Shown here piece after piece: positions 1-64,000 of a stretch of DNA of 64,000 bases. The stretch is taken from positions 4,429-68,428 of the forward strand of contig JBBIJR010000001.1 in NCBI GenBank assembly GCA_037445875.1. Reading direction: 5' to 3'. The DNA is from Bacteroidota bacterium. Lineage in GTDB: Bacteria > CLD3 > SB21. A program made the position numbers and the translations under genes. Numbering within the stretch: the first letter of the stretch is position 1; each line of letters starts with the position of its first letter. The notes under the pieces were generated by a model. The model worked only from the letters and a program-made list of their open reading frames with translations, was not told the origin of the DNA and ran no database searches.

Positions 1-1017
1 CTGATCAGGTTCCAGAAGCCATGCATTTTCACCGTGCCGGAGAATTTCGGCCGTGTCTTCCAACCGCGGCGCCAGTACGACCGCACCGGCAGCGAGGTAA
101 TCGAACGTCTTGATCGGAAGTACGGTCGTGCCGCCTTCTTCCAGAGGTTTCCGCGTCGGGGGTATCAACAAGGCATCGGCGGCGCACAGGTAGGGACAGA
201 TTTCCGTCGGAGCCATCCACGGCACCCACCGGCAATTCGAGGCCCCGACGCGGACGGCTTGACGCTCCAGCCGTACCCGGTCCTGCAGAGCCCGCACACC
301 CACGATGCAGAATTCATATTCCGGCAGGGCGGCCGCCAAATCAAGGATCGACTCCACGCCTTTCTGCGGACCGGTGTTCCCCGCATAGACGATCACCTTC
401 CGGTCGGCAGGCAGGTTCAACCGTCTGCGGTACTCCGCGGGAGATGCGTCGTCCGTCCGTGCCGGGTGGTCCATCCCGTTGTGTACGGTGACCGTCCGCT
501 CGGGATCCGCTCCCAGTGCCAGCCAGTACCGTCGTGCCATCTCCGAATGCACGACCAAACCCACAAATGCACGATGCCGCGCCTGCAAGGCCACAACCCT
601 TCGATGTTCGCGTTCACCGTGCCGGCAGCGATATGTTTCATACAGGACACGCAGCCCGCAGCGCAGCGCCATCCGAAGGTGGCGGGCGTTTCGGACGCAT
701 ATCAGGCCGCAATTCAGGCGGGCGATGCGCCGGATCGTGAGATGGCTGAACGCCGCCCGATGCATCCGCAGGGCCATCGGCAGCGGTGAGACGGAGGAGA
801 CCATCGAGAGCGCATCCGACAGGCCGTAGTACCTCCGGATGCGCTCTATACGCTGTTCACCCGTCAGCCGCAAGTCCTTCCACGGCGCAGGAACAACCAG
901 CCTTACGCCCGTCGTTCGCCGCGCCATCGCATCGGCCGTTTTGGCGATCTGCTTTGCGGCCACGATACGGGAGGGGAATTCGAGATCCGAGAAATATACG
1001 ATATTTATAGCCTCCAT
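1..1017 (-). CDS. Glycosyltransferase family 4 (GT1-fold); partial, C-terminus runs off the window start
   Basis: Hand translation of the minus strand from ATG at 1017-1015 is open for 339 codons to position 1. It is absent from the ORF track only because it is edge-truncated. The C-terminal part reads ...VIVYAGNTGPQKGVESILDLAAALPEYEFCIVG...EEGGTTVLPIKTFDYLAAGAVVLAP...ENAWLLEPDQ, typical of the GT4 donor-binding region. Plus-strand ORFs 34..789 and 479..829 overlap it and are judged spurious. Confidence 0.6.
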   Translation of the reverse strand, partial: MEAINIVYFSDLEFPSRIVAAKQIAKTADAMARRTTGVRLVVPAPWKDLRLTGEQRIERIRRYYGLSDALSMVSSVSPLPMALRMHRAAFSHLTIRRIARLNCGLICVRNARHLRMALRCGLRVLYETYRCRHGEREHRRVVALQARHRAFVGLVVHSEMARRYWLALGADPERTVTVHNGMDHPARTDDASPAEYRRRLNLPADRKVIVYAGNTGPQKGVESILDLAAALPEYEFCIVGVRALQDRVRLERQAVRVGASNCRWVPWMAPTEICPYLCAADALLIPPTRKPLEEGGTTVLPIKTFDYLAAGAVVLAPRLEDTAEILRHGENAWLLEPDQ

Positions 1018-1026
1018 AGTCGTACC

Positions 1027-2331
1027 TTATGCGGCCACTTCCGCCGCTGCATCGACGGTACGTCGTACGGTGCGTTGCCGGTCGAAACCCACTCCCTCCC
1101 GTGTGCGATTGAATTCGTACACGTATCGCAAACCGTAATACATGAAGTTCGACGGTACCCAGCACACGACGGCATAGTATCCCCACAGCGGGTCGCCGGC
1201 CAGCAGAAATAACAGGAACGTCCACATCGAGATGTTCCGATTGGACTGTACCAGACGGAACCATACGTCGATCTTCCGATAGTCCTGAATCGTCTCACCG
1301 TGCCGGCGCGTGAACAGCCACCGCACAAGACGGTCCAGAAAATACGTCGGCACGACCCAGTACACGGCAAGCCACGCGAGCGCGTAAAAATCGCCGCCGG
1401 AGAAATAGAACGCCATTGCGATGTAGTAGCCGTTGGGATAGATCACATCCGAGACGTGGTCCAACTTGTCTCCGAGAGCGCTTGTCCGAAGGGTTAGTCG
1501 CGCCAGTTTTCCGTCCACCCCGTCGGTCACGCCTTTGGTAAGTGCCAGCGCCAGGGCCGTGAAAAAATTTCCGCTGAAAAAGAACGGCACGGCGCTGAAC
1601 GCCAGCACGATATTGAACAACGTGACGTGATTGGGTTGGATTCGCGTCCGGCAGATCAGGCGCGTAAGGGCGAACTCGAGTGGCGGATGGATGAACTTGG
1701 CCACGAGATCGTTGGTCCCCTTGTGCACGGCGCCTTTAAGCAGCCGGTGGACTGCCTCCGCATCGTCGTCGTTGCTCACCGTCTTCCAATAGACCGGTTG
1801 ATACGACCGCAGCCGCCGGTAGTACGGCTCCATGTCCTCGACGGAGAATCGCGTTCCCCGCGCTTCCACCTGCCGAACGAGACCCGTGAGCGTTGTCGGT
1901 ACCTGTCGTTCGATCGCGCCGAGTGCCGCCGGAGTCAGCAGGGCCAACACCGGATGATCTCCCGCTCGGCTGCACGCGACGGTAGCCGTCTTCAGACCGC
2001 TGAACGCGTGCGTGAGGCGCTCATCGTAAAGTGCATCGCCTTGGAGGATCAGAGCATCCACTCCACGTTCACGCATGTGAGAGACCAGATGCCCGACCGC
2101 TCCCAATCGATCGGTCCACGGATGCACGTGCACGCCCGGGTAGCGTTTCCAGAAATCGCGACGGATCAGACGGTCCAGCCGCCGTCCGGAGCCGACGACC
2201 AGATGAATCTCGGTGAGACCTTCTTCGGCAACCTGCCGCATGACACGTTCGGCCAGCGTCATGCCCCAGACGATGCGCCAGGATTCGGGAGCGGTGGCGT
2301 CAATCCAGACGAACGGCTTCGACGGTGTCAT
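1027..2331 (-). CDS. CDP-alcohol phosphatidyltransferase fused to an N-terminal degenerate nucleotidyltransferase-like domain (IPCT/DIPPS-like architecture)
   Basis: The C-terminal half has the CDP-OH phosphatidyltransferase signature DGVDGKLARLTLRTSALGDKLDHVSD (D-G-x2-A-R-x8-G-x3-D-x3-D) and multiple TM helices. The N-terminal ~220 aa resemble a sugar-phosphate nucleotidyltransferase fold (GMTLAERVMRQVAEEGLTEIHLVVG) but lack the G-x-G-x-R loop. Start chosen at MTPSKP, immediately after the stop of the upstream gene; the ORF track start at 2409 would overlap that gene by ~80 nt. Confidence 0.7.
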   Translation of the reverse strand: MTPSKPFVWIDATAPESWRIVWGMTLAERVMRQVAEEGLTEIHLVVGSGRRLDRLIRRDFWKRYPGVHVHPWTDRLGAVGHLVSHMRERGVDALILQGDALYDERLTHAFSGLKTATVACSRAGDHPVLALLTPAALGAIERQVPTTLTGLVRQVEARGTRFSVEDMEPYYRRLRSYQPVYWKTVSNDDDAEAVHRLLKGAVHKGTNDLVAKFIHPPLEFALTRLICRTRIQPNHVTLFNIVLAFSAVPFFFSGNFFTALALALTKGVTDGVDGKLARLTLRTSALGDKLDHVSDVIYPNGYYIAMAFYFSGGDFYALAWLAVYWVVPTYFLDRLVRWLFTRRHGETIQDYRKIDVWFRLVQSNRNISMWTFLLFLLAGDPLWGYYAVVCWVPSNFMYYGLRYVYEFNRTREGVGFDRQRTVRRTVDAAAEVAA

Positions 2332-3071
2332 ACGGCCACCGCCGCCGGCTGCTTGCGCCATTTCCACAGCGCAACCTGCAGATCCTCCTGCGTGTCCACG
2401 TCCTGCCACGGAAGCCCGTCAATATCCGCATAGAACATGACGTCCTGCCGGATCAGTTCGCGCACACCGTCGGAAAGCGCAAAAGCCCCGTGCGATTGGG
2501 CACGCTGCAGTGCGCCGAGCAGATCGTCTGTTCGAAAAAGAAAGAGCCCGCAATCGATAGCATCGTATTGTTTGAGTTCTTTGCCTATCTCGGCGATGCG
2601 GTTTCCGGTTCCCGTCCGCACCTTGGTGGCATCGTCCAGGTCGGCAATGTTCCAGATACACCGATCCACGGCGAGGACATTGCCGCCGGGGCCGGGAGCG
2701 TTGATGAGAGAGGGAATCTGAGGAACAAACCAGTGGTCGGCCATGGACAGGAGGAAGTGCTCGGACCGGACGTGCCGCAGGGCAGCGAGGACGGAAGTCC
2801 CGTTTCCCTTCTCCCAGGCGGTATTGTGCACCGGATGTACATCGGCGCGGAAAGACATGCCGCGGATCGCAAGGCGGAGTGTTCCGGCTGCGTAACCGGT
2901 CACGAGATGCACCCTCGTGACGCCCGCCTCAGCCAGGCTTTCCACAATATGGCCGATCAGCGGTCTGTCGGCCAGCGGGATCAGACATTTGTGACTCGCC
3001 GAAACGGTATGAGCTATGCGCGAGCCGCGTCCTGCCGCTATGACTACGGCTTCCTGGGTCCGATGGTTCAT
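2328..3071 (-). CDS. Sugar/alcohol-phosphate nucleotidyltransferase (cytidylyltransferase-like, NTP_transferase family)
   Basis: AVVIAAGRGSRI glycine-rich NTP-binding loop and nucleotidyltransferase-fold body (LVTGYAAGTL...GNG...DCGLFLF). Start chosen at MNHRTQEAVVIAAG; alternative start at 3125. Confidence 0.7.
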   Translation of the reverse strand: MNHRTQEAVVIAAGRGSRIAHTVSASHKCLIPLADRPLIGHIVESLAEAGVTRVHLVTGYAAGTLRLAIRGMSFRADVHPVHNTAWEKGNGTSVLAALRHVRSEHFLLSMADHWFVPQIPSLINAPGPGGNVLAVDRCIWNIADLDDATKVRTGTGNRIAEIGKELKQYDAIDCGLFLFRTDDLLGALQRAQSHGAFALSDGVRELIRQDVMFYADIDGLPWQDVDTQEDLQVALWKWRKQPAAVAV

Positions 3072-3219
3072 GCACTTTCCTCCTGCTGAATGCTGGAGTA
3101 AAGTTAAGAACCGCACATTAAGCACGTATTAAGGCCACATTAGAGAACTCTAATGCGGAAACCGTTGCGCCCGGGAACTTTTAGCCGTACTTTAGGCCAA
3201 CGCGACGGGATGACTCGGT

Positions 3220-3894
3220 ATGCGACTGCTGCTGATCGAAGATGACCGTAAGGTGGCCTCCTTCATCGTCAAGGGCCTCACGGAGTCGGGATACGTTGTG
3301 GACCCGGTCCACGACGGGGTCAAAGGCCTCGAGGCCGCGGAAGCCGAGGTGTACGACCTGGTGATCATCGACTGGATGTTGCCGGGTATGAACGGCCTCG
3401 ACGTTTGCCGACGCATTCGGGCATTCGCCCCGCACCTTCCGATCCTGTTCCTGACGGCCCGCGAGTCCGTACCGGATCGCGTGTCGGGCCTCGAAGCGGG
3501 AGCCGACGATTATCTGTGCAAGCCGTTTGCGTTTCTAGAACTGCTCGCCCGGATACGCGCCCTGCTTCGGCGCGGTTCAAGAATGGCCGAGGAACTGCGG
3601 ACCGGCGATCTGCTTATGAACGTCCATGAACGGAAGGTCACGCGGGGCGGACGAATCGTCGATCTCTCCAACAAGGAATTTGCGGTCCTGGAATATCTGC
3701 TGAGGAACAAGAACCGGCTGGTCACGCGTGCGACACTGACCGAACACGTGTGGAACGTGGATTTTGACCGGGGGACCAATCTGATCGACGTATATATCAA
3801 CTACCTGCGGAAAAAACTCGACGACCGCAAAGACAGTCCGATGATCCGCACGGTTCGCGGTGGCGGATACATGCTGGTCGAGGAGAACGCGTGA
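3220..3894 (+). CDS. Two-component response regulator, OmpR/winged-helix family
   Basis: MRLLLIEDDRKVASFIVKGL...DLVIIDWMLPGMNGLDVC receiver domain with a C-terminal winged-helix trans_reg_C domain (TRATLTEHVWNVDFD...IRTVRGGGY). Divergent from the upstream headgroup operon; 4-nt overlap with the downstream kinase. Confidence 0.85.
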   Translation: MRLLLIEDDRKVASFIVKGLTESGYVVDPVHDGVKGLEAAEAEVYDLVIIDWMLPGMNGLDVCRRIRAFAPHLPILFLTARESVPDRVSGLEAGADDYLCKPFAFLELLARIRALLRRGSRMAEELRTGDLLMNVHERKVTRGGRIVDLSNKEFAVLEYLLRNKNRLVTRATLTEHVWNVDFDRGTNLIDVYINYLRKKLDDRKDSPMIRTVRGGGYMLVEENA

Positions 3895-5300
3895 GCCTGC
3901 GGTACCGAACGCGCCTGATGCTCGCCTTCGTACTGCTGGGCCTCTTCATTGCGGTGTCGAGCTTTCTTGTGTATTACACGGTTTTCCGCGCCCAGCTCAC
4001 TCGTGCGCTGAGCAAGGAACTGCTCATCGAGGCGGAGGATTTTGCGGAGGACGTTGTCGTACGGGGAGACACGCTGGCGCTGCGGGCGGGCATCGAGTGG
4101 AATCACATCACGCATACGCACGTTTCCGACTACGCGCGGTTCGTGGAGATCGTGGACGGGCGATTTCGTACGATGCGCAAGACGGCCAACCTCGGATCGC
4201 GATCGCTGACCGATTTCTACGCTTTCGGACCGACGGCCGTGCCGGTAACGGTTAAATTCAGGCTGGATACGATGCGTGTGCGCTGCGCGGTCCTGCCTAT
4301 TGTGTCGGGCCAGCGCGCAGCGGGTTACGTTCTCGCCGCCGGCAGCACGCTACCCACTCGGCAGTACCTGCAGTTGTTCGAAAGCATCATGATCGGGTCG
4401 TTCATCCTCACGGGATGCATGGGGCTCCTGCTCTCATACCTACTGGCCGCCCGTATTACCCGCCCGCTCAAGCAGATCCGGGCCGCCGCGAAGAAGATGG
4501 ACCTTCAGACCCTCGGCCGCATCGGACCGCTCAAGGGCGGTGTCGAGGTCGAGCGCCTCGCCGACACCCTCAACGGCCTCTTCGAGCGCATCGAACGGTC
4601 CTTTCAGCAGATCAACGACTTTTCCTCCAACGTCTCTCACGAACTCCGCACGCCGCTGACCATCCTTAGAGGCAACATCGAAGTCGCGCTGGCCCGCGAA
4701 CGAACGCCGGAGGAGTACGTCCGCGTGTTGTCCGACCTGCTCGACGAAACCATCCACATCATTCGTCTGGTGGACAACATGCTGCTGCTTGCGCGCGCCG
4801 ACTCTGCGCCGCTTCGCATCGAACGGTTGCCCGTTGAGCTGGGCGGCCTCTGCCGGGAATTTCAGCGGGACTGGGAAACGCTCTGCGCCATGCGCGGACA
4901 AACCTTCGAATACCTCGTTCACGCCCCGGTCCGCGTTTCCGTCGACAGAAACCTGATCTACCAGTTGCTGCTCAACCTGATCGCCAACGCGTCGAAGTAT
5001 TCACCTGAGGGAAAGCACGTCACCTTGAGCGTCGATCGCGTCGCGTACAACGGAAGTCCGGTGGGCGTCCTTACGGTGACCGACCGGGGGATCGGCATCC
5101 CTCCAGCGGACCAACCTCGCGTGTTCGAGCGGTTCTATCGCGTGAACAAGGACCGTTCGCGCGAAACGGGGGGGACGGGCCTCGGTCTTTCCATCTGCAA
5201 GATGATCGTCGAACTGCACGAAGGCACGATCGACCTGACGAGTCGACCGGGAGATGGAACGACCGTGACCGTTCGCATTCCGGCGTCCAACAAATCTTGA
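3891..5300 (+). CDS. Sensor histidine kinase (HAMP-HisKA-HATPase_c), CusS/BaeS-like
   Basis: N-terminal TM helix, periplasmic domain, second TM, H-box SHELRTPLT, and G-boxes DRGIGIP / GGTGLGLSI. Confidence 0.85.
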   Translation: MSLRYRTRLMLAFVLLGLFIAVSSFLVYYTVFRAQLTRALSKELLIEAEDFAEDVVVRGDTLALRAGIEWNHITHTHVSDYARFVEIVDGRFRTMRKTANLGSRSLTDFYAFGPTAVPVTVKFRLDTMRVRCAVLPIVSGQRAAGYVLAAGSTLPTRQYLQLFESIMIGSFILTGCMGLLLSYLLAARITRPLKQIRAAAKKMDLQTLGRIGPLKGGVEVERLADTLNGLFERIERSFQQINDFSSNVSHELRTPLTILRGNIEVALARERTPEEYVRVLSDLLDETIHIIRLVDNMLLLARADSAPLRIERLPVELGGLCREFQRDWETLCAMRGQTFEYLVHAPVRVSVDRNLIYQLLLNLIANASKYSPEGKHVTLSVDRVAYNGSPVGVLTVTDRGIGIPPADQPRVFERFYRVNKDRSRETGGTGLGLSICKMIVELHEGTIDLTSRPGDGTTVTVRIPASNKS

Positions 5301-5340
5301 CGCGTTGGGCCGAGTGTGGGTGGCCGACCGTGCGCTCGAA

Positions 5341-6360
5341 TCAGGGCACAGCGTGCTCCAGCCGATAGAGTTTCACGGTTTTGTCGTAGCTCGCGCTCGC
5401 CAGCCATCGGCCGTCCGGGCTGAACGCCACCGAATAAACGTCGTTCCGGTGGTCGGAGAGGGTCTGTATGAGGGCGCCGTCCTGTACGTGCCACAGACGG
5501 ACCGTTTCGCCATTGTCACCGAATTCCCCGAAGAAGTTTTCGACGATTTCGCCAAGCCACGATTTGTTTCTGCCGCCGCTCGCCAGCCATTGTCCGTCCG
5601 GGCTGAAGGCGACGGAATAGATACACTCGGAACCTCCCGACAACGTGGTTTCTTCTGAACCGTCGTTGACGCACCAGATTTTCACGGTCTTGTCGTCGCT
5701 TCCGCTCGCAATCCTTTTTCCATCCGGGCTGAACGCGATCGATACGATCGCTTCGGAATGTCCCTTCAATGTCCTTTCGAGTGAACCGTCGTTTACGCGC
5801 CAGAGTTTGATCGTCCGGTCGTAGCTGCCGCTGGCCAGTCGTCGTCCGTCGGGACTGAATCGGACCGACCAGACGGTGAGGCCGTGTCCGACAAGGGTGT
5901 GCATGACGGTACCGTTCCTTGCGCTCCAGACCTTCACCGTTTTGTCGTTGCTTCCGCTCGCTATCCACCGGCCGTCGGGACTGAACGTGACCGACCACAC
6001 GGTTTCCAGATGTCCCGTGAGCGACCGAACGACCTGGCCGTCGCTCACGCGCCATATAAGGACGGACCCGTCGTAACTGCCGCCGGCCGTATACCGGCCG
6101 TCCGGACTCACCGCCACCGAGGTCAGCCCATCCGTGTAGCGCAGAGTTCTCTGAAGGGTCCCGTCACGCACGCGCCATATCCTGACGCAGCTATCCACGC
6201 CGGCGCTGGCACACCATTCACCGTCCGGACTGAAGGCGACCGCCCACAAGGGACCGGTGTGACCGTACAGCGTCGCGTGCTGACGTGCAATCAACGGCGA
6301 CCCCTCTTGCGCAACGACCAGACCGCAAAAACTGAAAAGCAACATCAGAGGACGAACCAT
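5341..6360 (-). CDS. Secreted WD40-repeat beta-propeller protein
   Basis: Signal peptide MVRPLMLLFSFCGLVVAQ followed by at least seven WD40 repeats (GH...SVAFSPDG...ASGS.D.T.K.W). Start chosen at the signal-peptide Met; ORF track start is 6444. Confidence 0.75.
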   Translation of the reverse strand: MVRPLMLLFSFCGLVVAQEGSPLIARQHATLYGHTGPLWAVAFSPDGEWCASAGVDSCVRIWRVRDGTLQRTLRYTDGLTSVAVSPDGRYTAGGSYDGSVLIWRVSDGQVVRSLTGHLETVWSVTFSPDGRWIASGSNDKTVKVWSARNGTVMHTLVGHGLTVWSVRFSPDGRRLASGSYDRTIKLWRVNDGSLERTLKGHSEAIVSIAFSPDGKRIASGSDDKTVKIWCVNDGSEETTLSGGSECIYSVAFSPDGQWLASGGRNKSWLGEIVENFFGEFGDNGETVRLWHVQDGALIQTLSDHRNDVYSVAFSPDGRWLASASYDKTVKLYRLEHAVP

Positions 6361-6838
6361 TCGGACGTGGCCTCCCATTATTACTAAAGGCAGCGGGGAG
6401 GGTTTATTATTCGGTTCCAAGTGCCTGTTCCATTTCGAGACCATTAATATCTTGAGTCCGTAGAGCGTTGCTTACGATATCGGGGCGAGGAAGTTTCATC
6501 AGATGGACAGCGGCGATTTTTTCCGGTCCGGGGTGAAAAAAAACTTGCTCCGTTGGGCACCCGCGGTTATGTTACTATTGAGGCGCGAAATAGTTTACGC
6601 ATCGCTCCAGCATTTGCAAGAAATGACTCCTCGAGATGATCGGGAAATGATCAGCGACTTCGTTTTTTTGGTGGCCTTGGAAAAACCGCCGAAGAAGACC
6701 AGCCTTCGCGCCTTAGATATCAGCGGAGAACGTGGAACACTCTGGAATCCAACGACTGGACTTGAAACCTACGGAGCTGTCCACCAGTAAGCGAACTCTG
6801 GTTCCGGCGTTTTTTCCACAGCCTTGATTTTTCTTTTC

Positions 6839-6872
6839 GTTCTTTTCTTTGCATCAAGGCAAAGAAAAGAAC
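6839..6872. promoter_or_regulatory. Perfect 14-bp inverted repeat (gttcttttctttgc-N6-gcaaagaaaagaac) in a divergent promoter region
   Basis: Read directly: 6839-6852 is the exact reverse complement of 6859-6872. It lies in an unusually AT-rich ~500 bp intergenic region between the divergently oriented WD40 gene and the S9-hydrolase gene. Confidence 0.4.
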
Positions 6873-6953
6873 ATCTCGGGTTGTGAATCCATCGTCGATG
6901 GATAGGGCTGCTGCCAACAATTTCGTGCTCCCTCTAGTAATCCAGGGGAGTGT

Positions 6954-7961
6954 TTGACGAAAGGAAACGATTTGAAGAAGGTCCTGCTCGGACTCACGGC
7001 GGCCGGTGTGCTGAGCCTCGCCATCGGACTGGCTACGGACCGCTCCAAACCGGCCGAAGAGGCGACATCGGCCGGTGCCGTACCATTGTTCGACTCGATC
7101 TCCCTGCCCGCCCTCGCCAGCCTGGAGGGAAACGGCGGAGACCTCAAGCCCGGCCGGGTACTCGACCGCAACGAGGCCTATACCCGATATTACATCACCT
7201 ACCGCGGCGGGGAACTCACGATCAGCGGCATTATGAACGTGCCTACGGGTAAAGGTCCGTTTCCGGTTCTCATTCTCAACCACGGCTTCATTCCGCCCCG
7301 CATTTACACCAACGGCCGCGGCCTGAAGCGGGAGCAGGATTATTTGGCGCGAAAGAAGTTCGTCGTGATCCATCCCGACTATCGAAACCACGCCGACTCC
7401 GACAAAGACACGCTGAACGATCTGAAGTTTCGACTGGGATATACCGAGGACGTGCTCCATCTCGTGGATGCGGTCCGCGGTTCCGATCTGCCGTATTTCG
7501 ACAAGGAGCGCATCGGGATGATGGGCCATTCGATGGGCGGAGGCATTGCCATGAACATCATGGTCACGCGGCCGGATCTGGTCAAGGCGATCGTACTGTA
7601 TGCACCGGTGAGCGCCGATGCGGCCGACAATTTTTATCGCTGGACCGCCCGCAGCGAGGCCGGACGAAAGATCCTGGATCGGTATGGCAGCCCCGCGTCC
7701 GCCCCGGATTTTTGGAGGAACCTCTCGGCGATGTCGTTCCTCGACCGTACGACCGCACCGGTACTGATCCACCACGGTATGCGGGATGAGAGTTGTCCTC
7801 CGGAATGGTCGGTGCGCCTGACGGACAGCCTGCAGGCATACGGAAAGACCGTCACCCTGCACACGTACGACGGAGAAAAACACGAGCTAATCGACCGGTG
7901 GCCGCTGATGATGCAGCGGACGGCGGATTTCTTCAATCAGTACCTCCGCCCGAGGCCGTGA
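6954..7961 (+). CDS. Alpha/beta hydrolase, prolyl-oligopeptidase (S9) / dienelactone-hydrolase-like, secreted
   Basis: N-terminal signal/lipoprotein-like segment, GHSMGGG nucleophile elbow, and downstream D and H catalytic residues. TTG start preceded by aggggag. Confidence 0.7.
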   Translation: MTKGNDLKKVLLGLTAAGVLSLAIGLATDRSKPAEEATSAGAVPLFDSISLPALASLEGNGGDLKPGRVLDRNEAYTRYYITYRGGELTISGIMNVPTGKGPFPVLILNHGFIPPRIYTNGRGLKREQDYLARKKFVVIHPDYRNHADSDKDTLNDLKFRLGYTEDVLHLVDAVRGSDLPYFDKERIGMMGHSMGGGIAMNIMVTRPDLVKAIVLYAPVSADAADNFYRWTARSEAGRKILDRYGSPASAPDFWRNLSAMSFLDRTTAPVLIHHGMRDESCPPEWSVRLTDSLQAYGKTVTLHTYDGEKHELIDRWPLMMQRTADFFNQYLRPRP

Positions 7962-7965
7962 ACGT

Positions 7966-8118
7966 ATGAAGAGAGAAGCCTGTCTGTTCTGCGGAAGACA
8001 CGAGGGGTTCGTGTTCGTGCACGGACATTATCACTGTGTCCGCTGCAACAGCGTGCAGGTGCGCTGCTGCGGAGGCGAGACTGCGCAATCCATCCCCCGC
8101 GGATTGAAAAGCTTCTAA
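7966..8118 (+). CDS. Small cysteine-rich zinc-ribbon protein (50 aa), below the ORF-track size cutoff
   Basis: Hand translation MKREACLFCGRHEGFVFVHGHYHCVRCNSVQVRCCGGETAQSIPRGLKSF contains two CxxC pairs (C6/C9 and C24/C27). It sits tightly between the hydrolase and a small membrane-protein gene. Confidence 0.4.
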   Translation: MKREACLFCGRHEGFVFVHGHYHCVRCNSVQVRCCGGETAQSIPRGLKSF

Positions 8119-8127
8119 AGGAGATCG

Positions 8128-8346
8128 ATGAACATGGAGAAGTTCGTGCGTCGGCTGCTGCCGCAACTGATCGGTTTCGGGTTAATGGTGGTCGGCTGGT
8201 ACATCAGCATCATCAACGTGGGCCTGGACAAGTTCATGGGTGCGACGATCGTCACGAGGTGGACACTGGCCGGGCTTGCCTCGATCCTTCTCGGCGCCTA
8301 CCTGCCGCAGATCTGGATCTGGGTATTGAACCGGATGGGGAAATAG
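8128..8346 (+). CDS. Small two-TM membrane protein
   Basis: 72 aa with two hydrophobic helices (LIGFGLMVVGWYISIINV and LAGLASILLGAYLPQIWIWVL). Confidence 0.4.
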   Translation: MNMEKFVRRLLPQLIGFGLMVVGWYISIINVGLDKFMGATIVTRWTLAGLASILLGAYLPQIWIWVLNRMGK

Positions 8347-8373
8347 CTCCGCAACCATCCTTACCTCCCCCGT

Positions 8374-11300
8374 TCACGCGTAGGTCAACCGCTCCGACGG
8401 CAACAGGACTTCAAAGACCGAGCCTTCGCCGGGCGTCGACCGCACCTCGATCTTCCCGCCGTGGCGTTGAACGATCCCGTACGCCTCGGACAGTCCCAGA
8501 CCGTACCCTCTCCCTACCTCGCGTGTCGTGAAAAACGGATCGAAAATCTTGTCGACATGCTCGGGGGGAATACCCACGCCGTTGTCCCGGATCCGAATCG
8601 TAACCCAGCGCCGCTGGCCAACCGTCTGCTCGCCGGTTGAAATCCATATCGTTCCACCGTCCGCGCGTTTGTCCTGGATCGCCTGAACGGCGTTGGTCAG
8701 TAGGTTCAGGATGGCCAGGTGAAATTGTCCGGTGAAGAGTCGAACCGGCGGAAGTTGTGCGAACTCGGTCCGTATGGCAATCGAAGGGAACTGGCCGAGG
8801 AACAGGTCGACGATCGTCTGAATCGACTGGGTCAGGTCCACGGTCCGCTCTTCCGGAGCGTCGAGATTGGAGAAGCGGAATAAATTACTCAGGATCTTCT
8901 TGATCCGCTGACCGCCGCCCATGGAAGCCTGCAGGGAGCGCTCCAACTCCTCGCGGTCCATGCTCCCCGTTTCACGCAACAAACCCTGGGCGTGTTCCAG
9001 ATTGCCCAGCATCACGCCGAGCGGGTTGTTGAGTTCGTGGGCCATGCCCGCCACGAGACGGCCCAGCGACGCCATCTTCTCGGCACGCATGATCTGCAGT
9101 TGCTGCTGCTTGATCTGCTCGTTCTTCTCGCGGATTTCCCGTGTCCGGCTTTCCACAAGTCGTTCGAGTTCGGCTTGCCGCTTTTCGATCGCGCGCATGC
9201 GTCCCCGGTAGATGAAGATCGCCCCCGCCGCTAACAGGGCCAGTCCCGCAAGTTTGAACCACGTCGCCTTCCAGAACGGCGGATGCACGATCAGGGGAAC
9301 TCGCAGCACCCGGTCGCTCCAGATGCCGTCCGGGTTCGCCGCACGTACTTCGAAAACGTACTCGCCGCCGGGCAGGTTCGTGTAGGAAACAAATCTCCGC
9401 GTCGTGGCCAGTTGCCAGCGGTCGTCCAGTCCGACCAGACGGGAGGAAAATGTGTTTCGCTCGGGTTGCGTGAAATCCAGCGCAGTGAATTCCAGCTCGA
9501 TCCGGTTGTCCGGCTCGAACAAGTCGATCGTCGGGACCGTCTGTCCGTTCAGCGGCGCGAAGACCGCACTGTCCCGGATTTTCCAGGAAGTCAGCACGAC
9601 GGGGGGTTGATACGTGCCGGTCCTCAGGCTGTCGGGATTGAAACGGTTGTACCCGTTGATACCGCCGAACCACAGGTCGCCGCGTGAGTCCGCGAGGAAG
9701 GCGCCGGTGAATTCGTTGCTTTGCAGACCATCCTGCGCCGTGTACGTCCGGACGGATTCGTTGACCGGATCGAAGCGAACGAGACCGCGGTGCGTGGTCA
9801 TCCAGAGATAACCCGGCCGGTCTTCCACGATGGCGTACACGACGTTGCTCGGCCATCCGTCCTGTTCCGTGTACCTCTTCCACGTATTCCCGGCGAGATC
9901 CAGCCGATTGAGTCCTCCGCCATACGTGCCGATCCATACGGTTCCCCTGCGGTCGCGATGCACCGCATAGACGCGGTTATCGGACAGTCCGGACGGATTG
10001 GAATCGTGATGCGTATAGTGCACGGTTTGCTGGGTCCGCGGGTCGAAAGCGTACAGCCCCTGGCCTTCCGTGCCCACCCAGATGCGCCCGTCGCGGTCTT
10101 CGTACAGTACGTACACAAGCGCCGACAGCGACGGGCCGTCCGGGTCCCGCTCCAGCGGGACACGTTCCACCTTTCCCGATGCCGCCGGACGGCGGAACAC
10201 GCCCGAACCCCACGTTCCGATCCAGAGGTGACCGCCGCGGTCTTCCAGCAACGCGGACGCCGAAGGATACCTTCCGCCGGGCGTGGTCGTCACAGCGATC
10301 TCGACTGCGGCAAACGGAGTTCCTCGAACCGACACCGCCAGCGGTCTATACAGCGTGCCTGCCCACAGACGGCCGGAACGGTCTTTGCACAGCGACCACA
10401 CGTACGAACTCATGAAGCCCGCCGTCGGCACTCGGGTTACAGCCCCGGAACGATCGTGGCGGAAGAGACCGCTGCCCCACGTACCGACGAACACGCTTCC
10501 ACCATCGCCTTCTGCGAACGACCACACCGTGCGGTTGCTTTCTTTTTCGTGGGGGGCAGGCAGCGAATAATGGCGGAACCGGTTCCGGCCCAAACCGCCC
10601 GGGTGGAACCTGCACACACCGCCCAGGCTCGTTCCTATCCACAGGTTGCCCGCCCGGTCCTGGTAGATGGCCCGCACGTCGTTCGCCGGGAGCGAGTTCG
10701 GATCGGACGCGTTGAACGTGTAGCGCTCGAAAAGCATGGTGCCGGCATCGTTCCCGCGTGCCCGATTCAACCCACCACCCGTGCCGACCCACATCGTACC
10801 CGCCCTGTCGCGGAAAATCCGCAGCACTCGGTCGTCCGAGAGGCTGCCCGGTACGTCGGACCGATACGCGTGCCGGACGAACCGGCCGGGCGATGTCATG
10901 ACATTCAGTCCGCCTCCCAATGTACCGATCCAGAGCCTGCCGTCGGCATCCTGCCCCAGATCGATCACGGAATTCTCACTGAGCGAATGCGGATCGGCCG
11001 CGTCACGTACGTACGTCGTGGCGTGTCCGTTGCGGCGATCCAGGCGCACGAGTCCGCGGGAGGTCCCGGCCCACACTACGTCGTTGCCGATCCACACGGC
11101 GTTCACCTGCGGAGGCGGTTCCCGTCCCAACGGCATGCGACGGATTCTTCCGCCGGCCAGCTCCACGACGTCGAGTCCCCCGTTGGTGCCCACCCACAGC
11201 AGACTGTCGCCGTCAAGGCTCAGGCAGAGGATCCGATTGTGGCTGAGCGAGGCTGGATCCGCCGGGTGGTGCCGGTAGACCGTGACATGCGGCGGATCCT

Positions 11301-11646
11301 GCGCGGCGTCGATGCGGTGCAGTCCTCCGGCATCGGTTCCTACCCACAGTACGCGCCCGCGCTGCCAGACGAAACACATGATGAAATTGTCCGTGACCAG
11401 CGGCGACGGTCCGGAATTGCGAAACACACGGAACTCATAGCCGTCGAACCGGTTGAGTCCGTCGGCGGTGGCGAGCCACAGGAACCCGTCTTCGTCCTCA
11501 CCCAGGTCGAACACCTGGCTCTGCGACAGGCCCTCGTCGAGCGAGTATCGGTCGAACTTCAGCGGCATCTCCTGCGCCGCGGCGAAAGAGGCCGGGAGAA
11601 CCAAGCCGATGAGCCATCGGACAACGCCGGAGAACGGTCGCACCAT
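8374..11646 (-). CDS. Hybrid-type sensor histidine kinase with N-terminal two-component regulator propeller (Reg_prop) repeats and a Y_Y_Y domain
   Basis: Signal peptide, then more than 12 repeats of D..G.LW.GT..GL..., then a Y_Y_Y-like segment, a TM helix, a coiled coil, the HisKA H-box MAHELNNPL, and HATPase_c boxes DNGVGIP / GYGLGLS. Confidence 0.85.
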
Positions 11647-11649
11647 GCA

Positions 11650-12519
11650 TCAAGTGTTGGTTTGGGTCAGGAACTGATAGATCGCCGAAAAATCCCTGTC
11701 GGCAAAGCCGCGGCCGCGCGCGAGTCCGTAGACCTGCTTCGCCGCGCCGAGCAACAGCAGCGGCACGACGTTCTCGTACGCCGCCTCGTCGGCCAGCTGC
11801 AGGTCCTTGTGCATCCACTGCAGGGGAAATTCGGGTTCGTAGTCTCCCCGTTCGATCTTGCCGCGTTTGAGCCCGAGGAACGGCGCCGTCACGGGGAGGT
11901 TGAGCAGCGTATCGAGCAATGTTTTCTGTGAAAGGCCGAGCGCCTGGCCCAGCACGAGCCCTTCGGCGAAGGCCAGCATCGACGAGGCGAGCATCGAATT
12001 GACCACGAGTTTCATGGACGCTCCGCAACCGTGGCCGCCGACGTGCACAATCGCACGGCCCATTGCTTCGAACAGCGGCCGGCACGTTTCGACGTCTTCC
12101 GCTTCGCCTCCCACGAGAAAGACCAACTGTCCGTTCTCCGCAGGAATCTTCGAGCCGGCCACGGGGGCATCGAGGAACCTAATACCTTTGCCGCGGCAAA
12201 GGCCGGCCATCCGGTGCGACAGCGCCGGGCTCACGGTGGAGCAGTCCACCCAGATCGCGTCCGGCCGCAGGGCGTTCACGAAGCCGCTTTCCCCCAGCGC
12301 CTTCACTTCGACCACCTCCGGCGTAGAGAGCATGGTGAACAGCACGTCGCATTCTGCCGCGGCATCGGCCACGCTGGGCGCCCAGTCCGCGCCTGCATCG
12401 AGCAAGGCCCGGGCCTTGTCGAGCGTGCGATTGTGAACGATCAGATCAAATCCCTTTTTCTGTAGATTGGCCGCCATGCGGCTTCCCATGATGCCAAGAC
12501 CGATGAATCCGATTTTCAT
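11650..12519 (-). CDS. NAD(P)-dependent oxidoreductase, 3-hydroxyisobutyrate dehydrogenase (HIBADH) family
   Basis: MKIGFIGLGIMGSRMAANL Rossmann motif and the HIBADH-family catalytic region GASMKLVVN; 4 nt upstream of the sensor kinase. Confidence 0.8.
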   Translation of the reverse strand: MKIGFIGLGIMGSRMAANLQKKGFDLIVHNRTLDKARALLDAGADWAPSVADAAAECDVLFTMLSTPEVVEVKALGESGFVNALRPDAIWVDCSTVSPALSHRMAGLCRGKGIRFLDAPVAGSKIPAENGQLVFLVGGEAEDVETCRPLFEAMGRAIVHVGGHGCGASMKLVVNSMLASSMLAFAEGLVLGQALGLSQKTLLDTLLNLPVTAPFLGLKRGKIERGDYEPEFPLQWMHKDLQLADEAAYENVVPLLLLGAAKQVYGLARGRGFADRDFSAIYQFLTQTNT

Positions 12520-12883
12520 GTGTACCTCGTGTGTTGGAATGTCCGGCCGTGGGCCAGCGCTGCAAGGTGATCGTCAACCGGTGATCCGGAGTGTACCTCA
12601 CAATATCAAAATCGCCCGCGTCTTTCAAGGACGAAAACGGGTTTCTATTGTTGGTCATGGGCCATGCACGCTCAACCCCTCTACTGGCTCAGTATTCGGA
12701 ATTCGTCGGGCCACCTGCTCGATGCGGCTCTCACTCTGCGTTTATCGACTGACCGTAAGTTGAAGCTTGTTTTACCGATCCAGGAAATGTACACTCTGTA
12801 TGTACGCTGTGTGTGTGCCGTCGGGCAGGTTTCATAGTCGAAACGCTTCTCTTTTCGTTAACCTATTCCCTGAAAGGAGCGAT

Positions 12884-13879
12884 ATGAGAAAACTGGTTGG
12901 GACACTTTTTCTTGCAGCAGTCCTGTTGGGCTGCGCAGAATCGGAAAACAAGCCTTTCCATTCTCTGATTTTCGTATCAAATGTCGATTCCGACGATATC
13001 TCCGTAATCGACGCCGTGACGATGGAAGTCACCACCCTCAATGCAACCGCCTTGTCTTTTGGCCTGAACGAACCCAGAAATCTTGCTGCGGACGGCAGCG
13101 GCGCGGTTGTCTACATTCCGGGACGCTTTTCGAATAATATTGTCGTTCTGGATGCCTCTGCACCCGCTTTGGAGCAGGAGATTGCCGGTACCGATTTCGA
13201 CGAGCCCTATGCGGTCGCGTTTTCTGCCACCGAAGCATGGGTGGTCAACAAAAAGGGCGGCGGGAGCTCCGTTGGCTCCGTGACGGTCATCAACATATCG
13301 TCTCGTGAGGTTGTTACGACGATCGATGATTCTTCGTTTTCCTCTCCGGAAGGTATTGCCATCGCCAACGGAAAGGCCTATGTGGCCAACCGTGGCAACG
13401 GCGCCGTCTCCATCGTGAGCATCTCGACCCGCTCCGTCCTTGACACCCTGATGCCGGGAGGAGAACCCCGCTACGCCGTCGCTACATCTGGCGGGGAATT
13501 CGTTTTCATTTCCAACTCTTCAGGAACCATCACAAAGATCAGAACCTCCGACGATGCCGTGGTCGGAACCGTAGGTGTGTACGGCAGTCGCAATCTGGCT
13601 CTGTCGCCTGACGGAAGCAAGCTGTACGCCGGAACGCAAAGTAATTCGATCGCCATTGTCAACACCGGCACATCCGATATAACCACGCTCACCGTACCCG
13701 GTGCGTTTTCCATTTACGGTGTCGCCATAGCCCGATCGGGTGACAGAGGATTTGCGACGGACGAGTCGAGAGACGTTGTGTATGTTTTCGATGCCGCGAT
13801 GGATACCCTACTGACCGCAGCGGGCAATCCCATAGAGCTTTCCGTCGGAAGTACACCGAGAGCGCTCGCAGCCAACTGA
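12884..13879 (+). CDS. Lipoprotein with YVTN-family beta-propeller repeats
   Basis: aaaggag RBS, signal peptide with a lipobox (LAAVLLGCAES), and repeated ~40-aa units with the Y-V-x-N pattern (KAYVANRGNGAVSIVS...). Confidence 0.65.
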   Translation: MRKLVGTLFLAAVLLGCAESENKPFHSLIFVSNVDSDDISVIDAVTMEVTTLNATALSFGLNEPRNLAADGSGAVVYIPGRFSNNIVVLDASAPALEQEIAGTDFDEPYAVAFSATEAWVVNKKGGGSSVGSVTVINISSREVVTTIDDSSFSSPEGIAIANGKAYVANRGNGAVSIVSISTRSVLDTLMPGGEPRYAVATSGGEFVFISNSSGTITKIRTSDDAVVGTVGVYGSRNLALSPDGSKLYAGTQSNSIAIVNTGTSDITTLTVPGAFSIYGVAIARSGDRGFATDESRDVVYVFDAAMDTLLTAAGNPIELSVGSTPRALAAN

Positions 13880-14298
13880 TCAGGCCGCCGGTCCGTCCGA
13901 AGGTCGCGACCCATCCACAAACGGAGGAGCGTTACCCGTCTCCCCTCTTTGCCGTATCATCGGCAAGGAGGGGTACGGGGCACTTGACGCCTAAGTGATC
14001 GTATAGCCTCCGCACGAAGCAAGGGCTCGTCCCTTATGGACTTCAGAGCCTCTTGCCCGACCTGCAACAAATAACCACCGGCACCCCTCTTGACTGAACA
14101 GTCCCGTGGGAACGAGATGCTGTGGACAAACACCATGGAAAGTGGATGACCGTCTCGTAGGACGGAGGGACGAAATAGGTTTTGGAACGGTTCGCCGGTC
14201 ACCGCAGCAGGAAAACACCAACCGTCGAACCGGCCAAACGTCGGATGGCAGTTGATCTCCGTTCAGGTGGGAAGGGTATTGCCGTAGTGCGGGAACGC

Positions 14299-15245
14299 CT
14301 ACAACGTCTTCACATGCACTTCGTCGTGGCCTTCGATAGGCTCGAGATGGGTAAGGATTTCGACTTCTTCGGGAAAGGTTTGCTGGATGCGCTTTTCGAT
14401 GCCGGTGGCCTGTTCGTGCGCCTGGGCGATCGAGATGCCGGCGGGGAACAACAGGTGCACTTCGATATTGAGTTTCGTCCCCGCGTTGCGGTGGCGCAGA
14501 TCGTGATAGCGTATGCCGAGCCGCCCGGCCTCTTCTTCCAGCAGCGCCACGAGCCGCTCGTGCACGCCGGGGTCGGCCTCGTCCATGAGTCCGCCGACCG
14601 ACCGCCGCATGAGCTTCCCTCCGGACCAGAGGATGTTCAATGCGACGAGGATCGCGACGATCGGATCGAACTCCCGCCGGCCCGTGGCCATTACGAGCGC
14701 CAATCCGACGATTACTCCGAGGCTCGTCCAGCTGTCCGTCAGGACGTGCTTTCCGTTGGCTTCGAGGATGAGGAACGGTACTTCCTGCCCTTGTGCACGA
14801 GATACCATCCGAGCACGGCGTTGACGACGGTGGCCAGCGCGACCCAGAGGGTCCCTTCGTCGATGCGCTCGATCTTCAGCCCTGCGATCCATTTCATCAC
14901 CGCTTCGTAGAGGATAAAGAGCGCGGCAATTACGATCATCGCGCCTTCGAAGCCCGCAGAGAAGAAACTGATCCGGTCGTGGCCGAATTGATGTCCCTGG
15001 TCGGGCGGCTGCGCGCTGAGCCAGAGGCTGTACGCCGCAAACGAGACGGCCAGCACATGGACGACCGACTCCGCCGCATCGGACAGAATGGCCGCGGAGC
15101 CCGTGATGAGATACGCATAGACCTTGGAGGCGAACATGAAAAAACCCACCCACAACGACCATCGCATCGCGGTGCGCGTATCGCGTAACGCGCGCTCATC
15201 GCGTTCGGGCGAGTCCAGCAAACGGTGGGGGTTAGCGGGAGACAT
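14299..15245 (-). pseudogene. Cation diffusion facilitator (CzcD-like) transporter interrupted by a frameshift
   Basis: The N-terminal 168 aa (TM1-4, ...VHKGRKY) are in ORF 14739..15245. The C-terminal part (SLILEANGKHVLTDSWTSLGVIVGLAL... through the cytoplasmic domain) continues in a different frame (ORF 14299..15162). The junction lies near 14773-14795. Confidence 0.55.
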
Positions 15246-15262
15246 GAAAGGTGACCCGGAGA

Positions 15263-16711
15263 CTATGCGCTCACTCGCGCGATGGCCGTCCGCAGCCGCC
15301 GCACGACGGCTTCACGCCCCAGAACCTCGAGCATCTCGAAGAGGCCCGGGCCGAGCGTAACGCCGGACACCGCCAGCCGAACGGGATGAATCAGATCGCT
15401 GGCCTTGATCGAAAGCGCCTCGGCGCAATCACGGAACACGGCCTCGAGCGCGTCGTGGGTAAACGACGGGACTTTATCCAATTCATCGGTCAAACGAACG
15501 AGATGGGACTTCGTCTCGGGTTTCCATCGCTTTCGGACGCCGTCGGGATCATACGAGTCGGGATCTTGGAAGAAGTAACCGGAGAACGTTACGATCTCGC
15601 CGACGAAGTTGATCCGCTCCTTCATCAAGGCAATGACCCGGAGAACGTACTCCCGCGGAAACGAAGAGAGACCCGATCGCTCGAGTTCCCCGGACAGCAG
15701 TTCGTAGATTTCATCGTCCGTCTTGCGGCGGATGTGCATCGTATTGAGCCAGTTCAGCTTCTCGAGATTGAATACGGCGCCGGCCTTGTGGATCCGGTCG
15801 ATCGAAAACTCGCGGATGAGCTCCTCCATCGTGAAAATTTCGCGCTCGTCGCCCGGGTTCCAACCGAGCAGCGCGATGAAATTCACCAGCGCTTCGCGCA
15901 GATATCCTTTCGGAGGATAGGCGCGGGCCTCGACGTCACCCTGACGCTTGCTCATCTTGCTGCGGTCCGGGTTGAGCAGCAGAGGGAGGTGGGCGAACTG
16001 CGGGACTTCCCAGCCGAAGTACCGGTACAGCAGCACATGCTTGGGCGTGCTGGACACCCATTCCTCGCCGCGGATGACGTGGGAGATTTGCATGTAGTGA
16101 TCGTCGACGACGTTGGCGAGATGATACGTGGGATAGCCGTCCGACTTGAGCAGCACCTGGTCGTCGATGTTGAAACTGGAGAACGCGACCTCGCCTCGGA
16201 TGAGATCGCTGAAACCCACCGTGGCATCGTCGGGCACTCTCATTCGGACCGTGTGCGGCTCCCCCGCTTCGAGTTTCTTCCGCGCCTCCTCGGCAGACAA
16301 CCTCAGGCACGTCCGGTCGTACTTCGGCGGCAGTTTGGATTTCTCCTGGAACTTCCTCATCTGGTCGAGCCGTTCGGCCGTGCAGAAGCACCGGTATGCC
16401 TTGCCCTCCTCGAGCAGGCGATCCACGTGCTGCCGGTACAGGTCCAGCCGCTCCGACTGGTAGTACGGCCCGAACGGCCCTCCGACGACCGGCCCTTCGT
16501 CGACTTCGATGCCCGCCCAGTTCAACATGTGCATGAAATCCTCGACGGCGCCCTCGACGTATCGCGAGCGGTCTGTGTCCTCGACGCGAAGGACGAACTT
16601 ACCGTCGTGATGGCGGGCAAACAGGTAATTATAGAGGGCTGTTCTCAAACCGCCGATGTGCAAAAAGCCTGTGGGGCTGGGTGCGTATCGCACGCGGACT
16701 TCCGTCGACAT
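15263..16711 (-). CDS. gltX: Glutamate--tRNA ligase
   Basis: RYAPSPTGFLHIGGLRTALYNYLFAR (HIGH motif) and KMSKR motif; class I aaRS of GluRS length. Confidence 0.9.
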   Translation of the reverse strand: MSTEVRVRYAPSPTGFLHIGGLRTALYNYLFARHHDGKFVLRVEDTDRSRYVEGAVEDFMHMLNWAGIEVDEGPVVGGPFGPYYQSERLDLYRQHVDRLLEEGKAYRCFCTAERLDQMRKFQEKSKLPPKYDRTCLRLSAEEARKKLEAGEPHTVRMRVPDDATVGFSDLIRGEVAFSSFNIDDQVLLKSDGYPTYHLANVVDDHYMQISHVIRGEEWVSSTPKHVLLYRYFGWEVPQFAHLPLLLNPDRSKMSKRQGDVEARAYPPKGYLREALVNFIALLGWNPGDEREIFTMEELIREFSIDRIHKAGAVFNLEKLNWLNTMHIRRKTDDEIYELLSGELERSGLSSFPREYVLRVIALMKERINFVGEIVTFSGYFFQDPDSYDPDGVRKRWKPETKSHLVRLTDELDKVPSFTHDALEAVFRDCAEALSIKASDLIHPVRLAVSGVTLGPGLFEMLEVLGREAVVRRLRTAIARVSA

Positions 16712-16735
16712 GCCTGCTCCGTGGGTGCTCTGTGG

Positions 16736-17965
16736 TTAGGTTAGTTTCTGGCGGATGCGCTCAAGGAGAACACGGGCAACGGCCTCCTTGCTCACCAGCG
16801 GGAGCCGTTCGGCTCCTTGTCCGTCGATGAGCGTGACCGCATTGGTGTCCGTTTCGAAACCTGCGCCCGGCTCGCGCGGATTATTGGCCACGACAAGGTC
16901 GAGGTGTTTGTCCTTCAGCTTTGCCGTGGCACGCTCGACGAGGTCTTCCGTCTCCAGTGCAAAACCGACCAGGACCCTGCGGCCTTTCTTGCTGCCCAAC
17001 CGCGCCAGGATATCCGTCGTCGGGACGAGTTCCAGCTGCGGGGCCGCGTTCGCCTTCTTGATCTTCTGCGCTTCCGTGCGGGCCGGTTTGAAATCGGCCA
17101 CGGCGGCGGCCATGACGACCGCATCGCACGCTTCCGCCAATTCCGCCACCCGCGCAGCCATATCGTCGGCCGAAGTGACGGTAACGAACTTCACGTCCGG
17201 CGGCGGGGTCAGATGCGACGGGCCGCTTACGAGTACGACCTCGGCTCCGCGCAGGACCGCCTCACGCGCGATCGCGTAGCCCATTCTGCCCGAGGAGAGG
17301 TTCGTCAACACTCGCACGGGATCCATGAACTCACGTGTCGGACCAGCGGTCACAAGTATCTTCCTTCCGCGGAACGCGTCGTCTCCAAGGAGCACCTTTT
17401 CCGTCTCCCAGTAGATGCGCTCCAGGTCGGCCAGACGGCCGATGCCCTCGTATCCCTCAGCGAGGAAACCGAATTCGGGCTCGACGAACCTTACGCCATG
17501 CGTTCGCAGTTTCTGCACATTCTCCTGCACGATCGGATTCGTCCACATCCCGTCGTTCATGGCCGGCGCCAATACCGTCGGCTTGCGGCAGGCCAGTGCG
17601 ATCGTGGACAGCACGTCGTCCGCGATGCCGTGCGCCATCTTACCGATGATGTTCGCGGTGGCCGGTGCGATCAGCATCACGTCGGGCCATTGGGCCAGAC
17701 GGATGTGCACGGTGCCCGTTGGCTCTGAAAAAGGATCGTAGGGGGGAAAAAGTTCGGTGGTGACGTTGTGGTTCGAAAGTGTCTCGACGGTCAGCGGGGT
17801 GACGAATTCACACGCTGTGCGGGTCATGACGGCACGCACCTCGGCGCCGCCCTTCACGAAGTGCCTGATGGCCTCACACGTTTTGTAAGCGCTGATCCCG
17901 CCGGAAATCCCGAGAAGAATTTTCTTTCCCCGGTAGCGTGCGCCGTCGTCGACCGATGGGTCCAT
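16736..17965 (-). CDS. coaBC: Bifunctional phosphopantothenoylcysteine decarboxylase / phosphopantothenate--cysteine ligase
   Basis: N-terminal flavoprotein domain (KKILLGISGGISAYK) and C-terminal DFP/CoaB domain; ~409 aa. Confidence 0.9.
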   Translation of the reverse strand: MDPSVDDGARYRGKKILLGISGGISAYKTCEAIRHFVKGGAEVRAVMTRTACEFVTPLTVETLSNHNVTTELFPPYDPFSEPTGTVHIRLAQWPDVMLIAPATANIIGKMAHGIADDVLSTIALACRKPTVLAPAMNDGMWTNPIVQENVQKLRTHGVRFVEPEFGFLAEGYEGIGRLADLERIYWETEKVLLGDDAFRGRKILVTAGPTREFMDPVRVLTNLSSGRMGYAIAREAVLRGAEVVLVSGPSHLTPPPDVKFVTVTSADDMAARVAELAEACDAVVMAAAVADFKPARTEAQKIKKANAAPQLELVPTTDILARLGSKKGRRVLVGFALETEDLVERATAKLKDKHLDLVVANNPREPGAGFETDTNAVTLIDGQGAERLPLVSKEAVARVLLERIRQKLT

Positions 17966-17983
17966 AGGGCACTCGCCACTCCC

Positions 17984-18268
17984 TTACTCGTCTTCCTGCT
18001 CGATGTATTCGTATTCGATGGAGTTGGCTACGAGTTCGTTCAGCGCCTGCACTACGGGCTTAGGCAGTTTGTCGAGATCGACCAGGTCTTCCCGGTTTAT
18101 TTCCGTTTCCTCCGTCTCGTTGACTTCCGTTCCTTCCGTCAACGTACGAACCTGAACCATCTGGTCATCGTTGATCTGCCTTGCGCGCTTGGCTGCTATG
18201 ATGACAGCCTCGTACACATTCTGCACCTTACCTTCGATACGGTCGAAGGGAAAAGCTTTGACCGGCAT
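17984..18268 (-). CDS. rpoZ: DNA-directed RNA polymerase subunit omega
   Basis: NVYEAVIIAAKRARQINDD is the omega core motif, followed by an acidic C-terminal tail. Start chosen at MPVKAF (ATG 18268-18266). Confidence 0.75.
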   Translation of the reverse strand: MPVKAFPFDRIEGKVQNVYEAVIIAAKRARQINDDQMVQVRTLTEGTEVNETEETEINREDLVDLDKLPKPVVQALNELVANSIEYEYIEQEDE

Positions 18269-18339
18269 GCACTTACTCCTTCTTGCTGTGAGGATTCTTC
18301 GCAAAGCCAACCCGAGTGTTAGGTCCCAACCCGGCACCC

Positions 18340-18905
18340 AATTCGGGCTGCAAATATATGATATTTAATGCCGCTAAGCAATACCTAAAAACAACCCAAT
18401 AAGCATTTGCGCAGTCTGGAGTTTATTCTATATAAAACAATTATTTGCGATAGATTTCAGTCACTGCGAGACAGCTTGGACTTATGTGCTTTATTGTTAA
18501 TTACTTAGCTGCGGGAGCGCGCGGTTTACGATGCGGTATTTTCGGTGCGATCGCAAAAACCCTACGCAAGCAAGCAATGATTTAACAATAGTATACAACG
18601 TCAATTCCTCTCATGTGGATAAAAAAACTTGACAATCATAGACCCTTTCTTAAATTAACGATTGTGTGGAGTTGAGAGAGGATTCTGTGAATAACTTGTG
18701 GAATGTTAATAAGATGTTTCGTAATTGGTCTCGCCTGTTAATAATCCCGAAACACTGAATGGTGCAGATTTCTTCACGCGATATTCACAAGTTATTGTTT
18801 AGTAATCAATTACGCTTCTCTCGGTTCCTTTCCAGTCTTCCACTACATATCCTCCTGGGTATAGCTGTTCTTTAATTTTCAATCATCACTGAAATGTGAA
18901 TAAGT
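18340..18905. other. oriC: Chromosomal replication origin (oriC) region: AT-rich, with DnaA boxes
   Basis: The only strongly AT-rich stretch in the window, immediately upstream of dnaA. Perfect DnaA box TTATCCACA (as tgtggataa) at 18614-18622. Single-mismatch boxes at 18686-18694 (tgtgaataa), 18781-18789 (atattcaca) and 18895-18903 (tgtgaataa). A-tracts and a T/A-rich segment at 18410-18470 are a possible unwinding element. Confidence 0.6.
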
Positions 18906-19006
18906 GTCTTGAAGAGGGGAGCATGGTCGAATACTCGTTGGCGCAGAATTACTCTGCAAGCTTAGGTCAACACCATGGGGATGGGAGTTCGGAAGGGGTT
19001 CTTCAG

Positions 19007-20398
19007 ATGGCAGAAGACGCTGCAACGCCCAAGATGGTCTGGGCGCAGTGTTGTGACATCATCAAAAGCCAGATCCCCAGTCCTTCGTACCGGACCTGGA
19101 TCAATCCGATCGTACCGCTGAAGATTGAGGATCAGAAACTGGTCGTGGCCATACCCAACCAGTTCTTCATCGAATGGCTGGAGGGACGTTACAGTCATCT
19201 GATCCAGTCGGCGCTGACGCTTGTGGTAGGTAACCACTTCGGCATCAGGTACGTCGTCAAGGAACATGACACCGCTCAGGCCGGTAACGGCCAGGACACC
19301 GGCGAGGCGCTGGCGTCCGTTCCGGTCGTTCCCATCCGCGTACTCGAATCCAGGGACGACCCGTTCGAGTCCAACCTCAACCCGCGGTACACCTTCGACA
19401 ACTATATCGAGGGCAACGGCAACAAGTTTGCCCGCGCCGCGGCGCTCGCGGTGTCGGAAAAACCCGGAAAGACGTCGTTCAATCCGCTGGTCATCTACGG
19501 AGGGGCCGGGCTCGGAAAGACCCACCTCATCCAGGGCATCGGCAACTACGTCAAGGCGAACTACCCGGACAAACGCATTGCGTACGTCACGAGCGAGAGT
19601 TTTACCAACGACTTCGTGACCGCCATCCGCAACGACAAGGTCCAGGAGTTCAGCCGCCTGTACCGCAATTTCGATCTCCTGATGGTGGATGACATTCAGT
19701 TCTTTGCCGACAAAGGCAAAACGCAGGAAGAGTTCTTCCACACCTTCAACACGCTTCACCAGATGGGCAAACAGATCGTACTCACGTCGGACCGCCCGCC
19801 GAAGGAACTCAAACACGTGGAGGAACGCCTCATTTCGCGATTCCAGTGGGGTCTCGTCACCGACATTCAGCCGCCGGATCTCGAGACGCGCATCGCCATC
19901 CTCCAAAAGCGCAGCGAGGAGGACGGCGTCTACCTGCCGCCCGATGTGTGCGAATTCGTGGCCATGAACATCACGTCCAATATCCGCGAACTGGAGGGTT
20001 CGCTGATCAAGTTGCTGGCGTACGCTTCCATCGCCAACACCGAACTGAGCCTCGACCTGGCCAAGTCGGTCCTCAAGGACACGATCGCGGTCAAGAAGAA
20101 GAACCTGTCCATCGAGATGGTGCAGAAGACCGTGGCGGACTACTACGGAATTGCGGAAGATCTGCTCAGGGCCAAGACGCGCAAGAAAGAGGTCGCCGAG
20201 GCGCGCCAGATCTGCATGTTCCTAATCAAGGAAGTGCTGGGATGCTCTCTAAAGACCATCGGTCTTCATTTCGGCGGGCGCGACCACTCGACGGTCATCC
20301 ACGCCTGCCGGCTCGTCGAAGAATGGGCGGCGGAAAATCCCAAAGTGCGTGACGATCTCGAAACGATCAAGCGCAAGATCGAGCTGGCCGGATTTTGA
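19007..20398 (+). CDS. dnaA: Chromosomal replication initiator protein DnaA
   Basis: Domain I (MVWAQCCDIIKSQIPSPSYRTWINPI), AAA+ Walker A GGAGLGKTHL, Walker B LLMVDDIQF, and C-terminal DNA-binding domain (HSTVIHACR). The ORF-track start (GTG 18896) lies inside a DnaA box. ATG 19007 (MAEDAATPKMVWAQC) or ATG 18923 are more plausible starts. Confidence 0.9.
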   Translation: MAEDAATPKMVWAQCCDIIKSQIPSPSYRTWINPIVPLKIEDQKLVVAIPNQFFIEWLEGRYSHLIQSALTLVVGNHFGIRYVVKEHDTAQAGNGQDTGEALASVPVVPIRVLESRDDPFESNLNPRYTFDNYIEGNGNKFARAAALAVSEKPGKTSFNPLVIYGGAGLGKTHLIQGIGNYVKANYPDKRIAYVTSESFTNDFVTAIRNDKVQEFSRLYRNFDLLMVDDIQFFADKGKTQEEFFHTFNTLHQMGKQIVLTSDRPPKELKHVEERLISRFQWGLVTDIQPPDLETRIAILQKRSEEDGVYLPPDVCEFVAMNITSNIRELEGSLIKLLAYASIANTELSLDLAKSVLKDTIAVKKKNLSIEMVQKTVADYYGIAEDLLRAKTRKKEVAEARQICMFLIKEVLGCSLKTIGLHFGGRDHSTVIHACRLVEEWAAENPKVRDDLETIKRKIELAGF

Positions 20399-20428
20399 AG
20401 GATCCTTTCACCTGATCCCACCAAAGAA

Positions 20429-20458
20429 GGGGCCTGTTCGTCAGGTCCCCTTTTTTTT
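20429..20458. terminator. Rho-independent (bidirectional) terminator between convergent dnaA and the REC-HK gene
   Basis: GC-rich hairpin ggggcctg-ttcgt-caggtcccc followed by T8 (20451-20458) on the plus strand. The complementary strand has the same stem followed by ttcttt. Confidence 0.55.
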
Positions 20459-21571
20459 GATCGGAAGTCTGAGTGTGAATTCGCTGCCCTCGCTTTCCGT
20501 GGATCGCACCGTAAGATCGCCGCGGTTGATGTATGCCAGATCGCGCGCAATGGGCAGTCCCAGGCCGGCCCCCTGCTGCTCCATCTCCGACCGGTTTACC
20601 TGGTAGAACTTCTCGAAAATGTACGAGATCTTGTCGGCCGGGATGCCAATGCCCGTGTCTTTGATGCAGATAAAGACGTCCTCGTCGTCCTGTTCGCACC
20701 GGATATGCACGGTCCCTTGCGGTTTGTTGAATTTCACGGCATTGTGGACCAGGCGTTCGATGACGTCGGCGAACTGGTCCACGTGTATTTCGACGGGAGG
20801 CAGCGGCGTACCGAGATCGGCGGTCAGGCGGATACCGGCGGCGGAGGCCATCTTCTCCAGCTTGGGCAGCAGGTGGCGCAGGATGTAACTCACGTCCACT
20901 TCCTGTTTCGCTTCTTTGAACTCCTTGATCGCATCGCCCGCCGCTATGCGCGCGGAGATGAGAAAGTCCTTCAAGAGCCCATCGAGCCTCTCCCCACTCC
21001 GCTGAATCCGCATCAGCAGTTCCTGCAATTCCGTCGGCTTGAACTCCATGCTGTCGTCGAGCAAAAGGTTGGTGGTGAGCTTAATGATGAAGAGAGGAGT
21101 GTTGACCTCGTGGGTGATCGTGGAGAGAATTTCCCGCTTCAGATGGTCCACCTCGTTCATCGCCTGATGGTGGGCCGACGAGCGGATTTCCTGCACCCGT
21201 TTCAGCTTGCCCCGAATGGACACAAGCAGATCTTCTTGTTCGATCGGCTTGGTCAGGAAATCGTCCGAACCGATCTCCTTGCTGTGCCGGCGTTTTTCGA
21301 TGTCGGAGTGGGCCGTCAGAAAAATGAACGGTATGGAGCGGAGATGTTCGAGCTTCTTCACCTGGTCGTAGAGTTCGAAGCCGTCCATGTTGGGCATAGA
21401 GATGTCGCTCACAATGAGGTCGGGGGTGAACTGCTTGAGTTTTTCCAGGGCATCGAAGCCGTTGACGGCAAGCGTCACATCGTAATGGCTCCGGCTCAGG
21501 TAGATGTTGATCAGCTGGCGGTTCTGGAAGTCGTCCTCGACGACCAGGATCTTGATGTGCTCTTCCGCCAT
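20441..21571 (-). CDS. Response-regulator receiver fused to a histidine kinase (REC-HisKA-HATPase_c)
   Basis: N-terminal receiver (ILVVEDDFQNRQL...DLIVSDISMPNMDGFEL), H-box ITHEVNTPL, and ATPase boxes KDTGIGIP / GAGLGLPI. Confidence 0.8.
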   Translation of the reverse strand: MAEEHIKILVVEDDFQNRQLINIYLSRSHYDVTLAVNGFDALEKLKQFTPDLIVSDISMPNMDGFELYDQVKKLEHLRSIPFIFLTAHSDIEKRRHSKEIGSDDFLTKPIEQEDLLVSIRGKLKRVQEIRSSAHHQAMNEVDHLKREILSTITHEVNTPLFIIKLTTNLLLDDSMEFKPTELQELLMRIQRSGERLDGLLKDFLISARIAAGDAIKEFKEAKQEVDVSYILRHLLPKLEKMASAAGIRLTADLGTPLPPVEIHVDQFADVIERLVHNAVKFNKPQGTVHIRCEQDDEDVFICIKDTGIGIPADKISYIFEKFYQVNRSEMEQQGAGLGLPIARDLAYINRGDLTVRSTESEGSEFTLRLPIKKKGT

Positions 21572-21584
21572 GGCGGCACCTCTT

Positions 21585-23687
21585 TCAACTGACCCGGCTG
21601 CCCTCGGTCACGGGCGCTTCCGGGATCAGCACTTTTAGTTGTTCGTCGTCGCCGACGGTCAATAGCATGCCCTGCGATTCAACGCCGCGGATTCTCGCCG
21701 GCTTCAAGTTGACCACGACGATCACCTGGCGCCCGACGAGTTCTTCCGGTCTGTAATGCTGCGCGAGGCCAGACACGATCTGCCGTTTCTCGAATCCGAG
21801 ATCGACCTGCAGTTTCAGGAGTTTATCCGAACCCTTGATCTTCTCCGCCTCCAGCACGCGTGCGGTGCGCAGGTCCAGTCTGGCGAATTCGTCGATCGAT
21901 ACGGCGGCAAGAAGCGGCGCGGTCCGGACGGGCTCCTCCCGTGCTTCTTTCGTGTCGAGCACGGCTCTGAGCCGGGCCGTCTGCATTGCGATCGCGCCGT
22001 CCTCGATTTTGGGGAACACAATCTCCGGCTGGCCGAGTACATGGCCCTCCGCCAGAAGCTCGACACCGATCGCCGACCAGCGCTGTCCCACCACCGATCC
22101 CGGCAGACCCAGCATGCGCCAGACCTTCTCGGAAGTGAACGGCAGGAACGGGTGCATCAGGACGGCCAGTGCTTTCACGACCTGCAGGCCGACATGGATC
22201 GAGGCTTCGCAGGCCGCACGATCGGTTTTGACCGTTTTCCACGGCTCGCTGTCGTTGAAATGTTTGTTGGCCGCACGCGAGAGGTCCATGAAGCGGCGGC
22301 ATGCGTCCCTTATTCGGAACCGCTCGATGAACTCACCCACCTCCGTCCGCGCCTTTCGCACTTCGTCGAGCATTTCCCGGTCCGGCCCGGCCGGCTTGTG
22401 CGCGGCCGGGACCTTTCCGTCGAACTGCCTCCGCGTGAACGTGAGGATGCGGTTGACGAAATTGCCCAGAATATCGGCGAGTTCGTTGTTGTTGCGCGCC
22501 TGGAAATCGCGCCAGGAGAAATCCGAGTCCTTGTTTTCGGGCAGGATCGAAGCCAGCGCGTACCGCAGCGGGTCCGGGTCGAACGCGTCCAAATAGTCCC
22601 GCACCCACACGGCATAGTTGCGGCTCGTCGAGAGTTTCTCGCCCTCGAGGTTGAGGAATTCGCACGCCGGAATCTCGGAAACGAGCACATACCGCTCGTT
22701 CTGCCGGCCGCGGTTGTATGCCATCGTGATGGCCGGAAACACGATCGCGTGGAACACAATGTTGTCTTTTCCAATGAAGTGGACCAGTTTGGTATCTTCA
22801 CGGAGCCAGTAGTCCTTCCAGCGGTCCGGTTGGCCGATATGACGGGCCCATGCCTTCGTGGCGGAGATGTACCCCAGCACGGCCTCGAACCACACGTAGA
22901 GCACCTTGCCCGCGGCCCCTTCCAGCACCCGTCCCTTACGGTCCCGTTCGGGCACGGGCACACCCCACTCGAGATCGCGCGTGATCGCCCGGTCCGTCAA
23001 GCCTTGTCGAAACCACCCCTGGCAGTAGTTGATCACGTTGTCCTTCCAGTCTTTCTTCTCCCCGATCCACCGCTCCAACTCTGCCTGGAACTCGCCGAGC
23101 GGCAGGTACCAATGCGTGGTCTCGCGCGCCACGGGTGTTGTGTTCGTCACCTTGCTTCGCGGATGGATCAACTGCATCTGGTTCAGATACGAACCGCATC
23201 GTTCGCACTGGTCGCCGCGGGCCTCGGTGAAACGGCACACGGGACACGTGCCTTCAACATAGCGGTCGGAGAGGAACATCCCCGCCTGCTCGTCGAACCA
23301 TTGCATCTCGGGCTTTCTGCGGAGGATGCCTTTCTCCTCCAGATCCAGAAAGAACCCCTGCGCAGTCTCGTGGTGAACGGGATCCGAAGTGCGCGAGTAG
23401 AAATCGAAGCTGATGCCCATGCGGGCAAATTCATCCTGAATGATCTTCGTGTACCGGTCGACCAGGTCGCGTGGTGAAGCGCCCTCTTTTTCGGCCTGGA
23501 TGGTAATGGGCACACCGTGTTCGTCGCTGCCGCAAATGTAGAGCACATCGCGACCCGTAAGACGCTGGTACCGGACGTAAATATCCGCCGGCAGATAGGC
23601 GCCCGTCAGGCGACCGATGTGGCTGGGACCGTTGGCGTAAGGCAACGCGCTGGTGACAAGAATTCGTTGATGCGGTTTGTCGCTCAT
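21585..23687 (-). CDS. metG: Methionine--tRNA ligase with C-terminal tRNA-binding (EMAP/Trbp111-like) domain
   Basis: ILVTSALPYANGPSHIGRLTGAYLPADIYVRYQRL (HIGH region), zinc knuckle CPVCRF...CERCG, KMSKS-equivalent region, and a C-terminal OB-fold tRNA-binding domain. Start chosen at MSDKPHQRILVTS. Confidence 0.9.
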   Translation of the reverse strand: MSDKPHQRILVTSALPYANGPSHIGRLTGAYLPADIYVRYQRLTGRDVLYICGSDEHGVPITIQAEKEGASPRDLVDRYTKIIQDEFARMGISFDFYSRTSDPVHHETAQGFFLDLEEKGILRRKPEMQWFDEQAGMFLSDRYVEGTCPVCRFTEARGDQCERCGSYLNQMQLIHPRSKVTNTTPVARETTHWYLPLGEFQAELERWIGEKKDWKDNVINYCQGWFRQGLTDRAITRDLEWGVPVPERDRKGRVLEGAAGKVLYVWFEAVLGYISATKAWARHIGQPDRWKDYWLREDTKLVHFIGKDNIVFHAIVFPAITMAYNRGRQNERYVLVSEIPACEFLNLEGEKLSTSRNYAVWVRDYLDAFDPDPLRYALASILPENKDSDFSWRDFQARNNNELADILGNFVNRILTFTRRQFDGKVPAAHKPAGPDREMLDEVRKARTEVGEFIERFRIRDACRRFMDLSRAANKHFNDSEPWKTVKTDRAACEASIHVGLQVVKALAVLMHPFLPFTSEKVWRMLGLPGSVVGQRWSAIGVELLAEGHVLGQPEIVFPKIEDGAIAMQTARLRAVLDTKEAREEPVRTAPLLAAVSIDEFARLDLRTARVLEAEKIKGSDKLLKLQVDLGFEKRQIVSGLAQHYRPEELVGRQVIVVVNLKPARIRGVESQGMLLTVGDDEQLKVLIPEAPVTEGSRVS

Positions 23688-23730
23688 GGTCGTTTCGGTG
23701 GATGAACGGCGGATCGCAGGCCGGTCCGGC

Positions 23731-24543
23731 TCATGCCGGATACACAACTTCCTGCTGCGCGCAGATCAGGCCGAGGGAGGCGTACCTGGATTGCAGATCG
23801 TTCTGGATCCGATCCAGTTCGCTGTCCGTTCGCAGGGGTTCGTGGTGGGTTAGGATCGTCTTCCCGGCTGTTATTTGCAGGGCATTCCGGCAGGCCATGT
23901 CGAACGTACTGTGGCCCCATCCGGCACGCGTTCGATACTCGTCGTCCAGGAACATTGCATCGTGGATCAGCACATCGCAGCCGTGCGCCCAGGCAACGAA
24001 ATCGCGGTTCGTCGCGTTGTCGATCGCCTCGTGATCGCTCGCATAAACAAGGGACGAAGTGCCGTCCGAGATGCGGAAGGCGTAACAGGGATCCGTATGA
24101 TTAAGCGGCTTGAAGGAGACCGTGAAACCGTTGATAACGGCATCGTGGGTCAGGCGGTGGAAGGAGAATTTCGAATTCAACGCTTCCCATCCGTTGAACG
24201 GTCCGTACGAACCGTCGAAATAGATATCCATGACTTCCTGCAGTTGCTCGGCTTTGAACGGGGAGTAGAAGTGATTAACGCTTTTCGGATGATGCACGGG
24301 TCCGAAATAATTGAGGCCTTGAATGTGGTCCCAATGAAAATGGGAAATCAGAATATGAAATTCGCCCATTTTGTTTTCCAGGGCGTCCGAATAGAACCCG
24401 ATGCCGAATCCCGCATCGATGACGAGGCTTCGCTCGCCGCTGCGCACTACGACGCACGGCGTATGGGCGCCGTACTTGAGGATGTCCTCCCCCGGAGCAC
24501 TGATGGATCCGCGGGTCCCGTAGAAAATGACTTCTAGAGCCAT
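23731..24543 (-). CDS. MBL-fold metallo-hydrolase
   Basis: MALEVIFYGTRGS... with HFHWDH (H-x-H-x-D-H) metal-binding motif. Start chosen at MALEV rather than the Arg/Gly-rich extension in the ORF track. Confidence 0.7.
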   Translation of the reverse strand: MALEVIFYGTRGSISAPGEDILKYGAHTPCVVVRSGERSLVIDAGFGIGFYSDALENKMGEFHILISHFHWDHIQGLNYFGPVHHPKSVNHFYSPFKAEQLQEVMDIYFDGSYGPFNGWEALNSKFSFHRLTHDAVINGFTVSFKPLNHTDPCYAFRISDGTSSLVYASDHEAIDNATNRDFVAWAHGCDVLIHDAMFLDDEYRTRAGWGHSTFDMACRNALQITAGKTILTHHEPLRTDSELDRIQNDLQSRYASLGLICAQQEVVYPA

Positions 24544-25436
24544 GCGTCTTCCCCCTCCCGCATGGCGCCGACTTCGATGGCTCCGGCCCTTCCGGACGAC
24601 TGCAGATGCGCCCGTGCCGCTTCGATCTTCTTGTCGACGTCGGCGTCCTTGTCTTCCGGTGCGTGGTGGCCAAGCACCACGCGCCGCACACCCGCCCGAA
24701 CCGCCACGTCCACGGCCATTTCCGGGCATGAGTGGCCCCAGTTCTCCTTGCCTCTGATCGTTTCCTTCGTAAAATGTGTGTCGTACACCATCAGGTCCGT
24801 ACCCGCCACGAACGCGGTCAGCGTTTCCTCAAAAGCTTTTTCCTTGCGGCCATATTCCTTCGGCTCCCAGTTCTTCATCAACGTACCAAGGTGATTGTTG
24901 GCGATCGGCGCCTGGTCCGTGATGATGCAGACCGATTTTCCGCCGTGCTCGATGCGGTAGCCGAGGGTCAAGCCCTGGTGGTTCAGCTCGACCGTGCGGA
25001 CCGTAGCCAACTCCAACTGAAAACTCTGATTGGGGTGGAGTTCCCGGAAATCGATCCGGTCGCGGAACAGGTCGAAGGGGATGGGAATGAGGCCTTTGTT
25101 GTGCTGGTGTTCGAACAGGGCCTTGATGGAGTACTTCTCCGATCGCGGTCCCATAATCGTAATGTGGGTATCGCTGGAAAAGAGCGGCGCAAAGAACGGA
25201 AACGCGAGGATGTGGTCCCAGTGCGTGTGCGTGATCAGGAAGTGGGCGCGGAAGTTCTTCTGTCCGCCGCGGACGATCTGAACGCCCTCCCGGAAGATGC
25301 CCGTACCGCCGTCGACGTAGATCGGGGACATGCCCTCAATGGTGATCTTGAAGGCCGTTGTATTGCCGCCGTACGCGACGCGACGCCGCGTCAGGATCGG
25401 GCGCGAGCCCCGTGTACCTAAGAGCGTAAACCGCAT
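24534..25436 (-). CDS. MBL-fold metallo-hydrolase (paralog, tandem with the previous)
   Basis: MRFTLLGTRGSRPI... with THTHWDH motif; 10-nt overlap with the downstream paralog. Confidence 0.7.
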   Translation of the reverse strand: MRFTLLGTRGSRPILTRRRVAYGGNTTAFKITIEGMSPIYVDGGTGIFREGVQIVRGGQKNFRAHFLITHTHWDHILAFPFFAPLFSSDTHITIMGPRSEKYSIKALFEHQHNKGLIPIPFDLFRDRIDFRELHPNQSFQLELATVRTVELNHQGLTLGYRIEHGGKSVCIITDQAPIANNHLGTLMKNWEPKEYGRKEKAFEETLTAFVAGTDLMVYDTHFTKETIRGKENWGHSCPEMAVDVAVRAGVRRVVLGHHAPEDKDADVDKKIEAARAHLQSSGRAGAIEVGAMREGEDAWL

Positions 25437-25448
25437 GTATCTTAAGAG

Positions 25449-26432
25449 CTAGATGGCCGGTCTTGGAAACTTGTGATCCTTAAAGAACGGATCGTTCTCC
25501 ATGAACTCCTTGAGCGGATTTTGAACGGCGCCGGACTCGACCTTTGCGTGCGTCTCACAGTGGCTCGACCGACAGCCCCCCTCACCACCTTGACAGTCGC
25601 CCGGACAGCCGTATACTTCATTCAGATCCAGACCCAGCAGAGTGGCCACTTCCTCCAGCCTCAGCGTTTCCCACTCTTCCTCGCTTCGGTGTTTGACATA
25701 GACCTTGTTGCCGATGATGTCCATATGCTTGATCTCCCCGGTGCCGCGGGCGGTTCGAAGCGAATCGCCGACGCCGGGAAATTTCGAGAGCGTGTTGACG
25801 TAGAAATCGCGCTCGTACGCCAGGCAGCATTTCAAACGCCCGCACAGACCCGTCAGCTTGGACGGATTCAACTGAAGGCCCTGGTCTCTGGCAAACTCCG
25901 TCGTGATGGGCTGGAAACCCTGCAGATGAGCGCTGCAGCACAGCTCCTTTCCACACGGACCGTATCCTCCGACACGTTTGGCCTCGTCGCGCACTCCGAT
26001 CTGGCGAAGTTCAATCCGTGTTCTGAATTCTGCGGCGAGGTCGCGAACGAGCGATCGGAAATCCACTCGCTTGTCGGCTGTGAAGTAAAACACAATGCGC
26101 CGCCGGTCGAACTGGTACTCGGCCTCGACGAGCTTCATTTTGAGGCCCGATTTCTCCACCTTTTGTCGGAAGATCTCCTCCGCCCGAACTTCATCCGCAC
26201 GGTTCTCACCCACTCGATGGATTTCGTCGGGATTGGCCAATCGGACGAACGTTCGGAGCTCCTTTTGAGGAACCAGCGCTTCCGGTGTTTCGCCCATGGT
26301 CACGACACCGAGGTCTACGCCCGATTCCGCTTGAACAATAACGTAATCGCCGACCTTGACGTGCAGATTGTGTTTATTGTCGAAAAAGTCTCGTCTGTGG
26401 GACTTGAACGTAACTTGTATGACGTTGGACAT
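25449..26432 (-). CDS. PSP1 C-terminal domain protein (RicT/YaaT-like)
   Basis: Conserved Cys cluster (CGKELCCSAHL...CGRLKCCLAYE, ...CPGDCQGGEGGC) typical of PSP1/RicT. Conserved gene order downstream of holB, as in Firmicutes yaaT. Confidence 0.75.
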   Translation of the reverse strand: MSNVIQVTFKSHRRDFFDNKHNLHVKVGDYVIVQAESGVDLGVVTMGETPEALVPQKELRTFVRLANPDEIHRVGENRADEVRAEEIFRQKVEKSGLKMKLVEAEYQFDRRRIVFYFTADKRVDFRSLVRDLAAEFRTRIELRQIGVRDEAKRVGGYGPCGKELCCSAHLQGFQPITTEFARDQGLQLNPSKLTGLCGRLKCCLAYERDFYVNTLSKFPGVGDSLRTARGTGEIKHMDIIGNKVYVKHRSEEEWETLRLEEVATLLGLDLNEVYGCPGDCQGGEGGCRSSHCETHAKVESGAVQNPLKEFMENDPFFKDHKFPRPAI

Positions 26433-26468
26433 GGACCATCTTTCGAATCGGCTTCCGGATGAAGGATA

Positions 26469-27590
26469 CTAGCGTGGAAGAACCAGTTTCCGCAGGCTCA
26501 GTCCCAGATTCAACAATACCAAATTAAGATAGATATTTCGTGAAAGAAGGTCAACAGCTTTTTCTATCTCAAGGATTGATTTTTCAACATTTGCCTGCGG
26601 AAAACTACGCAGAAAACGCTGGAGCCGGTCCCTCTTGTCCTGATTCGTGAGACGAGCTTCGACATGGGAAGGGGCGCTGTGGCGGACGTATAAGAGATCC
26701 TGAAACCACGTGAGCATGAGGGCCAGAATATCCGGAGTCAGCGAACGGTCCTTTCTATTCTCACCCGCCAGCGTGTCGGCGAAGTCCGGTAGAGTTCGCA
26801 CGTCCGGTGATAACACGGCAACGAGGAAGTCAAGCATCAGGTCGCGGCGACGGGTCAACTCGCCGGAGAGGAGGTGCAGCGCCCGGCCGTAATTGCCGTC
26901 GGACAGGCGGGCCACGACATGCGCCTCCACGATGTCCTGTCCCTTTCGTTCCACCAAAGCCTGCTCGATCTCGCGGTCGGAAGCCGGGTGGAGTTTGACC
27001 ACCTGACAGCGCGAGACGATCGTGGGCAGCACCTGGTGAACCTGCGTTGTCGTCAGAAAATACAGGCTCTTCTCCGGAGGTTCCTCGAGTATCTTCAGAA
27101 GCGCATTGGCCGCTTCCGCGTTCATCTCTTCGATGAACGTGACTAGAAATACCTTCCTACCGCCCTCGAAAGACCGAAGAGACATTTCCCGCAGAAGACC
27201 CCGCACCGAATTTTTCTCCGGCTGATCCGGATCACCGATGTGGATACTGCCGCCCGACACCTTTACCCGCGTGTACGATTCGACCGCCTTTGCGTCAAGA
27301 AATTCGCGAATGTCGTCTTCCGATGTGGATTTCAACGTCGGAAAGTAGTAGTGCACATCCGGGTGCTGAAAGGACGAAACCTTTCTGCAGGACGCACACG
27401 TTCCGCAGGGTTCGAATCGTTCCGCGTCCGGCGAGGAGCACATGAAGAACTTCGCCGCCTCGAGCGCAAGTTCCTCCGCGCCCAGTCCTTCCTCTCCGAC
27501 CAGCAGGTATGCATGGGCCAGTCTATCGTTCCGAAAGGCGCGGTACAGCTGTTGTTTGGCCCGCTCCTGGCCAACGACGTTGGACAGCAT
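26469..27590 (-). CDS. holB: DNA polymerase III subunit delta' (clamp-loader AAA+ protein)
   Basis: HAYLLVGEEGLGAEELA with the zinc-module cysteines (CGTCASC), then AAA+ lid and sensor regions. Start chosen at MLSNVVGQERAKQQL. Confidence 0.75.
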   Translation of the reverse strand: MLSNVVGQERAKQQLYRAFRNDRLAHAYLLVGEEGLGAEELALEAAKFFMCSSPDAERFEPCGTCASCRKVSSFQHPDVHYYFPTLKSTSEDDIREFLDAKAVESYTRVKVSGGSIHIGDPDQPEKNSVRGLLREMSLRSFEGGRKVFLVTFIEEMNAEAANALLKILEEPPEKSLYFLTTTQVHQVLPTIVSRCQVVKLHPASDREIEQALVERKGQDIVEAHVVARLSDGNYGRALHLLSGELTRRRDLMLDFLVAVLSPDVRTLPDFADTLAGENRKDRSLTPDILALMLTWFQDLLYVRHSAPSHVEARLTNQDKRDRLQRFLRSFPQANVEKSILEIEKAVDLLSRNIYLNLVLLNLGLSLRKLVLPR

Positions 27591-27861
27591 GTGTTTTTTC
27601 TCCGTTTGGCAGTATAAAGATAAGAAAACGAGCATTGGAAAAAAGAGGAAGATTCTGGAAAGCGGGACGAACGCGAACAGCATGGATGCCTGCTTGGATG
27701 TTGCCTTCCATTCGGGGAATCCGTACATTAGAATATAATATCACGGCACACCGGTTCCGGTCATTTCGAATCACCTAGGCGCGTTCTTCGGGTGCGCTTC
27801 GGAACGGGTTCAGAACATCGAAGACCGCGTGTGAGCGCCACCGAACACAACAAAGAATCGG

Positions 27862-28569
27862 ATGAAAAAGGGTGCATTCAAGGATCGGGTTTGTGTCATC
27901 ACCGGAGCCTCCGGCGGACTGGGGCGCGCGGTGGCCACGCGGTTCCTGGAAGCCGGTGCGATTGTGGTCGGTCTGGCCCGGCAGCGGCCCGGCCAGTTGA
28001 CCGGCGAGTACACGGGCCGGTGGAGATTCAAGAAGGCGGACGCATCGGACAACAAGCAGATCGTGACGGTTTTCCGCCAGATCGGCAAGGAACTGGGACG
28101 CATCGACGCGCTGATCAATCTGATCGGCGGCATCTATCCCTGGTCCAACCTGAACGAGGTGGCTCTAGAAACGTGGGAACGAACGTTCGCCGTCAATTTG
28201 ACCAGCACGTATCTATGCTGCCGCGAAGCGCTCAAGATCATGATCCCGCAGAACAGCGGCAGTATTGTCAACGTCGGTGCACTGGCGGCCTTGCGGGGCG
28301 GGGCGCAGGCCGGACCGTACGGGGCGGCCAAAGCCGCCGTAATCAACCTCACCGAAACCGTTGCCGAAGAGAACAAGACCCACAACATTCGCGCCAACGT
28401 GATCGTACCCGGCATCATCGACACCCCGGCCAACCGGGAGGCCATGCCCGACGCCGACACCTCCAGGTGGGTCCGCCCGGAAGCGCTGAGCGAAGTCCTG
28501 CTGTTCCTCGCCTCCGACGACTCTGCACCGATCAACGGTTCGATCATCCGCGTAACGGGAAAGTTCTGA
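27862..28569 (+). CDS. SDR-family oxidoreductase
   Basis: [16 protein letters not shown] (TGxxxGxG) and downstream YGAAK catalytic motif. Confidence 0.8.
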
Positions 28570-28570
28570 G

Positions 28571-29338
28571 ATGGCGTCTCCGTGGCGTCTCGACGGCCGC
28601 ACCGCAGTGGTCACCGGAGCGACCAGAGGCATCGGTCGCGCCGTGGCGGAGGAACTGCTAGGCCTGGGGGCCGAGGTGCTGATTGTGGCGCGCGGTTCCT
28701 TCGAAATACAACAGACGGTGAACGCCTGGCGGCAACAAGGAAAGAATGCCCGCGGCGTTCCAGGGGACGTTACCCAACCGGCGGACCGTGAACGGCTCGT
28801 CAAAGAAGTGAGCAATACCTGGGGCCGCCTCGACATCCCCGTCAACAACGCCGGCACCAACATCCGGAAGAAAGCGCTCGACTATACGCCGGATGAGGTG
28901 GACAGCATCTTTCAGACGAATCTCGTGTCGGTGTTCGAACTTACGCGGCAACTGTATCCCATGCTGAAAGCGGGCACTGAACCGGCGATCGTTCATGTGT
29001 CCTCTGTCGCGGCGCTCACCCATTTGCGGACAGGCACCGTCTACGCGATGACCAAGGCGGCCTTGCTGCAGTTAACCCGCAACCTGGCCGTGGAGTGGGC
29101 ATCGGATGGAATCCGCGTCAACGCCGTAGCCCCGTGGTACATTCAAACACCGCTGGCGGAGCAGGTTCTGGCCGACGCCGAATACCGGGGTGAAGTGATC
29201 CGGCGAACGCCGATGGGCCGCATCGGGCAGCCGGCCGAAGTGGCGCGTACGGTGGCCTTCCTGTGCATGCCGGCCTCATCGTATATCACGGGCCAGTGCA
29301 TCGCTGTGGACGGCGGGTTTACCGTTTACGGATTCTGA
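28571..29338 (+). CDS. SDR-family oxidoreductase
   Basis: [19 protein letters not shown] and YAMTKAAL (YxxxK) motifs; 1-nt gap from the previous SDR. Confidence 0.8.
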
Positions 29339-29359
29339 ACCTCGATCGAAAGGACATCC

Positions 29360-30508
29360 TTGGCTCACGGCTTGAATTCAATCATCACAGGCCTGATCGT
29401 GTTCATTGCTTGCTCGACACAAAGCCAGACGCCCGTGGGCATCGAAAACGCTTTTCCAGGCCTCACCTTCACCAGACCGGTGTTCCTCACCTGTGCGCCG
29501 GATGGTACCGACAGGTTGTTCGTAGTGGAACAGACCGGACGCATCCTCGTGTTCGCCAATGAAACCGGAGCATCGTCAACCGGGAAGTTCCTCGACATCG
29601 GCGAGTCCTTGAGCAGCGACGGAGGAGAAGAGGGATTGCTGGGACTGGCGTTCCATCCGCAGTATGCGTCCAACGGCTATTTCTTCGTGAACTACACCGC
29701 GCCCAATCCGCGGCGGACCGTTGTGGCCAGGTTTCGGGTCGATGGGACAGACCCCGATCGCGCGGACCCTTCGAGCGAAGTGCGGATCATCGAGATCTTC
29801 CAGCCGTATGCCAACCACAACGGAGGGATGATTTTTTTCGGCGCCGACGGCTATCTGTACATCGGGATGGGCGACGGCGGCAGCGCGGGCGATCCAGCCA
29901 ATCGCGCCCAGAACCTCGACAGCCTTCTCGGAAAGATCCTGCGCATCGATGTGAACAGTACTACGGACAGCACGGCGTACGGTATTCCGCCAGACAATCC
30001 TCTGATCGGGACCGGCCACCGGCTCGAGATCTTCGCCTGGGGCATTCGCAATCCGTGGCGCATGAGCCAGGACGCCGACGGCCGGATCTGGATGGGCGAC
30101 GTCGGCCAGAATGCATGGGAGGAAATCGCGATCGTGGACAAAGGGCAGAATCACGGATGGAGGATCATGGAAGGCCTTCATTGTTATCAGCCGAGCTCCG
30201 GCTGCGATACGGGCGGACTCACGCTGCCTCTGGTTGAATACAGCCACGGTTCCGGCAATTGTTCCGTGACCGGCGGCTACGTGTACCGGGGAAGTCGGCG
30301 ACCGGACCTGTCCGGCGCGTACCTGTACGGCGACTGGTGTACGGGCCATCTGCGCATGCTCGTATACCGGAACGGAGCGGTCGTCCGGGATTCGCTGCTC
30401 CTGGACACGCCCTTGATGATCTCCTCGTTCGGCGAAGACCGAGAGGGGGAACTCTACATGCTCGATTACCTTGGCGGCACCGTCTGGCGCCTGGTTCCGG
30501 AAAATTGA
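29360..30508 (+). CDS. PQQ-dependent sugar dehydrogenase (soluble glucose/sorbosone dehydrogenase, YliI-like six-bladed beta-propeller)
   Basis: Signal peptide, then the hallmark segments FVVEQTGRILVF, GLLGLAFHPQYASNGYFFVNYT, HNGGMIFFGADGYLYIGMGDGG and WGIRNPWRMSQD. Confidence 0.75.
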   Translation: MAHGLNSIITGLIVFIACSTQSQTPVGIENAFPGLTFTRPVFLTCAPDGTDRLFVVEQTGRILVFANETGASSTGKFLDIGESLSSDGGEEGLLGLAFHPQYASNGYFFVNYTAPNPRRTVVARFRVDGTDPDRADPSSEVRIIEIFQPYANHNGGMIFFGADGYLYIGMGDGGSAGDPANRAQNLDSLLGKILRIDVNSTTDSTAYGIPPDNPLIGTGHRLEIFAWGIRNPWRMSQDADGRIWMGDVGQNAWEEIAIVDKGQNHGWRIMEGLHCYQPSSGCDTGGLTLPLVEYSHGSGNCSVTGGYVYRGSRRPDLSGAYLYGDWCTGHLRMLVYRNGAVVRDSLLLDTPLMISSFGEDREGELYMLDYLGGTVWRLVPEN

Positions 30509-30520
30509 CAAAGGAGGACT

Positions 30521-32569
30521 ATGTTTCGCATCAACATCATAGCCGGCGCGGCGATGTGGGTCCTTGCCTCAACGGTCCCTGTCGAAGCGCAGTATTCCCT
30601 GCAATCGGCGTTCCCCAATTTGTCCGCGTTCACGAGACCGATTGAATTGGTTCATGCCGGAGACGGCACCAATCGATTTTTCCTGGTCGAGCAGGACGGA
30701 CGAATCTGGGTGTTCGAGAACAGCGCGTCGACCATGATACGCCGGCTGTTCCTCGACCTCAGCGATTCGGTCTCCCAGGGCGGCAGCGAGACGGGTTTGC
30801 TGGGGCTCGCCTTTCATCCGGATTATGAGAACAACGGGTACTTCTACGTGAACTACACCCGCACCGCCGGATCGCTGAAAAGCTACATCACCCGTTTTCA
30901 AGTCAGTTCATCCAATCCCGATTCGGCGGACGAGAGCAGCGGTCTGATCCTGATCGTGCAGAACCAGCCCTATTCGAACCACAACGGCGGCAAGGTCGCC
31001 TTTGGTCTCGATGGGTACCTGTACATCGCCCTGGGCGACGGCGGCAGCAGCGGCGATCCGCAGGGCAACGGCCAGAACCGCTCCACGATCCTAGGCAAGA
31101 TTCTGCGCATCGACGTCGACGACACTTCCGGCGGCCGCAACTATGCCATTCCGCCGACGAACCCGTACTATCAGAACACCGAGGGATTCCGCGAGGAGAT
31201 CTATTCGTACGGCATGCGCAACCCATGGAAATTCAGCTTCGATCCTCTGACGGGCCGCCTGTGGTGCGCGGACGTGGGACAAAGCAGCCGCGAAGAAGTC
31301 GATATCATCGACAACGGAGGCAACTACGGTTGGAACAAGATGGAGGGCTTTCTTTGTTATCCCAGTTCCTCGTGCGACACGGCGGGGCACGGTTTTCTGC
31401 GGCCGGTCTGGGATTATCCTCGGTCGCAGGGTCTTTCGGTGACGGGCGGTTACGTCTATCGCGGAACGGCCATACCGAACCTGGTACACAAGTACGTGTA
31501 CGGCGACTACGGGAGCGGCCGCATCTGGGCCCTCTCATTCAACGGGACGTCGTTCACCAATACGGAACTTCTCGACTCGCCTTACTCGATCAGTTCGTTT
31601 GGCGTCGACACGGCGGGCACAATCTATATTGTTTCGTACGGCACGGGCGTGATCTATAAGCTGACGGGCTCTTCGAGCGGGCTTACACTCCTCTCGCCGA
31701 ACGACGGTGAATCCTACGATCCCGGGGGCCAACTCGATATTCAGTGGCTCGCGACCGGACCGGCCAATATCGATTTGTTCTTCAAATCCGCTCCCGGCGC
31801 TGCGTGGGACACCATAGCCGCGAACGTGAATGCGGCCGATGGTTCGTACAGCTGGACGGTCCCGTCGTACGCGACGAACAAAGCGCGGATCCGCGCGTCG
31901 GAGAGCGGCGGCGCCTTGACGGACAGCAGCGATGGGTATTTTACAATTCGTCTCGCGTTGATCGCCGCATCGCGTTCGTCAATTGATTTGGACACCGTGT
32001 TCACTTCGGATATCGGGCTCGATACGCTGACGATCTGGAATCCGGGTACGGCGGAACTCGTGATCGACAGCCTACGTACCCGGACGGCGGTGTTTACGGC
32101 GACTCGAGATAGCTTTACTCTCGCCGCGTCTTCGTCCGATACGATTTCGGTAGTGTGTTCCTCATCCCAGTTGGGAGAATTCACCGACACGTTGACGATT
32201 TTCCATCGAGGCGACGGACCTTCGCTCGAGATTCCTCTGCACGTCGTATTCGTGCAGAATCCCAATTCGATCGGCGGCGGCACAAAGCCGCTCAAGTTCG
32301 TCCTGTATCCGAATCGCCCGAATCCCTTTAACAATTCCACAGTCATCAGTTACCAATTATCAGGGAATACAAGAGCCGTTCTGCGGATTTACAACCTGCT
32401 CGGGCAAGAGGTGCGCACACTGGTGAACGGGCAACAAACGGCCGGGCATCACGAAGTGTCGTGGGACGGACGGGACAATTTCGGCAGGACGGTCGCGTCG
32501 GGTGTGTATCTGTACCGGCTGGAAGCAGGCGGGCAGGTCAGGACGAAGAAGCTTGTTCTTTTGAAGTAG
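30521..32569 (+). CDS. PQQ-dependent sugar dehydrogenase paralog with a C-terminal Ser/Thr-rich Ig-like region and a T9SS C-terminal sorting domain
   Basis: Same GSDH hallmark segments (FLVEQDGRIWVF, GLLGLAFHPDYENNGYFYVNYT, HNGGKVAFGLDGYLYIALGDGG). The protein ends ...YPNRPNPFNNSTVISYQL...RIYNLLGQEVRTLVNG...GVYLYRLEAGGQVRTKKLVLLK (Por secretion tail). Confidence 0.75.
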   Translation: MFRINIIAGAAMWVLASTVPVEAQYSLQSAFPNLSAFTRPIELVHAGDGTNRFFLVEQDGRIWVFENSASTMIRRLFLDLSDSVSQGGSETGLLGLAFHPDYENNGYFYVNYTRTAGSLKSYITRFQVSSSNPDSADESSGLILIVQNQPYSNHNGGKVAFGLDGYLYIALGDGGSSGDPQGNGQNRSTILGKILRIDVDDTSGGRNYAIPPTNPYYQNTEGFREEIYSYGMRNPWKFSFDPLTGRLWCADVGQSSREEVDIIDNGGNYGWNKMEGFLCYPSSSCDTAGHGFLRPVWDYPRSQGLSVTGGYVYRGTAIPNLVHKYVYGDYGSGRIWALSFNGTSFTNTELLDSPYSISSFGVDTAGTIYIVSYGTGVIYKLTGSSSGLTLLSPNDGESYDPGGQLDIQWLATGPANIDLFFKSAPGAAWDTIAANVNAADGSYSWTVPSYATNKARIRASESGGALTDSSDGYFTIRLALIAASRSSIDLDTVFTSDIGLDTLTIWNPGTAELVIDSLRTRTAVFTATRDSFTLAASSSDTISVVCSSSQLGEFTDTLTIFHRGDGPSLEIPLHVVFVQNPNSIGGGTKPLKFVLYPNRPNPFNNSTVISYQLSGNTRAVLRIYNLLGQEVRTLVNGQQTAGHHEVSWDGRDNFGRTVASGVYLYRLEAGGQVRTKKLVLLK

Positions 32570-32963
32570 GGCGATGCTCTGAGATTGACAATCGAGAATT
32601 GGCTCACCGCTCAAGATGTCTCGCTGCGCTCACACTTGTCCCGAGGAAGCCGAGGGATGACATCCCCCCACCGCCATGTGAATGGCGTACGGTGGACATC
32701 TGCGACCACGCGTGAATGCCCTTCCTGCCGGGTTGGGTGGTGTCATGCCGAGCGCTCCGCAGGAGTGCGAGACATCCGGGGTGGCCCGATGGACTTGGGC
32801 CCCCCGCATGTCGACATGGCACAACCCCACCGCGTGGCAGCAGAGGCACGGACCGCAGGTCGAGCCGTTTCTGACGCAACCTGAAGCTGCGGCAACATCC
32901 TTTTTGAAATGGTGCGAAAGATAAGGGGATTTGACAATGGAGAAATGAAATCGGAATGGCACC

Positions 32964-34079
32964 ATGAACAAAAGCGAACGGTTGATCAGGGACCTCCTTG
33001 CCAGCGCAGGCGTCGAGGTCGGCGGCACGCGGCCCTGGGACCTCCAGGTGCACAACGAGGGGTTCTACCGGAGAGTCATCCGGGAATCCGCGCTGGGACT
33101 GGGCGAATCGTATATGGACGGCTGGTGGGATTGCGAGGCCCTCGATGAAATGATCAGCCTCATCCTCGGGGCCCGTCTCGAAGAACGTATTCGCGGGAAT
33201 TGGACGATATACCTGCACGCCCTGCGCGCCCGCCTGTTCAATCTGCAGAAACCTTCGCGAGCTTTTCAGATCGGGGAACGACATTACGACCTGGGCAACG
33301 AATTCTACCAGGCCATGCTTGACACGCGTATGAACTACACGTGCGCGTACTGGAAGGACGCGACCACCCTCGATGAAGCTCAGGAGGCGAAACTCGACCT
33401 CGTGTGCCGCAAGCTGAACCTGCAGCCCGGCCAGCGAGTGCTCGAATTGGGCTGCGGATGGGGCGGCTTCGCTCGGTACGCCGCCGAAAAGTACGGCGTC
33501 AGCATCCTCGGCGTCACGGTTTCGAAGGAGCAGGCGGAACTCGGCATGCAGATGTGCCGAGGCCTACCCGTGGAACTGCAACTGGCCGACTACCGTACGG
33601 TGCAGGGAACCTACGACGCGGTCGTTTCGATCGGCATCATGGAGCACGTGGGATACAAGAACTATCGGACGTACATGGAGGTCGTCGACCGAACGCTGAA
33701 AGAGGACGGTGTGGCCTTTATTCACACGATCGGAGGAAACGAGAGCCGGCAAACGGCCAATGCATGGAGCACAAAGTACATTTTTCCGAACGCCGTTCTG
33801 CCGTCGATCGCCCAGCTGGCACAGGCCATGGAGGGTATCCTCGTCATCGAGGACCTGCATAACATCGGTCCGCATTATGACCGGACCCTGATGGCCTGGT
33901 ATGAGAACTTCGAGCGCAACTGGCCCCGGTTCCGAGATCCATACGGCGACCGATTCTACCGGATGTGGCGGTTCTATTTGTTGTCCAGCGCCGGAGGTTT
34001 CCGGGCACGCGCCAACCAATTGTGGCAGATCGTGCTGACCCGCCCGCCGTCTCCGCAGCCGAATTGCCGTTTCACGTGA
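32964..34079 (+). CDS. cfa: Cyclopropane-fatty-acyl-phospholipid synthase family SAM-dependent methyltransferase
   Basis: CFA-synthase N-terminal region (FYRRVIRESALGLGESYMDGWWDC), SAM motif VLELGCGWGG, and CMAS-family C-terminal region. Confidence 0.8.
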   Translation: MNKSERLIRDLLASAGVEVGGTRPWDLQVHNEGFYRRVIRESALGLGESYMDGWWDCEALDEMISLILGARLEERIRGNWTIYLHALRARLFNLQKPSRAFQIGERHYDLGNEFYQAMLDTRMNYTCAYWKDATTLDEAQEAKLDLVCRKLNLQPGQRVLELGCGWGGFARYAAEKYGVSILGVTVSKEQAELGMQMCRGLPVELQLADYRTVQGTYDAVVSIGIMEHVGYKNYRTYMEVVDRTLKEDGVAFIHTIGGNESRQTANAWSTKYIFPNAVLPSIAQLAQAMEGILVIEDLHNIGPHYDRTLMAWYENFERNWPRFRDPYGDRFYRMWRFYLLSSAGGFRARANQLWQIVLTRPPSPQPNCRFT

Positions 34080-34081
34080 GC

Positions 34082-35053
34082 ATGGTCATGCAACTCCGGA
34101 ATGTCATTGTCGTAGGCGGCGGACCCGCCGGTTCGTCCTGCGCGTGGCGGTTACGCCGGCACGGTCGCGACTGCCTGGTCCTCGACCGCTCGGTGTTTCC
34201 CCGCACGAAACTCTGCGCAGGATGGATCACGCCTGCCGTCCTGCGAGATCTCGAATTCACCGTGAACGAGTACCCGCACGGCCTTGTGACGTTCCGATCG
34301 CTGTGCGTCCACGTGAACGGAAGGCACTGGCGCATTCCCACGACGCAGCATTCCATACGCAGGTACGAATTCGATGAATGGCTGCTCCGCCGATCGGGTG
34401 CGGCGGTCGAACGGTACGACGTCAAGCGTATTGAACGGACCTCGGTGGGTTTCCGCATCGACGATCGCTTCGAATGCCGCTACCTCGTCGGAGCGGGAGG
34501 AACGCATTGCCCGGTTGCGCGGACGTTCTTCGACGATCTCAATCCCCGCGGTCGTGACACCCTCATCGTCACCCAGGAGGCAGAGTTCGAGCACGAGGTG
34601 GTCAACCCGGACTGCCATTTGTGGTTTTTCGAGGAGGGGCTCCCCGGATATTCCTGGTACGTGCCCAAGGCCGCCGATCACGTGAACGTCGGAGTCGGCG
34701 GGTCTGTCTCACTTCTGGACCAGCACCGGGACCGTATTCGCCGTCACTGGGACCTCCTGGTCCAAAAACTGAGCAGAGAAGGGTTCATTAAGAACACGCC
34801 GGAGCCCAAAGGTCACAGTTATTACCTTCGTGATCGTCGGCGGGTCGTGCAGATGAACGGCGCCTTCGTCATCGGCGACGCGGCCGGTCTGGCCACGGTG
34901 GACATGGGAGAGGGCATCCATCCGGCCATCCAGAGCGGACTGCTCGCCGCGTACGCCATCGTGCATAACCGGCCGCTGAGTCTGAATTCGATAAGGGATT
35001 ATAGTTTCATTCCTCGTTTTCTCCTCCATCTCGTGGGGCGGTTTGCGGCGTGA
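34082..35053 (+). CDS. FAD-dependent oxidoreductase, geranylgeranyl-reductase-like
   Basis: NVIVVGGGPAGSSCAWRL (GxGxxG dinucleotide motif) and KLCAGWI; start 2 nt after the cfa stop, suggesting co-transcription. Confidence 0.65.
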   Translation: MVMQLRNVIVVGGGPAGSSCAWRLRRHGRDCLVLDRSVFPRTKLCAGWITPAVLRDLEFTVNEYPHGLVTFRSLCVHVNGRHWRIPTTQHSIRRYEFDEWLLRRSGAAVERYDVKRIERTSVGFRIDDRFECRYLVGAGGTHCPVARTFFDDLNPRGRDTLIVTQEAEFEHEVVNPDCHLWFFEEGLPGYSWYVPKAADHVNVGVGGSVSLLDQHRDRIRRHWDLLVQKLSREGFIKNTPEPKGHSYYLRDRRRVVQMNGAFVIGDAAGLATVDMGEGIHPAIQSGLLAAYAIVHNRPLSLNSIRDYSFIPRFLLHLVGRFAA

Positions 35054-35167
35054 TCCGGATGATCGTCCGCCCAACTTCGACTATTTCGTTTGAAAGTGAA
35101 GGTCGTTTTGCGGATATTTTGCGGGCAAAACGGTTCGTACCTTGAATCACGGTAGAAAGTCGGTGAC

Positions 35168-36814
35168 ATGAGAATCATCAAAGCCCCACGAGGCGGTCGG
35201 ATTGTCTGCAAGGGGTGGCAGCAGGAAGCGGCCATGCGGATGCTGATGAACAATCTCGATCCCGAGGTCGCGGAGAACCCCGAAGAACTCGTCGTGTACG
35301 GCGGCAGCGGCAAGGCCGCGCGCAACTGGGATTGCTTCGACGCCATCGTGCGGAGTCTTCAGCAACTGAACGGCGACGAAACTTTGCTTGTTCAGTCCGG
35401 CAAACCCGTCGGTGTGTTCCATACACACCCGGACGCCCCGCGCGTGATCCTGGCCAACTCGAACATCGTACCGCACTGGGCGACGTGGGAGAATTTCCGC
35501 CATTACGAAAAACTCGGGCTTACGATGTACGGCCAGATGACCGCCGGCAGCTGGATTTACATCGGCACGCAGGGCATCCTGCAGGGTACGTACGAAACGT
35601 TTGCCGAATGCGCGCGCCAGCATTTTGGCGGTTCCCTAAAAGGGACGATCACCCTGACGGCCGGTCTCGGCGGCATGGGCGGCGCGCAGCCGCTCGCCGT
35701 CACCCTCAACGGCGGCGTGGCGATCATAGTAGAAGTCGACCCGCACCGGATCCAACGGCGGCTCGACACGGGCTACTGCGATGAAATGGTGGGCGACCTC
35801 GACGAAGCGTGGAGAAAGGCGGAGGAATTCAAACGCAGGAAGGAAGCGCGCTCCATCGGGCTGCTCGGCAATGCGGCGGTTGTATTGCCGGAGATGATCC
35901 GGCGCAGGTACAGGCCGGATATCGTAACCGATCAGACCTCTGCGCATGATGCGCTGAACGGATACGTGCCGGCCGGACTGGAAGTCGGACAACTGGCGGA
36001 ATACCGGCAGAAGAAACCCGACGACTACATACGCCGGGCCATGGAGTCGATGGCCGTGCACGTTCGCGCGATGCTCGATTTTCAACAGCGCGGCTCGGTC
36101 GTCTTCGATTACGGCAATAACATCCGCGCACAGGCGAAGAAGCAGGGGGTGAGCAACGCCTTCGATTTCCCCGGTTTTGTCCCCGCCTTCATCCGGCCGC
36201 TGTTCTGCGAAGGCCAGGGCCCGTTCCGCTGGGTGGCGTTGTCCGGTGATCCGGAGGATATCTATACAACCGACCGTGCGATCATGGAGGCCTTTCCGGA
36301 AAAAGAATCGCTCCGCCGCTGGTTGACGGAGGCGCGGGAGAAAGTGCATTTCCAGGGCCTGCCGAGCCGCATCTGCTGGCTTGGATACGGTGAGCGCGAC
36401 CGCGCCGGCCTGATCTTCAACGAACTGGTGAAATCGGGCAAGGTCAAGGCGCCGATCGTCATCGGACGCGACCACCTCGATTGCGGTTCCGTCGCTTCGC
36501 CCAACCGCGAGACCGAGGCCATGAGGGACGGCAGCGACGCCATCGCCGATTGGCCGATGCTGAATTTTGCCATCAACGCGGTGAACGGTGCGACGTGGGT
36601 GTCGCTGCACCACGGCGGCGGTGTAGGCATCGGATACTCTCTGCACGCCGGAATGGTCATTGTCGCCGACGGGACCGACGCAGCGGCCGTCCGGCTCAAA
36701 CGTGTGCTGACGTCGGATCCCGGCATGGGTATCGTGCGCCACGCGGACGCCGGATACGAAGAAGCCATCGAGGTTGCCCGGACACGGGGCGTTGCGATCC
36801 CGATGATGAAATAG
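35168..36814 (+). CDS. hutU: Urocanate hydratase
   Basis: [51 protein letters not shown] is diagnostic for urocanase; full length ~548 aa. Confidence 0.9.
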
Positions 36815-36822
36815 TACTGCCT

Positions 36823-37785
36823 ATGCGCCGCGCACAGGTCAGAGTAGCCGGTAATCAACGGCCGGAACGACTCGACACATTTCTGGCTCACACCGTCGAG
36901 CACGTCTCCCGTTCCCGCATACAGCAGCTGATCGAATCCGGTCTGGTCACCGTCAACGGCCGTCAGCCTCCTAAATCGTACCGGGTCCGGCCCGACGATC
37001 TCATCGACGTCACCCTGCCGCTGCCGGAAAAAGTCGAGGCCGTTCCCGAAGCCATTCCCCTGCGGATCGTCTACGAAGACGCGGACGTGGTCGTCGTCAA
37101 CAAGGACGCCGGTATGGTCGTACACCCCGCATTCTCCAACTACTCCGGCACGCTCGTCAACGCACTGCTTCATCACATTCAGGACCTGTCCGGGATCAAC
37201 GGCGAGCTGCGTCCGGGTATCGTGCACCGCATCGACAAGGAAACCAGCGGGCTGCTGCTCGTAGCTAAACACGATCGTGCGCACAGGTTCCTCAGCCGGC
37301 TTTTTCGCGAGCACCGGATCGAGCGCGAATACTGGGCCATCGTATGGGGCAGACCGAGGAAGAAGAAGGATACGATTCGTACGCTGATCGGCCGCCATCC
37401 GAAGGAGCGAAAACGGTTTGCCGTCGTGAAGGATGGAAAAGAGGCCGTGACCCATTACGAGGTGGTCGAGGCCTTTGATTTCCTCTCGCTCATCCGGGTG
37501 CACCTGGAAACCGGCCGCACGCACCAGATCCGTGTGCACATGGCGCACCTGGGCCACCCGGTGTTCGGGGACAAGAAATACGGAGGGAACAATCCGAATC
37601 TGGCGGGCGGGGAGCGGAGGAAACGGGTGCTGGCGGAGCGCTTGCTTTCCCTCATGCCGCGTCAGGCGCTGCACGCCCGGACGCTCGGTTTTTTTCACCC
37701 GACACGAAAAGAGCAGCTCACTTTTGGCTTGGAACTGCCGGAGGATTTTCGCCGGGTGTTGGACGAACTTAAGACAGGCGCCTGA
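36823..37785 (+). CDS. rluD: RluA/RluD-family 23S rRNA pseudouridine synthase
   Basis: N-terminal S4 domain (RLDTFLAHTVEHVSRSRIQQLIESGLVTVNG) and catalytic HRIDKETSGLLLVAK motif. Start chosen at ATG 36823; the ORF-track extension overlaps hutU. Confidence 0.85.
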   Translation: MRRAQVRVAGNQRPERLDTFLAHTVEHVSRSRIQQLIESGLVTVNGRQPPKSYRVRPDDLIDVTLPLPEKVEAVPEAIPLRIVYEDADVVVVNKDAGMVVHPAFSNYSGTLVNALLHHIQDLSGINGELRPGIVHRIDKETSGLLLVAKHDRAHRFLSRLFREHRIEREYWAIVWGRPRKKKDTIRTLIGRHPKERKRFAVVKDGKEAVTHYEVVEAFDFLSLIRVHLETGRTHQIRVHMAHLGHPVFGDKKYGGNNPNLAGGERRKRVLAERLLSLMPRQALHARTLGFFHPTRKEQLTFGLELPEDFRRVLDELKTGA

Positions 37786-37975
37786 AACACGGTTCGTGAA
37801 GAAGAACGAGTTTTCTCGCCCATAAAGAGGCATGTCTGGAGAGCATGATAGAAGACGTGCGGCACGTCCGAGTGCCTCATGCTTTGCCAACCGTCTCGAG
37901 ATCCACCGAGTGGTCGGGTCCCCACGCATCCGGTTTGTGACCGCCCGCTGTCGACATCGGTCGCTTCAGCAAGAA

Positions 37976-38752
37976 TCAGAATTCCAGCGATTCTGCAGCC
38001 CGGATCTCGAGGGTCTCGGCGTCTTGCAGAAACACGGCCACACCCAGGTGATCCTCCACCCATTCGTTCTCCGGTCGAATCGACAACCGAAACGTGATCG
38101 GGGACTGATCCTCAACGGTGCCCAGCCGCTCGAGCCGTCGCACCACAAAATCGTGCCGAAGCTCCCTGCCTGCATTCTCACCCCGGCGGACGGCCGTCAC
38201 CAGGTCGTTCTCGAAGATCGCGGCCATCACGTTACAGCGGCCCAATGCGGATGACGGCACCACGGTGACGTCCACGTCGGCACCGTTTCGGCTGAGTACC
38301 ACGGAGGCGCCGCTCGATTCCGATTGCCGTTTCCGGATTTCGTCGAGAATCCGGCTTTCGTTCGACCCGACGCACTCGGCCTTACCCTGAATAACCACTT
38401 GGGGAGTGTACAAACTGCTGAGTTGAAAGGCCTCTGCGTATTTATTCTGGCGGCGCGTGAAGGCCTTATTCGCAAATGGATCTTTCCACCCGATGTAGTC
38501 CCAGTAGTCCACGTGATAGGCCAGAGGAACCACTCGGTAACGGTAGGCTCCATCGTTCCCTAGCCGGCTCAACAGCCGGTCCGCCGCCGGGCAACTCGAG
38601 CATCCCTCGGACGTAAAGAGCTCCAGCACCACCTTGTTTGTGACTTCTTCGGACGGTTCGGGCAATCGATCAAGGGTCGGATCCTCTTTGGTCTCAACCC
38701 ATACCAAAGTGCCCATAACGACCACCCCAAGTGCCGCGATCTTCCAGAACAT
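37976..38752 (-). CDS. DUF1223-family thioredoxin-fold protein, secreted
   Basis: Signal peptide, then VVLELFTSEGCSSCPAADRLL...LAYHVDYWDYIGWKDPFA, characteristic of DUF1223. Confidence 0.65.
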   Translation of the reverse strand: MFWKIAALGVVVMGTLVWVETKEDPTLDRLPEPSEEVTNKVVLELFTSEGCSSCPAADRLLSRLGNDGAYRYRVVPLAYHVDYWDYIGWKDPFANKAFTRRQNKYAEAFQLSSLYTPQVVIQGKAECVGSNESRILDEIRKRQSESSGASVVLSRNGADVDVTVVPSSALGRCNVMAAIFENDLVTAVRRGENAGRELRHDFVVRRLERLGTVEDQSPITFRLSIRPENEWVEDHLGVAVFLQDAETLEIRAAESLEF

Positions 38753-38896
38753 GAAAGTCCTTTCTGTTTGCCGGTTGGAATACTAACGCTGCTGCCGCTG
38801 CAATCATTCCCGGCAGAAAAACTCTTGCAATTATTCATGATGTGGACGAAATTAGACTTCGAATTCCTTTCTCGCCACCCGGCCTTTCACATCGTC

Positions 38897-41056
38897 ATGG
38901 ATGATACGGTAAAAATCGAACGCCTGGGTCGCTTCAAAGTTATCGGCACGCTGGGACAGGGCGCGATGGGCATCGTCTACAAGGCCGTGGACGAGGTCAT
39001 CGACCGCACCGTGGCCATCAAGACCCTGCGCCTCGGCCATGACCTGAGCGAAGCGCAGATCGCCGAGTTCAAGCACCGGTTTCGTCTGGAGGCGCAACTC
39101 GCAGGCAAATTATCGCACCCCAACGTGGTGACGATCTACGACGTAGGGGAAGCGGGGGACCTGTCGTACATCGCCATGGAATTCGTCGACGGCAAGACCC
39201 TCGAGTACCTGATCGCCCACCAGCCGCCCAACTGGGAATCGCTTCAATCCATCGAATTCATGATGGAGGTGATGCTGCAGACCTGCGACGGACTGAACTT
39301 CGCCCACGAGCAGAACGTCACCCATCGGGACATCAAGCCCGCTAACATCATCATCTCGAAGAACGGCCATGTCAAGATCATGGATTTCGGCATTGCGAAG
39401 ATCTCCTCTTCCACGGGAACGGCCGTTGGGACGATCATCGGCACGCCGGGGTACATGTCGCCCGAGCAGATCGCGGGGCGTACCGTGGACGAACGCAGCG
39501 ATATTTTCTCGCTGGGTACCGTGTTCTACGAGCTGCTGACCGGAAAAAAGGCCTTCACCGGCAACAACATCACCGAGGTCATGTACAAGGTGATGAACGA
39601 GAACCCGACGCCCGTGCAGGTCGTCAACCCGCTGATCCCGCCGGTCTTCGACAACATCATCAGCCGGAGCCTGCGGCGCAACGCGGACGAACGCTACCGC
39701 AGCGTGGACCTCATGGCGCGGGACATCCGGAAGATCAAGCAGACGATCCAGCTTTCACGAACGATCTACGTGGACGGCGACCTCGTCGGTCCGCACGACA
39801 CCGTGCCGTTCTTACAGCGGCTCGGCATCAAGGACCTGAGGAAAGTGATCCTCGGACTCTCTGCCTACGGACTGCTCATGACGGTGCTGATGGTCGTTGC
39901 GTTCTGGACGGGGGGCGGCCGGTTCGACCGCATTGCCCGCTCCCTGACCAGCGTGCAGCCCGCCTCGATGAGGCTCGCGGTCAACGTTCCCGATGCGGAG
40001 ATCTTTCTCGACGACACCCGCCTGGCCAATCGCGGCGGGGCCGTACGGCTCGACACGGTCACCGTGGGTGAACACAAGCTGACCATCCGGCGCGAGGGAT
40101 ACGAGACGTACCAGACCGCGCTGGTATTCGGTGTGGGAGAGTCCAAGGACGTGAACGCCACTCTCCTGCTGGCGCCCTCCGAGATTCCGGCCAACGTCGA
40201 CACTTCGTATCTTACCGTGACGAGCGATCCCCCGATGGGCCGCGTGGAAACCAGCACCGGCCGCTTCGTCGGTTACACCCCCTTCGAGGAGCACATGTTC
40301 CCGGGGGGCAAGTATACTCTGCTGATCCACCGCCCGGACCACTTTACCTCCAAACGGGACGTCTCGCTGCGGCGCAACCGTGTTTCGTCCATCGATGTCC
40401 GTCTCGAGAAACACAAGGGTACCGTCTCTCTTGATGGCCTCCAGCCCGCCGGCGCTTCGTTGTTCGTGCACAACCGTGCCTTGCCGCGCACGGGCCGAGG
40501 AAATGCGTACCGTATCAGCGTGGGGGAACAGGTAGTGACCGTGAAGGCGGACGGTTACGTGCCCCTGGAAAAGAAGCTCACGATCGTGCGGGACAGCACC
40601 ATCGTGCTCACGGATTCCCTCAGTCCGACGTTCGGGATGCTGTGGGTGAAGTCGAACCCATCCGGTGCGGAGGTCTTCTTGAACGGGACGGATCGGTCGG
40701 TCGGTCGGACACCGTTGCTGGCCGGCCCACTGGTGGCCCACGGGCACACGGTCAAACTCAGCCTGAGGAGTGAATCACGATCCAGGCAGGTGCGGGTAGT
40801 ACAAAACGATACGACGGAAGTGCTGGTCACTTTTTCGCGTCCGAACGGATACCTCGACGTCGTGACCGAACCGCCCGGCGCGACCCTCTTCATCAACACC
40901 ATCCGCGAGCGCGATTTCCAGTCGCCGGGTTTGCTGGAAATCAAGCCGGGGTGGTACAAGATCCGTCTCTCGCATCCTAACTATCGCAAGTTCTACGAAA
41001 CCACCGTGAAAGTTCGACCGGAACAGGTTGTCAAAATAATCCACCGGTTCGAATAG
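38897..41056 (+). CDS. Serine/threonine protein kinase with TM segment and C-terminal PEGA domains
   Basis: Hanks kinase motifs GTLGQGAMGIVYKA, VAIK, HRDIKPANI, DFGIA and GTPGYMSPE, then a TM helix, then repeated PEGA-like modules (..GYETYQTALV.., ..PDHFTSKRDVSL.., ..PNYRKFYETTVKV..). Confidence 0.8.
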   Translation: MDDTVKIERLGRFKVIGTLGQGAMGIVYKAVDEVIDRTVAIKTLRLGHDLSEAQIAEFKHRFRLEAQLAGKLSHPNVVTIYDVGEAGDLSYIAMEFVDGKTLEYLIAHQPPNWESLQSIEFMMEVMLQTCDGLNFAHEQNVTHRDIKPANIIISKNGHVKIMDFGIAKISSSTGTAVGTIIGTPGYMSPEQIAGRTVDERSDIFSLGTVFYELLTGKKAFTGNNITEVMYKVMNENPTPVQVVNPLIPPVFDNIISRSLRRNADERYRSVDLMARDIRKIKQTIQLSRTIYVDGDLVGPHDTVPFLQRLGIKDLRKVILGLSAYGLLMTVLMVVAFWTGGGRFDRIARSLTSVQPASMRLAVNVPDAEIFLDDTRLANRGGAVRLDTVTVGEHKLTIRREGYETYQTALVFGVGESKDVNATLLLAPSEIPANVDTSYLTVTSDPPMGRVETSTGRFVGYTPFEEHMFPGGKYTLLIHRPDHFTSKRDVSLRRNRVSSIDVRLEKHKGTVSLDGLQPAGASLFVHNRALPRTGRGNAYRISVGEQVVTVKADGYVPLEKKLTIVRDSTIVLTDSLSPTFGMLWVKSNPSGAEVFLNGTDRSVGRTPLLAGPLVAHGHTVKLSLRSESRSRQVRVVQNDTTEVLVTFSRPNGYLDVVTEPPGATLFINTIRERDFQSPGLLEIKPGWYKIRLSHPNYRKFYETTVKVRPEQVVKIIHRFE

Positions 41057-41077
41057 TCCCCTCGTCGAGGATTGGAG

Positions 41078-41518
41078 TCAATTCAGTCGGACGTCCACCT
41101 CGGCGTGCTCGACGGTGTAGCACGTGACACCCCCGCAGTAATCGTCCTCGTCCACCCCGATCCCATCCCCATCCACTGCGACCACCGTATCTCCGTCGGA
41201 ACGAATATACAGCGCAAGGACCGAGTAGTCCTGATCGGCGGGAAGGACATAGGTAGTGCCGGCCGTCGTCAACGTATCCATCAACACGAGGTCGCCGTTT
41301 TCAAAGTCGCCGCGGAAAACCCAGACCGGAACGGCCGGGTTGCGGCTGTTGATGCTCGAGCGAACGACCAACTGGCCCTCGGTCGGGCGGACATCCACGC
41401 AGTCGCCCGGAGCCGTTATGCAGTCCTCGTCACTCTGCCACCAGGATTCGCATCCGAAGAACACCGCAGCAGCAATCAACGCCGTCAGGACCCCCCCCTT
41501 CCATCTCCGATTCGTCAT
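41078..41518 (-). CDS. Hypothetical lipoprotein
   Basis: Signal peptide with lipobox (AAVFFGCESW); no recognisable family. Confidence 0.4.
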   Translation of the reverse strand: MTNRRWKGGVLTALIAAAVFFGCESWWQSDEDCITAPGDCVDVRPTEGQLVVRSSINSRNPAVPVWVFRGDFENGDLVLMDTLTTAGTTYVLPADQDYSVLALYIRSDGDTVVAVDGDGIGVDEDDYCGGVTCYTVEHAEVDVRLN

Positions 41519-42081
41519 AGCTGACCTCCGACCCCAACATAGACCCGATGGCCGTCCGATGTGCGAGCGTCGGAGTACTGATAGCCGAATCGCACGAACA
41601 CGTAGCGGCTGAATTTGTACGACAGGCCTCCCCGGACAAGCGGAGTGAGTCCCTCTTTCTTTTCGATCTTGTGGCCCAGGAATGTCCCTTCACCTGTGCC
41701 GCGGTAATCTACGAACGTCAGACCGGCGCCGGCCGTAAGAAAGACATCCCACCGGTTGTTGATCCAGAACTTCTTGTCAAGGCCTGCAGCCAGCAGGAAT
41801 CGGTATTCCTGCAGTTGAAAATAGAAGTGGCTGCCGGCCTGCACAAGCACGGCCCTGGCGTACGGCCGGGCGTGAAAGGTGCCGAACAGGCCGAGAAACC
41901 TCTCTCCGCTGATCGAGTAACGGTAGAAAGCGCCGATCGACACGTCGTGGTCGAGAAAAGGCACTTCCACCAGCGCGGAATGCCTGTGACGGCTCTCGTA
42001 CGTCATGGCCCCTCCGCGATCAAACTGTCCGAAGAGCATCGCCGGCTGCGTCAACGCAAGCAGTAACAACCATCTTTTCAT
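41515..42081 (-). CDS. Outer-membrane beta-barrel protein (OmpW/porin_2-like)
   Basis: Signal peptide MKRWLLLLALTQPAMLFGQ, alternating amphipathic strands, and a C-terminal aromatic-rich strand (YVGVGGQL). Confidence 0.45.
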   Translation of the reverse strand: MKRWLLLLALTQPAMLFGQFDRGGAMTYESRHRHSALVEVPFLDHDVSIGAFYRYSISGERFLGLFGTFHARPYARAVLVQAGSHFYFQLQEYRFLLAAGLDKKFWINNRWDVFLTAGAGLTFVDYRGTGEGTFLGHKIEKKEGLTPLVRGGLSYKFSRYVFVRFGYQYSDARTSDGHRVYVGVGGQL

Positions 42082-42156
42082 CGGAACTCCTGTTTCGTAC
42101 AAGGGCTCGGACGTTCGCTCGCCCTGTTATGGCCCATTCGTCCGGGGCGGCGGCAA

Positions 42157-43212
42157 CTATGCGACGGTAATGTCCTTGTCAAGATAGACGTCCTGGATGG
42201 TGTGGAGCAGTTTGGCTCCTTCCTGCATCGGACGCTGGAAGGCCTTGCGGCCGGAGATCAGCCCCATGCCGCCGGCCCGCTTGTTGATCACAGCCGTTTC
42301 CACCGCCTCCGCCAGGTCGCTCGCTCCCTTGGACTCGCCCCCGGAGTTGATCAATCCGGCCCGGCCCATGTAGCAGTTGGCCACCTGATACCGCGTAAGA
42401 TCGATCGGATGCTCGCTGGTCAACTCGGTGTACACTTTCTTGTGCGTCTTGCCGAATTTGAGGGCCTCGTATCCGCCGTTGTTGGTGGGCAACTTCTGCT
42501 TGATGATGTCCGCCTGGAACGTTACGCCGAGGTGATTGGCCTGGCCCGTCAGGTCGGCCGATGTATGATAGTCCTTCTCCGGTGTCTTGAAAGCGCTGTT
42601 GCGCGTATAGCACCAGAGGATCGTTACCATGCCGAGTTCATGAGCGTACGCAAACGCCTCGCTGATTTCCTGAATCTGGCGCGTGGACTCCGCGGAGCCA
42701 AAATACACGGTGGCCCCCACCGCGGCCGCTCCCATGTCCCACGCCTGCTTGACGGAACCGAACAGGATCTGGTCGTACCGGTTCGGGTAGGAGAGGAACT
42801 CGTTGTGATTGATCTTGACGATGAACGGTATCTTGTGGACGAATTTACGGGCGCACGCGCCCAGCACACCGAAGGTCGAAGCTACTGCATTGCAGCCGCC
42901 CTCGATGGCCAGTTTCACAATGTTCTCCGGATCAAAATAGATGGGATTGGGGGCAAACGACGCGCCGGCGGAGTGCTCGATGCCCTGGTCCACCGGCAGG
43001 ATGGACAGGTAGCCCGTCCCGGTCAGTCGGCCGGTGTTGAACAGTTGCTGCAGGTTTCGCAGGACCTGCGGATTGCGATCGCTGTCCTTCCAGATGCGGT
43101 CCACAAAATCCGGGCCCGGCAGGTGAAGCTGATCTTTGGAAATGCCTTTGCACTGATGCTTGAGCAAGAAATCGGCGCGTTCACCGATGAGGTCTTGAAG
43201 GGATTTCATCAT
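42157..43212 (-). CDS. fbaB: Class I fructose-bisphosphate aldolase (FbaB/DhnA family)
   Basis: Near-colinear similarity to E. coli FbaB recalled from memory ([31 protein letters not shown], ...[13 protein letters not shown]...DVYLD..IT.A). Confidence 0.85.
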
Positions 43213-43226
43213 GGCTGATTCTCCGG

Positions 43227-44504
43227 TTAAGGTTTAGCTTTTTCGCCTTCACGTAACAGACGCGCGGGTTGTTTCCGTTCGACAGCGACGGTGCCGACGC
43301 CGTCTGCGAATTCGATCGAGGCCGCCTCTCCAACGGTCAGCCGCTGCACGCTCGAAACCACCCGTCCGGCCTGCCGTGTGATCGTGTATCCGCGGCTCAG
43401 CGTGTTGTGCGGGTTGAGATTCTGCAGGTGCCGCGCCAGATTGGCGATGTGCTGTTGAGCGAGCCGGAACTCGTTGGCCACATGGAACTGCAGCCGCCGG
43501 TCCAGTTCGTCAGCCAACTGGCGGTACTGCGCGACGAGGTTCTCGGGTTGGCGGAACGCATAGTGGTTCTGGATTTCCCGGACCGCCCTGCGCAGGTCCC
43601 GGACATGTTCGACGGTTCCCTGCTTCAATCCGTCGCGCAGGTCGTTCAGCCGCTGTTTCACTTCGCTTCGGTCCGGCGCCACGAGCTCGGCCGCCGCGGA
43701 GGGCGTGGCGGCCCGCACGTCGGAAACGAAATCGGCGATCGTGAAGTCGACTTCGTGACCGACCGCGCTGATGACGGGGATGGAACAGGCGAAGATCGCC
43801 CGTGCGACTCTTTCTTCGTTGAACGCCCACAGATCTTCGAGCGATCCTCCACCCCGCCCCACGATTAACACGTCGGCCTGGCCCCAGCGTTCCATGTCGC
43901 GGATGGCTCCGACGATCTCGTCCGCGGCTCCCGGTCCCTGAACGTTGACCGGAGCGAGAACGATCCGAATCCCCGGCCACCGCCGGTGAATAACGCTGAC
44001 GATGTCGCGGATGGCCGCCCCCGTCGGCGACGTGACGACGCCCACCGTTCCGGGGAACTCGGGCACGGGTTGCTTGTGCGCAGGATCGAACAGGCCCTCG
44101 TCGTACAATTTCCGCTTCAGTTTCTCCAACGCCAGCTGGAGCGCTCCGATGCCCTGCGGTTGCAGGTCCTGGACCACGATCTGGTACACCCCGCCCTTTT
44201 CGTACACGGCCAACCGTCCCTTCACGATCACCTTGATGCCCTCACGGAAAACAACGCTGATCTTCTCGGCCTGCGACCGCCACAGGACGCAGCGGATCTG
44301 CGCTCCCTCGTCCTTCAACGTGAAATATGTATGACCGGATCGGTGAACGGAGAGATTGGAGATCTCACCTTCGACCACCAGAAGAGGAAGTCCTTCCTCG
44401 AGGAGGAACTTGATACGGCGGGTGATTTCCGTAACGGTAAAGACGTGCGGTTGGGGAGGAGAGGTGTCTTCGTTGCCGGTGAGAGAAAAGAGGTCCATCG
44501 TCAT
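43227..44504 (-). CDS. xseA: Exodeoxyribonuclease VII large subunit
   Basis: N-terminal OB-fold ([44 protein letters not shown]) and catalytic core ([12 protein letters not shown]...GRGGGS). Start chosen at MTMDLF. Confidence 0.85.
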
Positions 44505-44512
44505 GTCCGGCC

Positions 44513-45100
44513 TTACAGTTTCATGACCCAGGAACATCCTGCGAGTACATAGGCGCCGTTGATGTCCGAGCGGGAACTGCTGGCGAACGGAGAACCCATC
44601 AGGCCGAAGCCGATGTGCGGAGCCAGCAGCGAGCGCGATCCCACGGACGTACGGTAGGCAAGGAGGCCAAACACGCTGAGCGTCTTCAGCTTTCTGCTGT
44701 CCCTGAAGTAGATATTGCCGGATACGCCCAGGCTCCAGACCAGGCCCTGGCCGATCATGTCGGAATAGTGATTAAGCGTCGCCGCCCCGCCGATTCCGTG
44801 AATCCATTCCCTCGATGACGACCGGCCGATGGTGTCGTTCTTGAACGTCTCCCATCTCGAACTGTACCCACCGATCAGTGTGACCGTTTGGCGCGAGGTC
44901 TTTTGCTTTTTCGTGGTTACCTGAAATTCCCACAGCGGGCCCGTGAGGTTATTGAAACTCGTCATGAAACCGACGAACTGCGTCGTTTTGATCTTCGGTT
45001 TGTCCTTCCGCGTGGTGACTTTTCGCTGCGCTTCCGCCGCAGCCGGAGCCGCCCACGCCACGCACCATCCGATCACCAGCCAACGATGCAGCGGGTTCAT
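44513..45100 (-). CDS. Hypothetical outer-membrane beta-barrel protein
   Basis: Signal peptide (WLVIGWCVAWAAPAAAEAQ), alternating-hydrophobic strands, and a C-terminal aromatic residue. Confidence 0.4.
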   Translation of the reverse strand: MNPLHRWLVIGWCVAWAAPAAAEAQRKVTTRKDKPKIKTTQFVGFMTSFNNLTGPLWEFQVTTKKQKTSRQTVTLIGGYSSRWETFKNDTIGRSSSREWIHGIGGAATLNHYSDMIGQGLVWSLGVSGNIYFRDSRKLKTLSVFGLLAYRTSVGSRSLLAPHIGFGLMGSPFASSSRSDINGAYVLAGCSWVMKL

Positions 45101-45795
45101 GGATTGGTCTTTTCGTACTTCTTCAACTGATACCCGTCCGGCACCTCCAACCGGAATAGATCGTCCTTAATCTTTCCGTTCAATTTGAAGTCGGAAAATT
45201 CCCAGATCGTGGCATCGCCGTCGGATTCCTGCAGTTCTGCGCCGTACGGCAGCCAGAGATCGTCACGGATGAGCACGATGATCTTTTCCAGTTTGCCGTG
45301 CAACGGTGTGTTTTTCAGCGGCGTCAACTCCATGCGGTAGGAGCCGAATTTCTTGTCGGATGTCCGCGGGTCTACCTGTACATCGAAGAGGGTCTCCAGT
45401 TGATCGGCCGAATTGCCAAAACCCATCATGTAGTGCGAAACGTTGAGTTCCGATTCGCCCGTGGTCGTGACCGTTTTGTTCTTATGGTTGACGATCCAGA
45501 CCTGTTGGTCGTTGATGATGTACTCGTTCTCGTCGGACGAACTCGGATCCAGCCGGTATTTTCCCGGTTTCACGTAGTAAAAGCGGGCGCGGGTCACGAC
45601 TTCCTTTTCCATGAACGAAGAGATCTTCCTCTGTTTCATCCGTGCCTGAAGCGTCGTGAGCGCCTCGTTCGCGCTTTTCATGTTCGCCAATACGGTCTTC
45701 TTTTCTTCGTCGCCCGGTTTGGAAAACGCCACACCGGCGAGAAGAAGAGCGCAAAGGATCCAGGAGAGAACGGGCAGGAAACGCGAGGTAACCAT
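45097..45795 (-). CDS. LolA-like outer-membrane lipoprotein-sorting protein
   Basis: Signal peptide MVTSRFLPVLSWILCALLLAGVAFS, then a LolA-fold-like ~200-aa body. Start chosen at ATG 45795; the ORF-track N-terminal extension is not protein-like. Confidence 0.55.
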   Translation of the reverse strand: MVTSRFLPVLSWILCALLLAGVAFSKPGDEEKKTVLANMKSANEALTTLQARMKQRKISSFMEKEVVTRARFYYVKPGKYRLDPSSSDENEYIINDQQVWIVNHKNKTVTTTGESELNVSHYMMGFGNSADQLETLFDVQVDPRTSDKKFGSYRMELTPLKNTPLHGKLEKIIVLIRDDLWLPYGAELQESDGDATIWEFSDFKLNGKIKDDLFRLEVPDGYQLKKYEKTNP

Positions 45796-45954
45796 GATCG
45801 GTTCTTTCAGCTTTCGATGATGTTTTGCAAGGCATGAATACCTTCGGACGTGTTCGGGTAACCTTGCGGGGGGAAGATACCCAATTTGGTTTTTTGACGC
45901 AACGAATAATGTCGCCCCCGTTGAATTGTTTCCCGATTCGCCGTATCTTCGCGC

Positions 45955-46425
45955 ATGAAACCGACCGTGAAGATCCAACCCGACACATTTGCCCCCCTTC
46001 CCAAACACGTGGCGGAAGGCCTGCGTACGCGCATTGCCCATCATCAGACCCAGGGGATCTTCGGCTTCCGCATCGAGGACGTGCGGGAACAGTTCTGCCT
46101 GATGGTGCTCCCCTATCGGGAGGAGATCACCAACGGCGTCCGCAGCCGCGGCACGGTGCACGGCGGCATCGTCGCTTCGCTGGCGGACACGGCGGCCGCC
46201 ATTGCCCTGGCCACCTGTTTCGAGGGACAGATGAGCTTTGCCACCGTGGACCTGCACGTCACGTACGTCGCTCGTGCACAGTCATCGCTGTACGCGTACG
46301 CCCGCGTTATCCGCAAGGGCTCTCGCATCAATGTCTGCGACGTGGAGATCGCCGATGAGTCCGGCCAGCTCGTGGCCAAAGCGATCGTCAATTTCATCCT
46401 CACCAAAGCCGTCGAACCGAAGTGA
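45955..46425 (+). CDS. PaaI/MenI-family hotdog-fold acyl-CoA thioesterase
   Basis: GTVHGGIVASLADTAAAIAL motif of the PaaI thioesterase family. Confidence 0.75.
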   Translation: MKPTVKIQPDTFAPLPKHVAEGLRTRIAHHQTQGIFGFRIEDVREQFCLMVLPYREEITNGVRSRGTVHGGIVASLADTAAAIALATCFEGQMSFATVDLHVTYVARAQSSLYAYARVIRKGSRINVCDVEIADESGQLVAKAIVNFILTKAVEPK

Positions 46426-46474
46426 AAGTCTGTCGGTGAAGAATTCCCTCTGGGCCCCTCCCAGGGCCTGGTTC

Positions 46475-47446
46475 ATGATATTTCGCATCCTTGCCGTGGT
46501 CGTCTGGTCCGTGATGACGGTCACCGTGAGCACCGCCGCCGCCTTTCTCGAAAGCGGCCGGCTGGACTGGCTGAACTATCTTCTGACCCTGGCCATCGCC
46601 TCGACGGTGCAGGGGTTCCCCGCTCACATCGTGAACGAGATCATGGACTGGCAGACCGGGGCCGACCGCTTCAGGAAACTCGGAGAAAAATCGGGCGGCA
46701 GCAAGGTGCTCAAGGCGGGCCTGGCCACGGTGCCTCAACTGTGGTGGATGTTCGGGGTTACGTCGCTGATCGGTTTCCTGCTGATCGCACTGCTGTACTT
46801 CCGGACGGGTCCGGCGGTGATAGTTTTTTTTGCCGTCGGATATTTTGTGAGTTTGTTTTATACCTTGCCTCCTTTCCGTTTCTCTTACCGGCCGTTCGCC
46901 GGTGAGTGGCTCGGCGGATTCCCCGGCGTTGTGCTCACTATCACGGGGACGTATTATGTGCAGACCGGCCGTATTTCCGCGCGGGCGCTGTTTCTCGCTG
47001 TCTGGATCGGCCTCGTATACGTATCGATCATGGTCCTTTTTCACTATCTTGACTACGAAGGCGACCGGCAAGCCAGACCGATGAAACGCACCACGATTGT
47101 CTTTCTCGGTCTGCGGCGGAGCAAGCGGTACGTCCTGGCTCTTCTCCTTCTCGCGGGCGTCCTGTCGACGGCTCAGGCGTGGAAATCGCCGCCGCTCTAC
47201 TGGCTGATGCCCTTGTCGGTTGCGGTCTATGGGATCATCCACCTTCGATGCGACCCGTCCTCTGCGGAATCGGTTGTGCGACAGGGACGCCTGTTGACCT
47301 ACGCCGTCATGGCCTTCTCGTTGGCCTTTTCCGTGACGGCCGAACCGCGGCTCGCCGTGGCCGGACTGATGACCCTGGCGGCGTTCTATTTGCACAAGAA
47401 GTTTGGTAAACTCCGGAGCCTTAAACCGGCAAAGGAACCTTCGTGA
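46475..47446 (+). CDS. UbiA-superfamily prenyltransferase-like membrane protein (atypical first Asp-rich motif)
   Basis: Eight or nine TM helices. The second motif YLDYEGDRQA (DxxxD) is present. The first motif is NEIMDWQTGAD rather than the canonical NDxxDxxxD. Its 3' 108 nt are duplicated at 50478-50585. Confidence 0.7.
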   Translation: MIFRILAVVVWSVMTVTVSTAAAFLESGRLDWLNYLLTLAIASTVQGFPAHIVNEIMDWQTGADRFRKLGEKSGGSKVLKAGLATVPQLWWMFGVTSLIGFLLIALLYFRTGPAVIVFFAVGYFVSLFYTLPPFRFSYRPFAGEWLGGFPGVVLTITGTYYVQTGRISARALFLAVWIGLVYVSIMVLFHYLDYEGDRQARPMKRTTIVFLGLRRSKRYVLALLLLAGVLSTAQAWKSPPLYWLMPLSVAVYGIIHLRCDPSSAESVVRQGRLLTYAVMAFSLAFSVTAEPRLAVAGLMTLAAFYLHKKFGKLRSLKPAKEPS

Positions 47447-47491
47447 AATTCGAATACTCCGAGTGGCAGGCGGATCTCATCAAGCAGAACA
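47339..47491. repeat. Direct repeat copy 1 (153 bp, ~97% identical to 50478..50630)
   Basis: Aligned by eye: gccgaaccgcggctcgccgtggccgga...aaaggaaccttcgtgaaattcgaatactccgagtggc.ggcggatctcatcaagcagaaca, with 5 mismatches over 153 bp. It spans the UbiA gene 3' end plus the first ~48 nt of a vWA-gene CDS. Confidence 0.8.
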
Positions 47492-47548
47492 ATTCGGCGA
47501 TCCGCCCTCCCCTATCGACTTGATGGCAACGATCAGCGGGTTGGACGG
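47449..47548 (+). pseudogene. Relic of a vWA-domain gene: the first 14 codons of the 50582 gene joined out of frame to a diverged internal segment
   Basis: 47449-47491 matches 50582-50630 (VKFEYSEWQADLIKQN). 47492-47540 then matches 50969-51020 at ~83% (caattcggcgatcc...gatggc.acgatcagc). The intervening 338 nt are missing, which is not a multiple of 3, and a stop follows. Confidence 0.55.
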
Positions 47549-47569
47549 GTTCCCGCTTGTTAGGACCGT

Positions 47570-49492
47570 TCATCGGACCAAGGCCATCTTTATCGTTCGC
47601 GTCTGTCGTCCGACCCGCAGGCGGCAGAAGTAAACCCCGCTGGCCAAGGCGCGGCCCGAACGGTCGCGACCGTCCCAGACCACGACGTGCGGTCCGGCAT
47701 TCTGGGTATCGCTTACGAGCGTCGAGACATGCTGTCCCAATGCGTTGTAGATGGACAGCGTCACAGGGCCGGCCATCGAAAGATCATAATGAATGCGCGT
47801 AGTGGGATTGAACGGATTCGGGAAATTCTGGTGCAGGCTGAAGAGCCAAAGGCGTCCCGTCTCGCGGCCGACGGACACTGGTTGGGTTGTCCACTCGGCT
47901 TGTTCCATCAAATGTCCATAGTGAGGTGGGAGGATGTCCTCGAGCGGCCGTCCGTAGCCGTCCAGGGTCCACGCTTTGGCATCGACGACCGCGCGGAACG
48001 CGCGGCGGTAGATCAGCCGGGCTCGGACGCGATAGGACTGCGATGAATCCGGGATCGAAAACGTATAGGTCGTGGTGTCGGAAGCGAACGGCGCAATTCG
48101 ATCGTCGGATACGATACCCGTCGCGTCGGTGTAAAAGACGGGGCTCGCGCCCGTGGAATCGTGATTGATTTTGCCGTAGAATTTACCGGGAAGACCGGCA
48201 TAATACCCAAGATGTGGATCGCCAACGCCGCCGAGCGGGTGAACGGTTTGAGATCCTGTGAACACGAGCGCCGTCGAATCCGTTTCACGCCACGCCTCAA
48301 CGAGCAGGATCATGTTGCGGAAAGTTACTCCGGTCGGCACATGGTGTCCCGTCGCATGGTTGGTGATGACCCCTTCCACGCGGAGCGTCGTATCGTCCTT
48401 TTCGACGTGAAGGTCCAGCGTGACGGCATTTTCCAGGTACCACGCCGTCGTACCTTCGAACCAATGACTGCGAATCGTCGATGAATCGCGAACGACCGGG
48501 TCAACCGTGCAGATTTGGGTCGCACCGTAGGAGGGCATATGGCACGTCACACACGTGGCGAAGTGGGCGGAGGACGTGTCGGCGTAGGGACTTGCCAGCC
48601 ATTCCAGGTACGTGGGCTCGGAAATGACACCGTTGGGTTCTTCAAAATCACCGTCATCGTCCGGATCGTTCTTGTCTTGATGACACGACGCGCATACGGC
48701 GGCCGTGAGCTGGGGTTGGTACGAAGGACGCATTAATGGCGCGGTAAAGTAACTGACGTCTCCGAGCACCCCATATTGGACCTGGCTAGAAACGGGAGAT
48801 GGTCGGGTAAAGGTGACGACGCCCGGATAGATGCCGGGAAAATTTGTTCTGGTTTCATCTATGTGCGCGATCTTGTGGCATACCTCGCAGGACACGCCGG
48901 CGAGCGCATTGGCGGAAGGACTGTTGAAATCGTCGAGCAGCGTGAAAGGATCGTCAATCCAGACCTGCGGCTGATGGCAGGACGCACATTCGGAATTTGG
49001 ATTGATGCTCGCATGGTGGGAGTCCCGTGTATAGACAAAACCTCCCATGCCGCCCGATGTGCCGGTACCGTTATAGATGTCGTACACCCATGTATTCAAC
49101 CCGGCATGAGCCATGGCGGATGTGGTCCATTGACTCCATTGATCCGGGTGACAGGCGCCGCACGTCGATGGATCCATGAACGTGTAGGAATTGTTGGTAT
49201 CCTGGGGGACACGTTCCATCACAAGGAGCAAACTGTCTTCAGGTGTGCTGGTTATGGCAGAGCCATTGTAAAAGGCCGGTTTGGCCCCGACGACAACAAG
49301 AGAGGTCCCGCTCGCCTCGGCCAGATGGAAATATCCGTTGGAGTCGGTGGTCGTTCGAATCGTGGTGGCCCGAACAGAAACCAAGGCGCCGACCACAGGG
49401 CTCATATTGCCCTCTTCTTTCAACCAGCCCGATACCTGGGCAAAAACCGACGATGGCCATAGAGTCAATACCAGCATGAACCGAAGACTCAT
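47570..49492 (-). CDS. T9SS-sorted multiheme (pentaheme) c-type cytochrome with N-terminal carboxypeptidase-regulatory-like domain
   Basis: Signal peptide MSLRFMLVLTLWPSSVFAQ. Five CxxCH motifs: CGACH, CASCH, CEVCH, CASCH, CVTCH. C-terminal Por secretion tail (NFPNPFNPTTRIHYDL...LSIYNALGQHVSTL...GVYFCRLRVGRQTRTIKMALVR). Confidence 0.75.
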   Translation of the reverse strand: MSLRFMLVLTLWPSSVFAQVSGWLKEEGNMSPVVGALVSVRATTIRTTTDSNGYFHLAEASGTSLVVVGAKPAFYNGSAITSTPEDSLLLVMERVPQDTNNSYTFMDPSTCGACHPDQWSQWTTSAMAHAGLNTWVYDIYNGTGTSGGMGGFVYTRDSHHASINPNSECASCHQPQVWIDDPFTLLDDFNSPSANALAGVSCEVCHKIAHIDETRTNFPGIYPGVVTFTRPSPVSSQVQYGVLGDVSYFTAPLMRPSYQPQLTAAVCASCHQDKNDPDDDGDFEEPNGVISEPTYLEWLASPYADTSSAHFATCVTCHMPSYGATQICTVDPVVRDSSTIRSHWFEGTTAWYLENAVTLDLHVEKDDTTLRVEGVITNHATGHHVPTGVTFRNMILLVEAWRETDSTALVFTGSQTVHPLGGVGDPHLGYYAGLPGKFYGKINHDSTGASPVFYTDATGIVSDDRIAPFASDTTTYTFSIPDSSQSYRVRARLIYRRAFRAVVDAKAWTLDGYGRPLEDILPPHYGHLMEQAEWTTQPVSVGRETGRLWLFSLHQNFPNPFNPTTRIHYDLSMAGPVTLSIYNALGQHVSTLVSDTQNAGPHVVVWDGRDRSGRALASGVYFCRLRVGRQTRTIKMALVR

Positions 49493-50477
49493 GTCAATCT
49501 CCCGGATTGGATGCCGATGCGTACAGTTTGCCCGTGGACGAATCGCCAATACGTCTGTACATCCCTATTCCTTCGGGCCGCACGTCATGGTTTCACATGG
49601 TTGATCGCTGCGTTACTCGTCCCAAAACCGATCCATCTCCTCGAGGGTCGAATCCTTCATTTCGCGGTTCATCTCCGGCTCGTTTTCTCTCCGCACACCG
49701 CCCGGAGGAAGGAAATGTCCGTCACGTCTTTCATGGGCGCGAGACACAGCGGAGTGTCGATGTCAATCGGGCCGATGCGCAAGGAATTAGCATACGGAAA
49801 TAGCGGCTGAATATCAACACGCACAGGGACGGATCGAGCAAAGAAAAGTCCCGGCCTTACGCCCGATGGCCTCATCAACCAGCGCCGGCCTTGTCAGGTT
49901 GCCCTTGCCTTTGCATGGGCCTTTTCCTATTTTCTCCCAAGGGAGAGATACCGGAAGAAACACGCAGCCGGTGTCCTCTTATCTTTGGATTCACACCGGC
50001 CGGTATCCTTCCACGGAATAGAGCCTTCTTCTTAAGGAGGCCCGTGATAAAACGGGTGAAAACATCGCTGGCGATCTGCTCGTCGTCTTGTCGTGTGATA
50101 TGGTTTCGATTGCCGCACGGTCAACGTGATCGAAGGAATCGTCGTTCGCGCGTATTCGTATCTTCCCGTCGCTTGCGCGCGCGTGCGCATCCAGGGCTAA
50201 AATGAATTCGTGCTGACCGTCACGGATGGGCACTTCACGCTCGTCACCGACCTCGACCATGGAACGAACGTCAAGATGACGGCAGGCAACACCCAACTGA
50301 CCGACCAGTGGCGCGAGTCCAAACACTCCCGGGCCGTCTCTAATCCGATATTCCTGCAGATCTACAACGGCACGGACGTCAACGGCACGTCAGGGGTGTA
50401 TCCGATCCTGTGGAGGAAACCGGCGACAACATCATCGTCAACAACAGCGACGGCCATTGCGCCTTTTATTTGCTGCC

Positions 50478-50630
50478 GCCGAACCGCGGCTCGCCGTGGC
50501 CGGACCGATGACCCTGGCGGCGTTCTGTTTGCACAAGAAGTTTGATAAACTCCGGAGCCTCAAACCGGCAAAGGAACCTTCGTGAAATTCGAATACTCCG
50601 AGTGGCGGGCGGATCTCATCAAGCAGAACA
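50478..50630. repeat. Direct repeat copy 2 (153 bp), covering the start of the intact vWA gene
   Basis: See copy 1. The flanks differ on both sides (47330-47338 vs 50469-50477; 47492 onward vs 50631 onward). Confidence 0.8.
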
Positions 50631-51676
50631 TGAAGTTCGAGGATCTGCTCAACTTGTTCAACCAGCTGTTGCTGTACACCAACGGCGATGTGGCCGAGGC
50701 CCTTCGATGGATGACGGAACTCGACAAGCACCATCACATTTTCTCCGGCGAAATGGGCTTCGACGAGTTTTACCAGCGACTGAAGGACGAGGGTTACATC
50801 CGGGAAGAATCACCGGACCGGCCGGTGCTGACACCCAGGGGTGAAAAGAAGATCCGGCAGGACTCGCTGGACGAGATCTTCTCTTCGCTGAAGAAATCGC
50901 CGCACGGACTGCACGAAACGCCGCATACGGGCAAGGGCGTCGAGCGTCTGAGCGAAACAAAACCGTACCAATTCGGCGATCCCCCTTCGAATATCGACCT
51001 GATGGCCACGATCAGCAACGCGATGAAACACAGTACGTACGACGAGATCGATCTGCGCGAGGACGATTTTGAGGTATACGAAAGCGAGCACCTCACGTCC
51101 TGTGCGACCGTCCTGGCGATCGACACCAGCCACAGCATGGTGTTGTACGGCGAGGATCGTATCACGCCGGCCAAGAAGGTCGCGCTCGCGCTGGTGGAAC
51201 TCATCCTGAGCCGGTATCCGAAGGACAGTCTCGATGTGATCACCTTCGGAGACGACGCTCAGCCCATCGACCCGGAGGACATCCCGTACATCGAGGTCGG
51301 CCCCTTTCACACCAACACCAAAGCGGGGTTGCGTCTCGCGCGCCAGCTCCTGCGAAAGCGGCGCAACCGCAACCGGCAGATCTTCATGATCACCGACGGA
51401 AAACCGTCCTGTATATGGGAAGAGGGCCGTCTCTACAAGAACCCCTTCGGGCTCGACCGAAAGATCATCAACCAGACCCTCCAGGAGGCCGCCCAGTGCC
51501 GCAAGGACGAAGTCGTGATTTCTACGTTCATGATCGCGGATGATCCTTCCTTGACGCGCTTTGTGGACACTTTGACCAAAGTCAACAAGGGGCGCGCCTT
51601 CTACGCAGGCCTCAGCGAACTGGGCCAGTACATTTTTGTGGACTACATACGGAACCGGCGGAAGAATCTGAGGTAA
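50582..51676 (+). CDS. von Willebrand factor A (vWA) domain protein, CoxE/ChlD-like
   Basis: MIDAS motif LAIDTSHSM with downstream T and D residues (ITDGKPS). GTG start preceded by aaaggaacc; alternative ATG at 50630. Confidence 0.75.
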   Translation: MKFEYSEWRADLIKQNMKFEDLLNLFNQLLLYTNGDVAEALRWMTELDKHHHIFSGEMGFDEFYQRLKDEGYIREESPDRPVLTPRGEKKIRQDSLDEIFSSLKKSPHGLHETPHTGKGVERLSETKPYQFGDPPSNIDLMATISNAMKHSTYDEIDLREDDFEVYESEHLTSCATVLAIDTSHSMVLYGEDRITPAKKVALALVELILSRYPKDSLDVITFGDDAQPIDPEDIPYIEVGPFHTNTKAGLRLARQLLRKRRNRNRQIFMITDGKPSCIWEEGRLYKNPFGLDRKIINQTLQEAAQCRKDEVVISTFMIADDPSLTRFVDTLTKVNKGRAFYAGLSELGQYIFVDYIRNRRKNLR

Positions 51677-51736
51677 CGCCCCACCACGCACACACACGCC
51701 TTACCCGATGTAGCGGCCGAGGCTCGGTCTCTGAAG

Positions 51737-52246
51737 CTATTTCTCGGCCAACAACTTGAATTCAGGCAGTCTCATCCTGTATTCCTTGCGTACGGACTCA
51801 GTCGTCTCATCCGCGTTCGGTTGGTCATCGGAATACGAGTCCGTCAGCTGGAGCGTCGTCGTGCCCCCTGTGCCCGATTGGAGGAAGAACCGAATGGAGC
51901 AGACGTAGTGTCCCTTGTCCGGTTCCCAGATGAACCGGAGTTCCTCGCCCGCTTTGGCAAAGGACACGATCATCGTTCCGTGGTCCCCGGCCAGCGTGCC
52001 TGCGGCATGATCACCCACCACGGCCAGCGAAACGCCTTTCCCATCGTCGAACGTGAACTGGCTCAGCGTGCGGATTCCATCCGGTGACGTCAACCGGGAC
52101 CAGACCTTGTCTGCCGCGGCCTTGATTTCTATCTTTACCGAGACCGATACGAAAGCACTCTTCTTCGTGGGCATGTCCTGCGGAACGGAGCCGCCCGTCT
52201 GACAGCTCCCCAGCAGGACAAAAGCAAAAAAGGTTGCAGTGCGCAT
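51737..52246 (-). CDS. Hypothetical lipoprotein, SRPBCC/AHSA1-like fold suspected
   Basis: Signal peptide with lipobox (FAFVLLGSCQTG). ~150-aa body with an alpha/beta pattern resembling activator-of-Hsp90 ATPase / polyketide-cyclase-like proteins; weak. Confidence 0.45.
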   Translation of the reverse strand: MRTATFFAFVLLGSCQTGGSVPQDMPTKKSAFVSVSVKIEIKAAADKVWSRLTSPDGIRTLSQFTFDDGKGVSLAVVGDHAAGTLAGDHGTMIVSFAKAGEELRFIWEPDKGHYVCSIRFFLQSGTGGTTTLQLTDSYSDDQPNADETTESVRKEYRMRLPEFKLLAEK

Positions 52247-52543
52247 GAACTTGCTCCTCATGGGTTGGTTGATGACGTGAGTGTGATCCAGCGGTGGCCT
52301 TGCCTGGATGGAAAAGCCGACCGTCCTTTTCTGAAGCCTCAGCCGGTGTGGAAATGTACTGAACACCCATCCGTATTGCAAGCTCGTCGCTCCGAACGCT
52401 TCCAGACATAATACTTGACACTTCGAACCTCTCCGAGTTATTCTAAGGATGGCTGTCCGCATCCGATCAGGAGGGTCGAGGTTCGGTCCCGCCCTTGCTC
52501 TTTCGCGCATCGTTCGAGGATAACCACTGTCCTTCACAAAAAT

Positions 52544-53854
52544 ATGCCGGGTATGAGTTCCATCATCCGCCTTTTGCCCATCGCAGGTTTGTTACTGATG
52601 CCGGTTCTTCATGCGCAGACTACGATCGAATTTGATCGTATCACGCTCGAGCAGGGTTTGTCCATGAATACGGTCAACGCGATCGTACAGGATGCAGACG
52701 GATTCATCTGGTTCGCCACGTCAAACGGGTTGAATCGCTACGACGGCCACTCGATCACGATCTGGCACAACGATCCCGCGGACAGCCAGAGTCTTCCGTT
52801 CCCTCGCGTGCAGGTCGCCTGCATGGATGCGCGCGGGCGACTGTGGGTTGGCACGTTCGGAGGCGGGATTGGCCTGCTGGACGAAGGGACCGGGACGTTC
52901 CGGAATATCCGGAGGAACGGCGCTCCGCACGGTCTTACGTCCAACTATATACGCAGCCTCCACACTTCGGACGCGGATCCCGATATCTTGTGGGTCGGCA
53001 CAAACGACGCGGGAGTATGTGCGCTGGACCTGAACCGAATGGAGTTCCTCACGCTTCCACCGTTGCCTCAGACCGCCGTCATCCATTCGCTGGTTTCCGA
53101 CGAGCATCGGAACCTGTGGTCGGGCACCAGCCGCGGGCTGATGCTTTTCGATCGTTCGGCCGGGCGCTGGCTCCCGTTCGCTCTGAGCGACGGACCCGCT
53201 CCCCAGGTCTTTGCCACGGCAAGGGACGCGCGAGGCACGCTGTGGCTGGGAACCGATCGAGGATTGATGGAGTGGGACACGCGCGCGCGGAGGGTGGTGC
53301 GCATCTTTACCTACCATCCCCATGCGCCGGCATCGCTGTCCAACAATCAGGTCTGGGCGATCGCTTCCGATACTTCCGCCGGCATCCTGTGGGTCGGTAC
53401 CGACAACGGGCTCAACCGGATATACACATCCTCCGGCCGTGTCGATCGTTTCATGCACGATCCCCTCAATCCCCGCAGCGTGGCTCACAACATCACCTGG
53501 GCGTTGTACCGCGACCGTGCGGGTGACATTTGGGGAGGAACGTACGGCGGAGGCGCCTATCGAATCGACAGGGCCAAGGAGACCTTCCATCACATCCGGG
53601 TCGATCCAGGCGCGCCTATCAGTATCTCCGCCAATGACGTCTATTCGTTGTTTGAAGACCGCCTCGGTTACCTGTGGGTGGGGACGGACGCTGGTTTGGA
53701 CGTCCTGCATCGTGGCGACCGGAAGCGACGGATTTACCCGGCTCTTCGATTCGGTGCGTTTCCACGGATTCCTCGTTCTTTTCTTGAAGACCGCGACGGC
53801 CACGTTTGGATTGGAACCATCGGATCCGGGCTGTCCCTCCGCGGCCGTATCTAA
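52544..53854 (+). CDS. Truncated two-component regulator propeller (Reg_prop) protein lacking Y_Y_Y and kinase domains
   Basis: Signal peptide plus ~9 Reg_prop repeats homologous to the N-terminus of the 8374..11646 sensor kinase (FIWFATSNGLNRYDG, LWVGTFGGGIGLLD, ...). It ends abruptly at GSGLSLRGRI* without a TM or kinase, so it is probably a gene fragment. Confidence 0.6.
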   Translation: MPGMSSIIRLLPIAGLLLMPVLHAQTTIEFDRITLEQGLSMNTVNAIVQDADGFIWFATSNGLNRYDGHSITIWHNDPADSQSLPFPRVQVACMDARGRLWVGTFGGGIGLLDEGTGTFRNIRRNGAPHGLTSNYIRSLHTSDADPDILWVGTNDAGVCALDLNRMEFLTLPPLPQTAVIHSLVSDEHRNLWSGTSRGLMLFDRSAGRWLPFALSDGPAPQVFATARDARGTLWLGTDRGLMEWDTRARRVVRIFTYHPHAPASLSNNQVWAIASDTSAGILWVGTDNGLNRIYTSSGRVDRFMHDPLNPRSVAHNITWALYRDRAGDIWGGTYGGGAYRIDRAKETFHHIRVDPGAPISISANDVYSLFEDRLGYLWVGTDAGLDVLHRGDRKRRIYPALRFGAFPRIPRSFLEDRDGHVWIGTIGSGLSLRGRI

Positions 53855-54028
53855 GCCGGCCCCATCTTCATGGGATTTCCCACCCGTCCTCTTTCCTCTA
53901 TTTTTTGTGTGATTCAAGTCGTTCCGAGGACCTGTCTGTAAACCCGACGCACTTCAGTTTCGTTCCGGATTGCTCGGAGTAAGCCATCAATCGTTCTGCT
54001 AACTAAGAAGCTAACTAAGGAGTATGCC

Positions 54029-55792
54029 ATGAAAGCCCTCTGTGCGTTGTTTCTGCTGAGTGTGACGCCCATCTACGCCGCCTTCGGTCAATGGGTAACG
54101 GGCGGGCCCGATGGGGCCACGGTGAACTGTGTGACTATCGATGGTTCGAATGTCTTTGTGGGAACGGCCACCACCGGGCCATTTCGGTCCACGAATGGCG
54201 GCTCGGCCTGGACGGCCGCCAATCAAGGAATCGGAGACGTGTACGTCTACGCGATCCTGATAGACGGGAGCAACGCGTTCGCCGCTACCAACGACGGCGC
54301 GTATCTGTCCACCGATGACGGGGTAACCTGGATCGGAATCAACAACGGCCTGACCAACCAGTTCGTCAACGCCATCGCTCTCAGCGGTCCCGTGCTCTAT
54401 GCCGGAACCAACGCTGGCGTGTTCAAATCCACCGACAACGGTTCTAGTTGGACGGAAATCAACAACGGACTAACCAATACGTTGGTAAACGCCGTCGCCG
54501 TCACCGGTCCAACGGTCTTCGCAGGAACAAGCGGCGGCGCATTTATCTCCACCAATGAAGGATCCACGTGGGTGGAGTCGGACAGCGGGTTGACCGCCGT
54601 GTATGTGACGGCGTTCACCGTGAGCGGATCCAACGTCTACGCGGGAACGTTCGACGGCGGTGTCTTCGTTTCTACAAACGGCGGAATCAGTTGGAGTCCT
54701 TCCAACGCGGGACTGACGTCCACCAGCGTACTATCGTTGGCTTCCGAAGGATCTACCGTCGTGGCCGGGACGAGCACGAGCGGCGCCTTTCTATCGACGG
54801 ACAATGGCGCCAACTGGAATGCCATCACCAACGGACTCACAACGCCCGATGTTCGTGGTATCGACTTAAACGGCTCGACCCTCGTTGCCGGCACGACTGG
54901 AGGAGTGTTCGTTTCAACCAACGGAGGGTCTAGCTGGCAAGTCTCGAATGGCGGGCTGGTGGGCACGATTGTTTGGGCCATGGCAACCGAGGGTTCGACT
55001 CTATTCGTGGGCACGCAGGCGTATGGTATCTCCGTTTCTTCCAATGACGGATTGAGCTGGACGACAGCTAACAACGGTCTCTCGAGTCCCACCGTTCGGT
55101 CGTTCACCGTGAATCCATCCGGCGTCTTTGCCGGAACTCAAGATGCCGGTGTTTACCGTTCTACCGACGCCGGGGCAACCTGGTTTGCTGCCAACGGCGG
55201 AATCACAAGCTCCGGTGTCATCGCCCTGACGACCAGCGGCTCGAATCTGTTTGCCGGGTCGAACACGGGGGCTTATCGGTCCACCGATAACGGTGCCAAC
55301 TGGACCGCGGTCAACTCGGGATTAACGGATACATACGTCACTTCACTGCTCTCGACAGGATCAACCGTTCTGGCAGGAACCCAGAGCGGCGGAGTGTTCC
55401 GAACGACCGATAACGGCGCGAATTGGATCGATGCCAACAACGGGCTGACCTATCCGGCCATTCGCACGCTGGCGGTGAACGGTCCAATCGTGTACGTCGG
55501 AACGCAAGGCGGCATCTTCACGTCGACCGATGAGGGAGTTAGCTGGAATCTGCTTTCGTATGTGACGAACGTTAACAGCTTTGCTTTTTCAGGGACGGCC
55601 ATCCTGGCGGCTGTCGGCGGTTATGGAATGCTCCTCTCCACGGACGGCGGAGCCAATTGGGATTTCATAAACGAAGGTCTGCCGACTTGCGGGTCCTGTC
55701 CGCTGCGGTATTTTTGCACTTTCAGCAACAACGCGCGAAGAATCCGGCGCTTCGTATTACGGAATCATGGAACTGTCGGGAAATGTGGGTGA
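54029..55792 (+). CDS. Secreted BNR/Ycf48-like repeat beta-propeller protein
   Basis: aaggag RBS, signal peptide, and ~13 tandem ~40-aa repeats of the form (F.STD.G.SW...N.GLT...V..L...G....AGT..G). The ORF leaves this pattern after ...FINEGLPT and ends in non-protein-like sequence, suggesting a frame disruption near 55680-55767. Confidence 0.6.
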   Translation: MKALCALFLLSVTPIYAAFGQWVTGGPDGATVNCVTIDGSNVFVGTATTGPFRSTNGGSAWTAANQGIGDVYVYAILIDGSNAFAATNDGAYLSTDDGVTWIGINNGLTNQFVNAIALSGPVLYAGTNAGVFKSTDNGSSWTEINNGLTNTLVNAVAVTGPTVFAGTSGGAFISTNEGSTWVESDSGLTAVYVTAFTVSGSNVYAGTFDGGVFVSTNGGISWSPSNAGLTSTSVLSLASEGSTVVAGTSTSGAFLSTDNGANWNAITNGLTTPDVRGIDLNGSTLVAGTTGGVFVSTNGGSSWQVSNGGLVGTIVWAMATEGSTLFVGTQAYGISVSSNDGLSWTTANNGLSSPTVRSFTVNPSGVFAGTQDAGVYRSTDAGATWFAANGGITSSGVIALTTSGSNLFAGSNTGAYRSTDNGANWTAVNSGLTDTYVTSLLSTGSTVLAGTQSGGVFRTTDNGANWIDANNGLTYPAIRTLAVNGPIVYVGTQGGIFTSTDEGVSWNLLSYVTNVNSFAFSGTAILAAVGGYGMLLSTDGGANWDFINEGLPTCGSCPLRYFCTFSNNARRIRRFVLRNHGTVGKCG

Positions 55793-56057
55793 ACAGGTTG
55801 TTGACGCCTCCCCCGCATTGGCACGAACGTTCACGGGAAATCACGGCGACGGGGCACTCAGTACGAACGGCTATGCCAACCAATCCAACTGGGTCGGGCT
55901 TGCAAGCGGAGAGGTCACTTCGGCTGCGGGCTCAACGTTCCGCGGGGGATATTGGGTGACCTCCGCTAGCGGATTGGTGACCTCAGTCCGGGTTTCCTTT
56001 GAAGTAGGTTCGCGAACAGCACAATTCGGATTTCGCGGCGTAAGAACGGCGCCCTAG
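55668..56057 (+). pseudogene. C-terminal fragment of an FGE-sulfatase / C-type-lectin-fold (DUF323 or Fib_succ_major-like) domain
   Basis: Hand translation of frame 0 from 55668 gives ...GASYYGIMELSGNVGEQVVD...NWVGLASG...TFRGGYWVTSA...SVRVSFEVGSRTAQFGFRGVRTAP*. This matches the C-terminal half of FGE-like domains (YDMSGNVWEWV ... RGGSW ... GFRCV). The N-terminal half of the domain is absent. Confidence 0.45.
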
Positions 56058-56060
56058 TTC

Positions 56061-57945
56061 GTGCGCACGTCCGTGAAGGCTATCCGACCGGTCTGGATTT
56101 GGGCGATTGCGCTCCCGACGGTGGTCTGGATCGGACAGGATCTTCAGAGTCAAGTCCGATACGCGACTTCAGTTACTAGCTTCAGTTCCGAGTACAACGC
56201 TTCGCCCGGTAACTGGTCCGCTTACCAGACAGTCGGCGCGCCCAACACATACCCGTCCTATGGCGACCTCAGTACGGCCTGGGCCAGCCTGACCGCCGAC
56301 GGTCAGCGGGAGTTCCTCGAGTTGAGCTACGCCTTCCCTCCGCCTTCCCCGATCACAACCATTCGAATCTACGAGACCTTCAATCCGGGTGCGGTGGATA
56401 CCGTCTACGTGAAGAACCCGGGGACCGGACAGTGGGTGAAAGTGTGGGAAGGTACGGCCAGTCCGGCCCCCGCAGCGGCCAGGATCTTCACCGTGAATTT
56501 TCCGGTAACTGCTTTCAACGTGGGGCAGATCCGCATTGCTCTGAATTCTCCGGCCGTTGCCGGCTGGAACGAAATCGATGCCGTCGGAATCTCGAACGAT
56601 ACCGATCCCACGAAATATCACGGAGGCGCGTACGATGGACACGACGATATCATTGCATCTTTTTCCAACCTGGACGGCGTTTCCCCTGCATCGGCAAAAT
56701 TCCTGGGGGGGGTCGTTCGACGGCTTCTCGGAGGTATCGTCGGCGTTTGGCGCACTCGACGGGACAGCCCCGTCCGCCGCGAAGTTCATCGGTGGATCCT
56801 ATGACGGACAGGACGAGGAAGTGGGCGCTTTTGCGTCGCTGGACGGTATTCCGCCCAACATCGTCAAATTCCGCGGTGGTTCCCATGACGGCCATGCGCT
56901 GCTCTCCGGCAGTCTGTCGGGCTTCAATGGCGGCACTCCTTCCGCTTCCAAATTCCACGGCGGCTCCTACGATGGCCATTCTCAGATCGCCTCTCGCGGG
57001 CTGGGATTCAACGGCGACACGGCAAGTCTGGCCAAGTTCTACGGAGGACCTCATGACGGCTTCGCCCATCTGGCTTCTGCGTTCGGAAATCTGATGGGTG
57101 TGTCGCCGACCCTGTCGAAGTACGTGGGTGGCTACGATGACGGATACACATTGTCTACTTCCGGACTGACGTACTTTGCAGGACCACCCGATCCGTCCAA
57201 GTACCTCGGCGGCATCGATGACGGCTACGCGCAGTTGGTCGGCCCGTTCTCCAATTTCGCCGGCCTGTCACCCTCGATAACCAAGTACGCGGGTGGTCCG
57301 GGGGACGGCTACGGGTTCGAATTCTCCGAAATCGACATTTCGCTGCCGGTGGAACTGGCGTCCTTTCAAGTAGCGGTCATACCCGGGCGCGGCGTCGTGA
57401 GACTCCAATGGCGCACGGAATCGGAAATCGACAACGCATACTGGTTGGTCATGCGGCGAACGGCTTCGGACTCTCTCCGCACCGTCACCCAACTTCGCGG
57501 CATGGGCACGAAAGCGTCGTCAACCGAATACGAGTGGACGGACCGTGAACTGGAACTCGACACACTGTATTACTACCGCCTGGCTGATGTTTCGTATAAC
57601 GGCTCGATCACGCACCATGACGAACTGGCCGTACGTGTGGACGCTCCGGACGAGGTAGAGCTGTTCGGCAACTTCCCCAATCCATTCAATCCCGAAACGT
57701 CCATCCGGTTTGCCCTTCCGCGGAAAGCCGAAGTCTATCTCGTTGTTTACAATTCTCTGGGCCAGCAGGTGAAGGTCCTCTCGAGTCGGAGCTTCTCCGC
57801 AGGGTTCCATACCCTTCGCTGGGACGGCACCAACGAGTCCGGCCGATTCGTGTCGAGCGGTGTGTACCTCTATCGCTTGCTGATCCGATTGTCCGATCCC
57901 CCACAGCGCCGGATCCGCACCGGCCGTATGATGCTCGTACGTTGA
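56061..57945 (+). CDS. T9SS-sorted surface protein with an N-terminal discoidin-like domain and ~9 tandem 28-aa K(F/Y)xGGxxDG repeats, interrupted by a +1 frameshift at a poly-G tract
   Basis: ORFs 56061..56804 and 56557..57945 carry the same repeat family in two frames (KYHGGAYDGHDD..., KFIGGSYDGQDE..., KFRGGSHDGHAL..., KFHGGSYDGHSQ...). The frames meet exactly at the G8 run 56705-56712; 7 or 10 G would restore one ORF. C-terminal Por secretion tail (GNFPNPFNPETSIRFAL...VVYNSLGQQVKVL...GVYLYRL). Confidence 0.65.
56705..56712 (+). repeat. Homopolymeric G8 tract inside a coding repeat
   Basis: Read directly as ttcctgggggggg tcg. It encodes the Gly-Gly of a repeat unit and is the site of the frame change. 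Confidence 0.9.
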
Positions 57946-57948
57946 AAT

Positions 57949-57988
57949 GTCAAGAATTATCTCTTGTTTTCTTGATTGTATTCTTGAC
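57949..57988. promoter_or_regulatory. Inverted repeat gtcaagaat-N22-attcttgac overlapping a TTGACA hexamer upstream of the RHH antitoxin gene
   Basis: Perfect 9-bp arms at 57949-57957 and 57980-57988. TTGACA at 57984-57989, ~50 nt upstream of the antitoxin ATG (58039). Confidence 0.35.
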
Positions 57989-58038
57989 AAGGCTACGTTC
58001 TTTTCTTACCTTTCCCAAGAGTCAAACGCGGCCGCTGC

Positions 58039-58300
58039 CATGCCACGACGCACCTACAAGAAGATCAAGATCGGAACTATGCTGGGGAAAAAGGCCCTGG
58101 AAAAACTTAAGGAACAGGCTGTCCGCGAAGGCCGCTCCATGAGTGCCGTGCTTGAGACCGCGATTCTAAGTTACGAGTCGACGGAGCAGACAGCCAGGGT
58201 ATTGAGCCGACAGGCCCTGGAGCGGTTTCTCGATCTTCGCTTCAACCTCTCCCTCGCAGATTGGAAGACGATCCTCGAGGAAGATTTCTACGAGCAATGA
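58039..58300 (+). CDS. Ribbon-helix-helix (CopG/VapB-like) antitoxin
   Basis: MPRRTYKKIKIGTMLGKKALEKLKEQAVREGRSMSAVLETAI is a typical RHH beta-strand plus two helices. The stop TGA overlaps the toxin ATG (ATGA at 58297-58300). Confidence 0.6.
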
Positions 58301-58797
58301 TGCTGGATGACATTCGAGACGGCCAGCTCGTCTTGATTGACGCCAACATCGTGCTTTATGCGATAAGCCGGGCATCCGGTCAGTGCGCCGCTTTCTTGCG
58401 CCGAGTAGCCAATCGTGACGTTGTGGGGACCATACCCGTTATCCAGTGGGCTGAAATCATGCATCGTTTGATGATTGCAGAGGCCAGAGATCATGCCTGG
58501 ATATCGGGCACAAACCCGGCCAGCCAACTATCCAGCCAGCCCCATCGCATTCGAGCGCTCAGAAGATATGCTGAGGCTGTAAGAGACCTGATGGCGTCTG
58601 GAATACAGGTGGAGCCCGTCGAGAGGGATGACCTCTTGTCTGCCCTGCACCTTCAGAAGCAGTGGGGTCTTATGACGAACGACGCGCTCCTCGTGGCCGT
58701 GGCTGAACGCATGCGGGTCGTTGCAGTGGCCAGCGCCGATCGCCGACTGGCTGACATTGATTTTCTACGAGTGTACGCCCCGAGCGACTTGGCCTAA
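58297..58797 (+). CDS. vapC: PIN-domain ribonuclease toxin (VapC-like)
   Basis: LIDANIVLYA (first acidic residue), ...MTNDALLVAVAERM... and ADRRLADI (PIN acidic residues). 4-nt start/stop overlap with the antitoxin. Confidence 0.75.
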   Translation: MMLDDIRDGQLVLIDANIVLYAISRASGQCAAFLRRVANRDVVGTIPVIQWAEIMHRLMIAEARDHAWISGTNPASQLSSQPHRIRALRRYAEAVRDLMASGIQVEPVERDDLLSALHLQKQWGLMTNDALLVAVAERMRVVAVASADRRLADIDFLRVYAPSDLA

Positions 58798-58871
58798 AGC
58801 CTGCGGACTGCTTGCTCCTGTGGTCAATCGGCCGTACATTCTGCAAAACGGCCTGCCATTCGGAGACCACC

Positions 58872-59249
58872 ATGATCCGTTCAACTATTCTTGCACTTTC
58901 TCTCGTTGCCAGCTTGCCCCAACCGTACTGGCTGGACGGCACCTGGACCGGAACCGGCTACCAACTCGGTACCCACGGTACCTGGGCCATCCGGCTCACA
59001 TGCACGCCCGCCCGCGGAGAGTATTCCGTGCAATATCCGTCGCTAAGCTGCGGCGGTTACTTGCAGCCGGTTTCTGTGGAGGAGAACCGTGTGGAGTTCA
59101 TCGAGTATATCACGTACGGTACAGAGTCCTGCATCCAGGGCGGCACACTCGTGATCACGCGCGTCGACCAGCGGCACATCACGTACTCGTACTTCATGCC
59201 CGGCACCAACCAGGTCGAGGCGTTTTCGACGCTCACTCGGGAACCGTAA
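58872..59249 (+). CDS. Hypothetical small secreted protein
   Basis: Signal peptide MIRSTILALSLVASLP; ~125 aa with no recognisable family. Confidence 0.4.
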   Translation: MIRSTILALSLVASLPQPYWLDGTWTGTGYQLGTHGTWAIRLTCTPARGEYSVQYPSLSCGGYLQPVSVEENRVEFIEYITYGTESCIQGGTLVITRVDQRHITYSYFMPGTNQVEAFSTLTREP

Positions 59250-59261
59250 CGGCCGGATTCG

Positions 59262-60044
59262 GTGCCCGTCGCCATCACGCGTGAAGTTCCCTCGAGCCTG
59301 GATCGCTGCGAGCTCACGCACATCAAACGCCGACCGATCGATGTTGTTCGCGCCCGCGAACAACATGCCGCGTATGAGCAGGCGCTGACCGATCTCGGCT
59401 GCAGGATCGTGAAGCTCCCCGAAGACGCCGGCATGCCGGATTCCGTCTTTGTGGAGGACACGGCGGTGGTGGTTGACGAATGCGCCATCGTCGCGCGGCC
59501 CGGTGCACCGTCAAGAAGCCGGGAAACGGCTGACGTTGCCACGGTCCTGAGACCTTTCAGGTCTGTGCACTCCATCGTCGAACCCGCGACACTGGACGGC
59601 GGCGATGTCCTGCGCATCGGCCGCAAGGTCTTCATTGGAGCGAGCCGTCGAACCAATCGCGACGGTGTCGCCCAGCTTCGCGCGATTCTGGAGCCGCGGG
59701 ATTACCGCGTCATCGTTTGCACCGTGCGGGGGTGCCTTCATCTCAAGTCCGCGGTAACGCAGGTTGGGCCCTCCACCGTGTTGATCAACCGGAACTGGAC
59801 CGACGTTGCCGCATTCCGTGAATACGAGATCATCGACGTGGATCCCGACGAACCCCATGCGGCCAACGCCTTGTGGGTCCATGCAACGGTGGTCCATCCC
59901 GCGGCGTTCCCCCGAACCCGTGAACGACTGGAACGGGCCGGAGTTTTGGTACGTCCTGTCAATCTGTCCGAACTGGCCAAGGCAGAAGCCGGCGTCACTT
60001 GTTGCAGTTTGATCGTTCATGAGCCCAAACCGGGAGAGAAGTAG
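59262..60044 (+). CDS. Dimethylarginine dimethylaminohydrolase (DDAH) / amidinotransferase-superfamily enzyme
   Basis: DDAH-like pattern: REVPSSLDRCELTHIKR, DSVFVEDTAVV, LDGGDVL, and C-terminal catalytic Cys (GVTCCSLIVHE). Confidence 0.75.
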   Translation: MPVAITREVPSSLDRCELTHIKRRPIDVVRAREQHAAYEQALTDLGCRIVKLPEDAGMPDSVFVEDTAVVVDECAIVARPGAPSRSRETADVATVLRPFRSVHSIVEPATLDGGDVLRIGRKVFIGASRRTNRDGVAQLRAILEPRDYRVIVCTVRGCLHLKSAVTQVGPSTVLINRNWTDVAAFREYEIIDVDPDEPHAANALWVHATVVHPAAFPRTRERLERAGVLVRPVNLSELAKAEAGVTCCSLIVHEPKPGEK

Positions 60045-60205
60045 CCAGCGGCGATGTCGAGTCTCGCGACGACCTGCTCGTTCCGATCAACGGCTGGATC
60101 GTCATCCAGAGGAATCGCGAAAGTCCACAATTACCCGCCCGAACGCGTGTGGATCTATGAAGGAAATCGTTGTCCGCTGCCCTGTTCAAAATTCACGGAG
60201 GAGGT

Positions 60206-61257
60206 ATGGGGAAAGCGATCGCCCTACTATTTCTGCTGACGGCGTCCGCCGTTGCACAGTATGACGGATCCTATTCCGAGGTCTTCTTCGGCCGCCAGCC
60301 GAGTGCCCGCGTCGAAGCGATGGGCCGGGGTTCAGTCGCTTTGTTCGCCGACGGTTTCTCATCCTTCTACAATCCGGCTCTGCTCTCCGAAGTCGGGAAG
60401 GCGACTGTGAGCCTGAGCGACGCCCGGCCCTATTACCTGCTCGACAAGGCCCTATACGTTCGTTGGGGGATCCTGGCGCGTTCGACCGCGTGTGGTTCTG
60501 GGAACAAGTCTTTTTCACTTCGACGCCGGCCCCTCACGCGACATACTCGATTCGACCGGTAACGTAATCGGAATCGCTGACCCCTGGAACACCACAGTGA
60601 CCCTGTCCGCAACGACAACGCTTTCGAAGAATCTTTCCATGGGTGTTTCCCTGAATCGGCTGACCGATCACGTGAGAGATGGCTCGGACGCTCTCTCCTC
60701 CGCTGAGGCAAACGCCTACACTATGGACATTGGTCTGCTGTTTGGTCGTACATTCGGCGACCATATCGTGCGGGTGGGGCTCGCCTGCCTTAACGTTTTC
60801 TCGGAGCGATTTGACTATGGGTCGTGGACAGCCGACTGGGATATGCCGCGGCCGCTCCGCGTCGGCATCAGTCTGGAACGACTATCGATTCCACGGCGAA
60901 CTCCGCACACTGAGCACGACGGTCCACGTACAGTACGAGGATGTGACCAACTACCGGTACTTCACATCGTGGGGCGGTGGTGTAGAAGCAAACATCATGG
61001 AAGTGGTAGCGCTTCGATACGGATACTATCGATTCACCGTGGACGATCTTGGAAGCCGCACAAACAAGAACCAGATGGGAAAGAACACGTTTGGAGTAGG
61101 GGTCTGCGTCCCACTCAATCGTTTCTCATCTGTTCCCTTGAGTGTTGGTTTCGATGCAGTCGCCATGCAACAGCCCAGCGCAGCGACGACATTCGACGAC
61201 TGGGACAATTTCAAGGTCTACAGCGTGACGCTGCGCTGGATCGCCGGGAGTCATTGA
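60206..61257 (+). pseudogene. PorV/FadL-like outer-membrane beta-barrel gene disrupted by two frameshifts
   Basis: N-terminal signal peptide and the family motif ARVEAMGRGSVALFADGFSSFYNPALL in frame 2 (60170..60562). The middle beta-strands are in frame 0 (60492 up to ~60890). The C-terminal third is in frame 1 (60679..61257, ...YSVTLRWIAGSH). Junctions lie near 60470-60500 and 60870-60900. Confidence 0.5.
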
Positions 61258-61392
61258 GACCATCTTCCACGTCGAACCCGGCGTCATGCGGTGGAAGTTT
61301 GCGAAGAGGGCGCGTCTCCGCATACGTCGCGGCCGCGGCCAGCAAGAGCCGCGGTTACTTCTTTTCCGTCGACGAACTCGCGGGCGGAGCAC

Positions 61393-61827
61393 CTACCCGT
61401 TCTCGTCCATCCATCCTTTCTTCAGATCCGCTTCCGGCACGCTGGACAGGTACGGCTTGATATCAAGGACCGGCGTGCCGTCGAGCATGTCGACCCCTTG
61501 CACGTGAAGCATGCGGCCTTCACGCCTCAGAATCCGCACAACCGTGAGACCAATTGGATTAGGTCTGCGGGGAGAACGCGTGGAAAAGACTCCGTGCGGA
61601 CGCGACGCCGTTGGCGGCTTGCTCATCAAGTCGTACCCTTCCGACCGGTCGAACACCCAGATCACGAACACGTGCGAGAATCCTTCGATATCCGTTAGTC
61701 CTTCCTCGTACTCGGGCAGCAGTTCAAGCCTCCCTTCCGCTTCGTGTTTCGCTCCCGGCCCTTTGGGAATTTGCGCCGTGTCCGAGTAAGGGCTTCGTAC
61801 GTATCCGATCGATTTCATTGACAGCAT
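61393..61827 (-). CDS. tsaA: tRNA (N6-threonylcarbamoyladenosine37) methyltransferase TsaA/TrmO (YaeB family)
   Basis: IGYVRSPYSDTAQIPKG...GFSHVFVIWVFDRS...RSPRRPNPIGLTVVRIL...LDGTPVLDIKPY, diagnostic of the YaeB/TrmO family. Confidence 0.75.
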   Translation of the reverse strand: MLSMKSIGYVRSPYSDTAQIPKGPGAKHEAEGRLELLPEYEEGLTDIEGFSHVFVIWVFDRSEGYDLMSKPPTASRPHGVFSTRSPRRPNPIGLTVVRILRREGRMLHVQGVDMLDGTPVLDIKPYLSSVPEADLKKGWMDENG

Positions 61828-62455
61828 GCGGTTCTCCTGCGTTGCGGATGCGGGCCGATGGTACATCCTCGGAGGGTGCCGATGTGCGCCACTTCTTCAA
61901 TAGTATAGACAGGCTTCGCCTGATCTCGACGGTGGACTCGATGCGGAGTCCGGCGTCCTGCGCGAGGGCGAGTGAATGCTCGAAATCCCGTTTCGACACA
62001 TGTCCTTTCGGCTCCGAGAACAGAAGGAGCGCGCCGGGTTTCATCGCACGATGGATCTCGGCAAAAAGACGGCCTCGATCGGGAACTTCGTGAACCATGG
62101 CAAACGCCAGACCGAAATCGATCTTGCCGTCATACTCCCGGATGTGAAGGGATTGCTCCGACGCTTTGATCGTCACGATGCGATCGAGCACGCCAGCTTT
62201 TTGGGCGCGCTGCCTGAGTTTTTGCAGCATCTTCTCCTGGATGTCCACGCAGATCACTTTTCCGTTCGGCCCGACCCGCCGTGCGAGCGTAAGCGTGAAA
62301 TAGCCCATTCCCGGACCGACCTCGAGTACCGCCATGCCCTCGCGCACGTAAGGACCAAGAACTTGCTCCGGAGGGTGGCTGAATTTCCTGAACGGGATGA
62401 GCAGAAGGTATCCCACCCACCAGGGACAGACGTGCGGTGTGCGTTCCTTCTTCAT
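61724..62455 (-). CDS. Class I SAM-dependent methyltransferase
   Basis: VLEVGPGMGYFTLTLA (motif I) with downstream motif II/III pattern. The 3' end overlaps the tsaA start by ~100 nt, so the true stop or start is uncertain. Confidence 0.65.
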   Translation of the reverse strand: MKKERTPHVCPWWVGYLLLIPFRKFSHPPEQVLGPYVREGMAVLEVGPGMGYFTLTLARRVGPNGKVICVDIQEKMLQKLRQRAQKAGVLDRIVTIKASEQSLHIREYDGKIDFGLAFAMVHEVPDRGRLFAEIHRAMKPGALLLFSEPKGHVSKRDFEHSLALAQDAGLRIESTVEIRRSLSILLKKWRTSAPSEDVPSARIRNAGEPHAVNEIDRIRTKPLLGHGANSQRAGSETRSGREA

Positions 62456-62483
62456 GGTTGAATGCCGTTTCGATGCGTCCTGT

Positions 62484-62903
62484 CTACTCGTCCTGATCGA
62501 TGAACCATGCTTCGAGCCCGGGAGGTCGCGTCTCGTCTTCAGGGGAATAAATGTAGCCGGACAGGCGGCCGTAGTTGTCCAGATCGCCTGCGATCAGAAA
62601 TGTTCCCTCGAGCGCTCGTCCGCCGTCGATGAACCGGATTCGCAACACCTTGATCCGGTCCGACGTCACCGGCACGATCCTCCCGGTTCCCTGTACCGTC
62701 ACGCCTCCCACGGTACGTTCAATGTCGAGGAGGCTGTCGCCCATGGATACCACGACGGTCCCGGTATAAGTGGCGATGGAATCGGGATACCGGCCGATCA
62801 TCTGGTATCGCCCAACAAGAAAACCGTAAAGGTCTTCATCCTGCGCCGTCAAGGAAAACGGTACGGCCAGAACTGCGATCATCATGAATAGCGAAGTCTT
62901 CAT
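62484..62903 (-). CDS. Hypothetical secreted protein
   Basis: Signal peptide MKTSLFMMIAVLAVPFSLTAQ; 139 aa with no family recognised. Confidence 0.4.
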   Translation of the reverse strand: MKTSLFMMIAVLAVPFSLTAQDEDLYGFLVGRYQMIGRYPDSIATYTGTVVVSMGDSLLDIERTVGGVTVQGTGRIVPVTSDRIKVLRIRFIDGGRALEGTFLIAGDLDNYGRLSGYIYSPEDETRPPGLEAWFIDQDE

Positions 62904-63083
62904 GCGATTCCTCGTTGACGATTACATAAACGTAAGTAAAGTGAGTGAAGTTATCAAGGCAGGAGGGAGCTAATTTGTTTGTTGAGCGCGAAGTCTGTAC
63001 ATTGTCTCGGCGGTTCTTTTGGCGAATCCGGCCCAGTCGCCCATGATAGGGGACGAAAAGATCACTACATTGAGGAGTAACCT

Positions 63084-63569
63084 ATGGAAGAAGACGCTGA
63101 GGATCCAGAATACAACCGTAGCGAGACAATCAATGGATTGCTCCAAACGGTGTGGCTCATCAATATGCTTCCTCTGGGCATTGCCATGTTCTTTTTCAGC
63201 AGTATCGCGTTCGCAGTGACCTTCCCGTTGAGCATTGTCGTGTGGATCGCTTTCGGCAAAAGGCCCATTCATCGGACGCCGCCTGCCAATTTCTTTTTCC
63301 TTCTATTCTGGGGGGCCTACATGAATGTCCCCCTGCACTCGGAGATGAAGTTCACTCGCATCGTCTTTTATTTGATGAGCGATTTTCGAATGGTTGTGGA
63401 CAACCCCTACAGAGATCTTTTTCGCCTGCTCGTCCGGGGCAGGGCGCATCCCGCGGCAGGATTTGCATATCCTCCGCTCGCACGACTGGCGGGACTTGCC
63501 ATGTACGCGCTCTCCGTCATGCCCTTCATTTCATTGGGCTGGGGGATTTACGGTGCGACGGCTGGCTGA
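63084..63569 (+). CDS. Hypothetical integral membrane protein
   Basis: Four predicted TM helices (LINMLPLGIAMFFFSSIAFAV, PLSIVVWIAFG, NFFFLLFWGAYM, LAGLAMYALSVMPFISLGW). Confidence 0.4.
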   Translation: MEEDAEDPEYNRSETINGLLQTVWLINMLPLGIAMFFFSSIAFAVTFPLSIVVWIAFGKRPIHRTPPANFFFLLFWGAYMNVPLHSEMKFTRIVFYLMSDFRMVVDNPYRDLFRLLVRGRAHPAAGFAYPPLARLAGLAMYALSVMPFISLGWGIYGATAG

Positions 63570-63702
63570 ACCGGTCTTCAAGCAACAACGGCGGTGTCAA
63601 GCATCTCTCAGTCTACAATGGCCATCCACCAAGGACGGCGTTGCTTTTCCTTCGATCTTGTGTCGGAGGTTCTCTCGCTCCGATGCGCCGGTTTCTTTTC
63701 TT

Positions 63703-63998
63703 CTATGGGTTGGTCGGGCGGATATCGATTTCGCTGATCATCGTACGCTGAGGCATTTTGAGAGCCGACACGACCGCCGCCGCAACGTCCTCGGGTTTGA
63801 TCATGTTTTTCTTCCCGACATGCGGCGAGAACCCGGTATCCACGGAACCGGGGCATACGGACAACACGCGGACGCCGTTTTTTCGTTCTTCCAGCATCAG
63901 GCACTGGCTGAACGCCCGTAAGGCCCACTTCGTAGCCGCATAACCGCTGCCATCCACGAAGGCGTTCTTGCCCGCGAGCGAGGCGATGTTGACGACGA
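63703..63998 (-). CDS. SDR-family oxidoreductase, C-terminal part (N-terminus beyond the window end)
   Basis: YAATKWAL (YxxxK catalytic motif) followed by PGSVDT. The reading frame stays open upstream to the window edge. Confidence 0.6.
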   Translation of the reverse strand, partial: VVNIASLAGKNAFVDGSGYAATKWALRAFSQCLMLEERKNGVRVLSVCPGSVDTGFSPHVGKKNMIKPEDVAAAVVSALKMPQRTMISEIDIRPTNP

Positions 63999-64000
63999 AG

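Follow-up and report, generated by a model that had tools for sequence, protein, structure and literature searches.

A coupled locus encoding an IPCT-like nucleotidyltransferase, a fused CDP-alcohol phosphotransferase and a GT4 glycosyltransferase, with a possible role in glycolipid synthesis

Organization and conservation of the locus

The window analyzed here, a stretch of 64,000 nucleotides, opens with three genes in series on the minus strand, which encode an IPCT-like nucleotidyltransferase (gene 1), a fused nucleotidyltransferase-like/CDP-alcohol phosphotransferase (gene 2), and a family 4 glycosyltransferase (GT4; gene 3). All the features that the original prediction had described for these genes were found, with small corrections only. 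Gene 1 (2328..3071, minus strand) lies in an ORF that opens at an upstream GTG (2328..3125); its start is likely the ATG at 3071, 8 nt after an AGGAGG, and the resulting protein of 247 amino acids has the length called on the public contig and that of its relatives. Gene 2 (1027..2331, minus strand) encodes 434 amino acids instead of the 435 first given, and its tight coupling to gene 1 goes beyond the proposed gapless abutment, as the stop codon of gene 1 and the ATG of gene 2 share the sequence ATGA and overlap by 4 nt. A longer, GTG-started ORF for gene 2 (to 2409), which would add the residues GGGGR, was rejected: it overlaps gene 1 out of frame, and the extension is missing in all homologues. 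Gene 3 (1..1017, minus strand) begins with an ATG at 1017, 9 rather than 10 nt past the TAA of gene 2, and is cut by the window start after its first 339 codons. Matches to the Pfam families Glycos_transf_1 (46.3 bits) and Glyco_trans_1_4 (46.1 bits) bear out its assignment to the GT4 (GT-B) enzymes.

The order of the three genes recurs in two other genomes, where the proteins are 47-57% identical and the ATGA coupling is kept; we therefore regard genes 1-3 as real. In these two closest relatives, the GT4 gene is followed downstream by genes for a MOP flippase, another GT4, and a protein that matches PMT_2/GT-C weakly, and then by more glycan genes; methyltransferases also occur in the clusters, and no conventional priming phosphoglycosyltransferase was found in either. 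The label "three-gene operon" is thus too narrow: judging from the relatives, genes 1-3 would form the head of a longer cluster, the remainder of which would lie beyond the window edge. In six genomes besides this one, orthologues of gene 3 (35-55% identity) adjoin members of the gene 2 family, so that seven genomes, including the present one, pair the two genes (30-57% identity for gene 2).

The predicted divergent two-component system is present on the plus strand, separated from the biosynthetic genes by an intergenic region (3072..3219). It comprises an OmpR-family response regulator (3220..3894) and a sensor histidine kinase (3891..5300), whose genes overlap by 4 nt. The pair is nearest to the CusR/CusS type, with scores of 240 bits against the NCBIfam heavy-metal-type regulator model (cut-off 279) and 229 bits against the CusS-type kinase model (cut-off 292). 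One of the two closest relatives (L001) carries a 67% identical response regulator and a HAMP/HisKA/HATPase_c kinase in the equivalent position, while the other (L084) has no response regulator there. A sigma-70 consensus scan, which does not cover Bacteroidota-type promoters, returned no site in the intergenic region; its sole match in 1..5400 lies within the response-regulator gene (3509-3537).

Domain structure of the two nucleotidyltransferase-related proteins

Gene 1 bears the intact G-x-G-x-R loop that had been predicted (AAGRGSR) and matches NTP_transf_3 (61.9 bits) and NTP_transferase (24.8 bits) in Pfam. Among NCBIfam models it scores best with the IPCT portion of IPCT/DIPPS (E 1e-28, about 100 bits), and its three top PDB matches, 2xme (1.7e-18), 4mnd (1.2e-17), and 4jd0, are all IPCTs, with which it aligns end to end and shares the motifs EKGNG, DATK, IGK..D.D.G, and W.DVDT.ED. 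The E-values of non-IPCT nucleotidyltransferases exceed that of 2xme by 10 orders of magnitude or more. By these similarities, gene 1 is probably a CTP:inositol-1-phosphate cytidylyltransferase.

The N-terminal domain of gene 2 (1717..2331; residues 1 to about 205) has no match in a Pfam scan. Profile comparison with hhalign relates it to the IPCT-like family of gene 1 (probability 98.2%, E 5e-14), and Foldseek, run on an AlphaFold2 model (pLDDT 90), matched MurU, RmlA, and PntC over this domain alone, so that both approaches agree on the nucleotidyltransferase-like fold that had been proposed. Relative to the IPCT-like family, the glycine-rich loop is gone, a lysine is replaced by glutamate, the catalytic aspartate is unconserved, and a lid of about 33 residues is deleted; a search for G-x-G-x-R in the first 34 residues (MTPSKPFVWIDATAPESWRIVWGMTLAERVMRQV) likewise found none. 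By sequence comparison, the domain is homologous to the family of gene 1, and it is probably catalytically inactive.

The C-terminal domain (1027..1716, stop codon included) is a class I CDP-alcohol phosphotransferase (Pfam CDP-OH_P_transf, PF01066; 56 bits, cut-off 22), modeled as a juxtamembrane helix followed by six transmembrane (TM) helices. The catalytic signature D1xxD2G1xxAR...G2xxxD3xxxD4 is intact, as predicted, and is encoded at 1447..1524 (DGVDGKLARLTLRTSALGDKLDHVSD). Among 34 homologues, D271, D274, G275, A278, and R279 are invariant, and G288 and D292 are conserved in at least 90%. The top PDB profile matches are AF2299 (7e-19) and IPCT-DIPPS (2e-16), the two proteins that Foldseek also matched over the whole of gene 2. 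Family-specific NCBIfam models all scored far under their cut-offs, including those of the AIP, PIP, PS, and PGP synthases and the DIPPS equivalog model (44 bits, cut-off 580). In these comparisons, gene 2 groups with the inositol-related clades (DIPPS, AF2299, and the AIP/PIP synthases) and not with PgsA or PssA. The profile searches thus place the protein where the original prediction had it, outside the ordinary PgsA and phosphatidylserine synthase families and with an N-terminal domain inside the nucleotidyltransferase fold.

A possible head-group-first pathway and its alternatives

In a set of about 80 related loci, the genes most often found beside members of the gene 2 family encode a nucleotidyltransferase, a MOP flippase, and lipid-export proteins. 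In 48 of about 84 loci, a nucleotidyltransferase gene is no more than 10 kb away from the family member; a MOP flippase is found in about 55, OEP, DUF3047, MlaC, and MMPL each occur in 20-36, and LPG_synthase_TM in 10. Most other lineages have the family amid lipid-export genes without glycosyltransferases. The conserved ATGA overlap and the frequent nearby nucleotidyltransferase argue for a soluble CDP-alcohol as the donor of gene 2, rather than CDP-diacylglycerol. In six loci (two of Sandaracinobacteroides, one each of Kordiimonas and Opitutales, and two of Verrucomicrobiae), an inositol-1-phosphate synthase adjoins the family member and the nucleotidyltransferase, which reinforces the link to inositol; one of the six synthases was confirmed (PF01658, 122 bits). 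The 64-kb window contains no such synthase, and none was found within 10 kb of the locus in the two closest relatives; inositol is therefore assigned here from the resemblance of gene 1 to IPCTs and from remote members of the family. The original interpretation holds at its core, with corrections to the extent of the operon, the choice between the two products, and the novelty of the route.

We favor a Kennedy-type reading, to which we give about an even chance: the cell would activate the head group and not the lipid, make and glycosylate a phosphoinositol lipid, and flip the product outward. From CTP and the phosphate of an alcohol, for which L-myo-inositol-1-phosphate is the likeliest candidate, gene 1 would form a CDP-alcohol (CDP-inositol). 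This soluble compound would serve gene 2 as the donor of the phospho-alcohol. The acceptor would be held at the membrane and is most likely a lipid alcohol, for example diacylglycerol, dialkylglycerol, or ceramide. The resulting phosphoinositol lipid would have its head group glycosylated by the GT4 enzyme on the cytoplasmic face. In the closest relatives, the MOP flippase, second GT4, possible GT-C enzyme, and modifying enzymes may then flip the glycolipid and lengthen it, much as in the mycobacterial PIM/LM pathway. The N-terminal domain of gene 2, which repeats the fold of gene 1 in a probably inactive form, might serve for docking or as a scaffold. As in AF2299, it could hold up the membrane domain, and possibly it also brings in the soluble cytidylyltransferase for a direct hand-over of CDP-inositol.

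The same chemistry with a different alcohol is unlikely, though slightly less so than the other two alternatives. Gene 1 would in this case make CDP-glycerol, CDP-ribitol, or another CDP-polyol or amino alcohol, with gene 2 installing the corresponding phospho-alcohol. AF2299, the best profile match of gene 2, bound CDP-glycerol in crystals (PMC4634129), gene 1 scores only about 100 bits against the IPCT model, LicC- and PntC-type cytidylyltransferases have the same fold, and the synthase is missing from the window and from the 10 kb around the locus in the two closest relatives. Against this stand the end-to-end alignment of gene 1 with three solved IPCTs and its possession of their specific motifs, compared with an E-value of only 7e-4 for LicC, and the physical linkage of the two-domain family to inositol-1-phosphate synthase in six loci.

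The original prediction had left the choice between a glycosylated solute and a glycolipid head group. A lipid is the best reading because flippases and lipid-export genes typify the neighborhood of the family. Some features of gene 2 nevertheless fit a solute better: CDP-alcohol phosphotransferases with six TM helices, as modeled here, have been generalized as taking soluble acceptors, with extra helices in the lipid-acceptor enzymes (PMC4634129), and a conserved basic motif of the family, RLxGSRRN, aligns with PGKRDER in the acceptor region of DIPP synthase, which would suit a phosphorylated soluble acceptor. Gene 2 would then act like a DIPP synthase and join CDP-inositol to inositol-1-phosphate, and the GT4 would glycosylate the soluble product to a compound resembling the mannosyl-di-myo-inositol phosphate of Thermotoga. 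We consider this improbable, even with IPCT/DIPPS among the best NCBIfam and PDB matches, given the very low DIPPS equivalog score and a set of neighbors (flippase, MlaC/MMPL/OEP, and LPG_synthase_TM) that would have no place in the making of a cytoplasmic solute. Moreover, di-myo-inositol phosphate is a solute of hyperthermophiles, whereas the lineages that carry the gene 2 family are mesophilic and live in soil, in sediment, or with hosts; the window itself offered no thermophile signature to test. [quoted passage not shown]

Comparison with known systems

A close architectural counterpart of gene 2 is AF2299 from Archaeoglobus fulgidus (PDB 4o6m/4o6n/4q7c), a known CDP-alcohol phosphotransferase with a cytidylyltransferase-like domain, whose physiological role is not established (PMC4634129). 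The two proteins share the two-domain architecture, the GLTLxER motif in the N-terminal domain, and the juxtamembrane helix with a six-helix TM core, the pocket of which takes a soluble donor in AF2299 (PMC4634129); AF2299 also gives the best PDB profile E-value and Foldseek TM-scores of 0.75-0.81. However, it is archaeal, only about 13-14% identical in structural alignment, and has a shorter N-terminal domain. The bifunctional IPCT/DIPPS of the same organism (PDB 4mnd, NCBIfam NF041135), which similarly uses a soluble CDP-alcohol donor (PMC4634129), is the best Foldseek match of gene 2, covering all 445 columns: its IPCT half matches gene 1, and its DIPPS half and linker match gene 2. In the present locus, by contrast, the active cytidylyltransferase is separate, the fused copy lacks catalytic motifs, and scores fall far under the family cut-off. 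IPCT/DIPPS belongs to the di-myo-inositol-phosphate solute pathway, while the context here points to a flipped membrane product.

Two bacterial systems resemble the locus in their published descriptions. In Rhodothermus marinus, as summarized in a later article, the MIPS-IPCT-BEPIS system joins CDP-inositol to a dialkylether glycerol to form an ether phosphoinositol lipid (Jorge et al, 2015, via PMC4587543). As outlined there, it shares with our locus an IPCT gene adjoining a DIPPS-like CDP-alcohol phosphotransferase and the logic of head-group activation. The linkage to the synthase in six loci matches this operon of Rhodothermus and Alphaproteobacteria (PMC4587543), and alphaproteobacterial members of the gene 2 family, in operons with MIPS and a nucleotidyltransferase, match the distribution reported for BEPIS homologues. 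Unlike the pathway as summarized, the window contains no MIPS and adds a glycosyltransferase, to which the relatives add a flippase and glycan genes. In Bacteroides vulgatus and Prevotella, a putative alternative inositol-lipid cluster, for which a Kennedy-type CDP-inositol route to inositol phosphoceramide was proposed with function unconfirmed, similarly pairs a nucleotidyltransferase with a CDP-alcohol phosphatidyltransferase (PMC9246714). LPG_synthase_TM is a frequent neighbor there (PMC9246714) and a neighbor in 10 loci of the gene 2 family; the cluster differs in its linkage to MIPS and in its HAD hydrolase, which our locus lacks. The pathway had been described as "not a textbook one"; with Rhodothermus and the Bacteroides/Prevotella proposal, this rare head-group-first route has precedents, of which the three coupled genes would be a little-studied variant in an uncultured bacterium.

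In mycobacteria, phosphatidylinositol is made by PgsA1, glycosylated by the GT4 enzymes PimA and PimB', flipped, and then extended by GT-C enzymes such as PimE to give PIM/LM. The proposed pathway would follow the same sequence, from an inositol phospholipid made by a CDP-alcohol phosphotransferase through a cytoplasmic GT4 and flipping to GT-C-like extension, and the genes of the relatives are arranged in a matching order. Mycobacteria, however, reverse donor and acceptor, using CDP-diacylglycerol and inositol phosphate, and gene 3 is not a recognizable orthologue of PimA, PimB', or MshA (for the MshA model, 19 bits against gene 3 and 43 bits against a full-length relative, cut-off 462). The parallel with PIM/LM synthesis is thus one of analogy, not membership.

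Gene order at the locus and in its closest relatives

The analysis confirmed the genes described for 1..3125, three co-directional genes on the minus strand with a divergent OmpR/histidine kinase pair beside them, with slight corrections to lengths and spacing. Gene 1 lies on the minus strand at 2328..3071 and starts from an ATG (position 3071) located 8 nt behind an AGGAGG, the listed ORF (2328..3125) having been read from an upstream GTG. The resulting 247-aa protein is identical to the gene call on the public contig, and its relatives are equally long. Gene 2 (1027..2331, minus strand) encodes 434 aa, and its ATG at 2331 overlaps the gene 1 stop codon as ATGA. The sole 100% database match is this 434-aa protein, at the same length; a 460-aa version started from a GTG and carrying a 'GGGGR' was rejected based on the homologue alignment and the gene 1/2 junction. 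Gene 3 starts at 1017 on the minus strand, 9 nt after the gene 2 TAA, and runs past the window edge with 339 codons visible. The divergent pair consists of an OmpR-family response regulator gene (3220..3894), nearest to the CusR type, and a histidine kinase gene (3891..5300), nearest to the CusS type; both score below the family cut-offs. Sigma-70 promoter and terminator scans at the locus gave results at chance level only.

The original prediction of a three-gene operon proved too short, as both closest relatives (57% identical; L001 and L084) continue past the GT4 gene and the window edge cuts the cluster. In these two loci, an ATGA-coupled nucleotidyltransferase and gene 2 homologue are followed by a GT4 glycosyltransferase, a Polysacc_synt (MOP/Wzx) flippase, and a second GT4. 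One of them continues with a 458-aa membrane protein (weak PMT_2/GT-C match), two methyltransferases, a dehydrogenase, and a GT2. Given this downstream gene order, genes 1–3 very probably form the head of a cluster of ~7–11 genes. In L084, the five-gene block is followed by genes for an NAD-dependent epimerase and a UbiA-family prenyltransferase (12066-14046), so a polyprenyl-linked sugar donor or an isoprenoid lipid is a possibility there. Neither cluster contains a conventional priming phosphoglycosyltransferase.

The remainder of the window includes dnaA (18896..20398; Bac_DnaA, DnaA_N, and Bac_DnaA_C), and a stretch just upstream of it has the lowest GC content in the window (0.51) and contains three DnaA-box-like sites, at 18614, 18686, and 18895. 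This stretch is probably the dnaA promoter or an origin region; across the whole window, the number of DnaA boxes (10 versus 6.6 expected) is not above chance. Two tandem glucose/sorbosone dehydrogenase paralogues and a multihaem cytochrome-like protein are encoded at 29360-32569 and 47570-49549. The second dehydrogenase carries Ig-like domains and a type IX secretion (T9SS) C-terminal sorting domain, and the cytochrome-like protein also has a T9SS tail; these sorting domains point to an FCB-group (Bacteroidota-like) organism. At 32964-35053, there is a slight overlap between a cyclopropane-fatty-acyl (CMAS) methyltransferase gene and an FAD-dependent gene with a weak match to the geranylgeranyl-reductase catalytic domain. 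This pair represents other lipid-modifying functions, about 30 kb from genes 1–3 and with no evident link to them. Two further kinases are encoded: a sensor kinase of 1090 aa that carries Reg_prop beta-propeller and Y_Y_Y domains (8374-11646, minus strand) and a Ser/Thr protein kinase of 762 aa that has three PEGA domains (38768-41056, plus strand). A 555-aa ORF without a Pfam match (36262-37929, minus strand) overlaps in antisense the urocanase gene (35168..36814), which has strong Pfam matches; at least where the two overlap, it is probably one of the spurious ORFs that GC-rich DNA tends to produce.

An intact and a degenerate nucleotidyltransferase domain

Several lines of comparison lead us to conclude that the gene 1 product is an enzyme resembling inositol-1-phosphate cytidylyltransferase (IPCT). 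It contains AAGRGSR...SHK, the G-x-G-x-R loop and following lysine of the nucleotidyltransferase fold, and matches the Pfam families NTP_transf_3 (61.9 bits, cut-off 27) and NTP_transferase (24.8 bits, cut-off 21.2). Its top NCBIfam match is the IPCT half of the IPCT/DIPPS model (100.5 bits, E 1e-28), with the next family at 61 bits; this sole curated model, NF041135, covers the bifunctional protein of Thermococcales at a cut-off of 580 bits, and gene 1 encodes a stand-alone domain. Among all solved structures, the top three matches are IPCTs: 2xme (1.7e-18), the Archaeoglobus fulgidus IPCT-DIPPS 4mnd (1.2e-17), and 4jd0 (3.3e-9), which we take to be the Thermotoga IPCT. All three align with gene 1 end to end and share with it AAGxGxR, the lysine, EKGNG, M(G/A)DH, DATK, IGK..D.D.G, and W.DVDT.ED. 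The remaining nucleotidyltransferases in the PDB score 4e-7 or worse and align over the N-terminal loop only. From these shared motifs, the enzyme is predicted to act on inositol-1-phosphate.

The N-terminal domain of the gene 2 product retains the same fold without the catalytic apparatus. An AlphaFold2 model built from 34 homologues (pLDDT 90, pTM 0.86) comprises an alpha/beta N-terminal domain, a juxtamembrane helix, and six transmembrane helices (helices at 210-228, 234-254, 257-280, 286-312, 319-345, 366-378, and 382-407). It superposes on 4mnd and 4o6n; in a Foldseek search of the PDB, 4mnd ranks first (445 columns), followed by AF2299, the two-domain CDP-alcohol phosphotransferase of A. 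fulgidus, with TM-scores of 0.75-0.81. Other matches cover only the N-terminal domain: MurU, RmlA, glucose-1-phosphate cytidylyltransferase, and PntC (about 1e-6 to 1e-5). This domain has no Pfam nucleotidyltransferase match, and hhalign aligns its residues 13-205 to residues 24-244 of the IPCT-like family (probability 98.2%, E 5e-14). In this alignment, the G-x-G-x-R loop is absent, as it is from the sequence itself, the signature lysine aligns to Glu17, the aspartate of the 'ADH' motif is not conserved across the family, and a lid segment of ~33 residues with DATK...IGK...D.D.G is deleted. With the fold kept and these four catalytic features lost, the designation of this domain as a pseudo-nucleotidyltransferase is well supported. 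Having no competent cytidylyltransferase domain, the protein does not qualify as an active bifunctional IPCT/DIPPS, in contrast to paralogues with an intact GAGxR in other loci of the family.

The degenerate domain is probably a scaffold or docking module. It may recruit the soluble IPCT, by analogy with other cases in which an active nucleotidyltransferase is paired with an inactive one; VTC1-KONJAC and GMPPA-GMPPB, two such pairs, appear among the fold and sequence matches. When the gene 2 family profile is used as the query, AF2299 becomes the top PDB match (7e-19), and the N-terminal domains of the two proteins have a GLTLxER motif in common.

The membrane domain carries a complete CDP-alcohol phosphotransferase signature, D1xxD2G1xxAR...G2xxxD3xxxD4 (DGVDGKLARLTLRTSALGDKLDHVSD at 1447..1524), and CDP-OH_P_transf (PF01066) is the only Pfam match (residues 233-351, 56 bits, cut-off 22). 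The nearest NCBIfam models are archaetidylinositol-phosphate synthase (46.8 bits, cut-off 180), IPCT/DIPPS (NF041135, an equivalog model of the solute pathway; 44 bits, cut-off 580), and PIP synthase (35.2 bits, cut-off 170), with PssA (31.7 bits, cut-off 107) and PgsA (23.5 bits, cut-off 109) ranking lower. As all these scores lie far below the cut-offs, gene 2 represents a separate subfamily, and its assignment as an ordinary PgsA or PssA was rejected. D4 of the signature is the proposed catalytic base. In a subset of the family (P0010, P0011, P0019-P0023, and others; alignment A1, window-protein positions 292-296), it is replaced by glycine, asparagine, or threonine, for example in LDHVGGAIYD, and another aspartate lies four residues downstream; the window protein retains D4.

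Gene 3 encodes a GT4 glycosyltransferase of the GT-B fold (PF00534, 46.3 bits, cut-off 26.4; PF13692, 46.1 bits, cut-off 27). None of the WcaI, MshA, and GlcNAc-PG synthase models comes near its cut-off; for MshA (cut-off 462.5), the 339 visible codons reach 19.3 bits and a full-length relative 42.7 bits. The best solved relative of gene 3 is Alr3699 (E 6.5e-6), with the MshA structure at 0.0035. With neither a specific model nor a close solved relative to place it there, gene 3 was not assigned to the inositol-directed GT4 enzymes of the PimA/PimB'/MshA type.

Distribution and neighbourhoods of the gene 2 family

The gene 2 family is large. A word-indexed protein search returned only about 40 relatives, and an exhaustive profile search of 1.84 billion representatives (E <= 1e-30) yielded 530 clusters at 50% identity. 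A scan of species-level genomes found 371 relatives, the best of them 57% identical, and the best 80 of the 371 were used for context. Relatives occur in Calditrichota, KSB1, Latescibacterota, Gemmatimonadota, Zixibacteria, Verrucomicrobiota, some Alpha- and Gammaproteobacteria, and Thorarchaeota. In the Thorarchaeota (L062 and L081, both MAGs; about 9890-11248), the nucleotidyltransferase domain keeps a GQGSR, and by this motif these members are predicted to be true bifunctional proteins of the IPCT/CDP-alcohol phosphotransferase type, not of the pseudo-domain form.

Neighbouring genes within 10 kb were tallied by targeted tblastn at about 84 loci, with Pfam checks of cluster representatives. 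A MOP flippase is found at ~55 loci and a nucleotidyltransferase at 48; the other neighbours include an outer-membrane efflux protein (36 loci), MlaC (36), DUF3047 (34), MMPL (20), and LPG_synthase_TM (10). GT4 orthologues stand beside the family in seven genomes including this one, with gene 2 homologues 30-57% identical to that of the window. Inositol-1-phosphate synthase (MIPS) adjoins the nucleotidyltransferase/gene 2 pair in six distant loci, identified with a MIPS query that served as a lead only, of which one match was then confirmed as PF01658 (122 bits). In Sandaracinobacteroides, the order is gene 2 homologue, MIPS, nucleotidyltransferase; the gene 2 homologues of the MIPS-linked loci also lack the glycine-rich loop. 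No MIPS gene was found within the 64-kb window or in the L001 and L084 loci. Genes for radical SAM and radical SAM/SPASM proteins are also frequent beside the family (~33 loci, including L059, L047, L061, and L066 from uncultured Gammaproteobacteria). Their top NCBIfam matches are generic, the tetraether lipid synthase Tes model giving a weak 49 bits (cut-off 450).

Many Gemmatimonadota and Latescibacterota loci encode both a bifunctional protein with an intact GAGxR and a pseudo-domain protein, with a flippase between them. This co-occurrence suggests a bifunctional ancestor whose duplication gave rise to the pseudo-domain form. A rough neighbour-joining tree broadly splits the pseudo-domain proteins from the bifunctional paralogues. 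A conserved, apparently undescribed cluster recurs in these phyla and related MAGs (L026, L028-L030, L033-L046, L050, L053, L055, L063, and others). Its order is an active bifunctional nucleotidyltransferase-CDP-alcohol phosphotransferase (~483 aa, GAGxR), a MOP flippase, a pseudo-domain CDP-alcohol phosphotransferase, an outer-membrane efflux protein, DUF3047, MlaC, and sometimes MMPL (in L026, for example, 6065-7522, 8385-9950, 9980-11263, and 11611-14400). Judged from its gene content, the cluster looks like a dedicated system for lipid synthesis and outer-membrane export; a literature search on DUF3047 returned nothing relevant.

A candidate phosphoinositol lipid route and its precedents

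The arrangement is best explained by a Kennedy-type route. Since gene 2 is coupled to an IPCT-like enzyme, its donor would be a soluble CDP-alcohol, most likely CDP-inositol, made by the gene 1 enzyme with CTP. Gene 2 would form a membrane phosphoinositol lipid, as suggested by the flippase and lipid-export neighbours, by the MIPS-linked operons of Alphaproteobacteria, and by the lack of any other priming enzyme. Glycosylation of this lipid by GT4 enzymes would precede its flipping, in analogy to the mycobacterial path from PI to PIM to LM. We give this route roughly even odds because of four counterpoints: the absence of MIPS from the window and the closest-relative loci; the six transmembrane helices of gene 2, a number associated with soluble acceptors (PMC4634129); a conserved basic RLxGSRRN that aligns with PGKRDER of DIPP synthase; and CDP-glycerol as the crystallographic ligand of AF2299. 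The first and the last of these would also fit a different alcohol in place of inositol, which we consider rather unlikely beside the IPCT matches of gene 1 and the MIPS-linked loci. A soluble compatible solute as the product would agree with the helix number and the DIPP synthase alignment; with the solute-pathway score far below the NF041135 cut-off and flippase and lipid-export genes among the neighbours of the family, it seems improbable. A role for gene 2 in glycan decoration would suit the GT4 and flippase genes of the closest relatives, and seems equally improbable next to the MlaC and MMPL neighbours of the family.

A wider form of the phosphoinositol lipid route is more speculative. 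Several little-cultured phyla (FCB-group lineages, Gemmatimonadota, Latescibacterota, KSB1, Calditrichota, and some Verrucomicrobiota and Alphaproteobacteria) might use a CDP-inositol-derived phosphoinositol anchor for their surface lipids or for PIM/LAM-like lipoglycans. The pseudo-cytidylyltransferase domain would hold the soluble IPCT at the membrane transferase and so allow substrate channelling, and dedicated MOP flippases together with Mla, MMPL, and outer-membrane efflux proteins would deliver the product to the outer membrane. Bacterial inositol lipids are considered rare, with CDP-diacylglycerol almost always the precursor, and to our knowledge the reverse, CDP-inositol route has been shown biochemically in one organism only. 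In the family of about 530 clusters from many phyla, an IPCT-like enzyme is paired with an AF2299-like transferase, and the genes around them encode flippases, glycosyltransferases, or lipid-export functions. If the proposal holds, it would assign a physiological role to AF2299-type proteins, whose structure is solved and whose function is orphan; inositol-anchored glycolipids would reach well beyond Actinobacteria and Bacteroides, and the family would offer a clean case of a pseudoenzyme domain retained beside its active paralogue. The idea can be tested directly in cultured members, among them Sandaracinobacteroides hominis and Kordiimonas marina.

In the literature searched, we found no description of the split into active and dead cytidylyltransferases, of a linkage with GT4 genes and a MOP flippase gene, or of how widely the family is spread and how it stands among lipid-export genes. 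Precedents for the chemistry are given by PMC4587543 (for Jorge et al, 2015) and PMC9246714, and for the architecture by AF2299 (PMC4634129). According to PMC4587543, Rhodothermus and Alphaproteobacteria share an arrangement of MIPS, IPCT, and BEPIS, the dialkylether glycerophosphoinositol synthase of Rhodothermus marinus; the MIPS-linked alphaproteobacterial operons of the gene 2 family match this arrangement as it is given there. At the locus itself, an IPCT-like gene is adjacent and coupled to gene 2; MIPS is absent from the window and present in six distant loci of the family. [quoted passage not shown]

Follow-up and report, generated by a model that had tools for sequence, protein, structure and literature searches.

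A 3-kb segment carrying an intact gene for a secreted pentaheme cytochrome (cyt1) separates a UbiA-family gene from a vWA-domain gene in the window, that is, in the whole 64-kb stretch of DNA analysed here, and a copy of the UbiA-vWA junction is found on each side of the segment. It seems, with somewhat better than even confidence, that this arrangement results from an integrase-free duplicative (Campbell-like) insertion specific to this lineage and followed by deletional decay. The locus is an ordinary recombination scar and not a new kind of mobile element. The region includes the following features.

46475-47446, plus strand: intact UbiA-family prenyltransferase gene, 323 aa (Pfam PF01040, 77.7 bits)
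47339-47491, plus strand: left repeat copy, functional UbiA 3′ end and relic vWA start (GTG at 47443)
47490-47537, plus strand: vWA scrap, 48 nt of coding sequence whose counterpart is 50969-51016
47538-47569, no strand: 32-nt stretch from the vWA scrap to the cyt1 stop codon, similar to the rest of vWA at chance level only
47570-49492, minus strand: cyt1, intact secreted pentaheme c-type cytochrome, 640 aa (heme motifs, TIGR04183, Pfam)
49493-49613, minus strand: intergenic stretch from the MazG scrap to cyt1 (position from scrap alignments; no Rfam match)
49614-49690, minus strand: mazG 3′-end scrap (nucleoside triphosphate pyrophosphohydrolase), about 24 codons, premature stop after WDE
49693-49800, minus strand: dus 5′-end scrap (tRNA-dihydrouridine synthase), first 30 codons and about 18 nt of upstream region
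49801-50043, no strand: spacer between the divergent Dus scrap and cyt2 pseudogene, no family or homology match
50044-50404, plus strand: cyt2 pseudogene, 5′ third of the gene for another T9SS multiheme cytochrome, a paralogue (GC3 periodicity, phmmer, tblastx)
50405-50477, no strand: 73-nt stretch adjoining the right repeat, in which UbiA homology does not extend beyond chance
50478-50630, plus strand: right repeat copy, relic UbiA 3′ end and functional vWA ribosome-binding site and start
50582-51676, plus strand: intact vWA-domain gene, 364 aa (Pfam VWA_2)

The duplicated junction and the flanking genes

The initial annotation reported two 153-bp copies of about 97% identity at 47339-47491 and 50478-50630, and both a repeat search and a self-BLAST of the whole window reproduced them as an ungapped direct repeat of 153 nt, 96.7% identical with 5 mismatches (E 3.6e-68, spacing 3139 nt). 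Neither search revealed a second repeat of similar quality in the 64 kb. In each copy, the 3′-terminal 108 nt of the UbiA-family gene meet the opening 49 nt of the vWA gene, which confirms the described content, GTG and ribosome-binding site included; the vWA GTG (47443 in the left copy, 50582 in the right one) overlaps the UbiA TGA, the UbiA stop occupying 47444-47446. The longest exact stretch common to the two copies measures 45 nt and is the only one above 31 nt. The reading of the repeat as a duplicated gene-gene junction, much too long for a transposon target duplication, is thus supported.

Since the target junction is present on both sides of the insert, neither flanking gene is broken: UbiA is completed by the left copy, and the right copy provides vWA, now 3.1 kb from UbiA, with its ribosome-binding site and start. 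The UbiA 3′ end within the right copy is a non-functional relic. Judged by comparison with orthologues in the relative L082, both genes are evidently still under purifying selection (90% amino acid identity and dN/dS 0.16 for UbiA, 97% and 0.06 for vWA). Matches of the UbiA gene to MenA-like NCBIfam models are weak and under the cut-off.

The cytochrome and the remainder of the insert

The minus-strand, T9SS-sorted pentaheme cytochrome predicted by the initial annotation was recovered as cyt1. Its five CxxCH motifs (aa 111, 169, 202, 267 and 314) are invariant across homologues, the C-terminus matches the T9SS type A sorting domain model TIGR04183 (35.6 bits, above the cut-off of 23), and the N-terminus carries a CarboxypepD_reg-like domain. 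Full-length homologues show 51-71% identity, and no homologue between 71% and 100% was found in a protein collection of about 5.8 billion sequences; a solved structure of a cyt1 relative was not found either. The codon usage of cyt1 resembles that of resident genes. It also matches the profiles of MtrC/MtrF domain II/IV and of OmcA/MtrC, but weakly and in every case below the family cut-off. Like cyt1, the MtrC/OmcA family, located at the outer surface and active in extracellular electron transfer, consists of secreted multiheme c-type cytochromes, but its members have 10 hemes instead of 5 and are exported via the type II system with a porin-cytochrome complex, whereas export of cyt1 is predicted to proceed via the T9SS C-terminal sorting domain.

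The remaining interior had been regarded as about 0.9 kb of non-coding, structured DNA. Neither attribute survived: this DNA holds three gene scraps (MazG, Dus and the second cytochrome), the 553-nt spacer has no detectable structure (folding z = -0.94), and no Rfam match was found in the non-coding DNA of the insert at E <= 1. In tblastn, the MazG scrap is 80% identical to MazG of L176 over 20 aa (E 1.2e-7) and the Dus scrap 77% identical to L176 Dus over 30 aa (E 2e-10); at the nucleotide level the former shows 73% identity to mazG of L176 and 76% to that of L182, and the latter 78.5% over 93 nt. A sigma-70-like hexamer pair lies by the Dus scrap at 49817-49789, and the spacer at 49801-50043 contains a hairpin (49942-49954 / 50000-50012), a TAnnTTTG match (49980-49987) and AAGGAGG (50034-50040).

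The cyt2 pseudogene matches P0242, a protein of 621 aa with the same architecture (phmmer E 1.6e-16) that is 31% identical to cyt1, and it aligns with L166 in two blocks of 63% and 68% amino acid identity (tblastx). Its reading frame shifts downstream of the signal peptide and is interrupted by an in-frame TAA (50198-50200). It also has a 3′ truncation and an internal deletion of about 132 nt (50287/50294), with which the first heme motif was lost.

Another trace is found at the left edge, where the vWA scrap is joined to the left repeat via a 340-nt deletion with a 2-nt (CA) microhomology and a shifted frame. It is 85% identical to the vWA gene of the window (7 of 48 positions differ) and 96% identical to vWA of L082 (2 of 48). 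The claim that the interior is unrelated to the flanking genes therefore fails for 47490-47537. At the right edge, the boundary between the 73-nt stretch and the right copy (50477/50478) is sharp. The interior as a whole is a collinear chain of vWA scrap, cyt1, MazG 3′ scrap, Dus 5′ scrap and cyt2 5′ fragment.

The site in related genomes

An empty site with a single junction copy, predicted by the initial annotation, was found in every relative located: in all five lineages (L082, L083-85, L170-171, L172-174 and L001) UbiA abuts vWA and the cytochrome is missing. These include relatives with only 84% vWA identity, whose branches lie outside the pair formed by the window and L082. Synteny with L082 extends over 9.5 kb at 92.5% nucleotide identity and takes in both outer flanks; the UbiA and vWA genes of L082 overlap by 4 nt and its single junction matches both copies in the window. 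The expectation of a variably present cytochrome is borne out as variation between lineages, as the closest relative lacks cyt1 at this site. These comparisons show the adjacency and translational coupling of UbiA and vWA (GTG overlapping TGA) to be the ancestral state.

Across the 153 nt, 7 sites are specific to L082, 3 to the right copy, all three substitutions falling in the relic UbiA 3′ end, and 2 to the left copy, which differs there from the right copy as well as from L082. The copies diverge by 3.3%, against a dS of 0.23-0.31 between the window and L082. Because the copies differ so little and share the 7 differences from L082, the duplication is, by its sequence divergence, younger than the split from L082.

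In L176-L181 the gene order is Dus-esterase-TPR-MazG-cyt1-like, with mazG directly upstream of the cyt1-like gene, and the Dus scrap, MazG scrap and cyt1 have the same order and orientation. As the scraps follow this native order, the insert is a decayed copy of the chromosomal locus, from which about 4.5 kb was lost between the Dus and MazG scraps. The corresponding locus of the L082 lineage (L182) contains TPR-MazG without the cytochrome.

Origin of the insert

Within the lineage of this genome, a fragment of a bacterial chromosome was placed between UbiA and vWA, with the target junction left on both sides. The fragment originally measured at least about 7.5 kb and comprised the 5′ part of cyt2, then the divergent dus-esterase-TPR-mazG-cyt1 block. 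It probably came from a related but distinct lineage and may have entered by recombination through at least 539 bp of UbiA-vWA homology carried on the incoming molecule, a homology taking in the 3′-terminal 108 nt of UbiA and vWA up to nt 435; if the donor was circular or permuted, one Campbell-like (‘additive’) crossover would duplicate exactly this stretch. In the subsequent decay, shown by the anatomy of the insert, 340 nt were deleted from the truncated left vWA copy, about 4.5 kb between dus codon 30 and mazG codon 246, and 132 nt within cyt2, the rest of which was killed by point mutations. The cyt1 gene survived intact, and the 153-bp repeat is the remainder of the duplicated homology.

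A donor from a different lineage is indicated with moderate confidence, because identity between the MazG scrap and mazG of the L082 lineage (L182) reaches only about 75%, the vWA scrap is closer to vWA of L082 than to the resident gene, and cyt1 has no homologue in the identity range given above. The MazG, Dus and cyt2 remains were compared with genes of relatives, as the 64 kb do not include the resident mazG, dus and cyt2. The confidence is moderate and not strong because the scraps are short (48-77 nt) and the window-L082 divergence is a mosaic with patches at 75-85% identity. A comparison of GC content and codon usage between 47500-50470 and the flanks, proposed with the insertion hypothesis, found no difference, the insert being indistinguishable from resident genes. 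This native-like composition fits a closely related donor and equally an intragenomic source.

An intragenomic source is the basis of the most serious alternative, which we regard as unlikely though still worth weighing, namely a remodelled tandem duplication. Tandem duplication with deletional remodelling is known from bacterial duplication-amplification studies. Here, a resident segment reaching from inside UbiA via vWA and the genes downstream of it to beyond cyt2 would have been duplicated head to tail; deletions would have reduced the first copy to cyt1 and the vWA, MazG, Dus and cyt2 remnants, and the second would have kept vWA. The likeness includes the duplicated junction, explained without a special donor molecule, one functional copy kept per gene, native GC content and codon usage, and leftovers that are all collinear and consistently oriented, as nested deletions in one unit would give. 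However, no second dus, mazG, cyt1 or cyt2 was detected within 12 kb downstream of vWA, and the leftovers show much greater divergence from resident-lineage genes (about 75% identity for the MazG scrap against the L082-lineage mazG, 85% for the vWA scrap against the resident gene) than separates the two junction copies (97%). Besides, an independently assembled contig (L175, see below) shows no break in cyt1, the spacer or the cyt2 scrap and breaks off only in the junction repeat, which makes a near-identical extra copy in the sample unlikely, and the TPR-MazG locus of the L082 lineage has no cytochrome. On balance, it is less likely that resident DNA was simply duplicated in tandem.

It is very improbable that the filled arrangement is ancestral and that the segment disappeared from the relatives. 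A crossover between the 153-bp repeats would yield exactly the single junction of L082, but the site is empty in all five lineages, including those outside the window-L082 pair. The two copies are also closest to each other, with 7 common differences from L082, and their divergence of 3.3% is small against a dS of about 0.25 to L082. The initial annotation had named an arrangement shared by related genomes as evidence against an insertion; the five lineages have the empty site instead.

The same annotation raised the possibility of an assembly artefact, and a chimeric or duplicated contig join creating the second junction copy can hardly be credited. In its favour, the contig of the window was assembled from a metagenome, and assemblies typically go wrong at repeats. 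The copies, however, differ at 5 positions and share no exact stretch above 45 nt, the left one is followed by a diverged vWA scrap and a microhomology deletion that an assembler cannot invent, and both outer flanks are syntenic with L082. Moreover, Logan contig L175 (run SRR11582173), from an independent k-mer-based assembly, matches 48704-50591 at 100% over 1888 nt. It spans the right junction, from the 73-nt stretch into the right copy, and ends inside the sole exact stretch above 31 nt common to both copies; the left junction is outside its match.

A conventional mobile element (IS or transposon, integrative island or phage remnant) with the cytochrome as cargo would account for a lineage-specific insertion between direct repeats, but it is scarcely tenable, given that the repeats are a 153-bp gene-gene junction and not a 2-14 bp target duplication or att core, that the repeat search found no terminal inverted repeats at the insert, that ORF and Pfam searches, in agreement with the initial annotation, found no integrase or transposase ORF in the insert, its remaining ORFs having no Pfam matches, that there is no tRNA in the window, and that the interior consists of housekeeping-gene scraps in native chromosomal order.

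Comparison with known systems

Campbell-type (insertion-duplication, ‘additive’ or ectopic) integration is known for suicide plasmids and for chimeric donor DNA in naturally transformable bacteria. The likeness includes an insert between two copies of one contiguous chromosomal segment, intact flanking genes, relatives with one copy and no insert, and repeats able to reverse the event. The differences are that no plasmid or circular donor is known here, that only 153 bp of homology are left after deletion of the rest, and that the inserted DNA is a decayed chromosomal fragment of a related lineage and not a replicon.

Homology-facilitated illegitimate recombination in natural transformation, attributed in PMC2884548 to de Vries and Wackernagel 2002 and Prudhomme et al. 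2002, resembles the present case in the homology-aided uptake of foreign DNA without site-specific enzymes and in sharp breakpoints with 0-2 nt of microhomology. However, its usual outcome at the illegitimate end is that recipient DNA is replaced or deleted, whereas here 153-539 bp of the target were duplicated. The locus also resembles the small variable ‘microdiversity’ segments of bacterial genomes, which are strain-variable, lack known mobile-element features and can be ascribed to homologous or illegitimate recombination; direct repeats flank roughly 10-18% of them, most of these repeats being under 30 bp and read as slippage substrates, in contrast to the 153-bp gene-gene junction found here (PMC2884548).

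For the cell, the insertion would mean an extra T9SS-exported pentaheme cytochrome. It would also have uncoupled vWA from UbiA, so that transcription of vWA would have to start within the insert. The 153-bp copies are probably long enough for RecA-dependent deletion, by which cyt1 would be lost and the ancestral junction regained exactly; present-day excision is thus possible in principle.

Organisation of the segment and its junction repeats

The segment at 47339-50630 lies between a UbiA-family gene and a vWA-domain gene, and is bounded by two direct copies of the junction between them. The features recognised in it are as follows.

47339-47491, left copy of the UbiA-vWA junction
47490-47537, scrap of the vWA gene, directly after the left copy
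47538-47569, 32 nt with no gene match
47570-49492, minus strand, intact T9SS-sorted pentaheme cytochrome (cyt1)
49675-49616, cyt1 strand, MazG scrap (residues 247-266)
49782-49693, cyt1 strand, Dus scrap (first 29 residues)
50044-50404, plus strand, dead fragment of a paralogous cytochrome (cyt2)
50405-50477, 73 nt with no gene match
50478-50630, right copy of the UbiA-vWA junction

Repeat finding and a self-BLAST of the whole window both aligned the two copies over 153 nt without gaps and with five mismatches (96.7% identity, E 3.6e-68), and the pair is the single outstanding direct repeat found in the window. The repeated gene-gene junction described in the initial annotation was thus confirmed by these searches and by the sequence with its ORF list, and the self-comparison proposed for its boundaries returned 47339-47491 and 50478-50630. 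The longest stretch identical in both copies is 50563-50607, and no other exceeds 31 bases. Tandem Repeats Finder reported no repeats in the window. Diverged internal direct repeats (74-88%) were also seen in the self-BLAST at 5367-6003, between 29629-29949 and 30789-31113, and at 54329-54510; they probably reflect repeats of a protein domain or neighbouring paralogues.

Each copy comprises the final 108 nt of the UbiA-family gene (PF01040) and the initial 49 nt of the vWA-domain gene (VWA_2), the GTG start of which overlaps the UbiA TGA stop. The left copy completes UbiA and the right copy begins vWA, and both derive from a single contiguous stretch of chromosome.

The cytochrome cyt1

The product of cyt1 comprises 640 aa and has an N-terminal CarboxypepD_reg-like domain, five CxxCH motifs, all of which are invariant in an alignment of eight sequences, and a C-terminal T9SS type A sorting domain (TIGR04183, 35.6 bits against a curated cut-off of 23), in agreement with the T9SS pentaheme cytochrome originally noticed between the copies. 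The Pfam model Por_Secre_tail scored 20.6 bits, under its cut-off of 27. The N-terminus is hydrophobic by eye (MSLRFMLVLTLWPSSVFAQ), representing a putative Sec signal peptide. Judging by the sorting domain, cyt1 is a predicted T9SS cargo protein, and with at least two conserved CxxCH motifs as the defining feature it belongs to the multiheme c-type cytochromes. It differs from the OmcA/MtrC decaheme family, which has ten hemes against five in cyt1 and whose models score below threshold (TIGR03507, 19.7 bits with a cut-off of 209; PF22113, 25.5 bits with a cut-off of 30).

More than 890 database matches were found for the cyt1 family. The members P0002-P0120 and P0242, like cyt1, are about 640 aa long, begin with a CarboxypepD_reg-like domain and end with a T9SS sorting domain; the five CxxCH motifs and a GH..P.GV.RNM motif are invariant in the family, and the source labels include Eisenbacteria, Gemmatimonadota and Latescibacteria. 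The PDB search yielded no solved relative (best E 0.16), and among the papers covered by the literature search none mentions both T9SS and multiheme or CXXCH cytochromes. Elsewhere in the window, the ORFs at 32288-32569 and 57646-57942 have T9SS-type domains at their C-termini that share 42-53% identity with the corresponding domains of the cyt1 family, indicating that the genome encodes several predicted T9SS cargo proteins.

The empty site in related genomes

The closest relative found was L082, a contig from a JGI metagenome, which can be aligned to the window over 37973-47491 and then over 50478-51750 (92.5% identity). It contains a single junction at 9897-10049, which matches both copies of the window and in which UbiA and vWA overlap by 4 nt. 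The loci L083-85, L170-171, L172-174 and L001, with vWA proteins 84-85% identical to that of the window, have the order thioesterase-UbiA-vWA with a UbiA-vWA gap of -4 to +66 nt. In a tblastn sweep of 165 loci, UbiA adjoined vWA within this clade only, and no relative carried a cytochrome at the site. The empty site with one junction that had been predicted is therefore present in L082 and in these four further lineages, which indicates that the filled state is derived. A metagenome scan with the vWA protein gave, among the matches listed, only relatives at no more than 63% and no further filled or empty sites.

When the 153 nt of both copies and of L082 are aligned, seven changes are specific to L082, three to the right copy and two to the left copy, so that the two copies are each other's closest relatives. 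All three changes of the right copy fall in its non-functional UbiA tail and one of the two in the left copy falls in the non-functional vWA head. The copies diverge by 3.3%, against a synonymous divergence between the window and L082 of 0.23-0.31; barring gene conversion, this makes the duplication considerably younger than the separation from the L082 lineage. Both genes are under purifying selection (dN/dS 0.16 for UbiA and 0.06 for vWA).

The identity between the window and L082 is itself a mosaic, being mostly 95-98% with patches of 75-85% at 44433-45180 (a hypothetical 195-aa gene and the start of LolA) and 46733-47030 (inside UbiA). By their pattern of identity, these patches look like homologous-recombination imports from more distant lineages or like locally fast evolution. 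Just downstream of vWA, 120 nt (51751-51870) are missing in L082, with the alignment resuming at 51871.

Decayed genes within the insert

The interior of the segment had been described as unrelated to either flanking gene, which does not hold for 47490-47537, since this stretch matches an internal piece of vWA (50969-51016). Its homology overlaps that of the left copy by the dinucleotide CA, indicating that the left copy is the head of a vWA pseudogene from which 340 nt were lost by microhomology deletion. This pseudogene is cut off 48 nt beyond the deletion. UbiA homology to the left of 50478 and vWA homology to the right of 47537 were no better than in shuffled sequences.

A codon-position GC plot revealed, for about 50180-50420 of the plus strand, a strong periodicity typical of coding sequence, and an exhaustive phmmer search with this frame matched P0242 (E 1.6e-16), a 621-aa protein with an architecture like that of cyt1, yet only 31% identical to it. 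Two blocks match the cyt2-like gene that encodes P0242 in a relative (L166), 50099-50287 at 63% and 50294-50404 at 68% amino acid identity, and signal-peptide codons are recognisable from a GTG at 50044 preceded by AAGGAGG. Together, these matches and codons identify a dead paralogue, cyt2. In cyt2, the reading frame shifts behind the signal peptide and is interrupted by an in-frame TAA at 50198-50200; about 132 nt, with the first heme motif, have been deleted, and the gene is truncated at 50404. In L166 (10001-14333), the intact cyt2-like gene is directly followed by a gene for an 812-aa Sortilin/CarboxypepD_reg protein with a T9SS tail, and the pair may constitute a two-gene surface module.

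A cyt1-like gene with 70% amino acid identity is present in relatives and is represented by P0247, a member of the P0002 cluster. In six contigs of distant relatives (L176-L181), such a gene stands last in a one-strand series of genes for CMD, a hypothetical protein, Dus, an esterase, a TPR protein and MazG. A tblastn search with the relatives' proteins recovered the first 29 residues of Dus (77% identity, E 2e-10) and residues 247-266 of MazG (80%, E 1.2e-7), both on the cyt1 strand. The resemblance of the spacer to Dus and MazG fragments, which is visible by eye, found no support in NCBIfam, in Pfam at E <= 10 or in a search of PDB sequences; it is confirmed by the native neighbours of the cyt1-like gene in L176. 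Hence the DNA of about 0.9 kb, read in the direction of cyt1, consists of a 5' scrap of Dus, a deletion of about 4.5 kb, a 3' scrap of MazG and a short intergenic stretch, followed by cyt1. The divergent cyt2 pseudogene lies beyond the Dus scrap, and a 243-nt divergent spacer completes the sequence with no gene match; tblastx and blastn of the spacer against the retrieved relatives' loci and the rest of the window found nothing.

The initial annotation regarded the 0.9 kb as apparently non-coding and structured. It holds the Dus, MazG and cyt2 scraps, the fold energy of the region is ordinary (z = -0.94), and an Rfam search at E <= 1 gave no match. A reading of 50405-50465 (minus strand) as the start of a response regulator (MAVAVVDDD...) was dropped as too short. 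A hairpin with a 13-bp stem was observed at 49942-50012 (GGAGAGATACCGG ... CCGGTATCCTTCC), some 30-100 nt before the start codon of the dead cyt2. It encloses a match to TAnnTTTG, the Bacteroidetes-type promoter motif, at 49980-49987, and may be a leftover regulatory site now facing vWA. The motif occurs seven times in the window against 9.6 expected and is thus not enriched, so its one occurrence ahead of the cyt2 scrap gives no evidence of a promoter.

Source of the insert

Compositional foreignness was rejected: the comparison with the flanks proposed initially found no anomaly, the GC content of the insert being 0.571 against 0.589 for the window and the codon usage of cyt1 unremarkable. 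From the order of its scraps, the insert is ordinary chromosomal DNA. Run SRR24576371 contains contig L081 with a cyt1-like gene, L166 with a cyt2-like gene and L170 with an empty UbiA-vWA site. The GC content of each is about 0.55, which suggests, short of proof, that cytochromes of both types normally reside elsewhere in the chromosomes of the clade.

The syntenic TPR-MazG locus of the L082 lineage (L182, from the metagenome that yielded L082) has no cytochrome after mazG. At 1598-2201 of this locus (JGI 3300037465), where L176-L181 carry the cyt1-like gene, there is a gene-free gap of 604 nt, in which tblastn detected no remnant of cyt1. The MazG scrap is 76% identical to mazG of L182 and 73% to that of L176, and over this stretch those two genes share 74% identity; the scrap therefore derives from a third lineage, unless mazG lies in a diverged patch between the window and L082. 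Over its 48 positions, the vWA scrap shows 7 differences from the resident vWA and only 2 from L082. The scrap, which adjoins the left copy, thus carries a non-resident allele; between the 153-nt copies themselves there are only five differences. The absence of a cytochrome in L182, the divergence of the MazG scrap and the allele of the vWA scrap argue that the insert is not a recent copy of DNA of its own lineage. In a protein collection of about 5.8 billion sequences, no cyt1 homologue of 71%-100% identity was found. Exact look-ups of P0001 and of the vWA and cytochrome proteins, the latter two taken from the starts of the longest ORFs, matched no recorded entry.

Support from an independent assembly

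The exact 111-aa ORF across the cyt2 scrap and the right copy was recovered from run SRR11582173 as well, in an independent Logan assembly. The contig (L175, 1888 nt) is 100% identical to 48704-50591, so the check for an assembly artefact reproduced the structure over this range, right junction included. The end of the contig falls inside 50563-50607, and a k-mer assembler is expected to break inside this shared stretch if the reads contain both copies. No break occurs in the contig across 789 nt of cyt1, the spacer and the cyt2 scrap, which speaks against a further near-identical copy of this DNA in the sample. This independent support covers the right junction, and the left junction rests on the window's own assembly; the diverged vWA scrap and the microhomology deletion indicate that it was not made by the assembler.

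Mechanism of the insertion

The ancestral UbiA-vWA junction gained a chromosomal fragment, with the junction duplicated on both sides and both genes left whole; several deletions and inactivating mutations then stripped the redundant material and spared cyt1. With modest confidence, a Campbell-like ("additive") integration is held to be the probable mechanism. A single crossover would have taken place between the chromosome and a circular or permuted donor carrying at least 539 bp of the UbiA-vWA region adjacent to the foreign fragment. The sharp limits of homology at 50478, inside UbiA, and 47537, inside vWA, are what such a crossover would leave, and the right end of the left copy would be of donor type, in keeping with the vWA scrap being a non-resident allele. 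The insertion may also have arisen in a different strain, from which ordinary allelic recombination brought it into this genome.

The initial annotation had offered Campbell-type integration or a tandem duplication later remodelled, and only the former is favoured here. A long tandem duplication trimmed by deletions would explain the collinear scraps, but it is unlikely: the MazG scrap shares only about 75% identity with mazG of the L082 lineage, compared with 97% for the two repeats; the vWA scrap has diverged from the resident vWA; the window, which covers 12 kb downstream, holds no other homologue of dus, mazG, cyt1 or cyt2; and the Logan contig is unbroken.

A classical mobile element is very improbable. 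The 153-bp duplication stands against the 2-14 bp target-site duplication that defines IS elements and transposons, the ends of the insert have no inverted repeats, and, as had been noticed originally, neither an integrase nor a transposase was found among its ORFs. For an integrase island or prophage remnant, a recombinase domain is likewise absent from every insert ORF, and there is no tRNA in the 64 kb. The segment therefore shows none of the defining features of these elements that were tested. Loss of the segment from the relatives, with the filled state ancestral, is hardly credible given the empty site in all relatives found, and misassembly is extremely unlikely in view of the identical Logan contig.

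The segment is real and derived, and represents an ordinary kind of genome rearrangement. It is a natural counterpart of Campbell (insertion-duplication) integration, with a repeated contiguous segment and an empty site in relatives, and is grouped with the strain-variable segments of homologous or illegitimate recombination, of which, among small ones, 10-18% are flanked by direct repeats, mostly <30 bp (PMC2884548).

Present-day consequences and significance

The 640 codons of cyt1 remained intact while its neighbours decayed, which suggests that it has been kept by selection. A sigma-70-like site is located at 49817-49789, in the former dus promoter region, and cyt1 may be transcribed from this region or from the short mazG-cyt1 spacer. 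The translational coupling of vWA to UbiA would have been lost, and transcription of vWA would have to start within the insert, possibly at the former cyt2 promoter.

The two 153-bp copies, 3.1 kb apart and 97% identical, would be adequate substrates for RecA-dependent deletion, which would restore the ancestral junction and remove cyt1. It is quite doubtful that the segment is a live, integrase-free "recombination cassette" making cyt1 a strain-variable trait spread by homologous recombination alone. In such a cassette, looping out between the copies would yield a circle with cyt1 and one junction copy, and the circle, or DNA from lysed cells, would enter relatives with a conserved UbiA-vWA junction via a single crossover.

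The segment reveals no new class of element or mechanism. It provides a natural example of a gene gained by recombination without dedicated mobile-element machinery, with both neighbouring genes intact, and of the subsequent erosion of redundant material; the vWA, MazG, Dus and cyt2 scraps permit reconstruction of the source locus and of the order of events. For this organism, it marks a predicted lineage-specific extra T9SS-sorted pentaheme cytochrome and a vWA gene uncoupled from UbiA with a probably changed promoter, together with a repeat pair that could destabilise the cytochrome in populations and mislead assemblers. A related possibility is that cyt1 could belong to a widespread, hardly described family of T9SS-exported multiheme proteins. 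If so, the family could provide the FCB group and allied phyla with a separate route of extracellular electron transfer, and it may deserve separate study.

Follow-up and report, generated by a model that had tools for sequence, protein, structure and literature searches.

A pentaheme cytochrome c with a type IX sorting tail as a candidate electron relay for secreted oxidoreductases

What does a solitary multiheme cytochrome gene do when its product ends in a T9SS sorting tail? Most of what is known about multiheme cytochromes on the cell surface comes from Shewanella and Geobacter, where they leave the cell by other export routes and form the end of a respiratory wire. The window, that is the whole 64-kb stretch of DNA analyzed here, encodes one such tailed protein, and the first-pass annotation took it for an outer-surface redox protein serving electron transfer to metals, electrodes or partner cells. 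Among the open papers searched, none mentions both this secretion system and multiheme proteins, and for sorting domains in connection with multiheme cytochromes an ANME review was the only match. The results described below point to another task: the cytochrome probably shuttles electrons outside the cell for redox enzymes, a role undescribed for T9SS.

The features of the locus are collected in Table 1. In the ORF listing the enclosing frame on the minus strand runs from a TTG at 49549 down to 47570. The ATG at 49492 opens MSLRFMLVLTLWPSSVFA↓QV and has GGGAG 6 nt upstream, and a database protein of 640 aa (P0001) is identical to the pentaheme cytochrome and begins at the same ATG. The predicted signal peptide combines a basic residue with a hydrophobic core and ends in VFA, with Q after the putative cleavage site; no lipobox cysteine was found on reading its sequence. 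In the AlphaFold (AF2) model this region has low pLDDT, with a short helix at residues 4–7. The GC3 of the gene, 0.665, lies toward the low end of the window range but inside it (0.58–0.80), and composition was therefore ruled out as evidence of foreign origin. A promoter-like site found by consensus scan may drive the gene; the promoter and terminator scan gave counts not above those of shuffled sequence. The Rfam scan over the window gave no match, no inverted repeats of any meaning were found in the 0.9-kb gap upstream of the gene, and the ribosome-binding site alone aligned when an upstream element common to the sister locus was sought.

Table 1. Features of the cytochrome locus, and the candidate partner gene, in the 64-kb window.
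Feature	Position	Strand	Basis and remarks
Pentaheme cytochrome gene	47570..49492	-	ORF and translation; stop codon 47570-47572; 640 aa
Predicted Sec-type signal peptide, residues 1-18 (MSLRFMLVLTLWPSSVFA↓QV)	49439..49492	-	Read from sequence
Transthyretin-like (CarboxypepD_reg-fold) beta-sandwich, residues 20-92	49217..49435	-	AF2 pLDDT 96-98; Foldseek
Five-heme cap, mostly helical, residues ~100-355	48428..49195	-	Pfam; motif conservation; 5ZE8 fold match
Ig-like beta-sandwich stem, residues 357-535	47888..48424	-	AF2 strands
Flexible linker, residues 536-550	47843..47887	-	pLDDT <50 at residues 539-548
T9SS type-A sorting domain, residues 551-640, seven-strand beta-sandwich	47573..47842	-	TIGR04183; FlgD_ig; AF2
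Direct repeat copy A: true 3' end of UbiA-family gene and first 16 VWA codons	47339..47491	+	Repeat search; alignment
VWA interior scrap, 85% identical to 50969-51016	47490..47537	+	Repeat search; alignment
MazG scar, C-terminal 21 aa	49616..49678	-	76% identical to MazG of sister locus L079; tblastn E 2e-5
Dus (tRNA-dihydrouridine synthase) scar, N-terminal 30 aa then stop	49693..49782	-	77% identical to Dus of L079; tblastn E 1e-8
Promoter-like site TTGATA-17-TATGCT	49789..49817	-	Consensus scan; just upstream of Dus scar
Decayed 5' remnant, second gene of same cytochrome superfamily	50123..50410	+	Superfamily N-terminus profile
Direct repeat copy B: orphan UbiA-family 3' fragment and true VWA start	50478..50630	+	Repeat search; ORF listings
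Candidate partner: GSDH (PQQ-type sugar dehydrogenase family) protein with T9SS tail	30521..32569	+	Pfam

Five CxxCH motifs start at residues 111, 169, 202, 267 and 314 of the protein, against about 0.009 expected by chance from its composition, and account for 10 of its 12 cysteines; no conserved cysteine lies outside them, the variable C328 being the exception. All five are kept without change throughout an alignment of 60 relatives and throughout a set of 49 distant ones, except that CxxCK stands at heme 1 in 2 of the 49. The region that bears them is modelled with confidence (pLDDT 84–93), and both Cytochrome_C7 and Cytochrome_C554 passed their Pfam thresholds. The five heme-binding motifs counted at first sight are thus borne out, and the protein is a genuine pentaheme c-type cytochrome. 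Its heme core is a compact branched cap with no long trans-protein wire, and an invariant Met (M127) follows heme 1 in the family of the target. Loss of His198 was considered as a lost heme ligand and rejected, since this position is unconserved in the wider superfamily and the fusion protein P0136 is likewise without the histidine.

In the AlphaFold model (mean pLDDT 89.3) the five-heme cap is followed by an Ig-like stem. The best solved match by Foldseek is Thermochromatium tepidum c552 (5ZE8; E 7e-18, TM 0.73), which the family profile also finds and which has the HxxPTGxxxRN stem loop in common with it; a PDB sequence search with the single protein gave marginal matches only (MccA at E 0.16; FlgD). 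T. tepidum c552 and Geobacter MccSep both have this cap-plus-stem fold. The stem loop reads G382-H383-H384-V-P386-T-G...R392-N393 and is invariant; both alignments keep G382, H383, P386 and R392 without exception, H383 in 60/60 and 49/49 sequences. As to the N-terminal domain, which had been called carboxypeptidase-regulatory-like, the Pfam CarboxypepD_reg models stayed below threshold (26 and 20 bits against 32). Despite this the fold was confirmed: Foldseek matched it to the transthyretin-like domain of carboxypeptidase D (5aq0, TM 0.79) and to a SusC NTE domain (9hfj, TM 0.82), and the family profile matches 9hfj at E 6e-4.

The tail is of T9SS type A, with scores that differ between models. 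NCBIfam TIGR04183 spans residues 557–636 at 35.6 bits against a cut-off of 23, and the related Pfam model FlgD_ig gives 41 bits against 27, whereas Pfam Por_Secre_tail (PF18962) reaches 20.7 bits, under its cut-off of 27. What had been described as a canonical Por secretion tail therefore holds by the NCBIfam model and falls short by the Pfam model of that name. Seven strands are predicted across residues 551–638, Foldseek matches the tail to the Ig domains of PorU and FlgD, and its sequence is 47–52% identical to the tails of two otherwise unrelated window proteins. Cleavage of the C-terminal domain would be expected in the flexible linker ahead of it. No component of the T9SS machinery was matched among the ~30 ORFs scanned in the window. 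Three window proteins, the cytochrome included, carry a T9SS tail, and the affinity of the MetRS is with the FCB group, near Kryptonia, Calditrichota and KSB1; taken together, these two observations give indirect support for T9SS machinery in the genome.

The cytochrome belongs to a large family (1082 clusters at 50% identity, E ≤ 1e-3) for which no name, Pfam model or studied member was found. Its core keeps ~55% identity across phyla, and more than 90 residues are invariant in the 60-sequence alignment, those of the His-rich stem among them; judged from the alignment, conservation of this degree would be commoner around the active sites of enzymes than in simple electron carriers. The tails are far less uniform. 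A T9SS tail, confirmed within the family with curated models, is present in 63 of the 120 closest relatives, and the others have dockerin-, PEP-CTERM-, MYXO-CTERM- or IPTL-like tails or extra domains, with no tail in 5. These other tails are termed "-like" because they score just under the curated cut-offs (PEP-CTERM 14.6 against 16, IPTL-CTERM 19.3 against 20.5, MYXO-CTERM 16.7 against 20, GC-dockerin 24.4 against 29). Tail types are interleaved across the tree of the core. That the same core carries different, lineage-specific tails supports a location at or beyond the outer membrane, and the outer-surface placement first proposed is reasonable in view of the T9SS tail and these tail swaps, export itself being predicted.

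The gene has also moved. The two copies of the direct repeat that bracket it are 153 nt long and 97% identical, and the true start of the VWA gene (50582-51676) lies inside copy B. Upstream of the cytochrome gene are scars of MazG and Dus, and MazG precedes the cytochrome orthologue at the sister locus L079. The remnant of a second superfamily gene, detected at 65 bits (E 4e-19) with the superfamily N-terminus profile against the six-frame translation, still has its CarboxypepD_reg domain and the stretch that follows heme 1; it contains an in-frame stop and has lost its first CxxCH by deletion. The closest relative of the window cytochrome occupies a different gene neighbourhood. With the repeat, the donor-locus scars and this difference in neighbourhood, the suspicion that the gene is accessory was well founded: it is a solitary relocated copy now lying in the UbiA/VWA junction, to which it came together with scraps of its former neighbours.

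A candidate function is suggested by the fusions and neighbours of the relatives. P0136 (1996 aa, on two contigs) combines GSDH, PKD, CarboxypepD_reg, a pentaheme core, Laminin_G, TIG, two CBM96 domains and a T9SS tail. This core shares 47% identity with the target across residues 20–530, and the neighbours of P0136 are further T9SS cargo, including a CBM96-lysyl-oxidase-like protein. An ORF of 1828 aa at locus L050 joins GSDH, DUF1349, a pentaheme core and cadherin-like domains. Elsewhere the core is fused to BACON and a Kelch (galactose-oxidase-like) propeller (P0130), to a T9SS-associated galactose-binding-like domain (P0134), to Sortilin/BNR, YNCE-like or PD40 propellers, or to CCP_MauG. 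GSDH/AA12-like genes adjoin T9SS-type orthologues at L084 (on both sides), L085, L088, where the neighbour bears a T9SS tail of its own, and L016, an adjacency seen in only 4 of the ~21 T9SS-type loci with usable flanks. In the window, the tailed GSDH protein (Pfam GSDH at E 9e-46, plus FlgD_ig and Por_Secre_tail) is 36% identical to the GSDH domain of the L050 ORF and 28% to that of P0136; a paralogue without tail is encoded at 29360-30508, and neither protein contains CxxCH. Since the cytochrome gene lies 15 kb from these GSDH genes and on the opposite strand, an operon link is absent in the window organism.

From these fusions and neighbours, a secreted electron relay for extracellular oxidoreductases is the best reading of the cytochrome, and we give it about an even chance of being correct. 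By established T9SS and cytochrome c biology, Sec would export the protein, the hemes would be attached in the periplasm, and the folded holoprotein would pass through the T9SS. The tail would then be cut off and the cytochrome held on, or released from, the cell surface. There it would relay electrons for secreted oxidoreductases rather than terminate a respiratory wire. The most likely donors would be PQQ-type GSDH/AA12-like sugar dehydrogenases, one of which is tailed alike in the window, and the electrons would go to an extracellular acceptor, for which O2, a metal, a copper enzyme or humic material are candidates. There is precedent for such a relay in a fungal pyranose dehydrogenase that uses PQQ and includes both a cytochrome domain and a CBM (PMC4332668, PMC5960967), and in Cellvibrio Cbp2D, whose secreted c-type cytochrome domain reduces LPMOs (PMC8981238).

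It is possible, though we think it unlikely, that the cytochrome is instead the extracytoplasmic part of nitrogen-oxide metabolism, either as an NrfA-like enzyme acting on nitrite, NO or hydroxylamine, or as an electron hub linking a NapH/NosR-like membrane iron-sulfur protein with a Nar-type nitrate reductase and qNOR. Across 78 loci, a Fer4_5-TPR membrane protein recurs in 13 (often adjacent, and in three phyla), an Rrf2 regulator lies near the cytochrome gene in 11, a periplasmic NarG-like molybdoenzyme with cytochrome c/EB_dh, Fer4_11 and NarJ-like genes is found in 7–10, and qNOR, hemerythrin and NnrS-DUF1858 in 5, 5 and 4, respectively. At L047 an apparent single operon runs from Rrf2 to qNOR with the cytochrome within it; L076 has cytochrome b, an octaheme HAO-type cytochrome and qNOR as neighbours; Fer4_5-TPR occurs at L004 and L008, a Nar-like operon at L005 and Rrf2 at L007; and two T9SS-type loci, L086 (ScdA/hemerythrin) and L089 (NarI, two MFS transporters of NarK type, oxidase), echo the same theme. 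Loci set among nitrate/NO or respiratory genes are at least as many as those adjacent to GSDH, the MccSep paper (bioRxiv 10.1101/2025.11.18.688581) assigns the heme core to the NrfA/MccA type, and the very high conservation of the core counts in the same direction. However, Rrf2 and hemerythrin are not NO-specific, and the association is concentrated in Planctomycetota, where it may partly be inherited synteny; nitrogen-oxide genes are absent near the window copy and near its 71%-identical sister. A surface-anchored reductase would also be without an evident electron supply across the outer membrane, and the core fusions favour other roles. All five motifs are CxxCH with no CxxCK, and Pfam and NCBIfam returned no NrfA model.

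Respiratory extracellular electron transfer, in which the protein would be the terminal outer-surface cytochrome, fed from the quinone pool through periplasm and outer membrane and discharging to minerals, electrodes or partner cells, is one reading but not the best, and seems to us rather improbable. The several hemes and the surface-sorting tails across the family would suit it, as would a sub-threshold likeness to MtrC/OmcA models (PF22113, 26 against 30 bits; TIGR03507, 19.7 against 209), a porin-like Alginate_exp gene downstream in L086, and the porin that adjoins the related PtdA (bioRxiv 10.1101/2023.11.21.568154). Yet the porin-cytochrome partner that the first-pass annotation had asked for, or a periplasmic deca- or multiheme one, is absent from the window, which has only one CxxCH-rich ORF in its 64 kb, and does not recur in ~90 related loci; the core is compact and branched, its sequence is conserved as those of the fast-evolving extracellular electron-transfer cytochromes are not, and none of the open papers searched joins T9SS with multiheme cytochromes. 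The proposed transfer to metals, electrodes or partner cells thus finds no support. Still less probable is a periplasmic cytochrome like c552 and MccSep. These closest solved or characterized relatives are periplasmic, FlgD_ig is the best Pfam match for the tail while Por_Secre_tail is sub-threshold, a few family members have no tail, and the inner-membrane Fer4_5-TPR (NapH/NosR-like) neighbour suits a periplasmic protein better than a surface one. Against it stand the TIGR04183 score above the curated cut-off, the position of the tail at the extreme C-terminus after a disordered linker, its likeness to the tails of unrelated window proteins, and its replacement in other lineages by surface-tag-like tails that are themselves under curated cut-offs. 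The architecture and a remote similarity to NF040886 also recall the polysulfide or sulfur reductase MccSep, but that the target works like it is highly improbable on sequence grounds: NF040886 scores 27.3 bits against a cut-off of 250, the stem loop with Sec325 of MccSep aligns, by profile-model positions, with the loop of the invariant His383, and no conserved Cys is placed to ligate heme 2.

Around the secreted relay a wider picture can be drawn, which we put forward only tentatively. It would be an extracellular redox chain made up entirely of T9SS cargo in the FCB group and allied bacteria (Gemmatimonadota, Eisenbacteria, Latescibacterota, Ignavibacteriota), running from secreted PQQ-type (GSDH/AA12-like) and other beta-propeller oxidoreductases to the cytochrome and from there to a copper enzyme, a metal, humic material, O2 or a similar acceptor outside the cell. 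In other phyla the core would have been re-tagged with PEP-CTERM-, MYXO-CTERM-, dockerin- or IPTL-like tails and, in Planctomycetota, put to use in nitrate/NO respiration. A compact five-heme module from a very large unnamed and unstudied family is joined here with predicted T9SS delivery. If the link to GSDH and CBM through the fusions is functional, it would mean that phyla abundant in soil and sediment have an oxidative system outside the cell that has gone unrecognized, and two T9SS-tagged proteins from one genome, which can be expressed and mixed, would offer an experimental handle. The parallel association with nitrate/NO genes raises the question of missing steps of nitrogen metabolism in Planctomycetota.

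Among known proteins, T. tepidum c552 (5ZE8) is similar in that its N-terminal cap binds five c-type hemes and leads into an Ig-like beta-sandwich, and in its W..S.H segment after heme 1 and HxxPTGxxxRN stem loop. In contrast, identity is only 19%, and c552, whose function is unknown, is soluble in the periplasm and has neither a transthyretin-like N-terminal domain nor a sorting tail; after heme 1 it has His where the family of the target has its invariant Met. MccSep/ExtKL of Geobacter sulfurreducens likewise has a five-heme cap, an Ig-like stem and a loop toward heme 2, but it reduces polysulfide in the periplasm as a homotetramer, with Cys as a ligand of heme 2 and selenocysteine as the catalytic residue (bioRxiv 10.1101/2025.11.18.688581), whereas in the target the aligned position of the loop is taken by His383 and there is no such Cys. 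Matches to NF040886 (MccSep/ExtKL), obtained with the target and with most of the relatives scanned, are collinear and weak, relatives of the target scoring 12–38 bits against the equivalog cut-off. PtdA, to which the target was compared by description only, sits in a fixed ptdABCDEFG cluster with a porin and tetra- and decaheme proteins (bioRxiv 10.1101/2023.11.21.568154); no such cluster was seen around the target family.

MtrC and OmcA are surface-displayed multiheme c-type cytochromes, as the target is predicted to be. They carry ten hemes arranged as a staggered cross and connect to MtrAB, and membership of the target among them was rejected on its five hemes and on the TIGR03507 and PF22113 scores given above. 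MtrC and OmcA are lipoproteins exported via T2SS. Cbp2D and Cbp2E of Cellvibrio japonicus and proteins of Teredinibacter turnerae are closer in purpose, being secreted multidomain proteins with a c-type cytochrome for extracellular carbohydrate chemistry (PMC8981238, PMC10916295). Their cytochrome domain is monoheme and of a different fold, they have no GSDH fusion partner, and they come from Gammaproteobacteria. That class is not known to have a T9SS. The domain combination of P0136 and the L050 ORF finds its nearest likeness in the fungal quinohemoprotein pyranose dehydrogenase (AA12, AA8 cytochrome b and CBM1), which also brings together dehydrogenase, cytochrome and CBM, and cellobiose dehydrogenase extends the working analogy to secreted PQQ- or flavin-dependent sugar dehydrogenases joined to a cytochrome and a carbohydrate-binding module (PMC4332668, PMC5960967). 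The fungal enzymes are eukaryotic and have one b-type heme in an unrelated fold, while the target has five c-type hemes and a T9SS tag. By this parallel the cytochrome might pass electrons to an LPMO or another acceptor, and the wider redox chain, if real, would parallel the fungal dehydrogenase-cytochrome-LPMO system in bacteria and with c-type heme.

The cytochrome gene was read from an ATG internal to a longer minus-strand ORF. This ATG is preceded by GGGAG and begins a typical signal peptide (MSLRFMLVLTLWPSSVFA, then QV), and the same start is found in P0001, a 640-aa database protein identical to the target. Five CxxCH motifs start at residues 111, 169, 202, 267 and 314, against 0.009 expected from the protein's own composition, and 10 of the 12 cysteines fall within them. 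The Pfam models Cytochrome_C7, Cytochrome_C554 and FlgD_ig scored above threshold on the target, and CarbopepD_reg_2, CarboxypepD_reg and Por_Secre_tail below it; TIGR04183, the NCBIfam model of the T9SS type-A sorting domain, was passed with 35.6 bits (cut-off 23). All the elements listed by the first-pass annotation (a carboxypeptidase-regulatory-like N-terminal domain, five heme motifs and a T9SS tail) are thus present where that annotation put them. The AlphaFold2 model of the target, built on 60 relatives, has a mean pLDDT of 89.3, and all five motifs lie in a well-modelled region (pLDDT 84-93). Small Foldseek matches of the N-terminal domain were the carboxypeptidase D transthyretin-like domain and the SusC NTE domain, while the tail resembles the Ig domains of FlgD and PorU in the PDB.

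Features of the window and of the target protein
Feature	Window position	Strand	Target residues	Remark
ORF of the target	49549-47570	−
Target from its ATG	49492-47570	−		640 aa
Beta-sandwich			20-92	AlphaFold2
Largely helical region with all five heme motifs			about 100-355	AlphaFold2
Second beta-sandwich			357-535	AlphaFold2
Disordered linker			539-548	AlphaFold2
Seven-strand beta-sandwich			551-638	AlphaFold2
Ala198	48899-48901		198
Acidic loop	48638-48679		272-285	after heme 4 motif
Tyr513	47954-47956		513
GSDH gene, first of tandem	29360-30508	+		48% identical to second
GSDH gene, second of tandem	30521-32569	+		only one of the two with Ig-like spacer domains and T9SS tail
Ser/Thr protein kinase	38768-41056	+		three PEGA domains, CarboxypepD_reg-like segment; unrelated to cytochrome
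153-nt repeat, copy A	47339-47491			true UbiA end
VWA interior scrap	47490-47537			48 nt
Dus and MazG scars	49616-49782	−		cytochrome's strand
Decayed second cytochrome gene	50123-50410	+		5' end
153-nt repeat, copy B	50478-50630			orphan UbiA fragment, true VWA start
Counterpart of scrap in intact VWA gene	50969-51016
Sortilin/BNR beta-propeller protein	54029-55792	+
Third T9SS-tailed protein	56557-57945	+

Export of the target is supported by three observations: the T9SS model is passed by a tail with the expected position and fold, this tail is shared within the window, and the tails of relatives vary with lineage. Over about 100 aa the tail is 47-52% identical to the ends of two otherwise unrelated window proteins, the second GSDH-family dehydrogenase and the third T9SS-tailed protein. 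Among the 120 closest relatives the core, i.e. the conserved pentaheme part, ends in a G-H-L-M-E motif and is followed by a lineage-dependent tail: a T9SS domain in 63, dockerin-like repeats in at least 7, PEP-CTERM-like and MYXO-CTERM-like tails in 3 each, an IPTL-CTERM-like tail in 2, a 143-aa domain in 16, a 340-aa domain in 11 and no tail in 5. Curated models of the non-T9SS tags scored just under their cut-offs, and these tails are therefore termed "-like". Relatives with different tails are interleaved when their cores are placed on a neighbour-joining tree. Since one core has repeatedly been fitted with its host's own surface-sorting device, there is good comparative evidence from the sequences that the core would work at or beyond the outer membrane. 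By comparison of its MetRS, at most 58% identical to named sequences (Candidatus Kryptonia, Calditrichota, KSB1), the source organism is an uncultured FCB-group bacterium; no T9SS machinery genes were found within the 64-kb window.

A word-indexed search returned at least 891 relatives, the best 120 of which are 49-71% identical to the target, and an exhaustive search with the core gave 1082 clusters at 50% identity (E ≤ 1e-3), 135 of them reaching E ≤ 1e-30. All relatives with a source name, and all genome loci retrieved, belong to uncultured organisms, distributed over Gemmatimonadota, Eisenbacteria, Latescibacterota, Ignavibacteriota, Planctomycetota, Myxococcota, Binatia and Acidobacteriota; the proteins are named "hypothetical protein" or "T9SS type A sorting domain-containing protein", and the core is covered by neither a Pfam nor an NCBIfam model. 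Conservation is unusually strong, with more than 90 invariant core residues across the 60 sequences of the tight family, which span several phyla. In the wider superfamily (49 distant members), the sole conserved potential distal heme ligands are position 127, M254, M319, H343 and H383. Position 127 is occupied by His in 35 of the 49 distant members and by Met throughout the 60 sequences of the tight family, which makes a His/Met-ligated, higher-potential heme plausible there. Ala198 and Tyr513 are confined to the target and its 71%-identical sister, the relatives having His in 58 and 55 of 60 respectively; across the wider superfamily both positions vary. The acidic loop (Q-D-K-N-D-P-D-x-D-G-D-F-E-E) resembles a calcium-binding loop; it is near-invariant among tight-family sequences, and most distant members have a gap in its place. 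In two of the 49 distant members heme 1 (column of residue 115, alignment A3) reads CxxCK instead of CxxCH; CxxCK ligation marks the catalytic heme of NrfA.

The target is flanked by housekeeping genes (DUF1223, Ser/Thr kinase, DeoC, XseA, LolA, UbiA and VWA). At L079, the locus of the sister, the genes are Dus, esterase, TPR and MazG, with PhzF downstream. Because these surroundings are unrelated, the target's lineage is without a conserved operon. The target segment is bracketed by two copies, 97% identical, of a 153-nt repeat consisting of the UbiA-family gene's 3' end joined to the first 16 codons of the VWA gene. In copy A this is followed by a scrap of VWA interior that matches the intact gene at 85% identity; the discrepancy between 85% and 97% might reflect gene conversion of the repeat. 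The copies enclose the cytochrome gene and a 0.9-kb gap with no credible ORF. In this gap the first 30 codons of Dus and the last 21 of MazG survive as scars, 77% and 76% identical to the L079 genes and in the same order as upstream of the sister; the Dus scar is closely preceded by a promoter-like site. From these scars within a duplicated junction it follows that the target originated in a Dus…MazG-cytochrome locus and entered the duplicated UbiA/VWA junction by an insertion accompanied by deletion. The opposite strand of the gap carries the decayed 5' end of a second cytochrome gene of the c552 superfamily (65 bits, E 4e-19), which keeps the CarboxypepD_reg domain and the post-heme-1 segment, with an in-frame stop and the first CxxCH deleted. 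It has His at the position of Met127 and thus derives from a different paralogue. The earlier suggestion that the segment may be accessory is supported by the repeat, the scars and the sister's different neighbourhood. No integrase or transposase was found at the relocated segment. A foreign origin of the gene was not supported, its GC3 of 0.665 lying inside the window's range (0.58-0.80) and its composition not being distinctive.

Within the family the core is found fused to other domains. P0136, a protein of 1996 aa present on two independent contigs, consists in order of GSDH, PKD, CarboxypepD_reg, pentaheme core, Laminin_G, TIG, two CBM96 and a T9SS tail; its core shares 47% identity with target residues 20-530, and its GSDH domain shares 28% with the T9SS-tailed GSDH protein of the window. 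A 1828-aa ORF of locus L050 combines a GSDH domain, 36% identical to the window's GSDH, with DUF1349, the core and cadherin-like domains. In P0130 the core is linked with BACON domains and a Kelch (galactose-oxidase-like) propeller, and in P0134 with a T9SS-associated galactose-binding-like domain. Other partners are YNCE-like or PD40 propellers, CCP_MauG, or Sortilin/BNR propellers (P0217 and P0232, from other organisms). Neither of the two window GSDH genes, which belong to the PQQ-type sugar dehydrogenase family, encodes a heme motif. P0136 is adjoined by further T9SS cargo; at its locus L090 a neighbouring T9SS-tagged protein (14140-16296) carries CBM96 together with a lysyl-oxidase-like copper amine oxidase domain, which suggests a putative cluster of secreted oxidative enzymes with one common binding module.

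Two themes recurred in the 78 genome and 11 metagenome loci surveyed: nitrate/NO genes on the one hand, and secreted dehydrogenases and carbohydrate-binding modules (CBMs) on the other. The nitrate/NO theme comprises a NapH/NosR-like Fer4_5 membrane protein with TPR repeats (13 of 78 genome loci, often adjacent; T9SS-type L004 and L008 are included), an Rrf2 regulator (11/78), a periplasmic NarG-like molybdoenzyme with cytochrome c/EB_dh, Fer4_11 and NarJ-like genes (7-10/78), qNOR and hemerythrin (5/78 each) and NnrS-DUF1858 (4/78), and it occurs also at T9SS-type L005, L007, L086 and L089. In Planctomycetota and one T9SS-type locus (L047, L029, L034, L048, L075, L076, L086) a gene set is repeated around the pentaheme gene: Rrf2, the Nar-like molybdoenzyme operon, hemerythrin/ScdA, a beta-eliminating lyase, the Fer4_5-TPR protein, NnrS-DUF1858 and qNOR. 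At L047 (809-21123) an apparent single operon encloses the cytochrome gene, and L076 and L071 add cytochrome b and an octaheme HAO-type cytochrome. GSDH/AA12-like genes directly adjoin T9SS-type orthologues at L084 (both sides), L085, L088, where the product is itself T9SS-tagged, and L016. FG-GAP/ASPIC-type repeat proteins, several T9SS-tailed, adjoin the pentaheme gene in seven loci (L036, L060, L067, L072, L083, L087, L090).

The first-pass annotation had taken a surface cytochrome to point to respiratory extracellular electron transfer. A surface location would agree with this, but the defining partners are missing from the window and do not recur in the related loci, and no second CxxCH-rich ORF was found in the 64-kb window; we regard that model as improbable. 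Preferably, the target may be a secreted electron relay for extracellular oxidoreductases, a reading to which we give roughly an even chance. Observed parts of this mechanism are the fold with its domain architecture, the T9SS tail, and the gene fusions and neighbourhoods of the family; the remaining steps are ones that we infer: the target would be exported by Sec, its hemes would be attached in the periplasm, the folded holoprotein would pass through the T9SS with removal of the tail, and electrons would then be relayed from secreted beta-propeller oxidoreductases, foremost PQQ-type GSDH enzymes, to an external acceptor. The relay is preferred because gene fusions, the most direct functional linkage, occur inside the tight family, because the two halves of the T9SS-tagged fusion match two T9SS-tagged window proteins, and because functional precedent exists in fungi with the AA12-AA8-CBM1 pyranose dehydrogenase (PMC4332668, PMC5960967) and in Cellvibrio with the secreted cytochrome domain of Cbp2D (PMC8981238). 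Confidence in the relay goes no higher because nitrate/NO neighbours occur no less often, a surface protein is difficult to square with an inner-membrane Fer4_5 neighbour, strong conservation and a His-rich stem would suit an enzyme, and the window's GSDH and cytochrome genes are linked solely by co-residence and the common tail.

The single outstanding Foldseek match in the PDB was 5ZE8, the pentaheme cytochrome c552 of Thermochromatium tepidum (E 7e-18, TM 0.73 on the target, 19% identity). It was also recovered by sequence with the family profile (E 7e-4), in an alignment spanning the heme 1-3 region and the stem loop, which reads H-x-x-P-T-G-x-x-x-R-N in c552 and G-H-H-V-P-T-G-V-T-F-R-N in the target. 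The NCBIfam model NF040886 (ExtKL) gave weak, collinear matches on the target and on most of the relatives scanned, scoring 12-38 bits where the cut-off is 250. ExtKL is identical with MccSep, a selenoprotein of Geobacter for which periplasmic polysulfide reductase activity has recently been demonstrated; it consists of a cap with five hemes and an Ig-like stem, and a loop of the stem bears the catalytic selenocysteine beside Cys-ligated heme 2. By the reported model positions this loop aligns with the target stem loop of invariant His383, and the target's family has no conserved free cysteine; therefore the target has its fold in common with MccSep but is not an MccSep. In the open-access literature we found no description of a T9SS-delivered multiheme cytochrome, or of this family's core joined to dehydrogenases of the PQQ type and to CBMs. 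The copy in the window is an ordinary member of a large, unnamed and experimentally approachable family, whose fold is already known from c552 and MccSep, as are surface multiheme cytochromes.
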